Of a DNA stretch of 54,495 nt, positions 1 through 54,495 are shown piece by piece. The DNA comes from an uncultured Gammaproteobacteria bacterium (GTDB lineage Bacteria; Patescibacteriota; Microgenomatia; UBA8517). The number at the start of each line of letters is the position of its first letter. Positions within the stretch are counted from its first letter, which is position 1. The position numbers were made by a program, and so were the translations under genes. The notes below the pieces were generated by a model. The model was not told the DNA's origin. It saw nothing but the letters and a program-made list of their open reading frames with translations, and made no database searches. Where the stretch lies: assembly GCA_964395115.1 (NCBI GenBank), contig CAYMZX010000007.1, forward strand, positions 1-54,495. The letters run 5' to 3'.

Positions 1-803
1 GTTATAGTAAATCCGCAGGGTAGGAAGAAGGTAAAGGCGCCCATTAAAAAAGGCATATAGCGGCCTTTGAAATTAGACTCGGTGGCAATAAATTTCGTAA
101 TAAATTTTGGCATCGCAAATTGAAATTTCCTAAAAGCTTCAAGACCGAGCATCTGAAGGGCCAAAAAAATCATCATTATAGAAACAGCGATAACTAAAAT
201 CGGCCCGAATTTTAAGGAAAAATCTAGTTTGCCGCCAACTGCTCCTAACAACGCTCCCATAACGCCGTAAGAAACAAGCCTCCCAACATTAAAAATTAAA
301 AGAGGCTGGGTTTTCTTCCAGGCGGAGTCGGTATCCGAATATAATCCGGCCCATTGCTCTGACAAAGAAAGAATCAGTCCGCCAACCAGAGCCGCGCAGC
401 TAGAAACCCCGGCAAGGAGTCCGAACACAAAAAACACTGGCAAAGACGATTTTGAACCAACATTTATTAATTCTGACAATCCCGCTTTATTTAATCCAAT
501 AAAACCGACGATGATTAGCAATCCTATCCCAAAAGTAATTAAAAATTCCCTTGCTCTAAAACCGTTTATGATTTCTCTTGGTTGATCAGCGAAAATATAA
601 CCGTCGCTTTTAAAAATTTCATTCAGTCTTTCGGAGGTCGGTTTTTCGCCGTCGTATTCGATCAGCACCTTGCCTTTGGCGGTTGAGGCTTCGATTGATT
701 TTATGCCCTCCAATTCTAGTAGTTTCTTCTCAATTAAAATCTCACAAGAGGCGCAATGCATTCCTTTGACATAGTAGGTATGCTCTTTTGTATTTCTAGT
801 CAT
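1..803 (-). CDS. HMA-domain / DsbD_2 (TauE-like) membrane protein, runs off the window
   Basis: Not in the ORF track. Translation from ATG 803 gives MTRNTKEHTYYVKGMHCASCEILIEKKL (HMA metal motif), then multiple TM helices including GLLAGVSSCAALVGG. Lies directly downstream of the CsoR-like gene. Confidence 0.8.
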   Translation of the reverse strand, partial: MTRNTKEHTYYVKGMHCASCEILIEKKLLELEGIKSIEASTAKGKVLIEYDGEKPTSERLNEIFKSDGYIFADQPREIINGFRAREFLITFGIGLLIIVGFIGLNKAGLSELINVGSKSSLPVFFVFGLLAGVSSCAALVGGLILSLSEQWAGLYSDTDSAWKKTQPLLIFNVGRLVSYGVMGALLGAVGGKLDFSLKFGPILVIAVSIMMIFLALQMLGLEAFRKFQFAMPKFITKFIATESNFKGRYMPFLMGAFTFFLPCGFTI

Positions 804-815
804 ACAATCTCTCAA

Positions 816-1109
816 TTATTTATTAAGGAGTTTTGTGACTTTTAAAATTTCTTCAATCATCTCCTGTTTTCTTTTTTCGTTCTTTGCGGCCATTGCCGTT
901 TTGAAGCAAGTATTAAGATGGTTTTCCATCAACATTTGATGGGCAGATTTTAAAAGGCCGACCACTGCCAAGTTTTGCTGCATAATATCAACGCAATATT
1001 TATCGGCCTCAACCATCTTTATGATTTTCGATATTAAGCTTTGGGCCTTTTTGAAATTGATGAGAGTTTTTTCGTGCTTGGCGGCAGGCAAGTCTTTTCG
1101 AGCGCTCAT
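816..1109 (-). CDS. csoR: CsoR/RcnR family metal-sensing repressor
   Basis: Contains YCVDIMQQ...ENHLNTC (Cys/His/Cys ligand pattern); sits upstream of the HMA gene. Confidence 0.85.
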   Translation of the reverse strand: MSARKDLPAAKHEKTLINFKKAQSLISKIIKMVEADKYCVDIMQQNLAVVGLLKSAHQMLMENHLNTCFKTAMAAKNEKRKQEMIEEILKVTKLLNK

Positions 1110-1137
1110 ATTTTTAAAGTTAACGATTAACCCCTTT

Positions 1138-1191
1138 TATACCCCCACCATAGGTATAGGTCTATTGTAACAAGCAAGAAATCGTTGTCAA
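1138..1191 (-). promoter_or_regulatory. sigma70 promoter and CsoR-type operator
   Basis: Minus-strand TTGACA (1186-1191), 16-nt spacer, TACAAT (1164-1169). Inverted repeat TATACC-N9-GGTATA with a C-tract at 1138-1158. Confidence 0.7.
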
Positions 1192-1305
1192 CCGCAAATT
1201 TACTTTTAATCATCTTCCTCCCCCAAAAAAGTTCCCCGGAGTATAAAACTTCTTCTTAATTACTCCCTTGTATTTTGGCTGGTGGTATGGTAATAAGAAA
1301 ACGCG

Positions 1306-2391
1306 ATGGCGATCAAGAAAAAAACCCAACGGGAAATTCCCCAATCCCAAACGGACGGATCGGCTAAACTCCAGGCAATTCGATTGGCGATGGAGCAGAT
1401 AGAAAAACAGTACGGTCGAGGATCGATTATGAAATTAGGCGAGCAGCCAAGCGAAAAAATGAAGGTCGAAGCAATTCCAACCGGGTCTATTGCTTTAGAT
1501 TTGGCATTAGGAGTTGGCGGTCTTCCCCGTGGTCGAATTGTTGAAATTTACGGGCCAGAGGCGTCGGGGAAAACAACCCTCGCCCTATCGGTAATCGCCG
1601 AAGCACAAAGGCGAGGTGGACAAGCAGCGTTTGTCGACGCCGAACACGCCCTCGATCCGACTTGGGCGGAAAAAATAGGTGTTAATCTGGATGACCTGCT
1701 GATGTCTCAACCGGATACCGGCGAGCAGGCTCTGGAAATTACCGAGACCTTGATTCGATCGGGAGCTTTGGATGTGATTGTTGTTGATTCGGTGGCCGCC
1801 TTGGTTCCCCGAGCCGAACTGGAAGGAGAAATGGGAGACGCGGTTATGGGCATGCAGGCCAGACTGATGAGTCAAGCCTTGAGAAAACTGACCGGGGCGA
1901 TTTCCAAAAGCAAAACCATTCTTATCTTCACCAACCAAATAAGACAAAAAATAGGTGTCATGTTTGGCAATCCCGAAACTACCCCCGGCGGTTTAGCCCT
2001 CAAATTTTATTCATCGATCAGATTAGATGTGAGAAGAATAGAAGTTTTGAAAGACGGCGAAGCGGTGATTGGTTCCAGGCATCGGGTCAGAATTGTCAAA
2101 AACAAAGTTGCCCCTCCCTTGAAAGTAGCCGAGCTCGATATTATGGCTGAAGAAGGTATTTCCAAATCGGGCAGTCTACTTGATGTAGCGACCGAGCTGG
2201 GACTTATTGCCAAAAGCGGATCATTCTTTAACTATGAAGGAAAGCCGATTGCTCAAGGAAGAGAGGGAGCCAAAACCTATATCCAAGAACACCCTCGTTT
2301 TGCTGAGGAGCTGGAAAAGAAGATAAAAGAAGTGGTGGCTTCTGGTAAAAAACTCCCAAAAGAGATTGGTGAAGTAGAAGAAAAAGAGTAA
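1306..2391 (+). CDS. recA: Recombinase RecA
   Basis: GPEASGKTT Walker [24 protein letters not shown]. Confidence 0.99.
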
Positions 2392-2396
2392 AACCA

Positions 2397-3008
2397 GTGC
2401 CCGCAATAACGGCGATAAAGCTCCAGAAAAACCGAAAAAGGGCCAATATTTATTTGGATGGAAAATTTGGATTCGGGATTGATTTGGAAAATTTTGCTAA
2501 ACTAGGATTGAAAACCGGTCAGGAGCTTGCTGATAGAGAAATAAAAGAAATAGTCAAAAAATCTGAATTTAGAAAAATTCTTGATAAGCTTCTTAAATTT
2601 ACCACGCTTAGACCTAGGTCGGAGAAAGAAATAAGAGACTGGCTGATAAAGAAAAAAGTTCACGTAAGTCTACACAATGAGTTATTTAATCGATTAAATC
2701 GGTTGTCTTTAATGAATGACGAAAAGTTTGCTACTTGGTGGGTTGAGCAAAGACTAGAATTTTCGCCAAGAGGAAAGAAAATGATTATCCATGAATTAAG
2801 AACAAAAGGCGTTAAAGAGGGGGTTATCAAAAAAGTTATCGAACAAATAAAAACCGATGAGGGAAAAATAGCCAAAGAACTTCTCGACAAGAAAGCATAT
2901 AAGTGGAGAAACCTTTCAAGGTTGGAAGCTCGCCAAAAAATGGGTCAGTTCTTAGCCAGAAAAGGTTTTGATTGGGAAATAATTGAAAAGATATTGAAAA
3001 AGAGGTAA
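2397..3008 (+). CDS. recX: Regulatory protein RecX
   Basis: RPRSEKE, ND..FA, PRG..I..EL..KG and C-terminal LARKGF motifs; follows recA. Confidence 0.93.
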   Translation: MPAITAIKLQKNRKRANIYLDGKFGFGIDLENFAKLGLKTGQELADREIKEIVKKSEFRKILDKLLKFTTLRPRSEKEIRDWLIKKKVHVSLHNELFNRLNRLSLMNDEKFATWWVEQRLEFSPRGKKMIIHELRTKGVKEGVIKKVIEQIKTDEGKIAKELLDKKAYKWRNLSRLEARQKMGQFLARKGFDWEIIEKILKKR

Positions 3009-3018
3009 AATTGCTTTT

Positions 3019-3104
3019 GGAGTCAAGAAACAATGGGCAAAAAGTCGCTAATGCTGGCTTCTTCAATCCTTAATTAAGGACGCCCTTTTTGTTTCTTAAG
3101 CTCC
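3019..3104 (+). promoter_or_regulatory. Structured RNA element upstream of rny
   Basis: Nested pairings GGAG/CTCC, AAGAAACAA/TTGTTTCTT and GGGC/GCCC enclose two hairpins, one being the palindrome TCCTTAATTAAGGA. Confidence 0.5.
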
Positions 3105-3133
3105 CACTTATTTATTTGTTTATTTGCGGTTAG

Positions 3134-4381
3134 ATGACCACATCAGACGACATCAAGGCAATAGTTAAAGATCTGAGGAGACAGAGGGAGGCTTTGGAGA
3201 GAAAAGAAGCCCTTCTGAAAACTCGTGAAGAAGAATTGATCTCTCGGTTAGAAAAAGTGGCCGGGATCAATAGAGAAGAAGCGAAAAAAATTCTTCTTGA
3301 AGAAATCCAGAAAGACCTTACGGCAGAAATAGCTAAAAAGATTAGGAATGCCGAGGAAAGAATCAAAGAGGAAGCGAGCCAGAAAGCTAGAGAAATTCTA
3401 GCCGATGCGATGAAACACGGGGCGACTACTTATACGGCAGAATATACAGTTTCTTCAGTAACCGTTCCAAATGAAGATGTCAAGGGGAGAATCATTGGTG
3501 CCGGCGGAAGAAACATAAGAACATTTGAGAGGGAAACGGGGGTTGAAATAGAAATCGACGAAGGAAATGAAATTAGGCTTTCTTCTTTTGATGCCATAAG
3601 GAGGGAAATTGCCAAAAGAAGTCTTAAGCGGCTTATCAAAGATACCAGGATCCAGCCCTCAAGAATCGAAGAGGTGGTTAAACAAGTCAAGGGAGAAATC
3701 GAAGATGTTCTTTTAGAGGAGGGAAGAAGAATTACCCAAGAATGTGGAGTCTACAATCTCCCCCTCGAACTTATTAAATTAATCGGCCGTTACAAATTTA
3801 GGACATCTTATGGCCAGAACTTGGGTCTGCATACAATAGAGGAAACAAAAATTGGAGTTGCTATTGCTAATGAACTCGGGGCTAATGTGGACATTGTTCG
3901 CCTAGGGTGTCTCCTTCACGATATTGGCAAGGTGGTTACGGATGAAGAGGGAACTCACATAGAGGTTGGAGTTAACACTCTTAAACGATTTTCGCTTCCC
4001 AAGGAGGTAATTGCCTGTGTTGCTGAGCATCACGAAGATAAGCCTTTCTCTTCGACCGAATCGGTAATTGTCTGGACGGCTGATGCTATTTCCGGTTCTC
4101 GACCCGGGGCCCGATATGAACCCCATGAAGAGTATGTTAAGAGAATGAGTAAGATCGAGGAGATTGCCGCCTCGTTTCCGGGAGTAGAATCAGTTGTGGC
4201 ATTTCAAGCCGGCCGAGATGTCAGGGTAATTGTCAACCCAGAAGAAGTTGATGACGAGGCAATAACTGTTTTAGCTCATGATATTGCCAAGAGGCTGGAG
4301 AAAGAAACAGAGTATGCCGGACAGATAAAAGTAACAGTAATTAGGGAAATTCGAGCCAGCGAGTCGACTGTTGCTAAGTAA
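3134..4381 (+). CDS. rny: Ribonuclease Y (KH + HD domains), no N-terminal TM anchor
   Basis: KGRIIGAGGRNIR (KH), RTSYGQN, LLHDIGK, ADAISGSRPGAR, IKVTVIRE. Confidence 0.95.
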   Translation: MTTSDDIKAIVKDLRRQREALERKEALLKTREEELISRLEKVAGINREEAKKILLEEIQKDLTAEIAKKIRNAEERIKEEASQKAREILADAMKHGATTYTAEYTVSSVTVPNEDVKGRIIGAGGRNIRTFERETGVEIEIDEGNEIRLSSFDAIRREIAKRSLKRLIKDTRIQPSRIEEVVKQVKGEIEDVLLEEGRRITQECGVYNLPLELIKLIGRYKFRTSYGQNLGLHTIEETKIGVAIANELGANVDIVRLGCLLHDIGKVVTDEEGTHIEVGVNTLKRFSLPKEVIACVAEHHEDKPFSSTESVIVWTADAISGSRPGARYEPHEEYVKRMSKIEEIAASFPGVESVVAFQAGRDVRVIVNPEEVDDEAITVLAHDIAKRLEKETEYAGQIKVTVIREIRASESTVAK

Positions 4382-4454
4382 GACAAGGGAAAAACAATTG
4401 CCAAAAATTATCTAACTTGACTTTTTCCCAAGCTTTCGCTATTCTTGGCTCGTT

Positions 4455-4730
4455 ATGACAAAAAGAGAGTTGATTGATTTGGTTGCCAGAAAGGCGCATT
4501 TGACCAAAAGAGCCGCCAATGAAGCAGTCGAAGTTTTCCTAAACGAGGTCGGCCGGGTACTATCTAAAGGTGAAAAAGTTGTCCTCTCAGGATTCGGAAC
4601 CTTCAGGGTCATTTCTATGAAGGGAAAAACTGTCAAGATTCCTAAAACAGACAAACTGGTTACAATCAAGGCTCATCGTTCGCCTCGTTTTACTCCCGGA
4701 AAGAAATTAAAAAGGCAGGTTTTGAGGTAA
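4455..4730 (+). CDS. hup: HU family DNA-binding protein
   Basis: MTKRELID, LSGFGTF, PRFTPGKKLK. Promoter TTGACT-17-TATTCT at 4417-4445. Confidence 0.95.
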   Translation: MTKRELIDLVARKAHLTKRAANEAVEVFLNEVGRVLSKGEKVVLSGFGTFRVISMKGKTVKIPKTDKLVTIKAHRSPRFTPGKKLKRQVLR

Positions 4731-4777
4731 TCTTCAATAATTCTTAATTCCTAAGTGTTATACTTTGGCATAGGCAT

Positions 4778-5773
4778 ATGGACAGGGCCATAATTGTTGA
4801 CCATTTGGTCAAGAATTTCGAAGTAACCGAGAAGGAATCGGGTATTTCGGGAGCAATTTCATCCATCATTTCGCCAAAAAAGAAAATTATCAGGGCTCTT
4901 CGAGGAATTTCGTTTACGATTCAACCTGGAGAGCTGGTCGGTTTTATCGGACCGAACGGGGCGGGTAAAACAACCACTTTAAAGATATTATCCGGTCTTC
5001 TCTATCCTACCGCTGGTTTTGTTCAGGTTTTAAGTTTTGATCCATGGGATAGAAAGCCCGAGTTTCTAAAGCAAATTTCGCTGGTGATGGGACAGAAAAA
5101 CCAACTATGGTGGGATTTGCCAGCCATCGAGACATTGGAACTAAACCGGGCTATTTACGAAATTCCGGAAAAAGAATTCGAACAAAACTTAAAAGAACTG
5201 ACATCCCCTTTAGGAGTTGAGAACCTACTTAAAGTTCAAGTTCGAAAACTCTCTTTGGGTCAAAGAATGAAACTCGAGCTGATCGCTGCCCTTATCCACA
5301 AACCAAAGGTACTTTTTCTGGACGAACCCACAATTGGTCTTGATCTAATCGCCCAGCAAAAAATGCGAGATTTCATTTACGAATATAATCGTCGCTACCA
5401 GACAAGTATTTTATTGACTTCGCACAACATGGACGATCTTGTAGATTTGGTCCGGAGGGTTATCGTCATAGACGAAGGCCGCATTCTTTTTGATGGGGCT
5501 CTGGAGGAGCTAGTTTCCCGATTTGCCAAAGAGAAAATTATTAAAGCTTCTTTAACAAAGGAAGATGATATTCAAAGAATAGAAACCATCGGCAAGGTTA
5601 AAAAGATTGCTTTTCCAGAGGTCGTCCTGTCTATTCCCCGAGAGGTGGTGGCGGTGGCGGCGGCAGAACTTCTTCAAAACTTTCCGATTGCGGATTTGAC
5701 TATCGAGGAGGTTCCCATAGAAGACATTATCAGAAAAGTTTTTCGGGGCGAGATGGCTCGAAAAAAACACTAA
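4778..5773 (+). CDS. ABC transporter ATP-binding protein
   Basis: GPNGAGKTT, LSLGQ, LFLDEPT. Confidence 0.95.
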   Translation: MDRAIIVDHLVKNFEVTEKESGISGAISSIISPKKKIIRALRGISFTIQPGELVGFIGPNGAGKTTTLKILSGLLYPTAGFVQVLSFDPWDRKPEFLKQISLVMGQKNQLWWDLPAIETLELNRAIYEIPEKEFEQNLKELTSPLGVENLLKVQVRKLSLGQRMKLELIAALIHKPKVLFLDEPTIGLDLIAQQKMRDFIYEYNRRYQTSILLTSHNMDDLVDLVRRVIVIDEGRILFDGALEELVSRFAKEKIIKASLTKEDDIQRIETIGKVKKIAFPEVVLSIPREVVAVAAAELLQNFPIADLTIEEVPIEDIIRKVFRGEMARKKH

Positions 5774-6579
5774 TGTTGGAAAAATACTTGCAAATATTTA
5801 AGATCTCTTTGGTTCAGGAATTTGCATATCGATTGAACTTTATCATGTGGCGGGTAAGGAATGTAATGCAAATATTTTTGGTTTTTTTCCTTTGGAATTC
5901 TGTCTTTTCCGATCCGACCAGAATGGTTTTTGGATACGATAGGGGGAAAATTTTGACCTATGTTTTCGGGATACTTATTCTTAAAGCTATAGTTTTATCG
6001 GCTCGGGCGGTCGATGTGGCCGGGGAAATTTCGAGAGGGGATTTATCCAATTTTCTTCTAAAGCCGATCAACTACTTTAAATTTTGGTTTACAAGAGATA
6101 TTTCAAGCAAGGCTCTAAATCTGGGATTTGCCATTGTTGAGGTATTGATTCTTTTTATTTTGTTAAAACCGCCGCTTTTTATTCAAACAGAGATAATATC
6201 TCTTTTCGGTTTTCTTGTTTCTCTAGTTTTGGCTGTATTTCTTTTTTTCTTGCTTCTGTTTCTAATTAATCTGGTCGCTTTTTGGATGCCCGAAAACAGC
6301 TGGGCGGCCCAGTTTCTATTTATCGCGATATTGACAGAGTTCCTTTCGGGAGGTGTTTTTCCCTTAGATATTCTGCCGATTACCGTTCAGAGGTTTTTAT
6401 ACCTTTTGCCCTTTCCCTATCTGATGTTTTTCCCCCTTCAAGTCTATTTGGGTAAAATTGTCGGCAGTCAGATGTTCGGCGGTATTCTTATCTCGCTTTT
6501 TTGGGTTTTGGTTTTGGCGATTGGTTTGAATATAGTTTGGAACAAGGGAATCAAGAGATTTGAAGCAGTGGGTAGGTAA
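5773..6579 (+). CDS. ABC-2 type permease (DUF990-like)
   Basis: About six TM helices, GDLSNFLLKP and LSGGVFPLD motifs; coupled to the ATPase gene. Confidence 0.88.
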   Translation: MLEKYLQIFKISLVQEFAYRLNFIMWRVRNVMQIFLVFFLWNSVFSDPTRMVFGYDRGKILTYVFGILILKAIVLSARAVDVAGEISRGDLSNFLLKPINYFKFWFTRDISSKALNLGFAIVEVLILFILLKPPLFIQTEIISLFGFLVSLVLAVFLFFLLLFLINLVAFWMPENSWAAQFLFIAILTEFLSGGVFPLDILPITVQRFLYLLPFPYLMFFPLQVYLGKIVGSQMFGGILISLFWVLVLAIGLNIVWNKGIKRFEAVGR

Positions 6580-6580
6580 G

Positions 6581-7360
6581 ATGAAAAAATATCTAAAAGT
6601 CTGGTGGTTGATGAGTAAGAACGCTTTTCTCAGTATGCTTATGAACAGACTGGGAGCATTGGTATTTTTGTTCGGAAAAATTCTAAGATTCGGATTTTTT
6701 ATCGCCTTTATTGTTTTTCTTCTTAAGGGAACTAATACTCTGGCCGGCTACAATCTTAATCAGACCCTCTTTTTCTTTCTGACCTTTAACCTTGTTGATA
6801 TCGTCACCCAATTTCTTTACCGGGAGGTTTATCGCTTTAGGCCCTTGGTGGTTTCGGGCGGTTTTGATTTAGTTTTGACCAAGCCCATAAATGCTCTTTT
6901 CCGGTCGTTGATGGGTGGGGCCGACATTTTGGATTTGATAACCATTCCGCCGCTTATTGTTGCGGTTTATTTCTTGGGTATGTCTTTAAATCCTACTCTG
7001 GTTCAGATTTTCCTTTATCTTTTGCTACTTATTAATGGTTTATTGATTGCAACCGCTTTTCATATAGCGATTCTTTCTTTAGGAATCATTACCTTGGAGA
7101 TTGACCATACGATTATGATTTACCGAGATTTGACAAATTTGGGCCGTTTTCCGGTAGATATTTATAAACAGCCCTTAAGGGGTATTTTGACCTATCTGAT
7201 ACCAGTGGGATTGATGGTAACTTTTCCTGCTAAGGCCTTGATGGGCCTGCTCAATCCGAGGGTTACTCTCCTTTCTCTTGCCTTTGGGACAATCTGTCTT
7301 TTTGTTTCCTTGAAGTTTTGGAATTACGCCTTAACCAAATATTCATCCGCCTCAAGCTAG
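6581..7360 (+). CDS. ABC-2 type permease (second subunit)
   Basis: GGFDLVLTKP and RFPVDIY motifs; ATG at 6581 preferred over the TTG at 6560. Confidence 0.88.
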   Translation: MKKYLKVWWLMSKNAFLSMLMNRLGALVFLFGKILRFGFFIAFIVFLLKGTNTLAGYNLNQTLFFFLTFNLVDIVTQFLYREVYRFRPLVVSGGFDLVLTKPINALFRSLMGGADILDLITIPPLIVAVYFLGMSLNPTLVQIFLYLLLLINGLLIATAFHIAILSLGIITLEIDHTIMIYRDLTNLGRFPVDIYKQPLRGILTYLIPVGLMVTFPAKALMGLLNPRVTLLSLAFGTICLFVSLKFWNYALTKYSSASS

Positions 7361-7364
7361 GGTT

Positions 7365-8336
7365 ATGACGAAGCTTTTAATTATCTGCGGACCTACAGCT
7401 ACGGGCAAAACTGCCTTGGCGATCGACATAGCAAAAAAATTTGGCGGGGAAATTGTTTCCGCCGACTCGCGCCAGGTTTACAAAGAAATGGACATAGGAA
7501 CCGGCAAAGACTTACCTAAAGGGTCGACATATAAAGCGGTTCTCGGCAACTATGGTTTCTATGAAATCAAGGGCGTAAAAATTTGGGGATACGACTTAGT
7601 GGAACCCACTAAGCAGTTTAGTGTGGCAAATTATACTCGTTTTGCCCAAAAAACTATTCAACATATCATCAAGAGGGGGAAACTGCCGATTTTAGTAGGA
7701 GGAACCGGTCTTTATATCAAAGCCGTTGTAGATGGAATCCCAACCGCGTTTATTCCCAAAAACGAATCGTTAAGGAAGAATCTGGCAGGAAAAACCCTCG
7801 CCGAACTTTTTGAAAATTTAGCCCAACTCGATCCGATAAAAGCAGCATTGTTAAATGTCTCCGACAGGAAAAACCCGCGAAGATTGATTCGAGCGATTGA
7901 AGTAGCCCAATGGCGTTTAAAATCGGGCAGAAAAGAAAAGATTAGAATCAAGAAATACGACAGCCTCTTTATTGGTCTTAATGCCCCCAAAAATTATTTA
8001 TTTGAAAAAATAGAAAAACGTGTTGATGAAAGGATCAATCGGGGGCTGGAAAGAGAAATCAAAAAACTTTTCGAAAAAGGGGTAACTTGGGAATCGCAAG
8101 CGATGAGTTCTTTAGGCTATCGTCAATGGAAACTTTATTTTGAAAAAAAAGAAACTCGAGACAAGGTTATAGATATTTGGAAGAACGAAGAAAAGAAGTA
8201 CGCCAAACGCCAGATTACTTGGTTTAAGAAAGATAAAAGAATCAATTGGTTTGATATTTCTAAACGGCGATGGCGAAATTATGTAGAAAAATTGATCAAA
8301 AAATGGTATTCTAACGCCAATGTATCGAAAAATTGA
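7365..8336 (+). CDS. miaA: tRNA dimethylallyltransferase
   Basis: GPTATGKT, SADSRQVY..MDIGT, GGTGLY, YAKRQITWF. Confidence 0.97.
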   Translation: MTKLLIICGPTATGKTALAIDIAKKFGGEIVSADSRQVYKEMDIGTGKDLPKGSTYKAVLGNYGFYEIKGVKIWGYDLVEPTKQFSVANYTRFAQKTIQHIIKRGKLPILVGGTGLYIKAVVDGIPTAFIPKNESLRKNLAGKTLAELFENLAQLDPIKAALLNVSDRKNPRRLIRAIEVAQWRLKSGRKEKIRIKKYDSLFIGLNAPKNYLFEKIEKRVDERINRGLEREIKKLFEKGVTWESQAMSSLGYRQWKLYFEKKETRDKVIDIWKNEEKKYAKRQITWFKKDKRINWFDISKRRWRNYVEKLIKKWYSNANVSKN

Positions 8337-9294
8337 AATTTCTCACCGAACAATAATTTTCACCGCCGTTTTTTTGTTGGTGCTTTGGATTTTATATATT
8401 ATCCGCGACATTATTCTGCAATTATTTATCGCCCTTCTTATCATGGCGATTTTAAACCCTCTAGTTAGCAAATTATCTAAACGAAGAATTCCTCGGGCGC
8501 TTTCAGTGTTCTTGGTCTATTTTATATTTTTCGGAATAATTGGAACTTTGATTGGGGTAATAATTCCGATAGTGATCAGCCAAAGCACAAGCTTTGTCAA
8601 TAGTCTTCCCAGGTTTTTCGACAATTTAGGGGTAAGCAGGCTTTTGAGCGAACAAATGGTCGGTCAACTTATTTCTCAACTAGGAGGATTTCCTGGTCAG
8701 GTAGTCAAAGTTGGAGTGTCAATTTTCTCTAACATCTTCGACATTTTTGCGGTTTTGATTTTCGCCTTTTATTTTTTGTTGATGCGAGAAAAGCTGGACG
8801 ATCATTTGGGGTTTTTCTTTGGGGAGGAAAAGAGACAAGAGATTGCCAGGCTGATTAATATTTTGGAAAAACGACTGGGAAGCTGGGCTAGGGGCGAGCT
8901 GATGCTTATGGCTTTGGTGGGAACCTTCACTTATCTGGGGCTTTTAATTTTAGGAATTCCTTTCGCCCTTCCCCTCGCCCTTTTAGCCGGAGTTTTAGAA
9001 ATTATTCCATACATCGGGCCAATAATAGCGGCAATTCCGGCGGTTCTTGTCGGATTAAGTATTTCGCCACTAATGGGATTGGCAGTTGCCAGCTTGGCAT
9101 TTCTTATTCAGCAATTTGAAAACTACCTTTTTGTGCCCAAGGTGATGGAAAAATCTGTAGGAGTTTCGCCTATAATCACTTTAGTAGCCTTAGTAATTGG
9201 CTTAAGGCTGGCGGGGGTTGTCGGAATTATTGTTTCGGTGCCATTAGTCATTACTCTTCAAGTTTTGGGCAAACAGTATCTTCTTAAGGATTGA
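8320..9294 (+). CDS. AI-2E (PerM/UPF0118) family transporter
   Basis: Multi-TM protein with IPYIGP and QQFENYLFVPKVM motifs. Confidence 0.92.
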   Translation: MYRKIEISHRTIIFTAVFLLVLWILYIIRDIILQLFIALLIMAILNPLVSKLSKRRIPRALSVFLVYFIFFGIIGTLIGVIIPIVISQSTSFVNSLPRFFDNLGVSRLLSEQMVGQLISQLGGFPGQVVKVGVSIFSNIFDIFAVLIFAFYFLLMREKLDDHLGFFFGEEKRQEIARLINILEKRLGSWARGELMLMALVGTFTYLGLLILGIPFALPLALLAGVLEIIPYIGPIIAAIPAVLVGLSISPLMGLAVASLAFLIQQFENYLFVPKVMEKSVGVSPIITLVALVIGLRLAGVVGIIVSVPLVITLQVLGKQYLLKD

Positions 9295-9326
9295 AAAAAG
9301 AAAACTTTCTTGATATAATAGCTCCA

Positions 9327-9623
9327 CTCTGGAGGAAGGATGACCGGGCACCGACAACATATTTTGTTGCGGCCGTCAGGAAAGTCCAGGCAGCAGAAGG
9401 CAGGGTGGTCGCTGTAAAGCGGCACGCGAAAGCGCTAGTTAGAGCCACAGAGACGACAACTCATTTCGGACCAGATAGGTTCGGAAAAGAGAGTGAAAAG
9501 AGGCAATCCTCCCCGCTGCAACCTCCGACCGGGTCGTTACTAGGTCGCCTTCCCGAGACCCAAGGATAGAGGGCTTAGATAGATGGTCATCTGAAACAGA
9601 ACCTGGCTTACTAGCCTCCAGAG
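9327..9623 (+). ncRNA. rnpB: RNase P RNA
   Basis: P1 CTCTGGAGG/CCTCCAGAG, conserved AGGAAAGTCC and ACAGAACCTGGCTTA, AGAGCCACAGAGAC. Promoter TTGAAA-17-TATAAT at 9291-9319. Confidence 0.95.
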
Positions 9624-9627
9624 ATAT

Positions 9628-9658
9628 GAAATGCCCCTCCCAAAAGGAGGGGTATTTC
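9628..9658 (+). terminator. Hairpin terminator after rnpB
   Basis: GAAATGCCCCTCC-CAAAA-GGAGGGGTATTTC. Confidence 0.7.
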
Positions 9659-9686
9659 ATTGGCAGAAAAATGAATGGAAAAGCTT

Positions 9687-10096
9687 AAAAAAACAAACGA
9701 GCCGGACAGACATCAAAGAAAGTAAAGAAATCAACTTTCTTTGAGCCAGCCGGCTCGGTTTTTCTAAAGGAACCGGATAGAGTGGAATGGGAGGTCACCG
9801 CTGCCCATAATCCGGTTCCTTACCCCAACCGACCTTTCGGTCGGAAATGGGTGGCGGAGAGGTTTCCGCAGAAAGAGAAGACCGGCCCCAGACCTGCCTG
9901 CTCCATCCGCTTAGCCTCTCCATGAGAGGAGTTAAACAGGGTTTAGTCCCTACTACTCCCGATTTAAATGAACTTTTTTATCAGGCTTTTGCCGTTTTGC
10001 AATTCGGCCGCCTGTTATTTTTCTGAACAGGAAACAGGTTATTACCCGTCTCCTGTTCTGGAGGAGAGGAAACGCCAGTGGCGTCCTGCCGTCACA
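9687..10096 (-). ncRNA. Candidate novel ~410-nt structured ncRNA
   Basis: Minus-strand promoter TTGACC-16-TATAAT (10103-10130), about eight hairpins including one with a GAAA tetraloop, and a final stem plus U-tract. No credible ORF. Confidence 0.6.
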
Positions 10097-10153
10097 AGAC
10101 AAATTATACCTCAAATTAATTTGAGGTCAAGATTTGCTAAAATGCCTATATAA

Positions 10154-10591
10154 ATGCGGCTTGTTATTCAAAGAGTTAAAAAGGCAACCGTTAAAGTTAA
10201 AGGCAGGGTTGTCGGCAATATCGGAAGGGGGTATTTAGTGTTGGTGGGAATTAAGAAGAGCGATGGCCGAAGCGAAGCCGAGTTATTGGCGGAAAAACTC
10301 TCCAAATTGCGAGTGATGGCCGACGAAAATGACAAAATGAATCTTTCTATAAAAGAAGCGGGAGGAGAAATCTTGGTGGTTTCCCAATTTACTCTTTATG
10401 CCGACACTTCCGGGGGCAATCGTCCATCTTTCATCGAAGCGGCCGATCCTAAATTGGCCAGGGACGTTTATGAATATTTTATCTACAAACTCAAAGAGAA
10501 GGAAATAAGGATTGAAACCGGGAGTTTTGGAGACTATATGGAAATCAGCGCCCTTCTTGACGGACCAGTAACTATCAATTTGGAAGCTTAA
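10154..10591 (+). CDS. dtd: D-aminoacyl-tRNA deacylase
   Basis: MRLVIQRV, VSQFTL, GNRPSF, DGPVT. Confidence 0.97.
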   Translation: MRLVIQRVKKATVKVKGRVVGNIGRGYLVLVGIKKSDGRSEAELLAEKLSKLRVMADENDKMNLSIKEAGGEILVVSQFTLYADTSGGNRPSFIEAADPKLARDVYEYFIYKLKEKEIRIETGSFGDYMEISALLDGPVTINLEA

Positions 10592-10611
10592 AATTTCCTT
10601 CGCTATTAACT

Positions 10612-10654
10612 ATCAAAAGGGTGTTCGACCTCTAGAGCCGAATACCCTTTTGAT
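10612..10654. terminator. Bidirectional intrinsic terminator
   Basis: ATCAAAAGGGTGTTCG...CGAATACCCTTTTGAT between convergent genes. Confidence 0.75.
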
Positions 10655-10671
10655 TTATTTCAAGATCGTTG

Positions 10672-10806
10672 TTATCCTCCGATCTTGAACATGGTCGTGC
10701 CGCAAACTTCACAGACGGCCTTAGTTGCTTTCTTGCCGTTTTTCATTGTTACTGATTGTTGATTCTTGCCTTCTCTTTTAGCGCGACACTTAACACAATA
10801 CATCAT
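10672..10806 (-). CDS. Small zinc-ribbon protein, DUF5679-like (44 aa)
   Basis: Below the ORF-track cutoff: MMYCVKCRAKREGKNQQSVTMKNGKKATKAVCEVCGTTMFKIGG, with SD AAGGAGGTG at 10818-10826. Confidence 0.85.
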   Translation of the reverse strand: MMYCVKCRAKREGKNQQSVTMKNGKKATKAVCEVCGTTMFKIGG

Positions 10807-10840
10807 TTTTCTAATTTCACCTCCTTCCTGGAGGACAGCT

Positions 10841-11122
10841 TTAAAGCCAAGCTAAGTATAGCACTACTTCGATTCCAAGAATAAGGCAGGCCAAAAAAAG
10901 ACTTTTTAGAAGATCACGCTTAATTGAGGCTAAAGTACCATTTTGTGCCAGAATATTGACATTTTTTGATGTTTCGCTATCTTTGGAATCAACTCCGAGC
11001 TCGGTTTTCAATTGCCTCTTGACATTGTGCTCAAATTGACTTTCGGTGGCTTTATCAGACCAACTATAAAGAAATTGATGACGAGCATTAATCTTATCTT
11101 CTCTGGTCCTTCTAATGGCCAT
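10841..11122 (-). CDS. Hypothetical protein with C-terminal TM helix (93 aa)
   Basis: Start moved to ATG 11122 (MAIRRTREDK) to avoid overlap with the next gene; hydrophobic C-terminus. Confidence 0.6.
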   Translation of the reverse strand: MAIRRTREDKINARHQFLYSWSDKATESQFEHNVKRQLKTELGVDSKDSETSKNVNILAQNGTLASIKRDLLKSLFLACLILGIEVVLYLAWL

Positions 11123-11208
11123 TTTCCTAATCTTTCCATAAATACTACCTTGACACAACTTTTTCAAGGTGCAACAATGTTTGAGCTCAAATATTACTCG
11201 GAAGTCGA

Positions 11209-11664
11209 ATGGATCAACAATCTTTAACTTTATTGGGAATTGGAATTTGGCTAGTAGCTCTTTCAATAATTCTTTTTCTGTTTTTAAATTTTTTCCGACG
11301 TCTGACAAAAGGAGTGAAAGAAGTTGACTTGGTCAAGGTCTTGGAAAAAATTTTGAAAGAGCAGTCCAACAGCAAAAAGGCGATTGACGAGCTTGGAAAA
11401 AAGATTAATTTTTTGGAAGAAAAGGCCAGGGGACATGTCCAAAAAGTAGGATTAGTTCGGTTTAATCCATTTAAGGAGACGGGGGGCAGCCATAGTTTTT
11501 CTTTGGCGCTACTGGATGGAACCGAGACGGGAGTTGTTATTACAGGACTGCATACCCGGGAGAGAACCAGGATTTATATAAAGTCAATAAAGAATGGTAG
11601 AAGTGAATTGGAGCTTTCGGAAGAGGAAAGAAAAGCTTTAATTAAAGCCCAGAGGGAAAATTAA
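11209..11664 (+). CDS. DUF4446 family protein
   Basis: N-terminal TM, QKVGLVRFNPF..GG..SFSLALLD, LSEEE. Confidence 0.85.
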   Translation: MDQQSLTLLGIGIWLVALSIILFLFLNFFRRLTKGVKEVDLVKVLEKILKEQSNSKKAIDELGKKINFLEEKARGHVQKVGLVRFNPFKETGGSHSFSLALLDGTETGVVITGLHTRERTRIYIKSIKNGRSELELSEEERKALIKAQREN

Positions 11665-12873
11665 ATGAAAAACCTGAAAGGAAAAATTGTCGGATTGATA
11701 ACCAGTAAAAGCTTTACTCTGGCCTTGAGTTTTATTGGTCTTTATCTCTTATCTTCTGGCATTTCGTTGGCAATATTTTCTTTTCTGAAGGAATCGCCGA
11801 ATATTATCTCCGAAGATATTAAAAAAGGTCGTTCTAAAATCAATCTTAATCTTCCCAAAACAGAAGTTTGCCCTATCAATGGTAGTAAATTTACCAAGGC
11901 AGAAAGAGAAATTTGGGAACAAAGACGACCCTTGGCAATAATACTTGAAAACCATGTCGATTCTCGTCCTCCATCCGGACTTATTAAAGCAGACGTTGTT
12001 TATGAGATTGTTGCCGAAGGAGGAATAACCAGATTCCTAGGGATTTTTTACTGTGGGATAGCAGCCGAGGATGTTCAGGTTGCCCCAGTTAGAAGTGCAA
12101 GAATTTACTTTATCGATTACGCTTCAGAATATGGAGATAAACCGATTTTTATGCATGTTGGCGGAGCTAATAATTATTCAGGATCGGGAGACACTAGCAA
12201 AGAGGTCAGGGCACTGGAAACTTTGGAAGCTCTTGGTTGGAGAGTGCCTAAGGGGAATGATTTCGATACTACCTACGACGCCGGCTTCCCTGTTTTCTGG
12301 AGAAATTATGAGAGGCTTGATCGTCAGGTTGCCACCGAACATACAATGATGGCCTCGACCGACGCCGCCTATAAAGAGGCGGAAAAGCGGGGGCTTGGTT
12401 ATAAAGATAAAAAAGGGATTGCTTGGGATGAAAATTTTGTTTATTGGAATTTTGAAGAGGATAAACCCCAATCTCCAATTGCCACGGAGATATCTTTCGG
12501 ATTTTGGGACAACAAGCCCGATTACGAAGTTACGTGGAAATATGAGCCGGCAAATAACCGTTATTTAAGATTTAATGGCGGCAAGGAACATATGGATCTG
12601 GCTTATAAAGAACAGCTTTTTGCTAAAAATGTGGTGGTTATTTTTGCCAAGGAGAAGGGACCAGTTGACAGAAACGCTCATATGTTCTATACAACAACAG
12701 GTACGGGCAAGGCTTTGGTTTTTAAGAATGGCGTCGTTGTAGAGGGAACCTGGAAAAAAGAGTCTCGAACAGCCAGGACAAAGTTTTTTGACTCAACAGG
12801 AGGCGAGATATCTTTTGTCGGAGGCCCGATCTGGGTAGAGGTTATTCCTGCCGGAAATGAAGTAAGTTATTAG
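11665..12873 (+). CDS. DUF3048 domain protein (YerB-like)
   Basis: RPLAIILEN, ADVVYE..AEGGITRF, PVRSAR motifs; N-terminal TM. Confidence 0.88.
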   Translation: MKNLKGKIVGLITSKSFTLALSFIGLYLLSSGISLAIFSFLKESPNIISEDIKKGRSKINLNLPKTEVCPINGSKFTKAEREIWEQRRPLAIILENHVDSRPPSGLIKADVVYEIVAEGGITRFLGIFYCGIAAEDVQVAPVRSARIYFIDYASEYGDKPIFMHVGGANNYSGSGDTSKEVRALETLEALGWRVPKGNDFDTTYDAGFPVFWRNYERLDRQVATEHTMMASTDAAYKEAEKRGLGYKDKKGIAWDENFVYWNFEEDKPQSPIATEISFGFWDNKPDYEVTWKYEPANNRYLRFNGGKEHMDLAYKEQLFAKNVVVIFAKEKGPVDRNAHMFYTTTGTGKALVFKNGVVVEGTWKKESRTARTKFFDSTGGEISFVGGPIWVEVIPAGNEVSY

Positions 12874-12896
12874 TTAATTGCTCCTGCCCCCTAACA

Positions 12897-13481
12897 ATGG
12901 CTGAACTTTCAGACATCATTACTTCAAAAGTAAGAATAAAAATATTGGAGTTGTTCTATTCCAATTTGGGTGAAATGTACCATGTTCGGGGGATCGTTAG
13001 AGAAGTCGGGGAAGAAATAAATGCGGTCAGGCGTGAACTGGAAAAACTTGAATCAGTAGGAATTCTTAAAAAAGAGCCGCGAGGAAATAGGGTTTACTAT
13101 TGGCTTCGCCACGACTATCCTTTTTTCGGAGATTTATTGAGTCTAATTTCAAAAACGACCGGATTGGGTAAAAATATCATTGAGGCGCGTAACAAAATTG
13201 GCAAGATTAACTCGGTCATGTTCTCAGGAAGGTTTGTTAGGGGTAAACCTAGAAAGAACGAAGAAGACGTCGATATCTTAATAGTTGGGGAGGTTGTTTT
13301 GCCCGAATTAGCAACTTTGATTAGACTCGAAGAAAGTAAGCGTGGTAAGGAGATTAATTATACGGTAATGAGCAAGGAAGAATTTGAATTCAGAAAAAAG
13401 CGTCGTGACCCTTTCCTTTCGGGAATTTTATCTGGCAGTCGGGTGATGGTAATTGGGGATGAAGAGGAGCTGGTTGGATAA
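12897..13481 (+). CDS. Winged-HTH plus nucleotidyltransferase-like domain protein
   Basis: INAVRRELEKL..GIL HTH; DVDILIVG and REINY-like KEINY motif. Confidence 0.7.
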   Translation: MAELSDIITSKVRIKILELFYSNLGEMYHVRGIVREVGEEINAVRRELEKLESVGILKKEPRGNRVYYWLRHDYPFFGDLLSLISKTTGLGKNIIEARNKIGKINSVMFSGRFVRGKPRKNEEDVDILIVGEVVLPELATLIRLEESKRGKEINYTVMSKEEFEFRKKRRDPFLSGILSGSRVMVIGDEEELVG

Positions 13482-13482
13482 A

Positions 13483-14811
13483 ATGCCAGGAATATCTGCC
13501 CCCTTAAAGAAAATATTTTTTATTTTTCTCCTTTTTATTTTAGCGGCTATAATCAGTCTTCCTAAAGAATTCGCATTATTTGGTAGGAAATTCAATCGTC
13601 CCGATTTAGATATCGAGACGGGAAAGATTTCAATTCACAAAAAATTCGATTTAGTTTTGGGGTTAGATTTGGCTGGAGGTAGTCATTTGGTATTCGAAGC
13701 CGATTTGGAGAAAGTAGCGGCAGCTGATCGAAAAGATGCCCTGGCGGCTGCCAAAAACATTATTGAACAAAGAGTTAACTTTCTGGGGGTTTCCGAGCCA
13801 AATGTTCAGACAGCATCTTTTGGAGGAAAGGAAAGGATTATTGTAGAATTGCCGGGAGTTAAAGATACTAAAGCCGCAGCCGGGCTTATTGGCAGGACAG
13901 CCCAGCTTGATTTTCGAGAGTTCATTGATCCTCAAGAGGCTACTCGCGGGGCAACTTTAGTCAATACCCGTTCGACCGGTTTTACAGGCGCCGATTTCAA
14001 AAAAGCAACCCCAGATTTTGATAGGCAAGCAGGTCGACCAATCATTACTTTCGAAATAAAATCTGAATCGGCGGAGAAATTCGGAGAAATATCCACCAGA
14101 CTGGTTGGCAAACCACTGGTAATATTTTTAGACGCCAGCCCTATCTCTTGGCCGATTGTTCAAGAGCCAATTACCGGCGGTAGAGGACAAATTTCTGGAA
14201 GTTTTACTGTAGAGGAAACAAAACTCCTAGCTAAATTGCTTAATGCCGGTGCTTTGCCTGTTCCGATCAAGTTGGTCGAGGAAAGAACCGTTGGTGCGAC
14301 GCTTGGTACGGAGTCGGTAGCCAGAAGCATCAAAGCAGGGGTAGTTGGACTGATAATGGTTTTATCCTTTATGGCCCTTGCCTACGGGAAGCTGGGATTG
14401 GTGGCAAACGCGGGGCTTGTTATTTTTGGCGTTTTGACCCTAGCCTTGTATAAGCTTATTCCGGTTGTACTTACCCTTCCCGGTATTGCCGGATTTCTTC
14501 TTTCCGTCGGAATGGCGGTGGATTCGAATATTTTAATATTTGAAAGGTTCAAAGAGGAAAGATTAAAGCGTCCGATTGCTGATGCTTTGGAGGTTTCCTT
14601 CGGTAGAGCCTGGGATTCTATCCGCGATGCCAACATTGCTACTCTGGTGACTGCCTTCGTTTTAGCCAACCCCCTTGATTGGCCTTTTCTTCACACCTCG
14701 GGACCCGTCAGAGGTTTTGCCGTAACTTTGGCTCTAGGAATTGCTATCGGACTATTCACCGGCATCGTGGTTTCGAGAAATCTTTTAAGGGTTTTTATAA
14801 GACAAAAATAA
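13483..14811 (+). CDS. secD: Protein translocase subunit SecD
   Basis: LGLDLAGG, IIVELPG, GALP, TLPGIAG..LSVGMAVDSNILIFER. Confidence 0.96.
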   Translation: MPGISAPLKKIFFIFLLFILAAIISLPKEFALFGRKFNRPDLDIETGKISIHKKFDLVLGLDLAGGSHLVFEADLEKVAAADRKDALAAAKNIIEQRVNFLGVSEPNVQTASFGGKERIIVELPGVKDTKAAAGLIGRTAQLDFREFIDPQEATRGATLVNTRSTGFTGADFKKATPDFDRQAGRPIITFEIKSESAEKFGEISTRLVGKPLVIFLDASPISWPIVQEPITGGRGQISGSFTVEETKLLAKLLNAGALPVPIKLVEERTVGATLGTESVARSIKAGVVGLIMVLSFMALAYGKLGLVANAGLVIFGVLTLALYKLIPVVLTLPGIAGFLLSVGMAVDSNILIFERFKEERLKRPIADALEVSFGRAWDSIRDANIATLVTAFVLANPLDWPFLHTSGPVRGFAVTLALGIAIGLFTGIVVSRNLLRVFIRQK

Positions 14812-14818
14812 CTCTGTT

Positions 14819-15712
14819 ATGAATTGGATGAAATACCGGCTGGTTTACTTTTTAATATCAACCTTCGCAATTGGTATCGGAATATTCGGCCTTATTAAAT
14901 GGGGATTGCTTTTCGGAGTTGATTTTAAAGGCGGCGCGATAATAGAATATTTGCTTCCTCGAGAGATTTCTACCGAAGAAGCCACCAGGGCAATAGAAAA
15001 CAATGGGGTTTCGGTAACCTCTATCCAGAGAACAGAAACCTCTTACCTTATTAAAGTTCCGCCTATTTCCGGCGATGAGAAAGATAGAATTTTTGCCGCT
15101 CTCGAGAATATCGCCGGAGGAAAACCCGAGGAGTTGAGATTTGAAAATGTTGGCCCTTCGATTGGACCGGATTTAATTAAGAAGACATTTTGGGCAATGG
15201 GAATTGCCGCGATCTCAATTCTCTTTTGGGTTGCCATTCAGTTTAAGAGTTTAAAATTTGGAATCAGTGCAATTTTGGCAATGACCCACGACAGTCTAGT
15301 ATTAGTTGGTAGTTTTTCCCTTCTTGGCCACTTTTTTGGTGCTGAGGTTGATTTTCTTTTCGTGACAGCAGCTCTTACCGTACTTTCCTTTTCCGTACAT
15401 GACACGATTGTTGTTTATGATCGGATCAGGGAATCGCAACGGAAGTACGGCGGGGAGTTGATTGATTTGGTCAATAGGGCGGTTACCGAAACAATGGTTA
15501 GATCTCTAAATAATTCCTTTACCATAATATTCATGCTGGTCGCTCTTGTTCTTTTGGGGGGATCGACTATCAAATGGTTCGCTATCGCCCTTCTTATTGG
15601 GACAATTTCCGGGACTTATTCGTCTCCTTTTGTGGCTGTTCCTGTCTTGGTGACTTGGGATGAGTTGCAAAAAAAAGAAGCGAAAGAATTAAAGTTCTCG
15701 AAGTCTCCTTAA
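14819..15712 (+). CDS. secF: Protein translocase subunit SecF
   Basis: GVDFKGG, VGPSIG, HDTIVVYDRIRE, GTYSS. Confidence 0.96.
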   Translation: MNWMKYRLVYFLISTFAIGIGIFGLIKWGLLFGVDFKGGAIIEYLLPREISTEEATRAIENNGVSVTSIQRTETSYLIKVPPISGDEKDRIFAALENIAGGKPEELRFENVGPSIGPDLIKKTFWAMGIAAISILFWVAIQFKSLKFGISAILAMTHDSLVLVGSFSLLGHFFGAEVDFLFVTAALTVLSFSVHDTIVVYDRIRESQRKYGGELIDLVNRAVTETMVRSLNNSFTIIFMLVALVLLGGSTIKWFAIALLIGTISGTYSSPFVAVPVLVTWDELQKKEAKELKFSKSP

Positions 15713-17035
15713 AAGAACCGTCCTTTCATTTTCTATTTTCTTCTCAACGACTTCTTCAAAAAGTATTTTTAGTATTTCTCCGACTCTTGGTCCAGGAGAA
15801 AGTCCGAGAGTTTTCATTACATCATTGCCGTCGATTTTTAGATCCTTGATTGAGAATGGCTGTTTTTGGACTTCGATAAGACGCTTTTTAAATTCTTCAA
15901 GTCTCCACGATGTTTCTCTGGCCCCCCCTCCCAGTCTGTCAGCCACCCTTAATTCAAGTATGTCAGGTACATTTTCCGGGCCCACGTTTCTTATAAATCT
16001 TCTAATGGCGGAGTCGGTTTGTTTTTCATCCACAGTAAATTGATGGAATCGAACAAGGGTTAAAAGTTTCTTCCTTTCTTTATTAGATAACCTGAGTCGG
16101 TCGGCAATATTGGCTACCATTTTTGTTCCAACGACCTCGTGGTTATAAAAAGTGATAACCCCATTTTCAAGTTTTTTATAAGTTTGGGGTTTACCAATGT
16201 CATGGAGAAGAACGGCGAAGCGGACAATCGGGTCGGAAGTTTTACAGGCCTTTAAAGACATTAGGAGATGGGTTCCCACGTCATAGATATGGTGTCTACG
16301 AGGAGACTTTTGTTCAACACCAAAACATTTTTCTAATTCCGGTAAGATTTCTGCCATCAGAGAAGAATTCCGAAAAAGCGTTATCCCTTCGAAAGGATGA
16401 GAAGAGGCAAGAATTTTAAAAAGCTCTTCTTTGATTCTCTCTTTAGCAATTTTATTGATTAAAGAAACATTCTTCTTAATTGCGCTGAAAGTTTTCTCTT
16501 CAATGGTGAAACCAAGCTCGGCGGCTATCCTTATTGCTCTCATCATTCTTAAAGCATCCTCTGAAAATCTTTCGTCGGGATTTCCGACTGCCCTAATAAG
16601 TTTTGCTTTTAGATCCTCTTGTCCGTTATAGAGGTCTATTAGTTCAAAATCTTGATCTTCAATTTTTCGGAGGGCCATAGCATTGATGGTAAAATCTCGT
16701 CGTTTGAGATCATCGCTTAAGTTTTTGCCCCAGATAACTTTATCCGGCCTTCTTACATCGGAATATCCAAATTCGCGCCGGAAAGTAGTTATTTCAAATG
16801 GATTTTTTTCCGAAGGATCGGCAATACCGACAGTACCAAAAATATTGTCATAGAATCCCTCGGGGAAAAGCTTGAGAATCTGCTCGGGAGTAGCGTTGGT
16901 GGTAAAATCCCAGTCATCGACTATTTTCCCCATTAAGATATCGCGGACGGCGCCTCCGACAATGTAAATTTCAAAATTGGCTTTTTCAAATTTTTCGAGG
17001 ATTTCTAAAACAAGCCTTGGAAGTTGGACTTTCAT
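15689..17035 (-). CDS. cca: CCA-adding enzyme / poly(A) polymerase family with HD domain
   Basis: VGGAVRD, DWDFTT, RRDFTINAMA, EDALR, LLHDIGKP. ATG 17035 lies 9 nt after TATAAT. Confidence 0.9.
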   Translation of the reverse strand: MKVQLPRLVLEILEKFEKANFEIYIVGGAVRDILMGKIVDDWDFTTNATPEQILKLFPEGFYDNIFGTVGIADPSEKNPFEITTFRREFGYSDVRRPDKVIWGKNLSDDLKRRDFTINAMALRKIEDQDFELIDLYNGQEDLKAKLIRAVGNPDERFSEDALRMMRAIRIAAELGFTIEEKTFSAIKKNVSLINKIAKERIKEELFKILASSHPFEGITLFRNSSLMAEILPELEKCFGVEQKSPRRHHIYDVGTHLLMSLKACKTSDPIVRFAVLLHDIGKPQTYKKLENGVITFYNHEVVGTKMVANIADRLRLSNKERKKLLTLVRFHQFTVDEKQTDSAIRRFIRNVGPENVPDILELRVADRLGGGARETSWRLEEFKKRLIEVQKQPFSIKDLKIDGNDVMKTLGLSPGPRVGEILKILFEEVVEKKIENERTVLLRRLREL

Positions 17036-17070
17036 GGCTAACCTATTATACTTCATTCAAAGGAGAATAA

Positions 17071-18750
17071 GTGAGTACGGAAAAAAAGTTAAAAAAGTGG
17101 GAAACGTTAGATAAAACCCCATTAATTCGAGATTCAGAAAAAATTATTAATATTCTGCTTAAGAATCGGGGAATAAAAGGAAAGAAAGAGAAAGAAGAAT
17201 TTTTCAATCCTAAAAATCCTTTGAAAATTGGCCTTAAAGAGTTGGGGATTGATAAAAAAGCCTTGGGAAAGGCCATCAGGGCGGTAAAGTCGGTAGTTAA
17301 AAAAAATCAAATGATAGTCATTTACGGAGATTACGATGTGGATGGAATTTGCGGGACCGGAATACTTTTTGAAACCCTCTACGCTTTTACAAAAAATGTC
17401 CACCCCCACTTGCCGGATAGATTTTCCGAAGGATACGGATTAAATCCTTCCAGTGTAAAAAAACTTAAAGAAGATCATCCTTCTTTGGGCTTGATCGTTA
17501 CCGTCGATAACGGTATAAGTGCGTTTGAAGGAATTAAGAAAGCCGAAGAGTTAAGAATTGGAATCATTATTTGTGACCACCATCATAAAAAAGGCAGGAC
17601 ACCGAAATGCATCGCCAGTCTTTATACCAACAAGATAAGCGGGGCCGCCATTGCCTGGATTTTTGCTAGAGAAATAAGAAAGACGCTTAAAATCAAATCA
17701 GAGAAACTGAAAAGAGGAGACGGATTAGAATTAGCCGCCCTAGGAACAATTGCCGACCAAATGCCCCTGATCGGATTAAATCGCTCCTTCGCTTGGCACG
17801 GAATTACTGCTTTAAGAGAAACAACCAGACCCGGACTCTTAGCCCTCTATAAACAATCGGGGATATCCAAAGAAATAATTGGCTCTTATGAAGTTAATTA
17901 CATAATTGCCCCCCGACTTAATGCCGCTGGCAGACTTGAACATGCTCTCAACTCCCTCCGTCTAATATGTACTCCCAAATATGAAACCGCCAAAGAACTG
18001 GCGGAATATTTGGGAAGAGTAAATGCCAAAAGGCAGAAAATTCTGGAGGAAACATTTATCCACGCTAGAGATTCGGTTGGAAAAGTAGCAGGTAAAAAAA
18101 TTTTGGTCCTAGCCCACGAGACCTACCATGAAGGGGTCATCGGTTTAGCGGCCAGTAAGCTGGTTGAAGAATTTCATCGGCCGGCGATCCTAATAGCCAA
18201 AGGCAAAGAAGAGGCTAAAGGTTCGGGGAGGTCAATTCCAGGTTTTAATTTATTTGAGGCTCTGTCCAGACTGAACGGATTTCCAATCCGCTGGGGAGGT
18301 CACAAAATGGCCGCTGGTTTTACTATTTCTTCAGAAGACATAGAAATTTTTTCGAAGAAGATAGAGAAAATTGCTGACGAACTTTTGAAAGAGGAAGATT
18401 TAAGGAAGAGATTAAGGATAGACGCCAAAATAAATTTTTCCGCAATCAACCTTAAACTAGTTGAAGAAATTAGGAAATTCGAACCTACCGGGGTTGGAAA
18501 TCCTACTCCTACTTTCAGCACAAAAAATGTAAAAATTGTAAATGCCAGCATTGTTGGCCGTGACAGAAAGCACCTCAAACTCCTTCTTGAAGAATCTGGG
18601 ATCACCTTCTCGGCTATTGCTTTTGGTCAGGGAGATTTGTTTTCTAATCTTTCGCCCAAACACCTATATAATATTGCCTACACTCTTTCCCTAGATGAAT
18701 GGAATGATCAAAAAAGGATTGAATTAAAGATAAAGGATATTAAATCATGA
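17071..18750 (+). CDS. recJ: ssDNA exonuclease RecJ
   Basis: YGDYDVDG, TVDNG, DHH, GTIAD, PRLNAAGR, GGHKMAAG. Confidence 0.96.
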   Translation: MSTEKKLKKWETLDKTPLIRDSEKIINILLKNRGIKGKKEKEEFFNPKNPLKIGLKELGIDKKALGKAIRAVKSVVKKNQMIVIYGDYDVDGICGTGILFETLYAFTKNVHPHLPDRFSEGYGLNPSSVKKLKEDHPSLGLIVTVDNGISAFEGIKKAEELRIGIIICDHHHKKGRTPKCIASLYTNKISGAAIAWIFAREIRKTLKIKSEKLKRGDGLELAALGTIADQMPLIGLNRSFAWHGITALRETTRPGLLALYKQSGISKEIIGSYEVNYIIAPRLNAAGRLEHALNSLRLICTPKYETAKELAEYLGRVNAKRQKILEETFIHARDSVGKVAGKKILVLAHETYHEGVIGLAASKLVEEFHRPAILIAKGKEEAKGSGRSIPGFNLFEALSRLNGFPIRWGGHKMAAGFTISSEDIEIFSKKIEKIADELLKEEDLRKRLRIDAKINFSAINLKLVEEIRKFEPTGVGNPTPTFSTKNVKIVNASIVGRDRKHLKLLLEESGITFSAIAFGQGDLFSNLSPKHLYNIAYTLSLDEWNDQKRIELKIKDIKS

Positions 18751-20249
18751 ATGCGGCTGTTGAACTAGAATTCGAAAAGCTAATAAAAGAAATAAAAAGT
18801 TATAGTAGCCGGCCAAATATCCCGGCAATTAAGAATGCTTGGCGGTTTGCAAAATTGGCCCACGCTGGTCAAAAGCGGCTAAGCGGGGAGGATTTTGTGG
18901 TTCATCCTTTAGCGGTGGCTAGAAGATTAGCCGAGTGGCGTTTAGATTCCACTTCGATAATCGCCGGCCTTCTTCACGATACAATCGAAGATGGCGGAGC
19001 AAAGAGAGAAGATATTGTTTCAGGTTTTGGCGAACGGGTGGCCGAATTAGTCGACGGAGTGACCAAAGTAACTACCTTGAGATTGAGAGGAAGTAAAGAG
19101 GCTATTTTTACAGAAAACTTACGAAAAATGCTTTTAGTTATGGCCAAAGATCTGCGGGTGATTTTGGTCAAGTTAGCCGATAGGTTGCACAATCTTAATA
19201 CCCTTTATGCTCTTCCCCTAAAAAAACAAATCGAAAATGCCGAGGAAACATTGGAAATATATGCTCCTTTGGCCGAAAGGTTGGGAATGGGGAAAGTAAA
19301 AGGGGAGCTTGAAGATTTAGCCTTTTCTTATGTCTACCCTGACGAGTATAAAAAAGTTATCGACGAGTCGGCGGTTTTTTATAAAGAAGCCGAAAAGCAT
19401 ATCGAGATTATGAAAAGAAGGATATTGAAGGAATTGGCTAGAAATGGGATCATGGCCCAGATTCACGGCCGGAAAAAACATCTTTACTCGCTATGGTTGA
19501 AACTGCAAAGACCGGAGATAGATTGGGATTTCAGTAAGGTCCACGATATTGTTGCCTTGCGAATTATCACAGGAACAGTGGTTAATTGTTATACCGCCCT
19601 CGGAATTACCCATCAGGTTTATAAACCAGTACCCCATATTGGGATTTCCGACTTTATTGCCCAACCGAAGCCCAACGGTTACCAGTCGATCCATACCAAA
19701 GTTTTCGGGCCCGGCGGTCGGATAGTTGAAGTGCAAATAAGAACTAGAAAAATGCACGAGGAGGCAGAGTTTGGAATAGCCGCCCATTGGGCCTATGGTG
19801 AGGCTAAATCTTCCGGGGCAAAAGATGTCAAATTAGAGAAAGGAGAAGTAACTGTGGGGGAAAAACTTACTTGGGTAAAACAGCTGGTCAGATGGCAAAA
19901 TGAGCTGACCGATACCAAAGAGTTTTTGAGAGCGGTTAAATTCGACGCTTTAAAACACAGAAATTTTGTTTTTTCGCCGCAGGGGGATGTTTACGATTTA
20001 CCGGCCGGCGCCACCCCAATCGACTTTGCTTATGCCGTTCATACCGACCTAGGGAATTATTTAAAAGGGGTCAAAGTTGATGGCCGGATTGTTCCCCTTA
20101 ATTACAAACTAAAGAGCGGTGAGGTAGTGGAAATTCTTAAATCCAGAAACAAAAAACCGCCAAATCGTGATTGGTTGGAATTTGTTGCTACTACTCTGGC
20201 CCGGCGGGAAATAAAAAAACATTTGAGAAAGGACTTCAATTCAAAGTAG
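18747..20249 (+). CDS. relA: RelA/SpoT (p)ppGpp synthetase/hydrolase (HD-SYNTH-TGS, no ACT domain)
   Basis: LLHDTIED, KLADRLHN, KPNGYQSIHT, EVQIRT, TGS motif TPIDFAYAVHT. Confidence 0.93.
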   Translation: MNAAVELEFEKLIKEIKSYSSRPNIPAIKNAWRFAKLAHAGQKRLSGEDFVVHPLAVARRLAEWRLDSTSIIAGLLHDTIEDGGAKREDIVSGFGERVAELVDGVTKVTTLRLRGSKEAIFTENLRKMLLVMAKDLRVILVKLADRLHNLNTLYALPLKKQIENAEETLEIYAPLAERLGMGKVKGELEDLAFSYVYPDEYKKVIDESAVFYKEAEKHIEIMKRRILKELARNGIMAQIHGRKKHLYSLWLKLQRPEIDWDFSKVHDIVALRIITGTVVNCYTALGITHQVYKPVPHIGISDFIAQPKPNGYQSIHTKVFGPGGRIVEVQIRTRKMHEEAEFGIAAHWAYGEAKSSGAKDVKLEKGEVTVGEKLTWVKQLVRWQNELTDTKEFLRAVKFDALKHRNFVFSPQGDVYDLPAGATPIDFAYAVHTDLGNYLKGVKVDGRIVPLNYKLKSGEVVEILKSRNKKPPNRDWLEFVATTLARREIKKHLRKDFNSK

Positions 20250-20250
20250 A

Positions 20251-21627
20251 ATGGATAGAATGGAAAGAACGTTGGCCAGGGAAACTCTTAAAAAAATTGG
20301 AGAAAAAGTGAGACTTTGTGGTTGGGTGGTCTCTATTCGGGATCATGGAAAAATTACCTTTATTGATTTAAGAGATCGGACTGGAGTAGTTCAATGTGTC
20401 GGCGAAGCTCTTCCTAGAGTTTCTTCCGAAAGCGTAATCGAAGTCTTGGGAAGTGTTGCCAAAAGACCGCAAAATCTGGCCAATCCTAATCTGGAAACGG
20501 GAACTGTGGAAGTTAAAATCGAAAAGATGAAAGTCTTATCGGCGGCCGAGGAGCTTCCATTTCCCCTCGAGGGAGACGGATATGAAATTGGCGAAGAAGT
20601 AAGACTTAAATACCGCTACCTCGATTTAAGAAGGCCAAGACTGCAGAGAAATATAAAGGTCAGATCCGCCTATGTCCAAGCGGCGAGAGAATATCTTTTT
20701 TCTCAAGATTTTGTTGAAATAGAAACGCCCCTATTAACCAAATCCACCCCCGAGGGTTCTCGAGACTTTATCGTCCCCAGTCGCCTTTATCCGGGCAAAT
20801 TTTTCGCTCTTCCCCAAAGCCCGCAGCAATATAAACAGTTGTTGATGGTGGCTGGTTTTGAAAGATATTTTCAAATTGCTAGATGCCTTAGAGACGAAGA
20901 CCCCCGGGCCGATAGGGGTTACGAACATACCCAGATAGATTTGGAGATGAGTTTTGTTGAAAGAGAGGATGTTATGAAGATAGTGGAAGAGATGACAATC
21001 TACGCTCTTACCAAGATAGGGGCAAAAGTCGCTCGAAAGCCCTTTCCGGTTTTTACTTACGAGGAAGCGATTAAAAGATTCAATTCGGATAAATTCGACT
21101 TAAGAAGCAATAAAGAAAAAGAGGAAAAAATCCTCTCTTTTGCCTGGGTGGTAGACTTTCCTTTTTTCAAAAAAGATACAGAAGGAAATTGGACATTTAC
21201 CCACAACCCATTTTCAAGACCTAAAAATAGCGAACACGAAGAATGGCTTTTAAAAAGGCAAAACATTGAAAAGATTCTGACCTCACAGTACGACCTGGTC
21301 TGCAATGGACTCGAGGTGGCGGGCGGTTCGATTCGTTCGAACAAAGCGGAAGTGTTAAAGAAAGTTTTTGAAATAATGGGCTATCAAAAAGAAGAAATTG
21401 AAGAAAAATTTGGGCACATGTTAAAAGCCTTTTCTTACGGAGCACCGCCACACGGAGGTTGTGCTCAGGGATTTGAAAGATTACTGATGGCTTATTTCGG
21501 CGAAGAATATTTAAGAGAAGTCCAAGCTTTCCCCCAAACTGGCAAAGGAAGAACTTCGGTTATGGACGCGCCCAGCCCATTGGATGAGAGGCAGCTCAAA
21601 GAACTGGGCCTCAAAATTGTTAAATGA
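20251..21627 (+). CDS. aspS: Aspartyl-tRNA synthetase, short form
   Basis: RDHG..FIDLRD, RYLDLRR, LPQSPQQYKQ, GAPPHGG. Confidence 0.95.
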   Translation: MDRMERTLARETLKKIGEKVRLCGWVVSIRDHGKITFIDLRDRTGVVQCVGEALPRVSSESVIEVLGSVAKRPQNLANPNLETGTVEVKIEKMKVLSAAEELPFPLEGDGYEIGEEVRLKYRYLDLRRPRLQRNIKVRSAYVQAAREYLFSQDFVEIETPLLTKSTPEGSRDFIVPSRLYPGKFFALPQSPQQYKQLLMVAGFERYFQIARCLRDEDPRADRGYEHTQIDLEMSFVEREDVMKIVEEMTIYALTKIGAKVARKPFPVFTYEEAIKRFNSDKFDLRSNKEKEEKILSFAWVVDFPFFKKDTEGNWTFTHNPFSRPKNSEHEEWLLKRQNIEKILTSQYDLVCNGLEVAGGSIRSNKAEVLKKVFEIMGYQKEEIEEKFGHMLKAFSYGAPPHGGCAQGFERLLMAYFGEEYLREVQAFPQTGKGRTSVMDAPSPLDERQLKELGLKIVK

Positions 21628-22553
21628 AACTTCTTTATCTTTCGCTATTATCATTCGTTTTTATCAGCTCTGCCGCCCTGGCTTTGGCGGAGGTAGATAA
21701 TTTTATTCAATCAAATGATATTCGTCCCAAAAAAGATTTTCCCGCTTTGCCGGTTATTGCCAAAAACGCTAGTTTTCCTATTATTTCTGCCCAAGCAGCA
21801 TTAGCAGTAGACCTGGATTCGAGGGTATCTCTCTACGAAAAGAATCCGGATAGTCCTCTTCTGCCTGCCTCGACGACCAAAATAATAACCGCTTTGGTGG
21901 CCCTAGAATATTATCCTCTTGATTTAGTTTTGAAAGTCCATGAGGTAAAAATAGATGGTCAAAAAATGGGATTGGTAAAGGGAGAGCGAATAACAGTCGA
22001 ATCCCTTCTGTACGGCCTCCTTGTTTATTCAGCCAATGATGCGGCCGAAGTTCTGGCCGAGAATTTTCCTGCCTCGCCGGCAGGCGGGCCCGGCGGCCGG
22101 GACTTGTTTATCGCGGCCATGAATATTAAAGCCAAAGAATTAAATTTGAGCCATTCCCGATTCAATAATCCGACAGGACTAGATGGCAATGGCCACGTTT
22201 CCACCGCCAGAGATCTAATATTGGTTTCGGAGGTGGCCATGAGAGATCCGGTTTTTGCTAAAATTGTTGGCACCAAACAGATAATCGTCAAAAGTATTGA
22301 TGGAAAAGTCGTTCATAATTTGAGAAATATTAATGAGTTATTGGGTTCGGTTGAGGGGGTTCTCGGAGTGAAGACGGGTTGGACAGAGAATGCTAGGGAG
22401 AATTTGGTGACCTATCTGGAAAGAGATGGGAAGAAAATTATGATTGTTCTTTTAGGCAGTCAAGACAGATTCGGGGAAACTACAGAATTAATCGATTGGA
22501 TCTTCGCCAATTACACTTGGCAAGAAGTTTCGCCCCCGTTTTATTCTCCGTAA
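21624..22553 (+). CDS. D-Ala-D-Ala carboxypeptidase (peptidase S11)
   Basis: PASTTK (SxxK), SAND (SxN), KTG; N-terminal signal. Confidence 0.93.
   Translation: MKLLYLSLLSFVFISSAALALAEVDNFIQSNDIRPKKDFPALPVIAKNASFPIISAQAALAVDLDSRVSLYEKNPDSPLLPASTTKIITALVALEYYPLDLVLKVHEVKIDGQKMGLVKGERITVESLLYGLLVYSANDAAEVLAENFPASPAGGPGGRDLFIAAMNIKAKELNLSHSRFNNPTGLDGNGHVSTARDLILVSEVAMRDPVFAKIVGTKQIIVKSIDGKVVHNLRNINELLGSVEGVLGVKTGWTENARENLVTYLERDGKKIMIVLLGSQDRFGETTELIDWIFANYTWQEVSPPFYSP
22068..22088. repeat. 21-bp palindromic in-frame insertion
   Basis: CCTGCCTCGCCGGCAGGCGGG encodes PASPAGG; removing it leaves ENFPGGRDLF. Confidence 0.55.
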
Positions 22554-23587
22554 TATTCGGCCGTCACCGCCGGTAGATAAGCAATAAATCCTCTGTCTCC
22601 TTCAAAAACAATAATTGGTTGTAAGAATTCCATTTCGACACCGGCATCGTAATAAGCCAGATAAATTTTTCTAATCATCACCTTATCTCCTTCTTGGTTA
22701 GCTCCGTAGCTGGCAATAAAAGCCCCGCCCGAGTTAAATTCGTTCCAGGCCGTTTGACTATCTTTGAGAGGATAGGTCGAAGATTGGGATTCATCGACGG
22801 GGAAATATATATATTGTCCGGCCAAGACTTGTTTCGTTCGATCCTGCGAGCCGGAAACATAAAACCAGACATTGGCCGTACCGGGATCGGCGGTCAAACA
22901 AGGAAGGTTGTCGTACTTTTTTCTAAAAAGATTAATTTTGACTAAATCGGATTCGGAAAGGGAAATAGCGCTGATAAATTTTCCTCCTTCTATTTTTAAG
23001 AATTCGTGGGTGGTCGGACCGGACAAATCGGCGGGCAGAAGGTCGGCCGAAGATAAAAACGAGCGGACATAAGAAGCGGCAATTTCGGGAGCCGGCGGTC
23101 GTTTTTGAATCGGGGAAGAATCCGCCCCGAGGTCATAACTAATCGAGAAAACACCTGTGACAATGTTTATTTCTAATGTGGCTGGATTTTGTTTATGGGG
23201 AAATTTGTAAATAGTCTGACTAACTTGTTGTTCGGATGGAACAAATCCAAGCTTGCTGGCGGTATTTTTGGTCGTGTCTAAAGAAAAAAGGTTGGCTGAA
23301 AGTTTGGGCATAAAATAGACTTTGGCTTGTGGAGCAAGAGTTGGGAGGCCTCCCTCGATTGTTTCCAGAGAATAACTTAAATTTATCTTGGGATTTTCGG
23401 GAAAATAGAGTTTTGGTAACTTTCCAAAAGTTACGGTTGGGGGCGGAGGCGGGGCGGGGAAAAATTTTCGATAAACACCCGAACCAATATCAAAGAGAAT
23501 CTTGGCTACAATTAGAAAAATGACGAAAAAGACCGAATATCTGATGATTTTCCTGGTGATTATCGAAACACGGGTCAGGGAAGTCAT
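22541..23587 (-). CDS. Hypothetical membrane-anchored extracytoplasmic protein
   Basis: 348-aa ORF with N-terminal TM and PAPPPPP linker; TATACT 6 nt upstream of ATG. Confidence 0.8.
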   Translation of the reverse strand: MTSLTRVSIITRKIIRYSVFFVIFLIVAKILFDIGSGVYRKFFPAPPPPPTVTFGKLPKLYFPENPKINLSYSLETIEGGLPTLAPQAKVYFMPKLSANLFSLDTTKNTASKLGFVPSEQQVSQTIYKFPHKQNPATLEINIVTGVFSISYDLGADSSPIQKRPPAPEIAASYVRSFLSSADLLPADLSGPTTHEFLKIEGGKFISAISLSESDLVKINLFRKKYDNLPCLTADPGTANVWFYVSGSQDRTKQVLAGQYIYFPVDESQSSTYPLKDSQTAWNEFNSGGAFIASYGANQEGDKVMIRKIYLAYYDAGVEMEFLQPIIVFEGDRGFIAYLPAVTAEYYGE

Positions 23588-23628
23588 GCTTTGAGTATAG
23601 CCTCAAAAGGTTGTAGAATTCAATTGCG

Positions 23629-24930
23629 ATGATACGAACCAGATTCGCCCCTTCTCCCACCGGCGATTTGCACATAGGAGGCTTAAGAACGGCTCTTTAC
23701 TCCTACGCCTTAGCTAAGCATCAAGAAGGGAAATTTGTTTTAAGAATCGAAGACACCGATAAAAAAAGAGAAGTGCCTCGCGGAAAAGAGAAAATCCAAA
23801 AAATATTAAAAACATTCGGCCTTAATTGGGATGAATATTATGTTCAATCGGAGCTGGCAAAAGACGGTAGGTACAAAAAAGCGGCCGAGGATCTAGTCAA
23901 AAAAGGAAGGGCTTTCTATTGTATTTGTAAACCAAAAAATACCGAAAAAGGGGGATTTTCAAAAGAATTAAGAGACTCCTGCCGAGATAAAAACTTGAAG
24001 ACGGGGGCGGTAAAGCTAAAAATTCCGGAAAATCAAAAAATTTCCTTTAAAGATTATGTTTTAGGAAAAGAGATTGCTTGGAATAGCAATGCTGTGTCTG
24101 ACACCACCCTTCTTAAATCTGACGGAATGCCGACGTATCATCTAGCGGTGGTGGTTGATGATTATAAAATGGAGATTACCCATGTTTTGAGGGGACACGA
24201 TTGGCTTCCTTCCACGCCGGTACATTTGTTGGTTTACGACGGACTTAATTATAAGGTTCCTGAAATTGGCCACCTTACCGATATTTTGGATCCCGAGGGT
24301 GGTAAGCTTTCCAAAAGAAAGGGCAGTACTTCCTGCGAGGGGTTGCTGACCGAAGGTTATCTTCCCGAGGCCATTCTAAATTTCGTGATGCTGTTAGGTT
24401 GGGCGCCGAAAAACAATCAGGAGATTTTTAGTTTAAAGGAGTTTGTAGATGTATTTGATCCTTCCGGTTTCCAAAAAACAAATCCGGTATTCAATCAGGA
24501 AAAACTAGACTGGTTCAATGGCGAATATATAAGAAAACTGGACCTTGAAAATTTAGAAACAAAAATTTCCCAATTCTTTGAGGGAAAATACCCCTCGAAG
24601 CAACTTAAACGCATTTTGCCATTAGTGAGAGATAGGATAAAAACTCTTAAAGAATTTGAGTCACTGGCAGGATTTTTCTTTAAATGGCAAAAGCCGAACC
24701 TGACACTATTCGGCAATAATTACAAAGAGCATTTAGCGGCCGCCGCCGAAGCGATAGCAGAAAATAGGCCGTTGGAAGATATCGCCAGAGAAAGAAAATT
24801 TGATATCGGCGATTTCTTTATGGACCTACGAATTGTTATCACCGGCAGCAAAATCACGCCGCCTATAAATGAGTCAATCGAGATTTTAGGAAAAGAGGAG
24901 TCCTTAAGGAGAATAAAGGAGTTTATCTGA
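23629..24930 (+). CDS. gltX: Glutamyl-tRNA synthetase
   Basis: RTRFAPSPTG.LHIGG, RIEDTD, KLSKR. Confidence 0.97.
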   Translation: MIRTRFAPSPTGDLHIGGLRTALYSYALAKHQEGKFVLRIEDTDKKREVPRGKEKIQKILKTFGLNWDEYYVQSELAKDGRYKKAAEDLVKKGRAFYCICKPKNTEKGGFSKELRDSCRDKNLKTGAVKLKIPENQKISFKDYVLGKEIAWNSNAVSDTTLLKSDGMPTYHLAVVVDDYKMEITHVLRGHDWLPSTPVHLLVYDGLNYKVPEIGHLTDILDPEGGKLSKRKGSTSCEGLLTEGYLPEAILNFVMLLGWAPKNNQEIFSLKEFVDVFDPSGFQKTNPVFNQEKLDWFNGEYIRKLDLENLETKISQFFEGKYPSKQLKRILPLVRDRIKTLKEFESLAGFFFKWQKPNLTLFGNNYKEHLAAAAEAIAENRPLEDIARERKFDIGDFFMDLRIVITGSKITPPINESIEILGKEESLRRIKEFI

Positions 24931-24933
24931 ATT

Positions 24934-25902
24934 ATGGGAGGAAAACTGCCCACTCAAACATACCACCAAATAGCCAAAGGGGTAGATTTCGAATCTCTGC
25001 GCAGCCGGCTTAAATTAAAACAGATAGAGGCTAAAAAAGCTTTTTCAAAAAAATATCCCGATGTCGAGAGATACTTGGCTGAAAAAGGCATCGACCTTGA
25101 AAGATTAAGACAGCACTCGGCCAAAATAATTGGCGCCGGCGCCTTGACAGGAACGCTTCTTCTGACTCCTCCCGTCCAAAAGGCCTTGCCCCCACCCCAA
25201 GAAATAATCGACAAAGCGAAAGCGGAAAAAGAAGGGGGGGAAGCGGAATTCCCCCAAAAGATTTTAATTGATATTTTAAATGAGACTTTGCCCGAACGAC
25301 CTAGGCCGCTCACCAGGAGCGAGGAGAAATATCTGGAGCAAGTTTTTGAAAATATCATAGGAGTTAAAGCCAGAGCCACGCTTGAGGGAGAACACTTGAA
25401 TACAACCTATGGTCTGATCGGCGCCGAACAACATCTCAAAAGATATCCCGGCGATACAATTGCCGGCCACCAGCCGCACCTAAAGGCAGGAATAGCTCCC
25501 GGCCTAGGAGCTTGGGGCTATTTCGCTCCCTCGAAAGATAAACTGACAAAAGAACTTGAGGAAACGGAAAAATGGTACGCCGTTGTCCAGACATTATACC
25601 TACCTGATTGGAACACCCGACAGCCTTATTTAAGAGATTGGTACAAATACCGAAAAGTATTGATTGTTAATACTCAAAATGGGAATGCGGTTGTAGCGGC
25701 CATCGCCGATTCGGGCCCGGCCGCCTGGACGGGCAAACAGTTCGGAGGTTCTCCCGAGGTTATGGAATATCTGGGGGGACCAAGATACAAAAAGGGACCG
25801 GTGGTTCTCTTTTTTGTTGATGATCCGGAAAACAAAGTTCCCCTGGGTCCGGTTGACTATAATACAATTAACCTGCCGCCGACGGCCTTAAAAGAAATAT
25901 GA
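24934..25902 (+). CDS. Hypothetical protein with C-terminal RlpA/DPBB-like region
   Basis: 322-aa ORF; KVLIVNTQNGNAVVAAIADSGP resembles the RlpA VxNxxNGxxVxxxIxDxGP pattern. Confidence 0.7.
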   Translation: MGGKLPTQTYHQIAKGVDFESLRSRLKLKQIEAKKAFSKKYPDVERYLAEKGIDLERLRQHSAKIIGAGALTGTLLLTPPVQKALPPPQEIIDKAKAEKEGGEAEFPQKILIDILNETLPERPRPLTRSEEKYLEQVFENIIGVKARATLEGEHLNTTYGLIGAEQHLKRYPGDTIAGHQPHLKAGIAPGLGAWGYFAPSKDKLTKELEETEKWYAVVQTLYLPDWNTRQPYLRDWYKYRKVLIVNTQNGNAVVAAIADSGPAAWTGKQFGGSPEVMEYLGGPRYKKGPVVLFFVDDPENKVPLGPVDYNTINLPPTALKEI

Positions 25903-26228
25903 GCAAACTTTTTTTTGATAACTTGATTGTTTTTGAAGAAGTCGAAAATAAAATCGATTCAATTGCCAAAACCGAAGAAGAGAGAAACGAACTTTGGGGG
26001 ATTGTAGACAGCCTTATCCGCCATCGAGCCCTAGGATTAATTTTCGAAAAATTGCCGAAGACTTATCACCCCGAATTCTTGAATATGTTTCATCAAGCTC
26101 CCCATGATGAAACTTTGATCGATTATCTCAAAGAGAAGATTGGAGAAAATATCGAGGAACTCCTTAGGCAGGAGTTAGGAAATTTAGCTTACGAGCTTCT
26201 TGAAGAATTTGCTTCGGCCAAAAAATAA
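25899..26228 (+). CDS. Hypothetical acidic helical protein
   Basis: 109-aa ORF overlapping the upstream stop (ATGA). Confidence 0.75.
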   Translation: MSKLFFDNLIVFEEVENKIDSIAKTEEERNELWGIVDSLIRHRALGLIFEKLPKTYHPEFLNMFHQAPHDETLIDYLKEKIGENIEELLRQELGNLAYELLEEFASAKK

Positions 26229-26230
26229 AA

Positions 26231-26536
26231 ATGGACCCTAAATTTGGCGGAGTTATTTGGACAAACCACGCCCTCAATAGAATGAGGGAGAGGGAAATTT
26301 CTCAGGGCGATGCATGGGCAACCTGGAGAAAACCGGATCAATCAAGGTATGCTACTGCCAAAGGCGCTTGGATTTACTATAGAACTTTTCGGAATGAAAA
26401 AATAGAAGTAGTGGCCAAGAAAAACGAAAACGGGAAGTGGGTAATTCTTTCGGTATGGAGCAGACCTGTTTATGGAAAAGTAGGCAAGACCGAACCCTTT
26501 TTAAGTTTTTTGATTAAAAAGATATTTAAGAAGTAG
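26231..26536 (+). CDS. DUF4258-like (RelE-fold) small protein
   Basis: WTNHALNRMREREI N-terminal pattern and ..WVILSVW C-terminal strand. Confidence 0.6.
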   Translation: MDPKFGGVIWTNHALNRMREREISQGDAWATWRKPDQSRYATAKGAWIYYRTFRNEKIEVVAKKNENGKWVILSVWSRPVYGKVGKTEPFLSFLIKKIFKK

Positions 26537-26548
26537 AGTAGGTATTAT

Positions 26549-28315
26549 ATGATTCCTAAGATTTTTAAAAAATTAAGCTACTTTATCAAAATCAACGGCG
26601 TTTTTCTAACCATTCTTCTCATAGGAGCCCTTTTGAGAACTGCCTATCTTGCTCAAGTACCTCCTGGATTAAATCACGACGAACTTCACGCTGTTCTAAA
26701 CGCCCAATCCGTCGCCAAAACAGGAAGATTAATTCCCGGTATGGCTACGGGAATAATAGGTTCTCCCAGTGGAGATTATCTTTCGGGAATATTTGGAGAA
26801 ATAGGCTCTTTACTGCTTATCCCCTTCGTATATTTATTCGGAATTTCAACTGTGGCCATAAAACTTCCCTACATTTTATCCCACATGGGCATAATTTTAT
26901 TGGTTTATCTGATATCCAAGAAGCTTATTGGTCAAAAAGTTGCTTTAATAGCAGCATTTCTGATGGCGATTAATCCCTGGTCTATACACTTTGCTAGAGC
27001 TGCTTATGAGTCTAACTTCGGTTTCCTTTTTTACTTTTTTTCCATCTATTTATTTATGGTTCTCAAAGGGAGGAAAATCTTCTGGAGCTTACCATTTTTA
27101 CTGGGAGGATTTCTTTCTTATTTTGCGACGAAAGTTCAACTTATTCCCTTAGGGTTCTTGGGAATTTTTATAACTAAATCCTTTAATCCCAGAAAATCTG
27201 TCAAGCCAGCACTATATCTCACGGGATTTCTGATTTTATTTACATTTATTTACCTTTTATTTCTTAGAATCCATCCCGCCGGTGAACGTATTAAAGAGCT
27301 CGGAAGTCTTACCTCGGTCAGCTCGGTAGTCAACTCAAAACGCCTTATTAGTCTAGATTCCCCCCTCTCTACCATATTTGTAAACAAAGTTTCGGAGAGT
27401 TTAAGAGAACGTATCAGCGCATTTCTCGGAGGACTTTCTCCCGCACAAATATTTTTGGAAGGACAAAAGGGGGACACAGAGGCCTTAACCATTCCTGACC
27501 ATGGATTTATGTATCTAATTGACGGGCTGTTTATCGTTTTAGGATTCGCCTATTTATCAAGAAAAAACCTCAAGGCCCTTTATATAATCCTGATCTTGGC
27601 GGTAATTTCTCTTCTCCCTAATTTAATTAATCTGCATGGGACAACTCATGCCTTAAGAAGCGGGTTACTTTATCCCTCTTTAGTAATTTTGAGTGCATCG
27701 GGTATTAATTTTGTCCTAGATATCGTAAAAAGAAAAAAGACAAAAAAACTGATAAAAATAAGCATCCTCTTACTTTATCTGGTGTCTTTAGCTAATTTTG
27801 CTTATTTATATTTCTTAAGAACCCCCGTTGAGAAGTTTGATGGCTGGTATACATACGAAAGAGTCTTGGCAAGATACATAAGTTTACATAATGAACTCTA
27901 TCCAGAAGAACCCCTGGTTGTCGTAACTCCGTTTCTGAAAGACGCAAGTTATGAATATCTTTATTACACGGGCAAATATGACTCCAAGGAGGAAATAGTC
28001 AGAGCAAATAATTCATTGGTTACCAAGAATTACAAATTTGATAACGTCCTTTTTACGGAAAATTGTGATTATATTGGAGACTCAGCGACTCTTATCAAAG
28101 ACGTCAGAAGTAAGGACTGTAAACTGGAAACCGATTTAAATATTGCTTCCCCCGAAGATGCTGGAACAAGATATCTTATTCAAAACGACAAGGTCTGTAG
28201 TCAATATCCCAAGAGTAAATACCCTTTAATTAAAAAATTTGATGATATAATCCCGGAGGAAAAATCGAGGGAAGATTTTTGTGTATTCTGGGTTACTAAC
28301 CCCAATCAAATTTAA
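26549..28315 (+). CDS. GT-C fold glycosyltransferase (ArnT/PMT-like)
   Basis: PPGLNHDE after TM1, INPWSIHFARAAYE, many TM helices. Confidence 0.85.
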   Translation: MIPKIFKKLSYFIKINGVFLTILLIGALLRTAYLAQVPPGLNHDELHAVLNAQSVAKTGRLIPGMATGIIGSPSGDYLSGIFGEIGSLLLIPFVYLFGISTVAIKLPYILSHMGIILLVYLISKKLIGQKVALIAAFLMAINPWSIHFARAAYESNFGFLFYFFSIYLFMVLKGRKIFWSLPFLLGGFLSYFATKVQLIPLGFLGIFITKSFNPRKSVKPALYLTGFLILFTFIYLLFLRIHPAGERIKELGSLTSVSSVVNSKRLISLDSPLSTIFVNKVSESLRERISAFLGGLSPAQIFLEGQKGDTEALTIPDHGFMYLIDGLFIVLGFAYLSRKNLKALYIILILAVISLLPNLINLHGTTHALRSGLLYPSLVILSASGINFVLDIVKRKKTKKLIKISILLLYLVSLANFAYLYFLRTPVEKFDGWYTYERVLARYISLHNELYPEEPLVVVTPFLKDASYEYLYYTGKYDSKEEIVRANNSLVTKNYKFDNVLFTENCDYIGDSATLIKDVRSKDCKLETDLNIASPEDAGTRYLIQNDKVCSQYPKSKYPLIKKFDDIIPEEKSREDFCVFWVTNPNQI

Positions 28316-28411
28316 AAAGATCCTCGGTGCTTGAAAAATTCAACCTCTCTCAGCCTCTTGACCACCATCTTTTTAGTTTAGCTTCCTTCTGTGGTAAAAT
28401 ACACCCATTAT

Positions 28412-28485
28412 TGCGGGGTCGTCTAACGGTAGGACGATGGACTCTGGATCCATTGATCTTGGTTCGAATCCAAGCCCCGCAGCCA
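28412..28485 (+). tRNA. tRNA-Gln(CTG)
   Basis: TGCGGGG/CCCCGCA acceptor stem, anticodon arm ATGGA-CTCTGGA-TCCAT, GGTTCGAATCC, encoded CCA. Confidence 0.97.
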
Positions 28486-28547
28486 ATTTGTAAAGTTTGC
28501 GCCCCCTTTTGGTTTAAGATAGCATAGTTTTGGTTTATAATAAAAAA

Positions 28548-28898
28548 GTGCTTTTAACATTTTATCTCTTGGTAATCGGTCATTTTATAGGGGATTTTAT
28601 GTTTCAGGGTTCTTTGGCAAGTAAAAAGAGAGGACTTAATAAATATATGCTTGCCCACGGAGCCATCATGGCTCTGGCTTTTTTCTTGCCCCTTATTAAT
28701 TATCCTTCCGGGAAAGTGGTTTTGGGGACGTTTATTCTTTTCCTGGGACATATAATGATTGACGCGGTAAGGTATGAGGTAAATAGGGTATTTAAAGTCA
28801 TTCCCGGAACATATACTTTTGCCCTTTCCTTGGGAATAGACCAGATTCTTCACATAAGCCTTATTTATCTCCTGTTTAATTTCCTGGTCGTAGGTTGA
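28548..28898 (+). CDS. DUF3307 family membrane protein
   Basis: GHFIGDFMFQ, H..ID and DQILH motifs; GTG 6 nt after TATAAT. Confidence 0.85.
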   Translation: MLLTFYLLVIGHFIGDFMFQGSLASKKRGLNKYMLAHGAIMALAFFLPLINYPSGKVVLGTFILFLGHIMIDAVRYEVNRVFKVIPGTYTFALSLGIDQILHISLIYLLFNFLVVG

Positions 28899-28911
28899 CC
28901 TATAGCCTCGC

Positions 28912-28994
28912 TTGAAATAGTCCTATAATTATTATATAATTCGGCCTCGCTCTTTTAAAACCCCGAAAGCAAAATCTCAAAAGGGAGGCTCGAA
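28912..28994 (+). promoter_or_regulatory. Promoter, boxA-like motif and SD (cassette leader)
   Basis: TTGAAA-17-TATAAT (28912-28940), GCTCTTTTAAAA (28949-28960), GGAGG (28984-28988). Confidence 0.7.
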
Positions 28995-29252
28995 ATGAAC
29001 AAGCGATGGTTGGGTTTGATTGTGGCAATGGCGTTCTTTCTTGGACTCCTGGCGGGCGGTCTTTTCTCGTCCCCCGGCCGGGCCTCGGCCACGGCGGACA
29101 ACTTGGTCTATGTGGCCGTGGACATCGATGGCGATGGTGCCAATGACTACGAGCTGACCATCGGCGAAGTCGTCAGCCAGTTCGAGACCCCCGAGGGCGA
29201 ACTCGGCATCTGGGTTAAGGGAGTAGTTCAACAACTCAGCCCTTTACCCTAA
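28995..29252 (+). CDS. Secreted hypothetical protein (85 aa; 0-frame product)
   Basis: SD-led ATG, signal peptide ending RASA, DIDGDG motif, visibly GC-rich. Confidence 0.75.
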   Translation: MNKRWLGLIVAMAFFLGLLAGGLFSSPGRASATADNLVYVAVDIDGDGANDYELTIGEVVSQFETPEGELGIWVKGVVQQLSPLP

Positions 29253-29614
29253 GTGCTGCTGGGTCTACAACGACTGCCACCGGTCCAGCAGCTACGGGCG
29301 ATCCGGTCTTTGTAAGGGTTTCGCACTACTGGCCGCCTTTGGGCGGGCCGAACTGCGCCAGCTTTATCGACGGAGAGTGTCGAAGTCGAATGGCTAGCGG
29401 CGAGCCTTGGCAGGACTGGGTGGAAAAAGCAATCGCCTGTCCGCCCGAGTGGGAATTCGGAACGCGCCTTGTAATTTCAGGGCGTGAATGGGTCTGCATG
29501 GACAGGGGAAGCGCCATCCAGATCGAAGATGGAATTGCTTGGATCGATATGCTGACCCCCAGAGCGTTGTTCGCTTATGGAAGCATCCTCGAAGCATCTT
29601 TGATAAGACCGTGA
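29246..29614 (+). CDS. 3D/DPBB-like domain in the -1 frame (probable frameshift fusion with the 28995 ORF)
   Basis: Frame open from 29219: TLSAAGSTTTATGPAATGDPVFVRVSHYWPPLGGPNC...MASG...ACPPEWEFGT...CMDRGSAI...WIDML. First start codon is the TTG at 29339, inside the domain. Confidence 0.65.
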   Translation, partial: TLSAAGSTTTATGPAATGDPVFVRVSHYWPPLGGPNCASFIDGECRSRMASGEPWQDWVEKAIACPPEWEFGTRLVISGREWVCMDRGSAIQIEDGIAWIDMLTPRALFAYGSILEASLIRP

Positions 29615-29634
29615 ATAACTTTCGGGGTTTGTTT

Positions 29635-29690
29635 GCCGGGGGCGAAATATCTGTTCTCGAAAGAGAAAAGAAAACCGCCCCCGGCTTCTC
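29635..29690. terminator. Long GC hairpin between convergent cassette genes
   Basis: GCCGGGGGCG/CGCCCCCGGC enclosing TTCTC-GAAA-GAGAA. Confidence 0.6.
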
Positions 29691-29719
29691 GTTACTTTAG
29701 ATTGTCTTTCCTTACACCT

Positions 29720-29929
29720 TCATGCTTTCAGCAAGATGGTTTTTTTGGGAACATTCTGCCTAGTCCTGATCGGAACCCCCTCGACTCTCTTGGGCAAGTA
29801 ACGAGGTTTGGAACAGATATAGCAACATTTTGGCTTTGTCTCAAATTCTACAATGAAATTAACTATCGCATTCTTGATAGCCACACAAAGCTTTGTACCA
29901 TTGCCAATCGGATAAAGCTTGCTAGGCAT
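29720..29929 (-). CDS. Small hypothetical protein (69 aa)
   Basis: Promoter TTGAAA-17-TATACT (29971-29999), GGAGG SD at 29935-29939, ATG start. Confidence 0.5.
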   Translation of the reverse strand: MPSKLYPIGNGTKLCVAIKNAIVNFIVEFETKPKCCYICSKPRYLPKRVEGVPIRTRQNVPKKTILLKA

Positions 29930-30018
29930 TTTCCCCTCCGGCTAGTAAGATGTAAGGTGCAAGAGAGCATAGTATAGAGATTTTGGTCTGTCCTTTCAAG
30001 GAGATATAATGAAAAAAG

Positions 30019-31212
30019 ATGCGAAGAATACTGGTCATTCTTATATTTGTCTTGGGAATTGTCGGCGTCGGTTTGTATTTTACAGGCAAATATCTTATTT
30101 GGCAGGTTAGCCCCAGAGAGCTGATTACCCGATTTACTGCCCCACAGAAAGATATCAGGCAATTTCTTCCTCAGGGCAGAGAGATGAGCTATCCCCTTAA
30201 TTTACCAAAAGGATTCGGAATTGCAACTTTCGCCGATCTTAAAGGCGGTCTTCCCAGAGCTCTGGCTTTCGATCCTTACGGAGTTTTATTTGCTTCGATT
30301 CCGAATAAAGGAAAAGTGGTGGCTCTTCCCGATAAAGAGAACGACGGGGCGGCGGACAAAATAATCGACGTCGTTACCGGACTCGATTATCCTCATGGAA
30401 TAGCTTTTACGGGTGACAAACTTTACATTGCGGAGACAGACAAGGTTATTAGATATTCATACGACCCCGCCAGCCTAAAGGTGACAAATAAAGAGATTCT
30501 CTTCAATCTTCCGGCCGGCGGCAGGCACAAGACCAGGACCTTAAGAATCTGGGGAGATAAACTTTACACTTCGGTTGGTTCATCCTGTGATGTCTGTATC
30601 GAACAAAATCCCTATCGAGCCTCTATTTTAATATCGGATTTGGATGGAGAGAATTTGAGAGTTTTTGCCAAGGGACTTAGAAATACGGTATTTTTTACCT
30701 TCGACAACCAGGGAAGAATATGGGGAACGGAGATGGGAAGAGATTATTTAGGCGACACTTTGCCTCCGGACGAAATCAATTTAATCGAAGAGGGAAAAGA
30801 TTACGGATGGCCGTATTGTTACGCCCAGAAAGTTAGAGATTTCAAATTTAAGCCGGGAGAGAAGCTTTCATATTGTCCGGATACCGTTGCTTCAAAATTT
30901 GATCTGCCTGCCCATGTGGCGCCGTTGGGAATTACTTTCATTAACTCTTCACTCTTTCCTCCCGAAGATCAAGGCAATTTATTAGTGGCTCTTCATGGTT
31001 CTTGGAATTCGTCAACGCCGGTCGGCTATAAAATTGTCAAGCTTTCGGTTTTTGCCGACGATATTGTCGGAATGTCTGATTTTATAACTGGATTTTTGCT
31101 CGACGGAAAAGAGGTTTTAGGGAGACCGGTGGATCTTATCTTTGACAAAAGCGGACATCTTTTTATTTCGGATGATAAAGCGGGTCTGATTTATATTCTT
31201 TTCAAGGATTAA
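30019..31212 (+). CDS. PQQ-dependent sugar/sorbosone dehydrogenase family beta-propeller
   Basis: SVGSSCDVC, AKGLRN, PPDEIN..GKDYGWPYC, HVAPLG, HGSWN, GRPVD, SDD. Confidence 0.9.
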   Translation: MRRILVILIFVLGIVGVGLYFTGKYLIWQVSPRELITRFTAPQKDIRQFLPQGREMSYPLNLPKGFGIATFADLKGGLPRALAFDPYGVLFASIPNKGKVVALPDKENDGAADKIIDVVTGLDYPHGIAFTGDKLYIAETDKVIRYSYDPASLKVTNKEILFNLPAGGRHKTRTLRIWGDKLYTSVGSSCDVCIEQNPYRASILISDLDGENLRVFAKGLRNTVFFTFDNQGRIWGTEMGRDYLGDTLPPDEINLIEEGKDYGWPYCYAQKVRDFKFKPGEKLSYCPDTVASKFDLPAHVAPLGITFINSSLFPPEDQGNLLVALHGSWNSSTPVGYKIVKLSVFADDIVGMSDFITGFLLDGKEVLGRPVDLIFDKSGHLFISDDKAGLIYILFKD

Positions 31213-31214
31213 TT

Positions 31215-31586
31215 TTAGAACAAGGAGAGTATTTTAGGGCCGAAAAGAAACACTCCAATTATTACGGACAAGAAAGCGGAAACAAAGACGGCCGCGGCCG
31301 AAATATCCTTGGCGATTTTTGCTTTCTCGTTTACTTCGGGACTGACGATATCAACAAGAACTTCGAGAGAGGTATTGATAAGCTCAAGAATAAGAACAAA
31401 GGCAATTGTGAAGAGAAGAATTATCCATTCGACGGGTCTGAATTTCAAAAGTATAGCCAAAATAATCGCCGAAACAGCAATCATCAGGTGGATTCGAACA
31501 TTAGGTTCATTTTTAATTGCGGTTTTGATTCCCGAAAAAGCGCAACCGAAGCTAGTTATGGTTGAATGGGCTTTACTCATAGCCAT
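31215..31586 (-). CDS. dgkA: Undecaprenol/diacylglycerol kinase
   Basis: EPNVRIH, LELINTSLE..VD, AKIAKDISAAAV. The true start may be ATG 31580. Confidence 0.9.
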   Translation of the reverse strand: MAMSKAHSTITSFGCAFSGIKTAIKNEPNVRIHLMIAVSAIILAILLKFRPVEWIILLFTIAFVLILELINTSLEVLVDIVSPEVNEKAKIAKDISAAAVFVSAFLSVIIGVFLFGPKILSLF

Positions 31587-31658
31587 ATTAGTATAGCTTT
31601 CTTAATTTGTGATAGCAAAATATGTTAGGATTAAAATCATAAGGAAAACCGACAACAA

Positions 31659-32120
31659 ATGGGCAATTCAATCATTATTTTCTTGGCTAGTTTTTTGATT
31701 TGGATTATGTTTGCGGGGCTTTTCGTTCTTTGGATAGTGGATGGGAAAATAAAAAGAGAAGAGGTTATCCACGCCCTTTTGGCAGCCGGTTTAGCCTGGT
31801 CCATCGCCCAGATTATTAAGGCTCTTTTTCCAACAGTAAGACCATTCATAACAGATGGAACAACTCCAATGGTCTTATTACCAGCGACGGACGGCGCCTT
31901 CCCTTCGGGTCATAGTGCTGCCGCCTTTGCTTTGGCAACCTCAATTTTTCTCCATGACAAAAAAGTGGGAATTTTTTATCAATTTGCCGCCCTAATCATT
32001 GGAATTGCCCGAATTTTGGGTAACGTCCATTACCCGATTGATATCTTGGGAGGGGCATTGCTCGGGGTTATGGTTGCTTTCATCACTAAAAGAATTCACC
32101 TTAGCAAACTTGTTCCGTGA
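31659..32120 (+). CDS. PAP2 family phosphatase (undecaprenyl-PP phosphatase-like)
   Basis: K......RP, FPSGH and ARILGNVHYPID motifs. Confidence 0.9.
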   Translation: MGNSIIIFLASFLIWIMFAGLFVLWIVDGKIKREEVIHALLAAGLAWSIAQIIKALFPTVRPFITDGTTPMVLLPATDGAFPSGHSAAAFALATSIFLHDKKVGIFYQFAALIIGIARILGNVHYPIDILGGALLGVMVAFITKRIHLSKLVP

Positions 32121-32182
32121 CCTCCCGTATTTTCAAGGTTGACTATTAGCAAACAAAATGATAGACTGCTAAAAATTCTCAA

Positions 32183-34603
32183 ATGAAATCGAATATCAAA
32201 TTGCAAAGAAACGTTCCGATTGTAGCGGTGAGGGGGTCTGTGGTTTTTCCTCACACCGATACGCTTCTTTCTTTCGGTCGGCCAAAGTCGGTTTCGGCCA
32301 TAAATTCTGCTTTTCAGGAAGATAGAGTAATTGCCATCTTTACCCAAAAAGATCCGAGGACCACGGACCCCCGGGAAGAAGATCTCTATAAAACGGGAAC
32401 AATCGCTACCATTACTCAAATGATGTCAACCGAGGGGGAAATACATGCTTTAGTCCGCGGTCAGGCACGGGTAAATCTTGAAGAAATCATTTCTAATGAA
32501 CCTTTTTTACTGGGCCAAATTTCCGAGCTTTCGGAGGAAATTGAGGATACTCCCGCTATTAAAGCATTGGCCAGCCAGCTTTCGGATCTGTTCAAAAAAG
32601 CGATAAACGCCGGTAAATCCGCTGAAATAATGACCGTTATGAAATTGATCTCTGGTCAAGTGGAACCGGTTGAATTAGTAGACCAGATTGCCTCTCTTCT
32701 GGAAATAAAAGTCAGCGAGAAACAAAAACTTCTAGAGACGCTGTCGGTTAAGAAAAGGATGGAAAAAGTTTTGGAATTTTTGGCCCAAGAAGTAAATGTT
32801 CTAGAACTAGAAAGAACAATTTCAGTAAAAACACAGAAAAGGTTTGAGGATCAAATGAGAAAGGCTATGCTTCGAGAGAAGAAAAGGACTATTGAAGAAG
32901 AGTTGGGGGAGGGGGAAGGAGAACTTGATGCCGATGAATTTGCCGAATACAAAGCCAAAATTAAAAAGGCGAAGATGCCCCTCGAAGTTAGAGAAAAGGC
33001 GGAGAGGGAACTTAAAAGACTTACTCAGATGTCTCCTCACAATCCGGAAGGGGCCTATATTCGAAACTATCTCGATTGGTTGGTTGATATGCCGTGGAGT
33101 ATTACCACCCCCAATAATGTATCCATAAAAAAAGCCGCCGACATTTTAGCGGAAAAGCACTACGGTATGGAGAAGGCTAAAGAGAGAATATTAGAATTTC
33201 TGGCGGTAATGAAAATAAAGGGAGAGGTTAAAAACAAAAAGGCCGGTAAAAACGGGGAAAACCAACCGACCATTCTCTGTTTTATCGGTCCCCCGGGAGT
33301 TGGAAAAACATCGATCGGCCGCTCGATCGCCGAATCATTAAATCGAAAATTTGTTAGGGTGTCTTTGGGAGGAATTCGTGATGAAGCAGAAATTCGGGGA
33401 CACCGACGAACGTACGTCGGCGCCCTTCCCGGAAGAATTATTCAAGGAATCAAAAACGCGGGTACCAAAAATCCTGTTTTTATGCTCGATGAAATAGATA
33501 AAATAGGAGTCGATTTCAGGGGAGACCCGTCAAGCGCACTTCTTGAAGCTTTGGATCCCGAACAAAATCGGGAATTCTCCGATCACTATCTGGAAGTTCC
33601 TTTTGATTTGTCCGAGGTGATGTTTATTTGCACCGGCAATATTCTCGACACCATCCCGCCGGCTTTAAAAGACAGAATGGAGATTATTAGATTCCCCGGC
33701 TATACTGAAGAAGAAAAATTCCATATTGCCAAAGATTTCCTTTGGCCAAAGCAAATAAAACTTCACGCTTTGGAGAACAAAAAGATTTCTTTGCAGGAGG
33801 CGGCAATAAGGGAAATTATAAATCGTTATACCCGAGAAGCAGGAGTTAGAGAATTGGAAAGAAACTTGGCCACGGTTTGCCGAAAAATTGCTAGGTTAGT
33901 GGCCGAAAAGAAAAGATTCCCCAGAGTAATTAAGATCAGCGATATTCACAAATTCTTGGGGCCCCAGAAATTCTCTTCGTTGATAGCCGAGAAAAAAGAC
34001 GAGGTAGGAATGGCGACTGGGCTGGCGGTTACACCGACGGGGGGAGAAATTCTTTTCATAGAGGTTGCCCTTATGCCGGGGAAAGGAAAGCTGACGCTTA
34101 CCGGTCAACTGGGAGAAGTGATGCAGGAATCAGCCAAAGCGGCTTTTACTTGGGCTAAGGCCCATTACAATGAATTGGGAATTAAGCCTGATTTTGCTAT
34201 GGGAATCGATGTTCATGTTCATGTGCCGGAAGGAGCGGTTCCTAAAGACGGTCCTTCGGCCGGAATAGCAATTGCTTCGGCTTTGGTTTCCGCGTTGACA
34301 GGAATTCCGGTAAAAAGAAATATTGGGATGACCGGAGAAATCACTCTTAGAGGAAGAGTACTTGAAATCGGAGGAGTTAAGGAAAAAATCATTGCCGGTC
34401 ATCGGGCAGGCCTCAAAACCATAATTCTTCCTAAAGACAACAAAAAAGACTTGGAAGATGTTCCCGCTAATGTCAAAAAGGACATTAAATTTATTTTTGT
34501 AGACGATCTGAAAGAAGTTTTGAAGGTGGCTATCAAATCTTGGCCTCCCAAAACTGCTTCATCAAAAAGAATCCTTCCTTCCTCATTCTTGGCGGCAAAC
34601 TAA
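32183..34603 (+). CDS. lon: Lon protease
   Basis: GPPGVGKTS, RGHRRTYVGALPG, PKDGPSAG, IGGVKEK. Confidence 0.98.
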   Translation: MKSNIKLQRNVPIVAVRGSVVFPHTDTLLSFGRPKSVSAINSAFQEDRVIAIFTQKDPRTTDPREEDLYKTGTIATITQMMSTEGEIHALVRGQARVNLEEIISNEPFLLGQISELSEEIEDTPAIKALASQLSDLFKKAINAGKSAEIMTVMKLISGQVEPVELVDQIASLLEIKVSEKQKLLETLSVKKRMEKVLEFLAQEVNVLELERTISVKTQKRFEDQMRKAMLREKKRTIEEELGEGEGELDADEFAEYKAKIKKAKMPLEVREKAERELKRLTQMSPHNPEGAYIRNYLDWLVDMPWSITTPNNVSIKKAADILAEKHYGMEKAKERILEFLAVMKIKGEVKNKKAGKNGENQPTILCFIGPPGVGKTSIGRSIAESLNRKFVRVSLGGIRDEAEIRGHRRTYVGALPGRIIQGIKNAGTKNPVFMLDEIDKIGVDFRGDPSSALLEALDPEQNREFSDHYLEVPFDLSEVMFICTGNILDTIPPALKDRMEIIRFPGYTEEEKFHIAKDFLWPKQIKLHALENKKISLQEAAIREIINRYTREAGVRELERNLATVCRKIARLVAEKKRFPRVIKISDIHKFLGPQKFSSLIAEKKDEVGMATGLAVTPTGGEILFIEVALMPGKGKLTLTGQLGEVMQESAKAAFTWAKAHYNELGIKPDFAMGIDVHVHVPEGAVPKDGPSAGIAIASALVSALTGIPVKRNIGMTGEITLRGRVLEIGGVKEKIIAGHRAGLKTIILPKDNKKDLEDVPANVKKDIKFIFVDDLKEVLKVAIKSWPPKTASSKRILPSSFLAAN

Positions 34604-34627
34604 ACTTTTTAAAAATTTCTCGTCTCC

Positions 34628-36103
34628 CTATGACAAACTATTTGGTATTATTTCGGCAATTTTTTGGAGAGTTGAGAGATTTCTTGTTCCCAATTTTTGC
34701 ATTCCTTGTTTGACTGCCGCGATTAATTTGTGAATAAAAATATAACCGGAACCTTTGTAGCCAACTTTTGTTACTTTTCCTTCCGGAACTTTAATTTCCA
34801 TTTTTTCAATGCCGTATCGAAAAGCGCCTCTTTTTTCCATTGCTTCCAATGAACCCATGCCCCGATATTTTTTCACCAGATATCCCTTTTCTTCGTCAAA
34901 CTCTGCCTCACCGGGAGATTCTTCTAAACCTGCCAGCAATCCTCCCATCATTACCGTTTCTGCCCCTAAGGCGAGTGCCTTGATGATGTCTGACGGCTTT
35001 CGGATACCTCCATCGGCGATTATGGGAATTTTAAATCCGGATTTTTTTGCCAGCTTTTTTGCTGCTTGACTACAGTCCCAAACCGCCGACCCTTGGGCCC
35101 GACCGATACCTAAATATTCTTGGGTGATGCAGGCGGCTCCTGGCCCAATTCCTACCCGCAGACCATCGACAATTGAATTGGCGTTTTTCATTACTTCCTC
35201 TACCATTTTTCCCGAATCGACATTGCCTAAAATAACTTCCAATCTAGGAAAGTGTTTTTTGGCAAATCTGGCGATCTCCAATTGTTCTTTAAAAACGACG
35301 GAAGCGTCAAGAACTATGCCGTCGGCTCCAGCCTCCACCGCCCTTTTTATTCTTTCCTTGGCCAGCACCAGCCGAGATTCGACGGCAACCAAAACCTTGA
35401 GTTGCTTGTTTTCATCTTTGGTGGCCAAAGGATAGGTCTCATTTTTTCGCAAGTCGCTGTCGGTTACTAAAGCCACGATGCGAAAATTTTTATCAACTAT
35501 TGGCAGAGTATCAAGGTTGTACTTTCTGATGATTTTATTAGCGGCGCGAATGTCGTTTTTGTCCAATGTCTTTTCCTTGGGAGCGGTTATTAATTTTTCG
35601 CGCGGAGTCATAATTTTAGAAAGAGGAATTTTCATTTCCTTCTTGGTCTCTAAATACCTGACATCTCGATGAGTAATAATTCCTACAAGTTTGGAATTTA
35701 TGGTGCCGTCTTCCGTAATCGGGACAGAATAAAAACCAAACTTTTGGGCTATTTGATAGACATCCTCAACTTTGTTTTTTGGACTTAAAACTACCGGTTT
35801 CTTGACAAAAGCGGCTTCAAATCGTTTCACTTTTTCCACCTCTTCCATTTGCTCGTCTATTGTTTCGTAGTTATAGTGAATGACCCCAATTGCACCCATC
35901 AGAGCCATCATAATTGCCATTTGAGAGCCGGTGACCGTATCCATTGGGGAGCTTACAAAAGGAGTTTTGAGGGTTATGTTTCGGGAGAGTTTTGTAGTTA
36001 AGTCCACCTCGTCCCGCTCAAAATCGGGCAAGCGGTTACAAACCAAGAGAATATCTCGGTACCAAAATTCTTTATTGCGTAAGTCCCGATGAAGTTTGGC
36101 CAT
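34628..36103 (-). CDS. guaB: IMP dehydrogenase with CBS pair
   Basis: SSPMDTVT, RVGIGPGAACIT, IIADGGI, YRGMGS. Confidence 0.95.
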   Translation of the reverse strand: MAKLHRDLRNKEFWYRDILLVCNRLPDFERDEVDLTTKLSRNITLKTPFVSSPMDTVTGSQMAIMMALMGAIGVIHYNYETIDEQMEEVEKVKRFEAAFVKKPVVLSPKNKVEDVYQIAQKFGFYSVPITEDGTINSKLVGIITHRDVRYLETKKEMKIPLSKIMTPREKLITAPKEKTLDKNDIRAANKIIRKYNLDTLPIVDKNFRIVALVTDSDLRKNETYPLATKDENKQLKVLVAVESRLVLAKERIKRAVEAGADGIVLDASVVFKEQLEIARFAKKHFPRLEVILGNVDSGKMVEEVMKNANSIVDGLRVGIGPGAACITQEYLGIGRAQGSAVWDCSQAAKKLAKKSGFKIPIIADGGIRKPSDIIKALALGAETVMMGGLLAGLEESPGEAEFDEEKGYLVKKYRGMGSLEAMEKRGAFRYGIEKMEIKVPEGKVTKVGYKGSGYIFIHKLIAAVKQGMQKLGTRNLSTLQKIAEIIPNSLS

Positions 36104-36117
36104 TTTAAATAATTAAA

Positions 36118-37059
36118 CTAAATATATTCGATAGTTGCCGGCGGTTTTGGTGTCAACTCATATAAAACTCTTGCCACTGAAGGAATTTCGGCGGTGATTT
36201 TTTCCTGAACTTTTTCTAATACTTTCCAAGGAATTTTCGTTGCCCGAGCTTTGATCGCGTCGCTAGAATCAACCGATCGAATGACGATTATATCCCCGAA
36301 AATTCTTTTTCCTTTTTTGACCCCAGTGGCTTTATCAGAGAGAAGTACAGCAAAAACTTGAAAGGGGAAAAACTTATTCAATTCTCTTTCCACAATTGCC
36401 GTTGCCCGGCGAACGATTTTAATCTTCTCGGGTGTTACTTCGCCAATAACTCTAATGGCCAATCCCGGTCCTGGAAAAGGCATTCGTTGGTAAACCTCTT
36501 TTGGTAAACCCAAAGCCTTCGCAATTTGGCGAACCTCCGGTTTGTATAAAGTCTTTAGAGGTTCAATTACTTGGAATCCGTATTTTTGAGGATTAATTCC
36601 TATCTGCCCCAAAACATTATGCTGGGTCTTTATTCTTCCAACCGTCTCTACGACATCCGCCTTGATGGTTCCTTGAATTAAAAATTGTGCCTCTTGCTTT
36701 TTGATTGTTTCCCCCAATACTTTGTAGAACACTTCCCGAAAAACTCTTCTTTTTTCTTCCGGGTCGGTAATTTTCTTGAGAGCCTGAAAAAATCGTTGCT
36801 GAACGCGGACTATTTTGGTTTTAATCGCAAACTTTTTAAGTAATGAGATCACCTTTTCCGGTTCGTTTTCTCGCATTAAGCCGTCATCAATGAAAACCGC
36901 TGAAAACTGCTTGCCGAGAGCCCTTTGAGCCAAAACGGCGCAGACGGTGCTGTCGACTCCGCCAGAACAAGCGGCGACTGCTTTTTGGCCAGTGACTACC
37001 TTTTTAATTTCGTCTATTCGACTTTTAATAAACTTTTGCTTGTCGAAATTCTTCTTCAT
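36118..37059 (-). CDS. guaA: GMP synthase, ATP-pyrophosphatase subunit only
   Basis: SGGVDS, DPEEKR, IKTQHNV, PFPGPGLAIR, KPPATIEY; no glutaminase domain. ATG 37059 follows TAGAAT. Confidence 0.9.
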   Translation of the reverse strand: MKKNFDKQKFIKSRIDEIKKVVTGQKAVAACSGGVDSTVCAVLAQRALGKQFSAVFIDDGLMRENEPEKVISLLKKFAIKTKIVRVQQRFFQALKKITDPEEKRRVFREVFYKVLGETIKKQEAQFLIQGTIKADVVETVGRIKTQHNVLGQIGINPQKYGFQVIEPLKTLYKPEVRQIAKALGLPKEVYQRMPFPGPGLAIRVIGEVTPEKIKIVRRATAIVERELNKFFPFQVFAVLLSDKATGVKKGKRIFGDIIVIRSVDSSDAIKARATKIPWKVLEKVQEKITAEIPSVARVLYELTPKPPATIEYI

Positions 37060-37118
37060 CTCTTTCGCCAATTCTATAGGCAGTAAATTAGGAAGTAAAG
37101 ATAGGCCTCAATTTCCGC

Positions 37119-37161
37119 AAAAAAGGGCACGTTCCGTGGTATCACTACCAAGTTCGTGCCC
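37119..37161 (-). terminator. Long hairpin terminator after the LCP gene
   Basis: GGGCACG/CGTGCCC stem with inner TGGTA/TACCA helix; A-tract on + gives a U-tract on -. Confidence 0.7.
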
Positions 37162-37181
37162 CCGGCACTTTTCCCACCAAG

Positions 37182-38225
37182 TTACTTTTTGAAGATCTCC
37201 GTCAGCAACGTCTGAACCCCTTCTTTATCCGGCAGAAGTACTGCTCCACCGTCCGGAGTTGTCCAACTCCTTGTTAGTCCGGCAAGAGTAAAACCTTCAA
37301 TTCTAGTTGGATCTTGAGCTACTTGGGCCGCCGTGGGCAAAAGTGCTAGCATGTCAGTAAGATCCATATCCGTTTCTACCATTCGGGAGTACTGTTCGTA
37401 GAACTCTGGCAGACGAGTTAGCCCTTCAAGCGAGATGGCTTTGCGGAAGATCGCCAAGAGAATCTCTTGGGCCCGTCGTTGTCTGGCAAAGTCTCCCCCC
37501 GGCGCATTTCTCATTCGCACGTAGCAGAGTGCCGTCCAGCCGTCCATGTGGTATGATCGGCCGGACTGATACGAATAAGAAGTTTTCCCGCAGGAATCGG
37601 TGAAACCGTTGCCCACTACAACATCGATCCCCCCCAAAGCATCAACCGCTTTTTCGAAAGAGGCGAAATTGACTCGGGCATAATAGTCAACTTCAATTCC
37701 GAAGTTATAGCGCAAGGTTAGAGCGACAAGCTCCGGACCTCCATACGCGTAAGCGGTATTGATGCGAGCCATATTTCGGCCCGGTAGGTAGACAAAGAGA
37801 TCTCTGGGAAACGAGATCATCTTTACAGTACCTTGCTCCGGATCGATGGAGATTAAGACCATCGTGTCGGCGTTCATACTCCTACGCCACCAGGCATCGT
37901 CTGTTCCCAGAATAATTATATTGACCGTTTCCTTCGGGGATACGATATCCCGAATGATTCTGGGAATCTCGGTTGAGGATTTTAAGCTGGGACCCGGAAA
38001 ATTTTCCCACGGCTCAACCGGAGTCGGGGTAGGAGTTGGGGTCATCGAAGGAGCCGGAGTCGGGGTGGCCGATAAGGTTGGCAGAATCGGCAGAAATGGC
38101 GTAGCCATTGCGGTTGGCGAAGTTGGGACGGGTGTTATTGTGCTTGGCAAGGATCCTTCGCGCGTTCCACACGAGGCGAGCACAATCGCCAGGGTGGAAA
38201 CAGCAAGCAAGTGCGCCTTGAACAT
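37182..38225 (-). CDS. LCP (LytR-CpsA-Psr) family lipoprotein
   Basis: SD-led ATG 38225 (MFKAHLL), lipobox LASC, PT-rich linker, LGTD, ADTM, SFPRDL, YVRMR, DFARQRRAQ. Confidence 0.92.
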   Translation of the reverse strand: MFKAHLLAVSTLAIVLASCGTREGSLPSTITPVPTSPTAMATPFLPILPTLSATPTPAPSMTPTPTPTPVEPWENFPGPSLKSSTEIPRIIRDIVSPKETVNIIILGTDDAWWRRSMNADTMVLISIDPEQGTVKMISFPRDLFVYLPGRNMARINTAYAYGGPELVALTLRYNFGIEVDYYARVNFASFEKAVDALGGIDVVVGNGFTDSCGKTSYSYQSGRSYHMDGWTALCYVRMRNAPGGDFARQRRAQEILLAIFRKAISLEGLTRLPEFYEQYSRMVETDMDLTDMLALLPTAAQVAQDPTRIEGFTLAGLTRSWTTPDGGAVLLPDKEGVQTLLTEIFKK

Positions 38226-38230
38226 TCCTT

Positions 38231-38284
38231 TCCTCCTTAAGAGATTGTTCTTGATGGGTTTGTTAAAGTGCTTTAGTAATTTTA
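38231..38284 (-). promoter_or_regulatory. -10 box, boxA-like motif and SD (cassette leader)
   Basis: TAAAAT (38279-38284), GCACTTTAACAA (38260-38271), AAGGAGGA (38231-38238). Confidence 0.65.
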
Positions 38285-38307
38285 ATACATGGTGCAAATA
38301 TTTCCAC

Positions 38308-38348
38308 AAAAAAAGGGCACACCCTTGACTTACGTTAGGTATGTGCCC
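38308..38348 (-). terminator. Long hairpin terminator
   Basis: GGGCACA/TGTGCCC stem plus A-tract; same design as 37119-37161. Confidence 0.7.
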
Positions 38349-38395
38349 CGCACCATGTTGGAATTCCCATCCGGTCAGATCTCCCCGGTTTCCTC

Positions 38396-38890
38396 CTAAA
38401 ACAAAGTCTGATTTCGGCATGCATGGATGGCAACCAGAATCAGTGTACAGATTGCAAACACGGTAACCACCTTTTTCCTTAGCTTGACCTCCGGCGTGTC
38501 CGGGATTTTCAGGGGGCGGATTGCTTCCCGTTCCTCCTTGCTATAGTGCTTGTATTCGTCCCAGTGAATCATCCGTCCGGACAGGTCTCGCCGAGGCTCC
38601 AACATTAACAGACCGAGACAACCCCCGAATTGGAGCGTAAATCCCAAGATCGCACCCATGATGGGATTTCGGCCCTTGGCCATAGCAACATGTGCGCCAA
38701 GGAATGTCCAGGCGCCGAGATAGATCGCAAAACAGCTCAGTCCTGCAATCCGCCGTGCCAGACACAGACCCGAAAGTCCTGCCATAGGATCGTTTTCGCT
38801 ACACCCCGCCCTAGCACTTGCCAAAAAGATCCAGAACCAGACGACCGCATAGAGCATAATCGCAATGGAGTAGAGCCATTTTTTCTTCAT
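38396..38890 (-). CDS. Hypothetical membrane protein (164 aa)
   Basis: SD AGGAGG before ATG 38890; about four TM segments; boxA-like GTACTTTGACAA at 38923-38934. Confidence 0.75.
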   Translation of the reverse strand: MKKKWLYSIAIMLYAVVWFWIFLASARAGCSENDPMAGLSGLCLARRIAGLSCFAIYLGAWTFLGAHVAMAKGRNPIMGAILGFTLQFGGCLGLLMLEPRRDLSGRMIHWDEYKHYSKEEREAIRPLKIPDTPEVKLRKKVVTVFAICTLILVAIHACRNQTLF

Positions 38891-39209
38891 CTCGTCCTCC
38901 TCGTGGCGAATAAGTGACTGGATTGTCAAAGTACTTTAGCCGTCTCAATAGGAAAGAAGATGGAAGCTATATATTCACCATTCCTACTAAGGCGGATTAC
39001 AAAAAAATGTCCAAACTCTTGGGCAAGTACTTAGATTATACTCTCCTGCAGTCTTTTTCTCAAAAATATTTGAGCCAGCTTCTTTTAGATAAATAACAAC
39101 ATGTATTTTGAATCATGTTTTCTTTGACAAATAGTGCTATAATAGCCCATCTTTTCGCACATTCACAATTTCCGGAATACACACCCTAAACCCTAAAGGA
39201 GGGATTACA

Positions 39210-39608
39210 ATGAATATAATAACCTTGGAGTTTTGGCTCGACTTCGATAGTAAAGACCGAGCAGTATTGCTGAAGGTAGGAAACCTAGTAATTTCAAAGG
39301 TTGAGCAGGAAGTTCCAGGGTTTCTAATCCTGAACCAACGAATCCTGATGCCCTCGGATGCGCCCGTGGTTGTCTGGCAAATGGACGTAGATGTCAGACA
39401 AGCAGACGGGATTCGAAAATCCCTGCCCTACTGGTTCCGTTACTACGCCAACGAGGCTGGGGTTCTACCGGAGGAGTCCAAAGAGCTTCTGAAACAAGAG
39501 AACGCAGCTCGTTCGGGCAAGGGAGCCCCACCTTCTCTTGGGAAAAGGATGATTGCTATCCCCAATATCCCGGCGAAGAAGAAAAAGTGGTGGGAATTCT
39601 GGAAGTGA
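39210..39608 (+). CDS. Hypothetical protein with C-terminal KKKKWWEFWK tail
   Basis: Extended -10 TGCTATAAT (39135-39143), GCACATTCACAA (39157-39168), AAGGAGG SD, then hairpin/T-tract at 39614-39671. Confidence 0.8.
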   Translation: MNIITLEFWLDFDSKDRAVLLKVGNLVISKVEQEVPGFLILNQRILMPSDAPVVVWQMDVDVRQADGIRKSLPYWFRYYANEAGVLPEESKELLKQENAARSGKGAPPSLGKRMIAIPNIPAKKKKWWEFWK

Positions 39609-39831
39609 GGCGATAGGGTTGCGATGCGGATAAACCGCTGAGACATCGAATGGTGCGCAACCTAGTTTTTTAATTTTTTGGCTTGTGACCGACGATTAGG
39701 TTATTCCAAGATTTAGTTTGTTCGAATTTGTAGAATTTATTTGACTTCTACCCCATAATTACCTAAACTCCAAGCTGGCGAGAGGATTGCTCATTAACAA
39801 TTTTGTTCAATTTCACCCTAGGAGGTGTGAA

Positions 39832-40338
39832 ATGACTCAAACCTGCTGGTTCTGCAAGGAAAATTCCGAAGATCCGACAAAGGCCACCAAGATTCCGCTC
39901 TATAAGATAACGGACATGGAAAAGGAATATTTGTGGAGAGGGTCGATTAAGCAGCTGCCGTACGCGATCAAAACAGCCTACCGTTATCTTACAGCCAAAG
40001 TAGTTGTTCCCCGTTGCAACAAGTGTGCCCGGGACCAGGCAGAAGAGCGTGCAGTTGAATACGTCGCAGGCATTCTGGGGCTAACTGGGATTGTGGCCCT
40101 AATCGTCTTGGTCTTTGTTGCATAGCCGGCCAATATCAAGATAGTAGTCACTATTGTTTGTGGATTGTCCACCGTCGTGCTTCTGTATACCTTCGTCAAG
40201 GCACCCAAATATTTCCTGCGAGGAATAATGCAAGAAGGTTAAAAAAGCACACACCCTGAGGTGACAAGCTTGATGAGAACCGGTTATCGCATTGGCGTAA
40301 GTCCTGCGGATCCGCATCGTAGTAGGTCCATTAGATAG
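39832..40338 (+). pseudogene. Zn-finger membrane protein with two in-frame stops
   Basis: SD-led ATG 39832, two CxxC motifs. The frame continues after TAG 40123 (second TM helix) and TAA 40240 (HPEV..L..GY.IG) to TAG 40336, just before the terminator. Confidence 0.6.
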
Positions 40339-40343
40339 TTACC

Positions 40344-40403
40344 CCCCGCATTTTTGCGTTTGACTAGAAGTTCTAGTTGACCAAAGGTGCGGGGTATTTT
40401 TTT
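40344..40403 (+). terminator. Long hairpin terminator
   Basis: CCCCGCA/TGCGGGG with inner GACTAGAA/TTCTAGTT helix and a T7 tract. Confidence 0.7.
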
Positions 40404-40467
40404 GTCAAAATTTCAAATATTTTTTGTTTAGTGCTGTGAAGTTCTTTTGTCCGAAACAAGCTGTTTT

Positions 40468-41304
40468 CTATCCTGATATCTCGGTGTTTCCTTGGAAGCA
40501 ATAGGAGGGAGGATAGTCGCTAGGTTTCAAGCCACTGGCCACGGTTTCCAGTTTATAACCTTGATTCAAAAGGTGGTCCACAATTCTGGACGCATAGAAG
40601 GCATCATAAAAACGGTGGTTATGACTTAAAACTATATCCCCGGCCTGTACATGACCAGAAATGTTTTGAAGGGTGTTTTCATCTATACCTCCAGAGCACA
40701 ACGACCAGAGAACATGTTGAAGTCCGTACTCGGCAAAAATTCTTCTTACTCTTTCGTTACTGTCCCCAAATGGGGCCCTAAAATATTTAACCTGATAGCC
40801 AGGGATTATTTCTCCAATAATTTTAAACCACTCCTCGATGTCTCTTCTTATTTGATCGGAGCTATAAGTAGTGAGGGGATCGTGTATTAATCCGTGACAT
40901 CCTAAAACATGGCCTTCGGTTACAATTCTCTCTATTTCTGAAGAGTAGTTTCTGAGAGAGATATTACCTCTTTGGTAGCCTCCGGGAAGAAAAAAAGTGG
41001 CCTTCGCCTCCAATCCCAAATAGGCGTCCAAAATTGTGTTGAACCTCTCACGATTTCCCATGTCGTCGTAAGTCATTAAAACTATATTTCTAGAGGCATC
41101 ACATCTTCTCACTTCATGATTGACCAAAAATTCTATTATTTCTGGAGTAATATTCTCGGGATTCGTTATCTCCCCATCTTGTCGCTGTTTTTTTACCCCG
41201 TCGTTCAAAATGTCAACCTTATTCCCAAACATAACGGTTCCTGCTGAGAAAGCAACAACTCCGAAAAAGCCTCTACGGCTAAGAGTATTTTTCTTTTCTA
41301 TCAT
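40468..41304 (-). CDS. Polysaccharide deacetylase (CE4) with twin-arginine-like N-terminus
   Basis: TYDD, ATFF, HGLIH, FRAPFG, IVLSH; SRRGFF at the N-terminus. Confidence 0.9.
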   Translation of the reverse strand: MIEKKNTLSRRGFFGVVAFSAGTVMFGNKVDILNDGVKKQRQDGEITNPENITPEIIEFLVNHEVRRCDASRNIVLMTYDDMGNRERFNTILDAYLGLEAKATFFLPGGYQRGNISLRNYSSEIERIVTEGHVLGCHGLIHDPLTTYSSDQIRRDIEEWFKIIGEIIPGYQVKYFRAPFGDSNERVRRIFAEYGLQHVLWSLCSGGIDENTLQNISGHVQAGDIVLSHNHRFYDAFYASRIVDHLLNQGYKLETVASGLKPSDYPPSYCFQGNTEISG

Positions 41305-41392
41305 GACCTATAATGCCTGGCGAACTAGAATATCACTTTTGTGTTGGTAAGTCCACTAACTTGGAATCGTTTCCCCCGGGGGAGCAGTATAA

Positions 41393-41513
41393 GGAACGAA
41401 ACGCAGTGAAGTGACCCCACTGGGACTCGTGTGCACAAATTTCTTCCATACTTGGCACTATCGAGGAACAGTGTGGGGAACGAAACGCAGTGAAGTGACC
41501 CCACTGGGACTCG
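41393..41513. repeat. 37-bp direct repeat duplicating the tRNA-Glu 3' end
   Basis: GGAACGAAACGCAGTGAAGTGACCCCACTGGGACTCG at 41393-41429 and 41477-41513. Confidence 0.9.
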
Positions 41514-41568
41514 AACCCAGGTTTCTAGGATGAGAACCTAGTGTCCTAGACCGCTAGACGATGGGGCC
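41496..41568 (-). tRNA. tRNA-Glu(CTC)
   Basis: GGCCCCA/TGGGGTC acceptor stem, CTAGG-TTCTCAT-CCTAG anticodon arm, GGTTCGAGTCC; CCA not encoded. Confidence 0.96.
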
Positions 41569-41762
41569 TCGTAAAACTCGGCGAGCCCTTCGGCTATCGT
41601 ATAACTTTCTGTTTCAGGCTCTATTTTACCTTGAAAAAGCCAAAAATGCCAACTTTTTTTCTTGACAAAGCAACTACCGAAGATTAGAATTTCTTTCGTA
41701 GAAGATTATAATTTCCCTCCACAAAATTGAAAGCGGAGGGGTATTTTTTTAGTTTTCCTGAT

Positions 41763-42227
41763 ATGTTCAAACAAATCCAACTCACTAAAGAAGGTTTCGA
41801 AGAATTGAGATTAGAACTCGATGAGCTAGTCAATGTAAAGAGACCGAAGCTAGTCGAGAGATTGGCTAGCGCTAGAGTTCAGGGAGACCTGACCGAGAAC
41901 AGTGACTATTTTAATGCCAAAGAAGAATTGGAGTTTCTTGACGGTCGAATTGAAGAACTTGAAGAGGTCTTGAAAAATGCCCAGATTGTTAAAACAAAAA
42001 ATGGGCGTAATACCGCTGTCGAAATTGGAACAAAAGTAACAGTTAAAGTAAGCGGCGAAAAACATATCTATGAAGTAGTCGGCGAATGGGAAGCAGACCC
42101 AATTAACAAAAGAATTTCCCCGTCGTCACCTCTGGGAAAGGCTTTGGTTGGGAAAAAAGTCGGTGATAAAGCCGAAGTGGAGGCCCCAGCTGGGAAACTA
42201 ATATACGAAATCCTCGCAATCGAGTAA
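41763..42227 (+). CDS. greA: Transcription elongation factor GreA
   Basis: LTKEG, GDLTENSDY, IS..SPLGKAL, EAPAG; ATG 41763 preferred as start. Confidence 0.97.
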   Translation: MFKQIQLTKEGFEELRLELDELVNVKRPKLVERLASARVQGDLTENSDYFNAKEELEFLDGRIEELEEVLKNAQIVKTKNGRNTAVEIGTKVTVKVSGEKHIYEVVGEWEADPINKRISPSSPLGKALVGKKVGDKAEVEAPAGKLIYEILAIE

Positions 42228-42251
42228 TAGGTCTGATAAAATAGCCTCAAG

Positions 42252-43817
42252 GTGCATTGGGCTGACAAGCTTGCCAAAGAAATAATAACCTCGGGCAAAT
42301 TTAAACCGTACTGGGTTGATGATATGAAAACTCCTTCGGGATTTGCCCATATAGGTTCATTGAGAGGTCCTTTAATTCATAGCGTTATCTTCAGAGCGCT
42401 AAAAGACGCTACTAAGGAAAAGGTGGTTTACACTTTTGTTTTTAATGATTTCGATCCGGCCGATGAGCTCCCTCTCGAATTTAAGGATGAACTTTCAGAG
42501 TATTTAGGCTTTCCTTTAAGAAAAATACCTTCTCCGAGAAAAGACTTTACCTCTCTGGGAGAGCTATTGGCCGATGATTTGAAAAAGGTAATGGTGGAAT
42601 TAGGCTGCGAAGCCGAATACCTCTCTTCTTGGGACATGTATCACCAGGGTAAGTTTGACGGTGTCATAAAAGAGGCCTTAAACAACGCTTCCAAAATTCA
42701 GGATATTTACCAGAAAGTTTCTGGAAGCAAGAAAAAGGAGTCTGGCTGGTTGCCTTTTCAGGTAATTTGTGAGAAATGCGGCAAACTCGGCACTACCAAA
42801 GTTTTCGCTTGGGATGGCAAAGAAGTTTCCTATAAATGCGAGCCGGATTTGGTTTCCTGGGCTCGCGGGTGTGGTTACCAAAGCAAGATAAGTCCCTTTG
42901 GAGGAACAGGAAAGCTTCCTTGGAAAGTTGATTGGGCCGCCCATTGGAAAGTAATCGGGGTAACCATAGAAGGGGCGGGGAAGGATCACGCTTCGGCCGG
43001 AGGCTCCTACGATATCGCGATGGCTTTGTGCGAGGAAGTTTTCAAATATCCCCCTCCCTATAAACTTCCGTACGAATTCTTTTTGATTGGAGGGAAAAAA
43101 ATGTCTTCCTCGAAAGGCTTGGGTCTTAAAGCCCACGATGTTACTAAAATTTTACCGCCGGTTTTAGCAAGGTTTCTCTTTACCAGAACCAATTATAAAG
43201 AACAAATAAATTTTGATCCTTCAGGAAACATGGCGATTCCCGACCTCTTTGATGAATATGATCGTGCCTGGAGAGCCTATATTGACAAATCAGATGAAAC
43301 ATTAGTCAGGGCTTTCGAACTCGCCCAAGTTAAAAAGGGTCCCGATCGGAAAAATTTATTTTTGCCAAGATTCAGGGATATTGCTACTTACCTTCAATTT
43401 CCCGACGTTGATCTCTTTAAGAAATTTGAAGAGATCAAAGGCGGCAAACTTACATCGCAAGAATTAGCCATTCTAAAAGAAAGGATCGGTTACGCCAAGA
43501 GTTGGCTTAAAGAATACGCCCCCGAAGAAATGCGTATTACAATGTTAGAAAAACTGCCATCGCAGGTTTCTACACTTGATCGAAATCAAAAACATTATCT
43601 TTTAAAAGTAGCCGAACTTTTGGAGACAGAGAGAACTCCGGAAGCACTCCAGCAGGCACTGTACAAAGTTGCTAAAGATGTCGGAGATGTTAAAAAATGT
43701 TTCGCCGCCATTTATCTGGCGATGACTGGAACCGACCATGGTCCTAAGGCAGCCTGGTTTTTGCTATCATATCCCAAGGAGAAAGTGATCGAGAGATTAA
43801 AAAAAGCAGCAAGATGA
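42252..43817 (+). CDS. lysS: Class I lysyl-tRNA synthetase
   Basis: MHWAD, PSGFAHIG, KLPWKVDW, GKDH, KMSSSKG. Confidence 0.96.
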   Translation: MHWADKLAKEIITSGKFKPYWVDDMKTPSGFAHIGSLRGPLIHSVIFRALKDATKEKVVYTFVFNDFDPADELPLEFKDELSEYLGFPLRKIPSPRKDFTSLGELLADDLKKVMVELGCEAEYLSSWDMYHQGKFDGVIKEALNNASKIQDIYQKVSGSKKKESGWLPFQVICEKCGKLGTTKVFAWDGKEVSYKCEPDLVSWARGCGYQSKISPFGGTGKLPWKVDWAAHWKVIGVTIEGAGKDHASAGGSYDIAMALCEEVFKYPPPYKLPYEFFLIGGKKMSSSKGLGLKAHDVTKILPPVLARFLFTRTNYKEQINFDPSGNMAIPDLFDEYDRAWRAYIDKSDETLVRAFELAQVKKGPDRKNLFLPRFRDIATYLQFPDVDLFKKFEEIKGGKLTSQELAILKERIGYAKSWLKEYAPEEMRITMLEKLPSQVSTLDRNQKHYLLKVAELLETERTPEALQQALYKVAKDVGDVKKCFAAIYLAMTGTDHGPKAAWFLLSYPKEKVIERLKKAAR

Positions 43818-44404
43818 TTACTAGAAATAAAGCACTGGAAATCCTTCATTCGAATATGGAATCCCAGAATTTGAGGAGACATTGCTATGCGGTCGAAGCC
43901 ATCATGCGAGCCTTGGCAAAATACTTTAAGGAAGACGAAGAAAAATGGAGAATTGTTGGTCTTCTTCACGACGGAGATTACGAAAAAACCAAAGCCACTC
44001 CCGAGAAGCACACTCTTCTGATGGTTGATTGGCTGAAAGAAGCTGGCGAAACAGATGAAGAAATTCTGGAAGCGATTTTGACCCATAATTACGCTCACTT
44101 AGTTGACCCCGAAATAGGAGATAAAACCGCCAGGGCGCCAAAGACAAATCTTGAGTGGTCTCTGTATTGTGCCGATGAACTCGCCGGATTTATTGTAGCC
44201 GTTGCTTTGGTACGGCCGGATAAAAGAATTTCCTCGGTGACTACTAACCATATTTTGAAGAAGTGGAAAGAAAGGTCGTTTGCGGCCGGGGTGAACAGGA
44301 AACAGATCGAGATGTGTGAAGAGAAGCTCAACATTCCATTAAGAGAGTTTATTGGTATTGCTTTGGAAGCGATGCAGGGAATAGCGGAAGATCTTGGATT
44401 ATAG
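43814..44404 (+). CDS. HD-domain phosphohydrolase
   Basis: NLRRHCYAVE, GLLHDGDYE, DELAG, FAAGVNR. Confidence 0.88.
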   Translation: MITRNKALEILHSNMESQNLRRHCYAVEAIMRALAKYFKEDEEKWRIVGLLHDGDYEKTKATPEKHTLLMVDWLKEAGETDEEILEAILTHNYAHLVDPEIGDKTARAPKTNLEWSLYCADELAGFIVAVALVRPDKRISSVTTNHILKKWKERSFAAGVNRKQIEMCEEKLNIPLREFIGIALEAMQGIAEDLGL

Positions 44405-44433
44405 AATTAAGAACTAAAATATCAAAGATCAAA

Positions 44434-44796
44434 GTGATTAGTCAAAGTAAGATTAAAAACTATAAGGAATTGAGGTTTTGGCAGACTGCTTTTGAAGTTA
44501 CAACTTCGGTAAATGAAAAAGCTCTTTGGATAATAAGTGACCAGGTTATTAGGGCATCATCCTCGGTTGGAGCAAATATTGCAGAAGGTTTTGGAAGATA
44601 TAAAGGAAAAGAATTTGAGAGGTTTTTACAGATTTCTTTCGGCTCGGCAAACGAGGTAGAATACTGGTTGTTGGTACTGAAAAAGGCTGTTCCTAGGTTT
44701 TCTGGCAAAATCGACTTGATTATTGGGAGAAACAGCGAAACAATTAAAATACTAGCCAGCTCGCTTAAATCATTAAGGATTAGAAACAAAAACTGA
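44434..44796 (+). CDS. Four-helix-bundle (23S rRNA IVS-like) protein
   Basis: YKELRFWQ, QVIRASSSVGANIAEG, FLQISFGSANEV. Confidence 0.85.
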   Translation: MISQSKIKNYKELRFWQTAFEVTTSVNEKALWIISDQVIRASSSVGANIAEGFGRYKGKEFERFLQISFGSANEVEYWLLVLKKAVPRFSGKIDLIIGRNSETIKILASSLKSLRIRNKN

Positions 44797-44874
44797 AGAA
44801 ATAAAGTTATAAGTGATTAGTCTTTTTGTTTAAGATTTATCACTAGTTATTTTAGTTTTTTATTATTTACTTTT

Positions 44875-46110
44875 ATGTTAGACATCCAATTTATTAGGGA
44901 AAACAGCCAAAGAGTAAAAAAGGGAGTAGCCGATAAACAATATAACCCGGCTCTTGTTGATGAAGTCCTGCGGTTGGACGAAGAAAGGCGAAAATTAATT
45001 GCCGAAATAGAAGATCTTAGACGAGGAAGAAACAAAGCGGCGGAGGATAAAAATGTTGAAGAAGGCAAAAAAATTAAAGAAAAGCTTAAAACAAAAGAGC
45101 CCGAGCTGGCGAAAATAGAGAAACAGTTCGAAGAGGTTTTAAATAAGATTCCCAATCTTCCCCTGTCTCACACCCCAAAGGGTAAGGGCGAAGACGAGAA
45201 TGTTGAGATCAAAAAATGGGGAGAGCCGAGAAAATTTGACTTCGATCCGCTTGACCATCTTGAGCTGGGGAAAAAATTGGGGATTCTTGATTTTGAAACC
45301 GGAGCCAAGGTCAGCGGTTCTCAATTTTATTTTTGGTATGGGGATGGTGCTCGGCTTGAAATCGCCCTTATCCAGTACGCGTTTGAATTACTATCCAAAG
45401 AAGGGTTTACTCCGGTTATAACTCCCGATTTGTCTAAATCTAGATATTATTACGGAACGGGCTATTTACCGAAGGGAAAAGAGGCTCAAACCTACGAAAT
45501 AAAAGACGAAGATTTAGGGCTAATTGCAACGGCGGAAATAACTCTGGCGGGAAAACATGCCGATGAAATAATCCCCGAAAGCAACCTCCCCCTTAAATAT
45601 ATCGGCTATTCTCATTGTTTCAGGAAAGAAGCAGGCGCCTACGGTAAATACTCTAAAGGACTTTATCGCGTTCACCAGTTTACCAAGGCGGAAATATTTA
45701 TTTTTTGTCTTTCCGAAGAATCGGACAAACACCACCAATATATTCTGGAGATGGAGGAAAAAATTTACCAAGGTTTAGGTCTTCCCTATCGGGTAGTGGA
45801 AATGTGTACTGGCGAATTGGGGGCGATGGCCGCCAGAAAATTTGATATTGAAGTTTGGATGCCCAGCCGGAAAGCTTACGGCGAAGTGACTTCAACTTCG
45901 AATTGTACAGACTATCAAGCCCGGAACTTAAACATAAAAGTCAGGCGAAAGAATGGTCAACTGGAATATGTCCACATGTTGAATGGAACGGCAATTGCTA
46001 CTTCGAGAACACCTTTGGCGATTTTAGAAAATTATCAACAAAAGGACGGAACAGTTGTTGTTCCGGAGGTTCTTCGTAAGTGGATGGGAAAAAATAAAAT
46101 TACTCCCTGA
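44875..46110 (+). CDS. serS: Seryl-tRNA synthetase
   Basis: MLDIQFIR, LIATAE, FRKEAG, GLYRVHQF, SNCTDYQAR, LNGTA. Confidence 0.98.
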   Translation: MLDIQFIRENSQRVKKGVADKQYNPALVDEVLRLDEERRKLIAEIEDLRRGRNKAAEDKNVEEGKKIKEKLKTKEPELAKIEKQFEEVLNKIPNLPLSHTPKGKGEDENVEIKKWGEPRKFDFDPLDHLELGKKLGILDFETGAKVSGSQFYFWYGDGARLEIALIQYAFELLSKEGFTPVITPDLSKSRYYYGTGYLPKGKEAQTYEIKDEDLGLIATAEITLAGKHADEIIPESNLPLKYIGYSHCFRKEAGAYGKYSKGLYRVHQFTKAEIFIFCLSEESDKHHQYILEMEEKIYQGLGLPYRVVEMCTGELGAMAARKFDIEVWMPSRKAYGEVTSTSNCTDYQARNLNIKVRRKNGQLEYVHMLNGTAIATSRTPLAILENYQQKDGTVVVPEVLRKWMGKNKITP

Positions 46111-47266
46111 GATAATATTTTTTTCCTTTTAGTTTTTCGGGTAACAAGCTTTCCTTGGAGTATTTTTCATAGCCCTCGCCATAGCCGATATCTTTCATTA
46201 GTTTAGTGACGGGGTTTCTTATTTTTAAAGGGACGGGGAGATTGCCATGGCGGCGGACATCATCAACTGCCCGGAAGTAAGCTTCATAAGCTGAACGGTC
46301 CTTTTTAGCAGATGCCAAATAGACGGTCCCGTGAGCCAGATTAATAGCGCATTCAGGATAACCAATTGAATCGCAGGCCCTAAAAACTTCATTGGCGACC
46401 ACCAAAGCGGTTGGTTGAGCCATACCGATATCTTCGGAAGCGAAAATGACCATCCTCCTAGCGATGTACAAAGGATCTTGCCCCGCCTCGATCATTCGGG
46501 CAAGATAATAAAGCGCGGCGTCAACATCGGAAGCGCGGAGAGACTTGATATAAGCAGAAATCACATTGTAGTAATCCTCACCTCTTTTATCGAAAGTATA
46601 TTGTCTTTTTTGAAGGGCTTGTTCAATAGATTGAAGCGAAATTCGTTTTGTCCCGGACAGGTTGACGGCAATTTCTAAAACCGTCAAAGCGACTCTGGCA
46701 TCTCCATTAGAAGATTCCAGAAGAAACTTTCTAATCTTTTCATTAAGCTTTACTTTCAGATAGCTCTCTCCTCTTTTGACAATAGTCGAGAGTTCGTTTT
46801 CGGACAGCTGATGAAGAAGAAGAACTCTGGTTCTGGACAGCAGCGGGGCAATAATTTCAAAAGAGGGATTTTCCGTGGAGGCGCCAATCAGGGTGATATC
46901 TCCTCTCTCGACGAAAGGAAGAAGTTTTGCTTGTTGGGCTTTATTAAATCGATGTATCTCGTCGATTACGATTACCGGCGGAAACATATTCCCTTTACTC
47001 ATCAGTTTTTCAATTTCCTTGATAGAAGAAGAAACGGCCGAAAACTCGAAATATTGCCTTTTAAGTTCAACGGCTATTATTCTAGCCAGAGTGGTTTTAC
47101 CCGACCCGGGCGGGCCCCAAAAAATCAAAGAGGGAAAGAAACCGGTTTTTTTGGCACTTGAGAGAAGTTTTCTAACAATTCCCTCCTTTCCAGTCAGATG
47201 TTTTTGGCCGACAAAGTCAGAAATTTTTTCCGGTCTCAAAACTTCGGCCAAAGGTACGCCCTCCAT
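46100..47266 (-). CDS. rarA: Replication-associated recombination protein A
   Basis: PLAEVLRP, GPPGSGKTT, DEIHRFNKAQQ, ASEDIG. Confidence 0.95.
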   Translation of the reverse strand: MEGVPLAEVLRPEKISDFVGQKHLTGKEGIVRKLLSSAKKTGFFPSLIFWGPPGSGKTTLARIIAVELKRQYFEFSAVSSSIKEIEKLMSKGNMFPPVIVIDEIHRFNKAQQAKLLPFVERGDITLIGASTENPSFEIIAPLLSRTRVLLLHQLSENELSTIVKRGESYLKVKLNEKIRKFLLESSNGDARVALTVLEIAVNLSGTKRISLQSIEQALQKRQYTFDKRGEDYYNVISAYIKSLRASDVDAALYYLARMIEAGQDPLYIARRMVIFASEDIGMAQPTALVVANEVFRACDSIGYPECAINLAHGTVYLASAKKDRSAYEAYFRAVDDVRRHGNLPVPLKIRNPVTKLMKDIGYGEGYEKYSKESLLPEKLKGKKYYLRE

Positions 47267-47314
47267 ATTAGCCCATTATATACCGAACAAAAGCCGAAAC
47301 AAGTATAATCTAAA

Positions 47315-47932
47315 TTGGCGATGCTAGGAAAAAAAATAATAGAAGAAAAAGAGTCTAAAGTAAACGGCAAAATCATTGTTGTCAGAAGCCCAGTATTTGG
47401 CACCTACCTTCAAGTGGAAGGCCTTACTCAATCCGGCGGTGTCGTCTCTGATGTCTGGCGAACGACGCTATGGAAAATAAAAAAATTCAAAATAAAAAAT
47501 TGCTTGATTTTAGGATTGGGGGGAGGAAGCGCGGCCCTTCTCGTTAAAAGATTTTGGTCGGATGCAAAAATCACCGGGGTTGATATAGATCCGGTAATGG
47601 TTGAATTGGGTAAAAAATATTTAGGCCTGAAAAAGGTCAGGGTGGTGATTAAAGATGCCGAAGATTTCATAAAAAAAACAAAAAGGAAATTTGACTTGAT
47701 TCTTGTTGATACCTATGTTGGTTATGAATACCCGGAAAAATTTGAAAAAGATGAGTTTGCTTATTCCGTTAAAAAATGTTTAAACAAAGGCGGTATAGCG
47801 ATTTTCAATCGATTGTATTCCGGAGAGAAGAGGGCCGCGGTTTTGCGGTTTGGGAGGAGGCTTGAGAAAATTTTTTCCAAAGTGGATTTTGTTTATCCCG
47901 AAGCAAACCTGACGCTTCTTTGTTACAATTGA
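47315..47932 (+). CDS. SAM-dependent methyltransferase (spermidine synthase-like)
   Basis: ILGLGGG, GVDIDP, FDLILVD. The true start may be ATG 47321. Confidence 0.85.
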   Translation: MAMLGKKIIEEKESKVNGKIIVVRSPVFGTYLQVEGLTQSGGVVSDVWRTTLWKIKKFKIKNCLILGLGGGSAALLVKRFWSDAKITGVDIDPVMVELGKKYLGLKKVRVVIKDAEDFIKKTKRKFDLILVDTYVGYEYPEKFEKDEFAYSVKKCLNKGGIAIFNRLYSGEKRAAVLRFGRRLEKIFSKVDFVYPEANLTLLCYN

Positions 47933-47962
47933 AATACTTGAACAAAAGAATCGGAATTCCGT

Positions 47963-50674
47963 ATGCTTAAAATTTTAACAAGATTTTTGGATATAAACCA
48001 AAGAGAAATCGAAAGATTACAAAAGATTGTCGATAGAATAAACGATTTGGAGGCGGGAGTTAAAAAATTAAAAGACAAAGATTTCTCTCAGAAGACCCTT
48101 GAGTTTAAGGAGAGACTTCAAAAAGGAGAAACCCTCGAAGATCTTCTGCCCGAAGCGTATGCTTTGGTTCGAGAAGCCTCCTGGCGGACAATAGGCCTTA
48201 GGCCCTTTGACGTTCAGCTGATAGCGGCGGCAGCCCTTTTTGAAGGCAAGGTCGCCGAACAAAAAACCGGGGAAGGAAAGACACTTTCGGCCGTTCCTGC
48301 TTTATATCTTAGGGCTTTAACGGGAAAAGGGGTCCATTTGGTAACGGTAAACGATTATCTAGCTAGAAGAGATGCGGGATGGAACGGACCGATTTTTCAT
48401 TTATTAGGACTCTCGGTCGGCTCCATTATCCAAGAAGGAAAGTCATTTCTATATGATCCGGAATATCTCGATACTAGCCACGGCGATGAACGTTTGGCTC
48501 ACCTAAGACCGGTTGAAAGGAAAACTGCCTACCAAGCAGATGTGACTTACGGAACGAATAACGAATTTGGCTTTGATTACCTCCGCGATAACATGGTTAG
48601 TTCGTTAGAAGAGATGGTTCAAAGGGGACACAATTTTGCCATTGTTGACGAGGTGGACTCGGTTTTAATAGATGAAGCTAGGACCCCGCTGATTATTTCT
48701 GCTCCCGATACCGAACCGACCGACAAATACTACAAATTCGCCCAGCTGGTTGAGAAACTCAATCCCGATACAGACTACAAAATTGATGAAAAGGCCAAAA
48801 GTGCTACCCTCACCGAGCATGGTATCTCTAAGGTTGAGAAAATTTTGGGCGTACCCAATCTTTACGAAAAAGATTTCGAAGCGATTCATCACATCGAAAA
48901 CGCCCTGAGGGCTAAAACTCTTTATTTGAGAGATAAAGATTATGTTGTTAAAGATAACCAGGTAATTATCGTTGATGAATTTACCGGTCGGTTGATGTTC
49001 GGCAGGCGCTGGTCGGATGGGCTTCATCAGGCAGTTGAAGCCAAGGAAGGAGTGGTTATCCAGCAGGAAAGCAAAACCCTAGCCACGATCTCTTTTCAAA
49101 ACTACTTCAGAATGTATGAACACCTTTCGGGAATGACGGGAACGGCGGCTACCGAGGCGGAAGAGTTCAAACAAATCTACAAGCTTGATGTCATTGTTGT
49201 TCCCACACACAAAAAGATGATTCGGAAAGATTATCCCGACGTTGTCTATAAGACGTTGAGGGCTAAATACGGCGCGGTAGTGGCCGAAATTGAAGAATTA
49301 TACAAAAAAGGACAACCGGTTCTAGTAGGGACAACTTCTATCGAAAAAAATGAAATAATTTCCGAATATCTTAAAAGAAAAAAGATTCCCCACAATGTCC
49401 TCAATGCCAAGAATCACGAAAAAGAAGCGGCGATTATAGCCGAGGCAGGCAAGCCAGGAACGGTGACGGTAGCCACCAACATGGCCGGTCGGGGAGTCGA
49501 TATTGTTTTGGGGGGAGCCATGCCCGACAGGCCGCCCGATATCCCCCCAGAAAAATATGAGAAAATACCCGGGTTTAAGGAATGGAAAGAGGCTCACAAC
49601 AAAGTAGTGGCTCTGGGAGGTCTACACGTTCTTGGTACCGAGAGACACGAAGCCAGACGGGTTGATAATCAGCTTCGAGGACGCGCTGGTCGCCAGGGTG
49701 ATCCCGGTTCCTCCAGATTTTATCTTTCTTTGGAAGATGATCTGATGAGAATTTTTGGAGGTGAACAGATAAGTTCGTTAATGGAAAAACTGAAAATACC
49801 CGAAGACCAACCGATAGAGAATTCTCTTGTTTCCCGTGCTATCGAACAGGCTCAGGTCAAGGTTGAAGGATTCCATTTTGATATTAGAAAAAGACTGGTT
49901 GAATTCGACGATGTGGCCAATCAACAGCGGGAAATCATTTACAAACTTCGAAGAAGAATTTTGGAGTCCGAAGACTTGAAAGAGGAGGTTTTAAAGAAAT
50001 TAGAAGACCGAATCGATAAGATGGTTGAATTTTCTTGGAATGACGCAAGAGATGAATACGACTATGACCGATTGATGGCGTCTTATTTGGAGATTATTCC
50101 GTTTGACGAAGCTTCGCTAGAAAGGATTAAAAAGCAAGTCCGAAAATTTGAGAAAGGGGAGGAGATTAAAAAATTCTTAAAGGATGTTTTAAGAGATATT
50201 CATCGGACTAGGGAAGCGCAAATAGGCGAGAAAGTAATGAGACAGATTGAGAAATATGCCTATCTGGGTTCGATTGATCATCTCTGGATGGACCACATCG
50301 ACACCATCGATGATTTGAGGGAAGGAGTATCTCTCCGCGCTTACGGACAAAGGGATCCGTTGGTTGAGTTTAAAAACGAGGCTTACAATCTGTTTGAAAG
50401 TTTAATTGATCGAATCAATGAAGAACTTTCTCGTCGTCTTTTCCGAATTGGAATTGCGGTGCCGACTTCCGAAATTCCGTTAGAGCAAGCCCGGGCGAAT
50501 GTCGACACTCGCGATTTGGTCGGATTGGTAGGTGGAGCCGAAGAGGCCGCCGTCGCCGGCGAGCCGGCCTTTAGTCGGTCTCCCGCGTCGTCGAAGAAGG
50601 TTGGCAGAAATGATCCCTGTCCCTGTGGCTCTGGGAAGAAATATAAGAAATGTCATTATCCGCAGTACGGTTAA
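47963..50674 (+). CDS. secA: Protein translocase ATPase SecA
   Basis: KTGEGKT, DEVD, ATNMAGRG, QLRGRAGRQGDPG, C-terminal CPCGSGKKYKKC. Confidence 0.99.
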   Translation: MLKILTRFLDINQREIERLQKIVDRINDLEAGVKKLKDKDFSQKTLEFKERLQKGETLEDLLPEAYALVREASWRTIGLRPFDVQLIAAAALFEGKVAEQKTGEGKTLSAVPALYLRALTGKGVHLVTVNDYLARRDAGWNGPIFHLLGLSVGSIIQEGKSFLYDPEYLDTSHGDERLAHLRPVERKTAYQADVTYGTNNEFGFDYLRDNMVSSLEEMVQRGHNFAIVDEVDSVLIDEARTPLIISAPDTEPTDKYYKFAQLVEKLNPDTDYKIDEKAKSATLTEHGISKVEKILGVPNLYEKDFEAIHHIENALRAKTLYLRDKDYVVKDNQVIIVDEFTGRLMFGRRWSDGLHQAVEAKEGVVIQQESKTLATISFQNYFRMYEHLSGMTGTAATEAEEFKQIYKLDVIVVPTHKKMIRKDYPDVVYKTLRAKYGAVVAEIEELYKKGQPVLVGTTSIEKNEIISEYLKRKKIPHNVLNAKNHEKEAAIIAEAGKPGTVTVATNMAGRGVDIVLGGAMPDRPPDIPPEKYEKIPGFKEWKEAHNKVVALGGLHVLGTERHEARRVDNQLRGRAGRQGDPGSSRFYLSLEDDLMRIFGGEQISSLMEKLKIPEDQPIENSLVSRAIEQAQVKVEGFHFDIRKRLVEFDDVANQQREIIYKLRRRILESEDLKEEVLKKLEDRIDKMVEFSWNDARDEYDYDRLMASYLEIIPFDEASLERIKKQVRKFEKGEEIKKFLKDVLRDIHRTREAQIGEKVMRQIEKYAYLGSIDHLWMDHIDTIDDLREGVSLRAYGQRDPLVEFKNEAYNLFESLIDRINEELSRRLFRIGIAVPTSEIPLEQARANVDTRDLVGLVGGAEEAAVAGEPAFSRSPASSKKVGRNDPCPCGSGKKYKKCHYPQYG

Positions 50675-50678
50675 AAAA

Positions 50679-51218
50679 ATGATTAAATTTCGAAAATACT
50701 CCAAGTATCTTGGCTTGCCGTTGGCAATATTAATAAGCGTTTTGATTTTTACTTTTAGGGACAAATTTACCGAATTGAAAGCTTACGGTTATTTTGGAAT
50801 TTTTCTTCTTAGTGTTTTAGGAAACGCCACCATTATTCTTCCGATTCCGGTTATTTTAGCCGCCTTTTTGGGTGGGGGAATTTTCAATCCGTTTTGGGTG
50901 GCGGTGGTCGTTTCTCTCGGTTCAGCCATCGGCGAGCTTACCGGTTATCTTGCCGGGATAAGCGGAAGAGAAGTGATCAAAGAAAAAGAAAGATTGATCA
51001 GAATAAGAGAGTGGATGAACAAATGGGGATTGTGGATAATTTTTTTTCTGGCCGCAATCCCCAATTTTCTTTTTGACCTGGCCGGAATTGTGTCGGGAGC
51101 GTCAAAAATTCCCGTTCATAGATTTATCCTTGTGACTTGGGCGGGAAAGTTTATTCGTTACCTCCTTATTGCTTATCTCGGGGCGGGTTCGGCCCAGGCA
51201 CTTGAAAAGTTTTTCTAA
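50679..51218 (+). CDS. DedA/VTT family membrane protein
   Basis: ATG 50679; GSAIGELTGY, IPNFLFD..G, GKFIRY. Confidence 0.85.
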   Translation: MIKFRKYSKYLGLPLAILISVLIFTFRDKFTELKAYGYFGIFLLSVLGNATIILPIPVILAAFLGGGIFNPFWVAVVVSLGSAIGELTGYLAGISGREVIKEKERLIRIREWMNKWGLWIIFFLAAIPNFLFDLAGIVSGASKIPVHRFILVTWAGKFIRYLLIAYLGAGSAQALEKFF

Positions 51219-51260
51219 AAAACCTCAAATAATCCGAATAATAAGCTATAATGATCGTGC

Positions 51261-53123
51261 ATGTGCGGTATTGCCGGCAAGGTTTTCTTAGATCAAAAGG
51301 AAGTCGCTCTCCCGGACTTGAAAAAGATGTCTGATAAAATTGCCCACCGGGGGCCAGACGACGAGGGCTTTTATATTTCTCCGGATAGAAAAGTAGGTTT
51401 GGTCAATCGCCGGTTAGCTATTATCGATTTATCTTCCAAAGGACACCAGCCAATGAGTTATAAAGGAAGGTATTTTATTACTTTCAACGGCGAAATTTAT
51501 AACTTCCGAGATCTTAGAACGAGTTTGGAGAAGGAACAATACCGATTTAAATCCAGGACTGACACCGAAGTTATTTTAGCCCTATATGACAGATGGGGGA
51601 CTAAATGTCTGAAATATCTTAGAGGAATGTTTGCTTTTGCCATTTACGACGCCAAAGAAAAGACTATTTTTCTGGCCCGAGACAGATTAGGCAAAAAACC
51701 TCTCAAATATTTTTTTGAAAAAAATGTCTTAATCTTCGCCTCGGAACTAAAAGCCATTTTGACACAAAAGGAGGTGGAGAAAACTCCGGATTGGAATGCC
51801 GTCAATAATTTTTTGACCTTTGGCTATGTTCCCGCCCCAAGGACGGGATTTGTGGGAATTAACAAGCTGGAACCGGGGCACTTTCTATTTTTAGATCTTA
51901 AGAAAAAGAAAATAACAAAAGAGCGCTACTGGTTTCTAGATTTTTCTGAAAAAATGTCTTTGAGCGAAGGTGAATGGATTGAAAAAATTCTTAATCTGGT
52001 TAAAGAAGCGGTCTCTCTAAGAACGGTTAGCGATGTGCCCCTTGGGGTATTTCTTTCAGGTGGGGTTGACTCGAGTGTGATTACCGCCGTACTGGCCAAT
52101 CTTTCTAAAGAGAAGATAAAAACTTTTACTATCGGCTTTAAGCAGCAAGGATTCAGCGAGGTAAAGTATGCCGAAAGATTGGCTAAACTTTATCAAACTG
52201 AACACACCGTTATGATAGCCGAACCTTCTTCCGTAGAGATACTTTCCCAATTAGCTCGCCAGTTTGAAGAACCATTTGCCGACTCAAGCAATATTATTAC
52301 TTACATGGTCAGTAAGCTGGCAAGAAAAGAGGTAAAGGTGATATTAAACGGAGACGGTGGTGACGAGAATTTTGCCGGATATGACAGATATTTTCGATTA
52401 GAGAGAGACGCCGCGCTTGAACCTTATTTATTTTTCTTGAGGACCTTTGGAATTCCTCTATCAACCATTTTAAGAAAGGAAAGGATAAAAAGATTTTTGG
52501 AAAAATCTAAACTGCCTTTTTCTCATCGATATGTAACTTACAACTGTTTTCTTCTTAACGAAGACAAGAAGGAGATTTTTACTTCCCGGTTTAAACACTT
52601 GACCATGGAAAATAATTCCTATCAAAAAATGGAGGAAAAATTTTTCGAGTCCAAGCTTCATAATCTGGAGGATGCCGCTCTTTACGCCGATATTTCAATG
52701 TATTTACCGGACGATTTACTGGCAAAGATGGACATCGCCTCGATGGCCGTTTCCTTGGAGGTGCGTTCTCCCCTTTTGGATCACAATTTAGTTGAGCTGG
52801 CGGCTAAGATCCCCTTTTCTTTGAAGGTCAAGGGAAAAACGCTCAAATACATTTTGAAGAGAGCGGCCGAAAGAGTGGTGCCAAAAGAAAATTTGTATCG
52901 ACCAAAAATGGGATTTAGCATACCTCTGGCTTATTGGTTTTCCGGCGAATTAAAAAAATTTACCCGCAGTTCTCTCCTTTCAAAAAAAGCGAAGTCCGAA
53001 GGTTTATTTAAGCGGGATATTGTTGAAAAAATGCTTGCCGGTCATACTCCGGAGAATGATTTAAGCGCCAAACTTTGGGCGCTTCTTACTTTGGAATTGT
53101 GGCTTAAAGAATATTTCGGCTAG
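51261..53123 (+). CDS. asnB: Asparagine synthase (glutamine-hydrolysing) family amidotransferase
   Basis: MCGIAG, HRGPD, FNGEIYN, LSGGVDSS, GDGGDE. Confidence 0.95.
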   Translation: MCGIAGKVFLDQKEVALPDLKKMSDKIAHRGPDDEGFYISPDRKVGLVNRRLAIIDLSSKGHQPMSYKGRYFITFNGEIYNFRDLRTSLEKEQYRFKSRTDTEVILALYDRWGTKCLKYLRGMFAFAIYDAKEKTIFLARDRLGKKPLKYFFEKNVLIFASELKAILTQKEVEKTPDWNAVNNFLTFGYVPAPRTGFVGINKLEPGHFLFLDLKKKKITKERYWFLDFSEKMSLSEGEWIEKILNLVKEAVSLRTVSDVPLGVFLSGGVDSSVITAVLANLSKEKIKTFTIGFKQQGFSEVKYAERLAKLYQTEHTVMIAEPSSVEILSQLARQFEEPFADSSNIITYMVSKLARKEVKVILNGDGGDENFAGYDRYFRLERDAALEPYLFFLRTFGIPLSTILRKERIKRFLEKSKLPFSHRYVTYNCFLLNEDKKEIFTSRFKHLTMENNSYQKMEEKFFESKLHNLEDAALYADISMYLPDDLLAKMDIASMAVSLEVRSPLLDHNLVELAAKIPFSLKVKGKTLKYILKRAAERVVPKENLYRPKMGFSIPLAYWFSGELKKFTRSSLLSKKAKSEGLFKRDIVEKMLAGHTPENDLSAKLWALLTLELWLKEYFG

Positions 53124-53170
53124 AATACAAACCATTCAATATAAAAATTATTGTTATAATTCGCAAAAGT

Positions 53171-53830
53171 ATGGAAAGAAGAAGACCGGTTCGCAAAGAA
53201 GATATTTTTTTGACCGAAATAGAATGCGTGGCTGCCTATAAAGCTGAAAGTTTGAACCCGTTTGTTTTGGAGAAAATGGGCAGACATGAAGAGGCGCAAA
53301 TGCTTTCTTTTGCCATCGGCGTTCTTGAAGAGAATAATCTTATGGGACGGGCGGAAAAACGAGCCGAGGAATTGAGACGGCTAGAAGTTCCTCCGGAAGA
53401 ATCTGCCGAAAAAAAGTGGCAGCAAACATCCTTTTTAAATCCCGAAAAAAAGATAGAGCAATTGCACAATCGATACAAAAGGACGGCAATTATTCGGAAG
53501 GATGTAGATTATCAGAGAAAACGGAGGTTAAGAAATTTGGGAGTCTCGGCGGCCAAAAAAAGGGAAAAGCTTTACCCAAAAATTGATAAGGCAATTGCTC
53601 GATTGCAGCTTTTAGGATTGTGGGGGTTTATCTCAAAACCCGGCCGACTGACTTATAAAGAAATAGAGTTTATAAGAAAAATAATAAGGGAATATCGCGA
53701 GCCAATTCGGGATCTTGACTCATCCGAAGGTTTCACCATTTATCCTAATCTGGCTTCTTGGTTTGTCGATATATATGGAGGCGAATCTTATATCGAGAGC
53801 CTCCAGAAAGACGAAGTCGATCAGAGTTGA
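53171..53830 (+). CDS. Hypothetical protein
   Basis: 219-aa ORF with TATAAT 10 nt upstream; no recognised motif. Confidence 0.65.
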   Translation: MERRRPVRKEDIFLTEIECVAAYKAESLNPFVLEKMGRHEEAQMLSFAIGVLEENNLMGRAEKRAEELRRLEVPPEESAEKKWQQTSFLNPEKKIEQLHNRYKRTAIIRKDVDYQRKRRLRNLGVSAAKKREKLYPKIDKAIARLQLLGLWGFISKPGRLTYKEIEFIRKIIREYREPIRDLDSSEGFTIYPNLASWFVDIYGGESYIESLQKDEVDQS

Positions 53831-53869
53831 CAAACCTATATTGTTAAGATTATACTGCCTCACGTCGGA

Positions 53870-54495
53870 ATGGAAGAAGAAAATCAAAATAATACACCGG
53901 TTCAAGAGAGTCAAGAAACCGCCTCTTCCCCGGATATTGGCTTTCCTGTTTCTAGTTCCAAACCCAGGTTTAAGTTAAATAAATGGATACTGATCGTTAT
54001 CGGACTATTAATTTTAGGGGGTGGGGGCGCTTATCTCTTTTCCAAAGGTCAAAAGGAAGAGGAAGAGATTATTCCGACGCCGCCGCCGGTGGAAGAGTAT
54101 GAAACCCCGACTCCAATTCCAACCCCGGCTGCCACCCCGGCAGATAAAACGAAAATATCAATAGAAATTCAAAATGGGACCGGCATTACCGGCGAAGCCG
54201 CCTACTTGCAAGGACAACTTAAAGATCTTGGCTACACGGATATAAAAATAGGGAATGCGGAAACGCAAGATGCCAGCGATACCGTAGTCACTTTCGTTAA
54301 AGGGATTTCTCAAGAAGTTCAAGACGAAATTGTCAAAAAACTCGAAGAAATTTATAAAAAGGTTAAGACTAAAACTTCCAGCACCCAAAAAGTTAGCGTT
54401 TTGGTAGTAACCGGTCTTAGGAAAGGGGCTACTCCAAAACCGACTCCCAGCCCTGCACCTTCACCTACCATCACCCCCACTCCTACCCCCACCCC
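53870..54495 (+). CDS. LytR C-terminal domain membrane protein, runs off the window
   Basis: Not in the ORF track: MEEENQNN...TM...PT-rich...IEIQNGTGITGEAA..L..LGY..I.IGNA. Promoter TTGACA-18-TATACT at 53827-53856. Confidence 0.85.
   Translation, partial: MEEENQNNTPVQESQETASSPDIGFPVSSSKPRFKLNKWILIVIGLLILGGGGAYLFSKGQKEEEEIIPTPPPVEEYETPTPIPTPAATPADKTKISIEIQNGTGITGEAAYLQGQLKDLGYTDIKIGNAETQDASDTVVTFVKGISQEVQDEIVKKLEEIYKKVKTKTSSTQKVSVLVVTGLRKGATPKPTPSPAPSPTITPTPTPT

Follow-up and report, generated by a model that had tools for sequence, protein, structure and literature searches.

In our study, a stretch of 54,495 nucleotides (hereafter the window, meaning the whole of the analysed DNA) was examined around a gap of 527 nt (9627-10153) between rnpB and dtd, whose minus strand was found to hold a complete transcription unit with promoter, helices and terminator. 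The features of this locus are as follows.

9328..9626, plus strand: rnpB, a reduced RNase P RNA (class A), 107.9 bits in Rfam against a gathering score of 100
9687..10096, minus strand: predicted RNA transcript of about 410 nt, which would start about 7 nt past the -10 box and end at the U run
10103..10130, minus strand: promoter of sigma-70 type for the RNA gene, with a 16-nt spacer and a match at 11 of the 12 consensus positions
10108..10127, no strand: perfect 20-nt palindrome, operator-like, filling the promoter spacer; also called as a terminator-like hairpin
10154..10591, plus strand: dtd (D-Tyr-tRNA deacylase), PF02580, 181.6 bits, divergent from the RNA gene

A first-pass annotation, made from the letters of the DNA, had described a minus-strand promoter, a series of helices and a U-tract in an RNA gene converging on RNase P RNA, and all the elements so described are present. 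The promoter agrees with the consensus at 11 of 12 positions, a terminator stem is followed by a U run, and rnpB lies on the plus strand in convergent orientation, with 60 nt between the two 3' ends. The promoter of the RNA gene is located 50 nt away from the start of dtd, and the operator-like palindrome of 20 nt sits between these two divergent genes. The rnpB RNA has a length of 299 nt in comparison to the 367 positions of its model, its score of 107.9 bits lies only just above the threshold of 100, and its fold surpasses shuffles to a modest degree only (z -2.3).

The G+C content of the RNA region is 50% against 41.6% for the genome, and the RNA was found by nhmmer to be single-copy within the 648-kb genome. 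An identical sequence was assembled in two hot-spring metagenome DNA runs from two studies, one of which is possibly the source of this genome, and the contigs of both runs carry no variants in the RNA stretch. These two DNA runs were the only ones found to contain the stretch, with no RNA run among the runs searched. The neighbouring genes (miaA, an AI-2E-family transporter, dtd, and genes with DUF4446 and DUF3048) give no functional clue for the RNA. Pfam searches of six neighbouring window genes returned ordinary housekeeping domains in five and none in the sixth, and no partner gene on the RNA's own strand was seen among the neighbours.

Helices, stability and strand of the RNA

The helix coordinates were derived by hand, and those of the helix ends may deviate by 1-2 bases. 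A single homologue of the RNA was found, on the metagenome contig L019, and its counterparts are mentioned along with the helices.

10072..10084, minus strand: P1, a short 5' hairpin taken from sequence and fold; a 9-bp hairpin stands at the same place in L019
10060..10069, minus strand: linker of 10 nt made up of pyrimidines only, its core being anti-SD-like; L019 has a comparable tract of 9 nt
10025..10058, minus strand: P2, a 15-bp hairpin with G-U pairs, arms 10025-10039 and 10044-10058, 87% complementary as DNA
9982..10014, minus strand: P3, with an inner palindromic hairpin at 9991-10008 and a 10-nt loop at 9995-10004
9961..9981, minus strand: J3/4, an A-rich junction containing the conserved motif 9962-9973
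9927..9960, minus strand: P4, a hairpin in two parts, bulged by 2 nt on the 3' side, whose 3' strand hardly varies between the two RNAs
9856..9921, minus strand: P5-P6, a long hairpin of irregular shape with a closing helix of 7 bp, from the MFE fold; L019 has an equivalent long hairpin
9822..9852, minus strand: P7, a hairpin with a GNRA-type tetraloop, from the MFE fold
9767..9821, minus strand: P8, a hairpin with a perfect 12-bp outer stem, arms 9767-9778 and 9810-9821
9687..9763, minus strand: P9, an extended terminator stem (stem 9698-9757, inner arms 9713-9723 and 9734-9744, U run 9687-9697)

The nine helices proposed by the first-pass annotation are all readable in the sequence, and five were also recovered as inverted repeats, namely P2, P8, the palindromic hairpin of P3 and, within P9, the inner arms and the pair 9692-9705 and 9750-9763. 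Seven of the nine appear in the MFE fold as they had been described, whereas the two short helices that had been placed within 9856-9921 give way to one long hairpin. The loop of P3 carries six self-complementary bases at its centre with adenines on both flanks, and the stretch 9989-10009, 21 nt in length, is identical in L019. In L019, P2 corresponds to a bigger, branched structure whose stem base is similar, the position of P8 is occupied by a perfect 10-bp outer stem of unrelated sequence, and the 3' end has a comparable long stem and U run. No clear counterpart of P7 was observed when the folds were compared.

A scan for long-range pairing, considering complementarities common to both RNAs and allowing G-U pairs, returned 26 candidate windows, none of which was singled out. 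By eye, J3/4 could be paired with the apical part of P9 in each of the two RNAs, one position of this pairing having changed in both partners; this is indistinguishable from chance.

The MFE of the minus strand was found to be -183.7 kcal/mol in comparison to -131.3 +/- 5.8 kcal/mol for 100 dinucleotide shuffles, none of which was as good (z -8.99). In a separate control the z of the 410-nt RNA was -8.6, against -2.3 for rnpB and -6.1 for tmRNA of the same genome, and 24 random windows of 410 nt gave a mean z of -0.41 (sd 1.38, minimum -4.66).

The plus strand of the same stretch also folds better than its shuffles (MFE -156.4 kcal/mol, z -5.5) and bears a terminator-like hairpin at 9741-9758, and the two L019 strands are on a par in fold energy (-199.6 and -197.2). 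The structures could on these grounds be taken as a 3' trailer of rnpB or as a 5' leader regulating dtd, both read from the plus strand. Here, however, the minus strand is more stable by 27 kcal/mol, and promoter as well as terminator stand on the minus strand in both loci. As the first-pass annotation had held, the G-U pairs favour the minus strand: the positions of P2 that are not complementary as DNA are G-U on this strand, and the one-sided changes seen in P4 between the two RNAs, from G-U to A-U and from U-G to C-G, form pairs on the minus strand only, which fits an RNA read from that strand. Moreover, rnpB abuts dtd without any insert in three other loci (L021, L022 and G006), and L019 keeps the RNA with no rnpB nearby. 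A plus-strand origin of the structures is hence considered very improbable.

Comparison with known RNA families and coding capacity

The RNA was compared with the 4227 models of Rfam 15, which include OLE, ROOL, GOLLD, HEARO, raiA, 6S, tmRNA, SRP and the group I and II introns. It matches none of the 4227 families at the gathering score, and the matches of the window were confined to rnpB and two tRNAs. A permissive scan of 9600-10200 (601 nt) at E up to 10 produced only chance hairpin matches, the best of them to a microRNA hairpin model with 25.5 bits (cut-off 98). For L019 no Rfam match was obtained at E up to 0.1, and according to ARAGORN neither the window nor L019 contains a tmRNA. The earlier statement that hallmarks of tmRNA, SRP, 6S and introns are lacking is thus upheld by the Rfam scans at E up to 10.

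The tmRNA of this genome was located elsewhere (C3:1174-1533, 168.5 bits, RF00023). A sub-threshold candidate for 6S RNA was noticed at G000:C1:58982-59133 on the minus strand, with 28.4 bits against a gathering score of 46.4 (E 1.7e-4). For SRP RNA (RF00169 and RF01854) no match was found at E up to 10 in this genome; counting this genome in both samples, RF00169 was absent from all 41 genomes searched and RF01854 from all 39. Further, Ffh and FtsY were not detected in the 97%-complete genome by profile searches (PF02978, PF00448) or by a six-frame motif search, and SecY, used as the positive control for the SRP protein search, was detected. For an SRP54-type GTPase (PF00448), 15 relatives yielded no convincing match, and 60 other genomes of the phylum yielded none at E 1e-10. 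The two SRP subunits are described as absent in many CPR bacteria (PMC8080830); the absence of SRP proteins is hence known in print, and its phylum-wide extent in the present sample is striking. No SRP RNA is to be expected in this genome because Ffh and FtsY are absent, and the identification of the RNA as SRP RNA was rejected for a genome without SRP proteins.

Patescibacterial RNAs are often reduced and low-scoring, as the rnpB of this genome illustrates with 107.9 bits at a cut-off of 100, and no SRP RNA was found in the genome, so a very divergent member of a known family (SRP RNA, 6S, tmRNA, a group II intron, a retron or a transposon-nuclease guide RNA) was also considered. Such an identity is the least credible of the alternatives. 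The scans at E up to 10 yielded nothing beyond short chance hairpins, tmRNA and the 6S candidate lie elsewhere in the genome, SRP RNA is not expected where Ffh and FtsY are lacking, and the six neighbouring genes show only ordinary housekeeping domains or, in one case, none.

The RNA resembles 6S RNA, RNase P RNA and tmRNA in having its own promoter and terminator, a G+C content above the genome mean and a strong structure, and it adjoins rnpB. It differs from these nearly universal RNAs in that it was not found in the other genomes searched, and none of their signature elements was detected in it; all three have candidates elsewhere in the genome.

A small protein-coding gene was tried as an explanation and rejected, the minus-strand ORFs being of 53 and 42 aa here and of 122 aa in L019, with no similarity between them. 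In tblastx of the window against L019 only the identical 21-mer was returned, in all frames, with no shared reading frame.

The homologue, the pyrH slot and the distribution of the RNA

Homologues were sought in 80 metagenome loci gathered with Dtd as the anchor, a search that covers dtd-linked copies only. The nhmmer search with the RNA gave L019 as its sole match (E 3.4e-5), and the reverse search, with the noncoding stretch of L019 against the whole 648-kb genome, returned only 9667-10010 (E 1.8e-6). With the window as its only source, a covariance model scored L019 at 28.6 bits, the next best among 52 sources being 15.9 bits. In L019 the RNA lies on the strand opposite to dtd, with a promoter that matches 11 of 12 consensus positions, has a 16-nt spacer and ends 51 nt from the dtd start; it has a terminator of its own and a fold z of -9.9. 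The palindrome that fills the promoter spacer at 10108-10127 is missing from the L019 spacer, as read from its sequence. Between L019 and this organism the Dtd proteins are 66% identical and the ComM-like proteins 57.5%.

J3/4 and P4 are well conserved between both RNAs, and P1, P2, P5-P6, P8 and P9 recur at the same places in L019 with different sequences. Out of the 13 pairs of P4, seven are unchanged, two have one-sided changes and four lack pairing in one of the RNAs. The core that aligns reliably comprises two sequences only; 88% of its cells are paired, with two one-sided and no double changes, and shuffles do equally well. Past P4 the alignment is unreliable, P5-P6 being aligned by nhmmer at low posterior probability. 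The outer helices P2, P8 and P9, kept with different sequences, are not alignable base by base. RNAalifold on the two-sequence MAFFT alignment retained only 63 pairs (-53.8 kcal/mol). Selection on the RNA structure is indicated indirectly, because both RNAs are exceptionally stable and have the same helix order, and promoter and terminator are kept while the sequence has mostly diverged.

The position of the RNA gene corresponds to that of pyrH in close relatives. In the genome G007 (locus L115) the order is rnpB (plus), pyrH (minus) and dtd (plus), with pyrH in the slot at L115 762-1496, and in L020 pyrH (minus) abuts dtd (plus), with the slot at 3260-4018. The proteins encoded in these slots are UMP kinases, with TIGR02075 scores of 304.6 bits (L115) and 294.7 bits (L020) against a cut-off of 243.9, and with PF00696. 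In L018 and L024 pyrH lies within 4 kb of dtd, and these two loci, like L115 and L020, are among those whose Dtd is closest to that of this genome (65-71% identical). In this genome, 97% complete, pyrH was not detected by tblastn or by Pfam (PF00696). In the lineage of this genome and L019 the RNA gene thus stands at the former pyrH site, in the same orientation, having either displaced pyrH or arisen in the space that it left. The RNA region has no similarity to PyrH in tblastn at E up to 1000, and a pyrH pseudogene was rejected on this ground.

The stretch might also be a non-functional relic of the loss or displacement of pyrH, such as the scar of a deletion or what is left of an element once inserted there, with hairpins that are stable through the hot life of the host. 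The slot is that of pyrH in the close relatives L115 and L020, this genome is without pyrH, and the RNA family is confined to two lineages, all of which would suit a relic. Nevertheless, no residual PyrH similarity was left even at E up to 1000, and a relic would not be expected to keep a promoter, a terminator, a z of -9 to -10 and a hairpin of 21 identical nucleotides while the proteins have diverged to 57-66% identity. A relic in the form of a repeat or MITE is countered by the copy number: the RNA is single-copy in the genome and is therefore neither. On the whole a relic is regarded as improbable.

The genome searches for further members were samples, the larger ones run under stricter filters, and their result is that the RNA was not found in the genomes searched. 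When the 421-nt stretch was compared by blastn with 40 relatives, the top foreign match (E 0.002) covered 30 nt, and none exceeded 51 nt. The 21-mer, allowed up to three mismatches, matched in 11 of 400 other genomes of the class in comparison to 9 for the reversed control pattern. A two-motif pattern gave three matches in a species-genome collection (Acinetobacter, a Bdellovibrionia MAG and a Bacteroidetes MAG), about the number given by chance, and two patterns run over viral contigs had no matches; nhmmer with both RNAs on 14 loci taken from 21-mer and two-motif pattern matches found nothing. A covariance model of two sequences, the window RNA and the L019 RNA, was run over 124 other genomes of the family and returned two weak matches (30.8 and 25.3 bits). 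Both were rejected on inspection, one being AT-rich without the P3 and P4 pairs and the other lying inside an open frame of 164 aa. The same model found nothing new over the order (138 other genomes, of which 124 are the same family genomes) and nothing over 150 other genomes of the class. Among the dtd loci of 28 relatives none had a comparable ORF-free structured stretch matching either RNA by nhmmer, and in L021, L022 and G006 rnpB abuts dtd directly.

The first-pass annotation had proposed a new large class of ncRNA. The RNA being stand-alone, structured and outside every Rfam family agrees with that proposal, whereas just one homologue was found and the RNA is lineage-restricted; a new class is in this respect only partly supported. 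As judged from the sequences, the family would comprise two members and be lineage-restricted, because L019 is the only homologue found. The absence from the other genomes searched therefore argues against a widely needed function.

Possible function and likeness to other large bacterial RNAs

The best explanation of the locus is probably a stand-alone gene on the minus strand for a structured ncRNA, real, functional and of a new family. This judgement draws on the promoter, the helices, the terminator, the stability, the lack of an Rfam match, the homologue and the lack of a coding signal, all of which are observed, and it is made for the gene and not for the docking mechanism discussed below. 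The RNA would have a strong promoter and an intrinsic terminator of its own, on the strand opposite to rnpB and dtd, and would function as a folded particle rather than as an mRNA, a leader or an antisense RNA. Selection would have maintained the gene within one narrow group of Patescibacteria from hot springs, in the slot that holds pyrH in close relatives.

The linker after P1 had been noted earlier as anti-SD-like, and a trans-acting regulatory RNA was considered, in which this tract would pair with the Shine-Dalgarno regions of mRNAs, or the RNA would titrate a protein, the rest serving as a stabilising scaffold. A pyrimidine-only tract follows P1 in both RNAs, and here it is mostly unpaired, with unpaired probabilities of 0.31-0.89 overall and of 0.78-0.89 for 7 of its 10 nt. 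The tract is conserved in L019, but its predicted state there is a paired one (unpaired probability 0.00-0.31), so that a free anti-SD mimic is not borne out. Within the RNA itself several purine-rich stretches can serve as partners for the tract, the 410 nt and nine helices far exceed the needs of known base-pairing sRNAs, and the loops of the predicted fold have no repeated motif among them that would point to a sponge. A regulatory role of this kind is accordingly held to be doubtful. A second remark of the first-pass annotation, linking 9962-9973 to a boxA motif of the SD-led cassettes, was not sustained: the 12-nt motif is present, but with up to two mismatches it has 3 matches in the window against 14.4 expected, and since these are fewer than chance would give, it marks no repeated box.

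To our knowledge, elaborate bacterial RNAs above about 400 nt are rare, and every solved function among them has been that of a ribozyme, of an RNP core or, recently, of a self-assembling RNA cage. Among the mechanisms considered for the present RNA, a folded particle with P3 as its docking site, perhaps forming a homodimer, was ranked first, because P3, J3/4 and P4 are the most constrained parts, the P3 loop is palindromic and OLE and GOLLD offer a precedent; the odds given to this modelled mechanism are nonetheless low. The invariant core of P3, J3/4 and P4 would form the docking surface, and the palindrome in the P3 loop might lead to a symmetric loop-loop (kissing) dimer, as in the OLE and GOLLD RNAs, or to the binding of a protein partner. 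Here the loop has an unpaired probability of 0.78-1.0, and the predicted self-duplex has six pairs (-5.9 kcal/mol); in L019 the unpaired probability is 0.04-0.94, which leaves the loop not clearly free. A six-base palindrome within a 10-nt loop has, by arithmetic, a chance of about 8%, which also tells against this mechanism.

OLE, ROOL and GOLLD are presented as large 'ornate' bacterial ncRNAs that form homo-oligomers, and palindromic loops as forming symmetric kissing bridges in the homo-oligomers of OLE (L9.3) and GOLLD (L21a/b) (PMC12286853). The RNA described here is like the three of them in being large (over 400 nt), multi-helix, stand-alone and bacterial, and like OLE it comes from an extremophile setting. 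As in OLE L9.3 and GOLLD L21a/b, the centre of a strictly conserved hairpin loop is palindromic, oligomerisation in the present case being a prediction from the loop alone. Unlike these RNAs, it matches none of their Rfam models and has a far narrower distribution (two lineages), and it is accompanied by no oapA/B/C-like associated genes and by no phage or mobile context.

Directly downstream of the RNA copy in L019, a second structured unit was observed.

L019 1865-2676 including the promoter (778 nt, 1865-2642), minus strand: second structured unit, directly downstream of the L019 RNA copy

This unit has a promoter with 12 of 12 consensus positions and a terminator, is G+C-rich and ORF-free, and shows a z of -6.6 over its 778 nt. 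It gave no Rfam match and contains no tRNA or tmRNA, and neither this genome nor any of the fetched loci has a homologue of it. It is like the 410-nt RNA in being promoter-led, terminator-ended, ORF-free and Rfam-negative and in having one P3-like hairpin, which was recognised by eye and whose loop is not palindromic. A kinship with the 410-nt RNA was rejected, as there is no significant sequence similarity. The occurrence of a look-alike hairpin without the palindrome makes a protein-binding or tertiary module a better fit than self-pairing.

A more far-reaching reading, to which only slight credence is given, takes the two RNAs as founders of a new class of large RNAs, either catalytic or self-associating, which arose exactly at the site of the lost pyrH, and under its promoter position, in a small clade of hot-spring Patescibacteria, with the 778-nt RNA of L019 as a partner molecule. 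If this were true, a complex RNA machine would have emerged recently while protein genes were being lost from the genome. The narrow distribution limits the general importance of the RNA. Even so, a new large RNA in ultra-reduced Patescibacteria would show that complex RNAs are still being invented amid the loss of protein genes (pyrH here, and SRP proteins in many CPR), and it would offer a compact, very stable and thermophile-derived target for structural study.

Elsewhere in the window, a direct repeat of 49 nt with 92% identity was observed at 41381-41429 and 41465-41513, the second copy of which overlaps the 3' end of tRNA-Glu (41495-41568, minus strand).

Follow-up and report, generated by a model that had tools for sequence, protein, structure and literature searches.

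Phage morons are autonomous promoter-gene-terminator units of deviant composition, and integron cassettes are promoterless ORFs lying in one orientation, with attC ends, next to an integrase and attI; toxin-antitoxin pairs are mobile, and RfaH, with its ops signal, antiterminates accessory operons. Antitermination of accessory operons by LoaP is described in the available part of PMC12691694. In rrn leaders and spacers, boxA is the NusB-NusE site seeding the ribosomal antitermination complex; according to the portion of PMC13753749 at hand, the rrn leaders of B. subtilis start with a small hairpin and have boxA directly after it, and the same portion states that boxA upstream of CRISPR arrays shields the arrays from Rho. 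In gamma-proteobacteria, the accessible portions of Baniulyte et al. 2017 (PMC5725501) report, for suhB, rpsJ, prsA and a ParE-like toxin gene, a boxA at most 50 nt from the start codon, describe Nus-dependent repression through a 5' UTR boxA that tolerates a spacing of as much as 100 nt, and assign one validated boxA target to a toxin-antitoxin pair. The occurrence of boxA on the leaders of protein-coding genes is, indeed, already known; here it appears on horizontally moving cassettes for envelope proteins.

The window, that is the whole stretch of 54,495 nt analysed here, contains what we interpret as five or six single-gene cassettes, each with a predicted sigma-70-type promoter, a short leader, a strong Shine-Dalgarno (SD) sequence, a small ORF and a long hairpin terminator, the products being mostly putative membrane or secreted proteins. 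The initial annotation had pointed to a common 12-mer in five leaders and to a weaker sixth, and all of them were found at the reported coordinates and strands, together with the GGAGG-type SD, the single ORF per unit and the long compound hairpins followed by U runs. It had also seen a -10 box in every unit but the one with the motif at 38934 (cassette E): promoters were indeed retrieved in A, C, D and G by consensus scan and a -10 box in F by eye, but E has a promoter too. The shared strings were confirmed, CTAAAGYACTTTRACAA in the D and E leaders and CACCCTA in those of F and G. In agreement with the proposed GC-richness of the ORFs, GC3 ranged from 0.54 to 0.71 in A, B, D, E, F and G (0.47 in C), the median of the genome being 0.395 (sd 0.052), and GC3, Pfam and homologue searches together support the view that the genes are foreign-looking and that several encode envelope proteins. 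As to the leaderless style described for the genome, an SD match of at least 4 nt is missing from 467 of the 682 called genes, essentially as often as from in-frame start codons inside genes (72%). The combination of motif and SD was said to occur on no housekeeping gene, and the five units are indeed the sole composite matches in the genome; the SD alone is present on ribosomal-protein and rpoA genes too (genes identified by eye).

Cassette A, on the forward strand, has a promoter (TTGAAA-17-TATAAT, nt 28912-28940) with 11/12 consensus matches, the motif GCTCTTTTAAAA (nt 28949-28960), a weak boxA-like string scoring at background level, the SD GGGAGG (nt 28983-28988) and a coding region at nt 28995-29614. 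The coding region comprises ORF A (nt 28995-29252), of 85 aa with a hydrophobic N-terminus (GC3 0.71), and open frame B (nt 29255-29614) in a different frame (GC3 0.57), neither having a Pfam match; ORF A and frame B are probably a single secreted protein broken by a frameshift, and their junction is without an indel in the contigs of runs X1 and X2. A GC-rich long hairpin (nt 29635-29685, assigned to neither strand; -35.6 kcal/mol, z = -3.7), whose folding energy was reached by 0/200 shuffles, separates A/B from cassette C (nt 29720-29999), on the reverse strand, with a promoter from the consensus scan (nt 29999-29971), the motif GCACCTTACAT (nt 29960-29950), the SD GGAGGGG (nt 29939-29933) and an ORF of 69 aa (nt 29929-29720) with no Pfam match.

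Cassettes D and E both lie on the reverse strand. The predicted D promoter (TGGAAA-16-TAAAAT, nt 38279-38306, 9/12 consensus matches) has its 3' limit, by consensus scan, 7-8 nt upstream of the motif GCACTTTAACAA (nt 38260-38271), whose first base falls at roughly +2 to +4 of the predicted RNA and which is followed by a 7-nt SD match, AAGGAGG (nt 38238-38232). The D gene (nt 37182-38225) codes for a 347 aa protein of the LytR-CpsA-Psr family (PF03816, E = 6e-39; GC3 0.54), having an N-terminus of lipoprotein type as read by eye, and is followed by a long hairpin terminator with U run (nt 37118-37163, -31.9 kcal/mol, z = -2.2). The upstream part of cassette E (nt 38935-39063) includes the promoter TTGAGA-17-TATAAT (nt 39063-39035, 11/12 consensus matches), a 5'-terminal hairpin with U run and a 66-nt insertion present, among the aligned E leaders, in the window copy only; because of this insertion the predicted promoter is about 95 nt upstream of the motif GTACTTTGACAA (nt 38923-38934). 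The SD GAGGAGG (nt 38902-38896), the gene for a 164 aa membrane protein (nt 38396-38890, no Pfam match, GC3 0.60) and a long hairpin terminator with U run (nt 38307-38349), kept in E cassettes of other genomes, complete the unit.

On the forward strand, cassette F (nt 39135-39671) consists of an extended -10 box read by eye, TGCTATAAT (nt 39135-39143), the weak motif GCACATTCACAA (nt 39157-39168), the SD AAAGGAGGG (nt 39195-39203), an ORF of 132 aa (nt 39210-39608) and a hairpin terminator (nt 39616-39671). Cassette G (nt 39741-40394), also on the forward strand, has a promoter from the consensus scan (nt 39741-39769), the weak motif GCTCATTAACAA (nt 39789-39800), the SD AGGAGGTG (nt 39820-39827) within a small hairpin, a 97 aa ORF (nt 39832-40125) stopping at TAG, with the frame open past it as far as nt 40242, and a long hairpin terminator (nt 40344-40394, -37.6 kcal/mol, z = -5.1); its homologue search returned G itself alone. 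The cassettes are flanked by genes that, from their translations, we take to be Lon protease, IMP dehydrogenase and GMP synthase, and by a polysaccharide deacetylase recognised with Pfam.

These units are autonomous single-gene cassettes, made of promoter, leader, SD, ORF and terminator, and move horizontally. They resemble phage morons in having their own promoter and terminator, one gene, deviant GC and often a membrane or secreted product; this assignment was rejected on location, as the cassettes sit on a cellular chromosome, with housekeeping genes around them and tRNA genes nearby, and a boxA leader is outside the definition of a moron. Integron gene cassettes were rejected since each unit has its own promoter and both strands are used. 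RfaH/LoaP-type antitermination is similar in that a leader signal has accessory envelope genes transcribed by a modified elongation complex, but, as far as the available part of the LoaP source goes, the signal is other than boxA and a NusG paralogue is required; it was rejected, the genome having a single match to the NusG family (PF02357). A known Rfam cis-regulatory RNA was rejected as well, with no covariance-model match at E <= 1 for any leader or terminator in window positions 28400-41600 or in locus L016 at 2100-3600.

The rRNA boxA of the genome itself, GTACTTTAACAA, is located between a tRNA and the 23S gene, some 60 nt upstream of the latter, and the motifs of D and E are each one mismatch away from it. 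A scoring matrix was built from 11 rRNA-leader boxAs, with no cassette site included, and scanned over about 1.3 million strand positions of the genome. The genome's own 23S leader ranked first (19.0 bits), E second (18.1 bits) and D fourth (16.9 bits), while rank 3 and ranks 5-20 were, without exception, inside coding sequence. The motifs of A (7.7 bits), F (7.1 bits) and G (9.9 bits) were equalled or exceeded at 459, 609 and 136 genome positions, respectively, and that of C scored 0.3 bits; these four are probably not boxA. The initial reading of the 12-mer as boxA thus holds for D and E, which match the rRNA boxA, and not for A, F, G and C, which score at background; with these four inseparable from background, the five- or six-member boxA class envisaged for the window was abandoned. 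Matches within one mismatch of the 23S boxA were 4 genome-wide versus 4.1 expected by Markov simulation, and 3 of the 4 were intergenic and sense-upstream of a gene; the total being equal to expectation, the excess is in placement and not in count. D and E, having a 17-mer in common, are therefore not two independent events and may represent a single one, e.g., a leader recombination; if so, the in-genome statistic is weak, as one of the two top non-self matches is in a leader.

A boxA element was also found upstream of 23S in 4 further genomes of the family (14 loci tested with Rfam), and upstream of 23S or 16S in G180, G014, G441 and G442. The D and E motifs are within the range of the relatives' rRNA boxAs, and a small hairpin precedes the motif in E-type leaders as it precedes boxA in the relatives' 23S leaders. 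Differently from rrn operons, where the RNA is long and untranslated, the element is here on short, translated, SD-led mRNAs of accessory envelope genes, and CTGAAGAGAA, which follows boxA in the 23S leaders of the family, is absent from the cassettes. The host factors that the initial annotation had named are present: the genome encodes NusB and Rho, along with NusG and NusA, and the 3' end of the 16S rRNA is canonical, with a full anti-SD. A search for SuhB (Inositol_P family, PF00459) gave no match in this genome, which is 97% complete. The canonical anti-SD, and the strong SDs used by some of the genome's own genes, speak against the suggestion that the transcripts are formatted for the ribosomes of a partner cell.

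The best overall explanation, in which our confidence is about even, is that of horizontally moving cassettes, two of which, D and E, carry a boxA that would recruit the host Nus factors. The case for boxA on D and E is built on identity with rRNA boxA, on conservation among orthologues, on an architecture that recurs and on factors that the genome encodes, and from these sequence data we infer the transcription start sites, Nus binding and any effect on expression. The cassettes would have entered the genome by horizontal transfer, expression signals included, from a pool common to Patescibacteria and Chloroflexota, and in D and E the rRNA-type boxA would be at or near the predicted mRNA 5' end. 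The host dimer of NusB and NusE (S10) would bind the nascent boxA RNA and, together with NusG and NusA, would then modify the transcribing polymerase. One outcome may be Nus-dependent damping of translation, with Rho termination after it, which would keep in check, independently of the host, a strong promoter and a strong SD that drive an envelope protein; the other may be shielding of a compositionally foreign transcript from Rho, of the rRNA or CRISPR type. Provided that the boxA is real, damping of the suhB type seems slightly the likelier, because of the precedents of suhB, the ParE-like toxin gene and lambda N, and Rho protection seems nearly as plausible; for short transcripts with strong SDs, such as these, the need for antitermination is not obvious.

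Compared with the 5' UTR system in the accessible portions of PMC5725501, boxA is similarly 20-35 nt upstream of the SD of a single gene and targets are similarly few, 0-7 per genome in that system and 2 strong ones in the present genome. On the other hand, that system belongs to gamma-proteobacteria and this one to Patescibacteria and Chloroflexota; the targets there are Nus or translation genes, here mobile cassettes bearing their own boxA; and the present host, lacking a detected SuhB, is otherwise almost without SD use, the regulation itself being putative. With the CRISPR boxA, as stated in the available portion of PMC13753749, the cassettes have in common a Nus-type element on an accessory locus that is not rRNA and is often gained horizontally, but arrays are long and untranslated whereas cassettes are short and translated.

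Homologues of cassette E were retrieved from Patescibacteria and Chloroflexota with 48-71% identity, and all five aligned leaders (5/5) have the same order of -10 box, 5' hairpin with U run, G[CGT]AC[CT]TT(G)ACA[AT] and SD. In the leaders of close homologues of D the motif reads GCACTTTAACAA (L079) and GCACTTTAAAAA (L080). Nucleotide homology between F and G180 is limited exactly to nt 39130-39675, with identity of 48/53 in the leader, 304/392 in the CDS and 25/55 in the region upstream of the -10 box, and the F motif has GCGCATTCACAA as its counterpart. Relatives of E, F and G were not found in viral contigs. A dedicated programme of the host, as originally proposed, is at odds with these data, since the signals travel with the cassettes and the D, E and F leaders are conserved elsewhere, including in Chloroflexota. 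The Anaerolineales genome G441 has GGACCTTACAAA in its 23S leader and GCACCTTACAAT in its E-cassette leader, the unusual variant CCTTACAA being common to both; in G000 the E motif is altered to within one base of the host 23S boxA, and in G180 and G442 it is 2-3 mismatches from the rRNA boxAs of the same genome.

Leader conservation also bears on a rather unlikely alternative, namely that the leader element is functional but Nus-independent, being recognised by an RNase, a small RNA or some different RNA-binding protein, or forming part of a leader fold that controls the SD, and that a U/A-rich 12-mer resembles boxA by coincidence. Indeed, in the E, D and F families the entire leader is conserved and the 12-mer is not singled out, so conservation does not single out boxA; in F, where the leader is better preserved than the CDS, both GCACATTCACAA and its G180 counterpart are poor boxAs. 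The SD of G, and weakly that of F, is predicted to pair with the CACCC just upstream, and since the leaders gave no match to Rfam families the element may be an undescribed one. Nevertheless, leader folds are no stabler than shuffled sequences, and the D motif is single-stranded in the predicted fold. The high ranks of D and E against an rRNA-only matrix, the CCTTACAA variant shared by the E and 23S leaders of G441, and the hairpin-then-motif order, parallel to that of rRNA leaders here and in the portion of PMC13753749 at hand, all argue instead for the recruitment of Nus factors.

Chance and shared ancestry offer a further account, which we regard as unlikely: the cassettes would be recent imports from SD-using, GC-richer donors, and the 12-mers neutral strings picked post hoc. 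Horizontal transfer would by itself account for SD, GC and hairpins even if boxA had no function, both the genome-wide number of near-matches and the motifs of A, F, G and C are at background level, and the D and E motifs may be one duplication; moreover, certain genome and composite patterns were derived from the cassette sites themselves, hence their counts are circular. Against this account, the tight pattern GYWCYTTRACAA-N15-45-GGAGG-N3-12-ATG, searched in 400 other genomes of the class, gave 21 matches in 18/400 genomes versus 2 for the reversed control and at most 8.3 under an independence null. A related pattern gave 13 matches versus 0 in the control across five chosen genomes. A loose pattern, which counts against boxA, was barely enriched (70 matches listed versus about 53 expected under the independence null). 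Many matches of the tight and related patterns have, directly before the motif, a -10 box and in some cases also a 5' hairpin, and encode small membrane or secreted proteins. The leader is modular in L016, where two unrelated tandem ORFs beside a tRNA have nearly the same one, with promoter, hairpin, boxA and SD. The motif is, in addition, kept across phyla in the E family and in D homologues, and in G000 and G441 it matches the rRNA boxA variant of the respective host.

That the motif acts in DNA, as a -35-like promoter element or a transcription-factor operator, was considered because the 12-mer includes the -35-like hexamer TTGACA or TTAACA (every variant contains one of these or TTCACA), and is highly improbable: a matrix match at nt 11161-11172 of the window is the -35 box of an ordinary promoter, one of the 21 tight matches (G383) has a good -10 at 18 nt and about two have weak ones at 17 nt by eye, and some E leaders contain a TTGAC...GTCAA palindrome, but D and E, like about 18/21 tight matches, are without an acceptable -10 16-18 nt downstream of the hexamer (by eye), the conserved -10 boxes are upstream of the motif in 5/5 E leaders and in D and its relatives, the palindrome is lost in L013, L014 and the window copy, and the same motif follows a tRNA in rRNA spacers, where no promoter is expected.

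Building on the Nus-recruiting cassettes, a wider and more doubtful proposal is that a family of portable, host-independent boxA cassettes circulates between Chloroflexota and Patescibacteria and inserts near tRNA genes, that one leader can serve unrelated ORFs, and that boxA, once transferred, drifts towards the rRNA variant of the new host. The layout of such a unit is sigma-70 promoter, optional 5' hairpin, rRNA-type boxA, strong SD, small envelope-protein gene and long hairpin terminator. If this were true, the cassettes would exploit the universally conserved Nus machinery for expression, or for safe throttling, in any recipient, including genomes otherwise without SD-led initiation, and their sharing could mark a physical pairing of host and episymbiont.

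The initial annotation had proposed an expression class of five genes in the window (cassettes A, D, E, F and G), plus a weaker sixth (C), in which a boxA, the NusB-NusE (S10) RNA site of rRNA leaders, is combined with a Shine-Dalgarno (SD) sequence. The six motif strings were indeed found at 28949 (+), 29960 (-), 38271 (-), 38934 (-), 39157 (+) and 39789 (+) for A, C, D, E, F and G, respectively, each with a GGAGG-type SD and a single ORF downstream, and each unit was closed by a long compound hairpin and U run (-20 to -38 kcal/mol, z down to -5.1). A consensus scan placed promoters ending 7–20 nt before the A, C, D and G motifs, and an extended -10 box of F, TGCTATAAT, was read directly from the sequence at 39135–39143 (+). 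For the E unit, in which no -10 box had been noticed, the scan located a promoter, TTGAGA-17-TATAAT, at 39063–39035, about 95 nt upstream of its motif. The strings common to pairs of leaders (CTAAAGYACTTTRACAA in D and E, CACCCTA in F and G) were confirmed, as was the raised GC content: GC3 was 0.71 in A, 0.57 in B (the open frame downstream of ORF A, counted with cassette A), 0.47 in C, 0.54 in D, 0.60 in E, 0.56 in F and 0.57 in G, the genome median being 0.395 (sd 0.052) and values of at least 0.50 occurring in only 21 of 682 called genes. The leaders and 3' hairpins had no match in Rfam. A hairpin sequestering the SD by pairing with CACCC is present in G, at an energy like that of shuffled sequences (z = -0.76), and was discarded. 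The window from 28400 to 41600 was reproduced almost letter for letter by contigs from two public DNA runs (X1 and X2, labelled hot springs metagenome), the sole difference within the cassettes being two extra A after 28978, in an A-run of the cassette A leader.

The window is the entire contig C7 (54,495 bp) of the genome under study (G000; 648 kb in 18 contigs, 97% complete, about 42% GC), in which SD usage is close to background level. A simple caller that scores in-frame hexamers and chooses starts iteratively gave 682 genes, which occupy 91% of the genome; 467 of them lack any 4-nt match to the complement of the anti-SD, versus 72% of internal in-frame start codons. Matches of at least 6 nt were found for 35 genes only; ribosomal-protein genes and rpoA (named by eye) are among them, so that the SD is rare, yet not limited to foreign genes. 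The canonical anti-SD is complete, the 16S rRNA terminating in GGATCACCTCCTTTCTAA. Where 60 nt or more of spacer lies upstream (223 genes), hexamers resembling a -10 box cluster 0–14 nt ahead of the start codon (three bins with 63 in total, versus about 10 per bin elsewhere), a pile-up fitting in part the leaderless style previously ascribed to this genome. NusB (region C14:17796–18050), NusG, NusA and Rho are all encoded, with one match only to the NusG family, while the SuhB family was not found in this 97%-complete genome.

As reference boxA we took the element TTTGTACTTTAACAACTGAAGAGAA, located upstream of the 23S gene of G000, after a tRNA; the contig ends inside the 16S gene, so the 16S leader is missing. 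Near-identical elements precede 23S in four further genomes of the family, 23S leaders making up five of the 14 Rfam-checked loci, G000's own counted, and others precede 23S or 16S in the genomes G180, G014, G441 and G442. The element is the boxA of the lineage, with the variation G-[TCGA]-[AT]-C-[TC]-TT-[AG]-A-[CAT]-A-[AT]. An 18-mer pattern with three mismatches gave match numbers no better than its reversed control, and only matches with two mismatches or fewer were used.

One mismatch separates G000's own 23S element from the motif of D (GCACTTTAACAA), and likewise from that of E (GTACTTTGACAA); four separate it from A and three from F and from G (manual count). When a matrix built from 11 rRNA sites was scored on about 1.3 million strand positions, the 23S site of the genome ranked first, E second and D fourth, with coding sequence throughout at ranks 3 and 5–20; equal or better scores were reached at 459 positions for A, 609 for F, 136 for G and far more for C. 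Of the six motifs proposed as boxA, those of D and E are therefore strong matches, and the other four are inseparable from background. The predicted 5' leaders of D and E match rRNA boxA about as well as non-rRNA sites of this genome can. The in-genome statistic alone is modest, since D and E have a 17-mer in common. Four non-self sites lie within one mismatch, against 4.1 expected in a second-order Markov simulation, three of the four being intergenic and sense-upstream of a gene, and the two-mismatch sites are background-like in number (65 observed versus 68.8 expected) and placement. Two further matrix hits were set aside, one at C6:49953, in a leader upstream of the promoter of lexA (named by eye), and one at window 11161–11172, which is an ordinary -35 box.

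The units are self-contained cassettes that move horizontally and bring their signals with them. In G180, which belongs to another genus of the family, the protein of cassette F has a counterpart at 80% identity, and nucleotide homology between the two (77%) covers 39130–39675, exactly from the -10 box to the terminator end, with nothing outside (identities of 48/53 in the leader, 304/392 in the CDS and 25/55 upstream of the -10 box); a gene close by, identified by eye as IMP dehydrogenase, shows in contrast just 40–56% amino-acid identity. For E, encoding a 164-aa membrane protein, homologues (48–71% identity) were found in records of Woesebacteria, Patescibacteria, Anaerolineales, Anaerolineaceae and Chloroflexota. 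Five E leaders align over the -10 box, a 5'-terminal hairpin with U run, the boxA-like motif and the SD, and the long 3' hairpin is also conserved. The GC content of the E gene versus its surroundings is 0.54–0.57 versus 0.47–0.48 in CPR-type loci and 0.54 versus 0.555 in the Anaerolineales locus, a composition which fits, without proving, a donor pool that is GC-richer and SD-using. The window copy alone carries a 66-nt leader insertion (within 38935–39007, minus strand), folding into a long hairpin, and has CTAAAG just before boxA, like the D leader rather than the other E leaders, which suggests that the D and E leaders may have recombined with each other in the window.

Cassette D codes for a LytR-CpsA-Psr (LCP) protein, whose 62–63%-identical relatives in metagenome contigs keep the leader with GCACTTTAACAA or GCACTTTAAAAA; relatives at 43–47% (loci L082–L095) have a different, SD-less short leader with a conserved promoter. 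The end of this short leader before the ATG reads GAGCACATTCATCCG and resembles the weak F motif GCACATTCACAA. After a tRNA, locus L016 holds two cassettes in tandem whose promoter, hairpin, GCACCTTGACAA, leader and SD are nearly the same and whose terminators resemble each other. One encodes a lipoprotein-like protein of 141 aa and the other a homologue of E, two unrelated ORFs, and the leader is therefore a module and not the mere flank of one gene. A nucleotide search of 37100–40400 gave no match outside G000 among 30 relatives, the other cassettes were not syntenic around the homologues of E, F and D, no homologue of G besides itself was found, and the viral contigs searched yielded no relatives of E, F or G.

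Comparison with the rRNA leaders of each host adds a further element. In G441, the genome with the Anaerolineales locus, the 16S leader contains GGACTTTAACAACTGAATAG and the 23S leader a hairpin and then GGACCTTACAAACTGAATAG; its E leader reads GCACCTTACAATCC, with the unusual CCTTACAA form of its host, the other E leaders having CCTTGACAA. In the E motif of G000, positions 2 and 5 are T, as in the host 23S boxA, and the E motifs of G180 and G442 are two mismatches from the 16S-leader element GAACCTTAACAA and three mismatches from the 16S element, respectively. The nearest rRNA boxA was the host's own in three of four genomes, with one tie (manual count), a hint that the cassette boxA may follow the rRNA boxA of its host.

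Recurrence was evaluated in 400 other genomes of the class with a loose composite pattern (GYWCHTTNAMAA, 15–45 nt, GGAGG, 3–12 nt, ATG), which gave 70 listed matches (68 distinct motif positions) in 56 genomes, against about 27 for the reversed pattern. G000 had the maximum, five, a circular count because the pattern was derived from G000. About 53 matches were expected against the 70 listed under an independence null with G000 site frequencies, so the loose pattern is weak evidence. A tight composite, joining GYWCYTTRACAA to the same downstream part, matched 21 times in 18 other genomes, two of the 21 being E-family members, plus twice in G000, with two matches for the reversed control and at most 8.3 expected, an upper bound because suspected real sites were counted in the null. 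Among 30 fetched loci with loose hits, about 13–15 have the motif ahead of an ORF of 50 aa or more and clear of long open frames, and in about 10 it clearly falls within a gene; those of the plausible hits that were inspected showed a -10 box directly before the motif, or a hairpin and U run between, several encoding small membrane or secreted proteins and several being GC-richer than their locus. A related pattern gave 13 matches versus none in the control, in five genomes that form a biased sample because they were chosen for already having hits. On these comparisons, the cassettes conserve both motif and architecture, which recur across the class.

We put the odds that the D and E motifs are a genuine Nus site at about even, judging from sequence; a leader element unrelated to Nus, an element acting at the DNA level and chance would share the remaining probability. 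A non-Nus leader element would account for leaders aligned between E homologues, and would have to coexist with the one-mismatch likeness to rRNA boxA. As to the DNA level, a reading of the motif as a -35 box in D, E and the 21 tight hits was mostly rejected by eye because no -10 lies at 16–18 nt, although about one to three of the 21 do have a -10 at 17–18 nt and could be such boxes. Chance would agree with the expected number of one-mismatch sites and sits less easily with the tight-composite matches.

If the motif is a Nus site, the D and E leader RNAs would bind NusB-S10 and alter the fate of the transcript, with two conceivable outcomes drawn by analogy. One is a governor-like, Nus-dependent repression of the D and E mRNAs: PMC5725501 describes 5'-UTR boxA of suhB, of a ParE-like toxin gene and of lambda N as causing Nus-dependent translational repression followed by Rho termination, the repression holding with 100 nt between boxA and SD. 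In the other, a compositionally foreign transcript would be shielded from Rho, in line with the blocking of Rho by boxA in rRNA and, as PMC13753749 states, in CRISPR arrays as well. We lean slightly towards the repressive outcome, Rho protection being nearly as likely, because these mRNAs are short, strongly SD-led, code for envelope proteins and lie behind good promoters.

To our knowledge, boxA outside rRNA has to date been demonstrated for a few gamma-proteobacterial genes, CRISPR arrays and lambdoid phages. In gamma-proteobacteria, GYTCTTTAANA was found within 50 nt of start codons at 407 sites in 314 of 940 genomes, 0–7 per genome (PMC5725501). A limited literature search found no relevant report of boxA in Patescibacteria, Chloroflexi or Candidate Phyla Radiation. 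The present units differ from the gamma-proteobacterial mRNA boxA in belonging to other phyla, to mobile single-gene cassettes with a modular leader and to a genome hardly using SD, and it is in the phyla, in the carriage of boxA by such cassettes and in the SD-poor genome that novelty would lie. Their architecture is like that of phage morons, although the units here are outside any prophage. Nor are they integron cassettes, and none of the known Rfam families fits them. Both the observation of the initial annotation and its interpretation as a dedicated expression class are thus upheld in part. Should the D and E leaders bind NusB-S10, Nus-factor control would reach two deeply branching phyla, boxA would travel within a mobile gene's own expression kit, and a concrete account would be at hand of the way in which a reduced genome with scarce SD use expresses or restrains foreign genes. 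Should they not, the cassettes would merely be recent imports with donor-type SD, GC content and terminators. Short RNA-protein pairs (12–19-nt RNA plus NusB-S10) are testable for organisms beyond culture, and the motif offers a sequence tag for following Chloroflexota-Patescibacteria gene flow.

Loci outside the window also deserve mention. In L040 (G424:C6; motif at locus positions 1501–1518), TTTGTACTTTAACAAGTGAAGAG is an extended 23S-leader match, bases after boxA included. No rRNA gene adjoins it; an SD-led ORF of 370 aa lies 74 nt downstream, and its transcript is a strong candidate for an mRNA regulated by boxA in this relative. The rRNA genes of G000 have another GC-rich island between them (C12:18380–20819, GC3 0.59–0.69). 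The promoter of the first gene in this island, TTGACA-17-TATAAT, is perfect, and the leader, about 165 nt long, includes a long hairpin and GCTCTTTAATAT, which scores 10.4 bits on the matrix of rRNA boxAs; the unit is possibly a further boxA-leader cassette. The 16S and 23S genes themselves (C12:11972–23260) are not linked, about 6 kb with protein-coding genes separating them, and the 23S match spans 3811 nt on a 2925-position model, so that large insertions are present. At window 9328–9626 an RNase P RNA of class A scored 107.9 bits, just over the family cut-off of 100; it is a reduced form, covering 299 nt where the model has 367 positions.

Within the window, ORF A (28995–29614 with frame B), with a signal-peptide-like N-terminus, stops at 29252, and B, in a different frame, is open from 29255 and comprises a linker rich in T/A/G ahead of a domain rich in Cys and Trp; A and B look like one secreted protein broken by a frameshift, and the contigs of the two runs had no indel at the junction. 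ORF G is closed by a TAG, seen in both runs, beyond which the same frame is open for 38 further codons, a hydrophobic stretch included (40123–40242 with the TAG), and may be a pseudogene or subject to read-through. The cassettes have tRNA genes as neighbours: a tRNA-Gln (28412–28485) precedes cassette A by about 0.5 kb and a tRNA-Glu lies about 1.2 kb past cassette G; at L016, cassette X begins about 10 nt or less from the tRNA 3' end (tRNA 2192–2264). Finally, a 49-nt direct repeat (41381–41429 and 41465–41513; 92% identity, spacing 84 nt), whose second copy overlaps the 3' end of the tRNA-Glu (41495–41568, minus strand), resembles an att-like duplication from integration at a tRNA.
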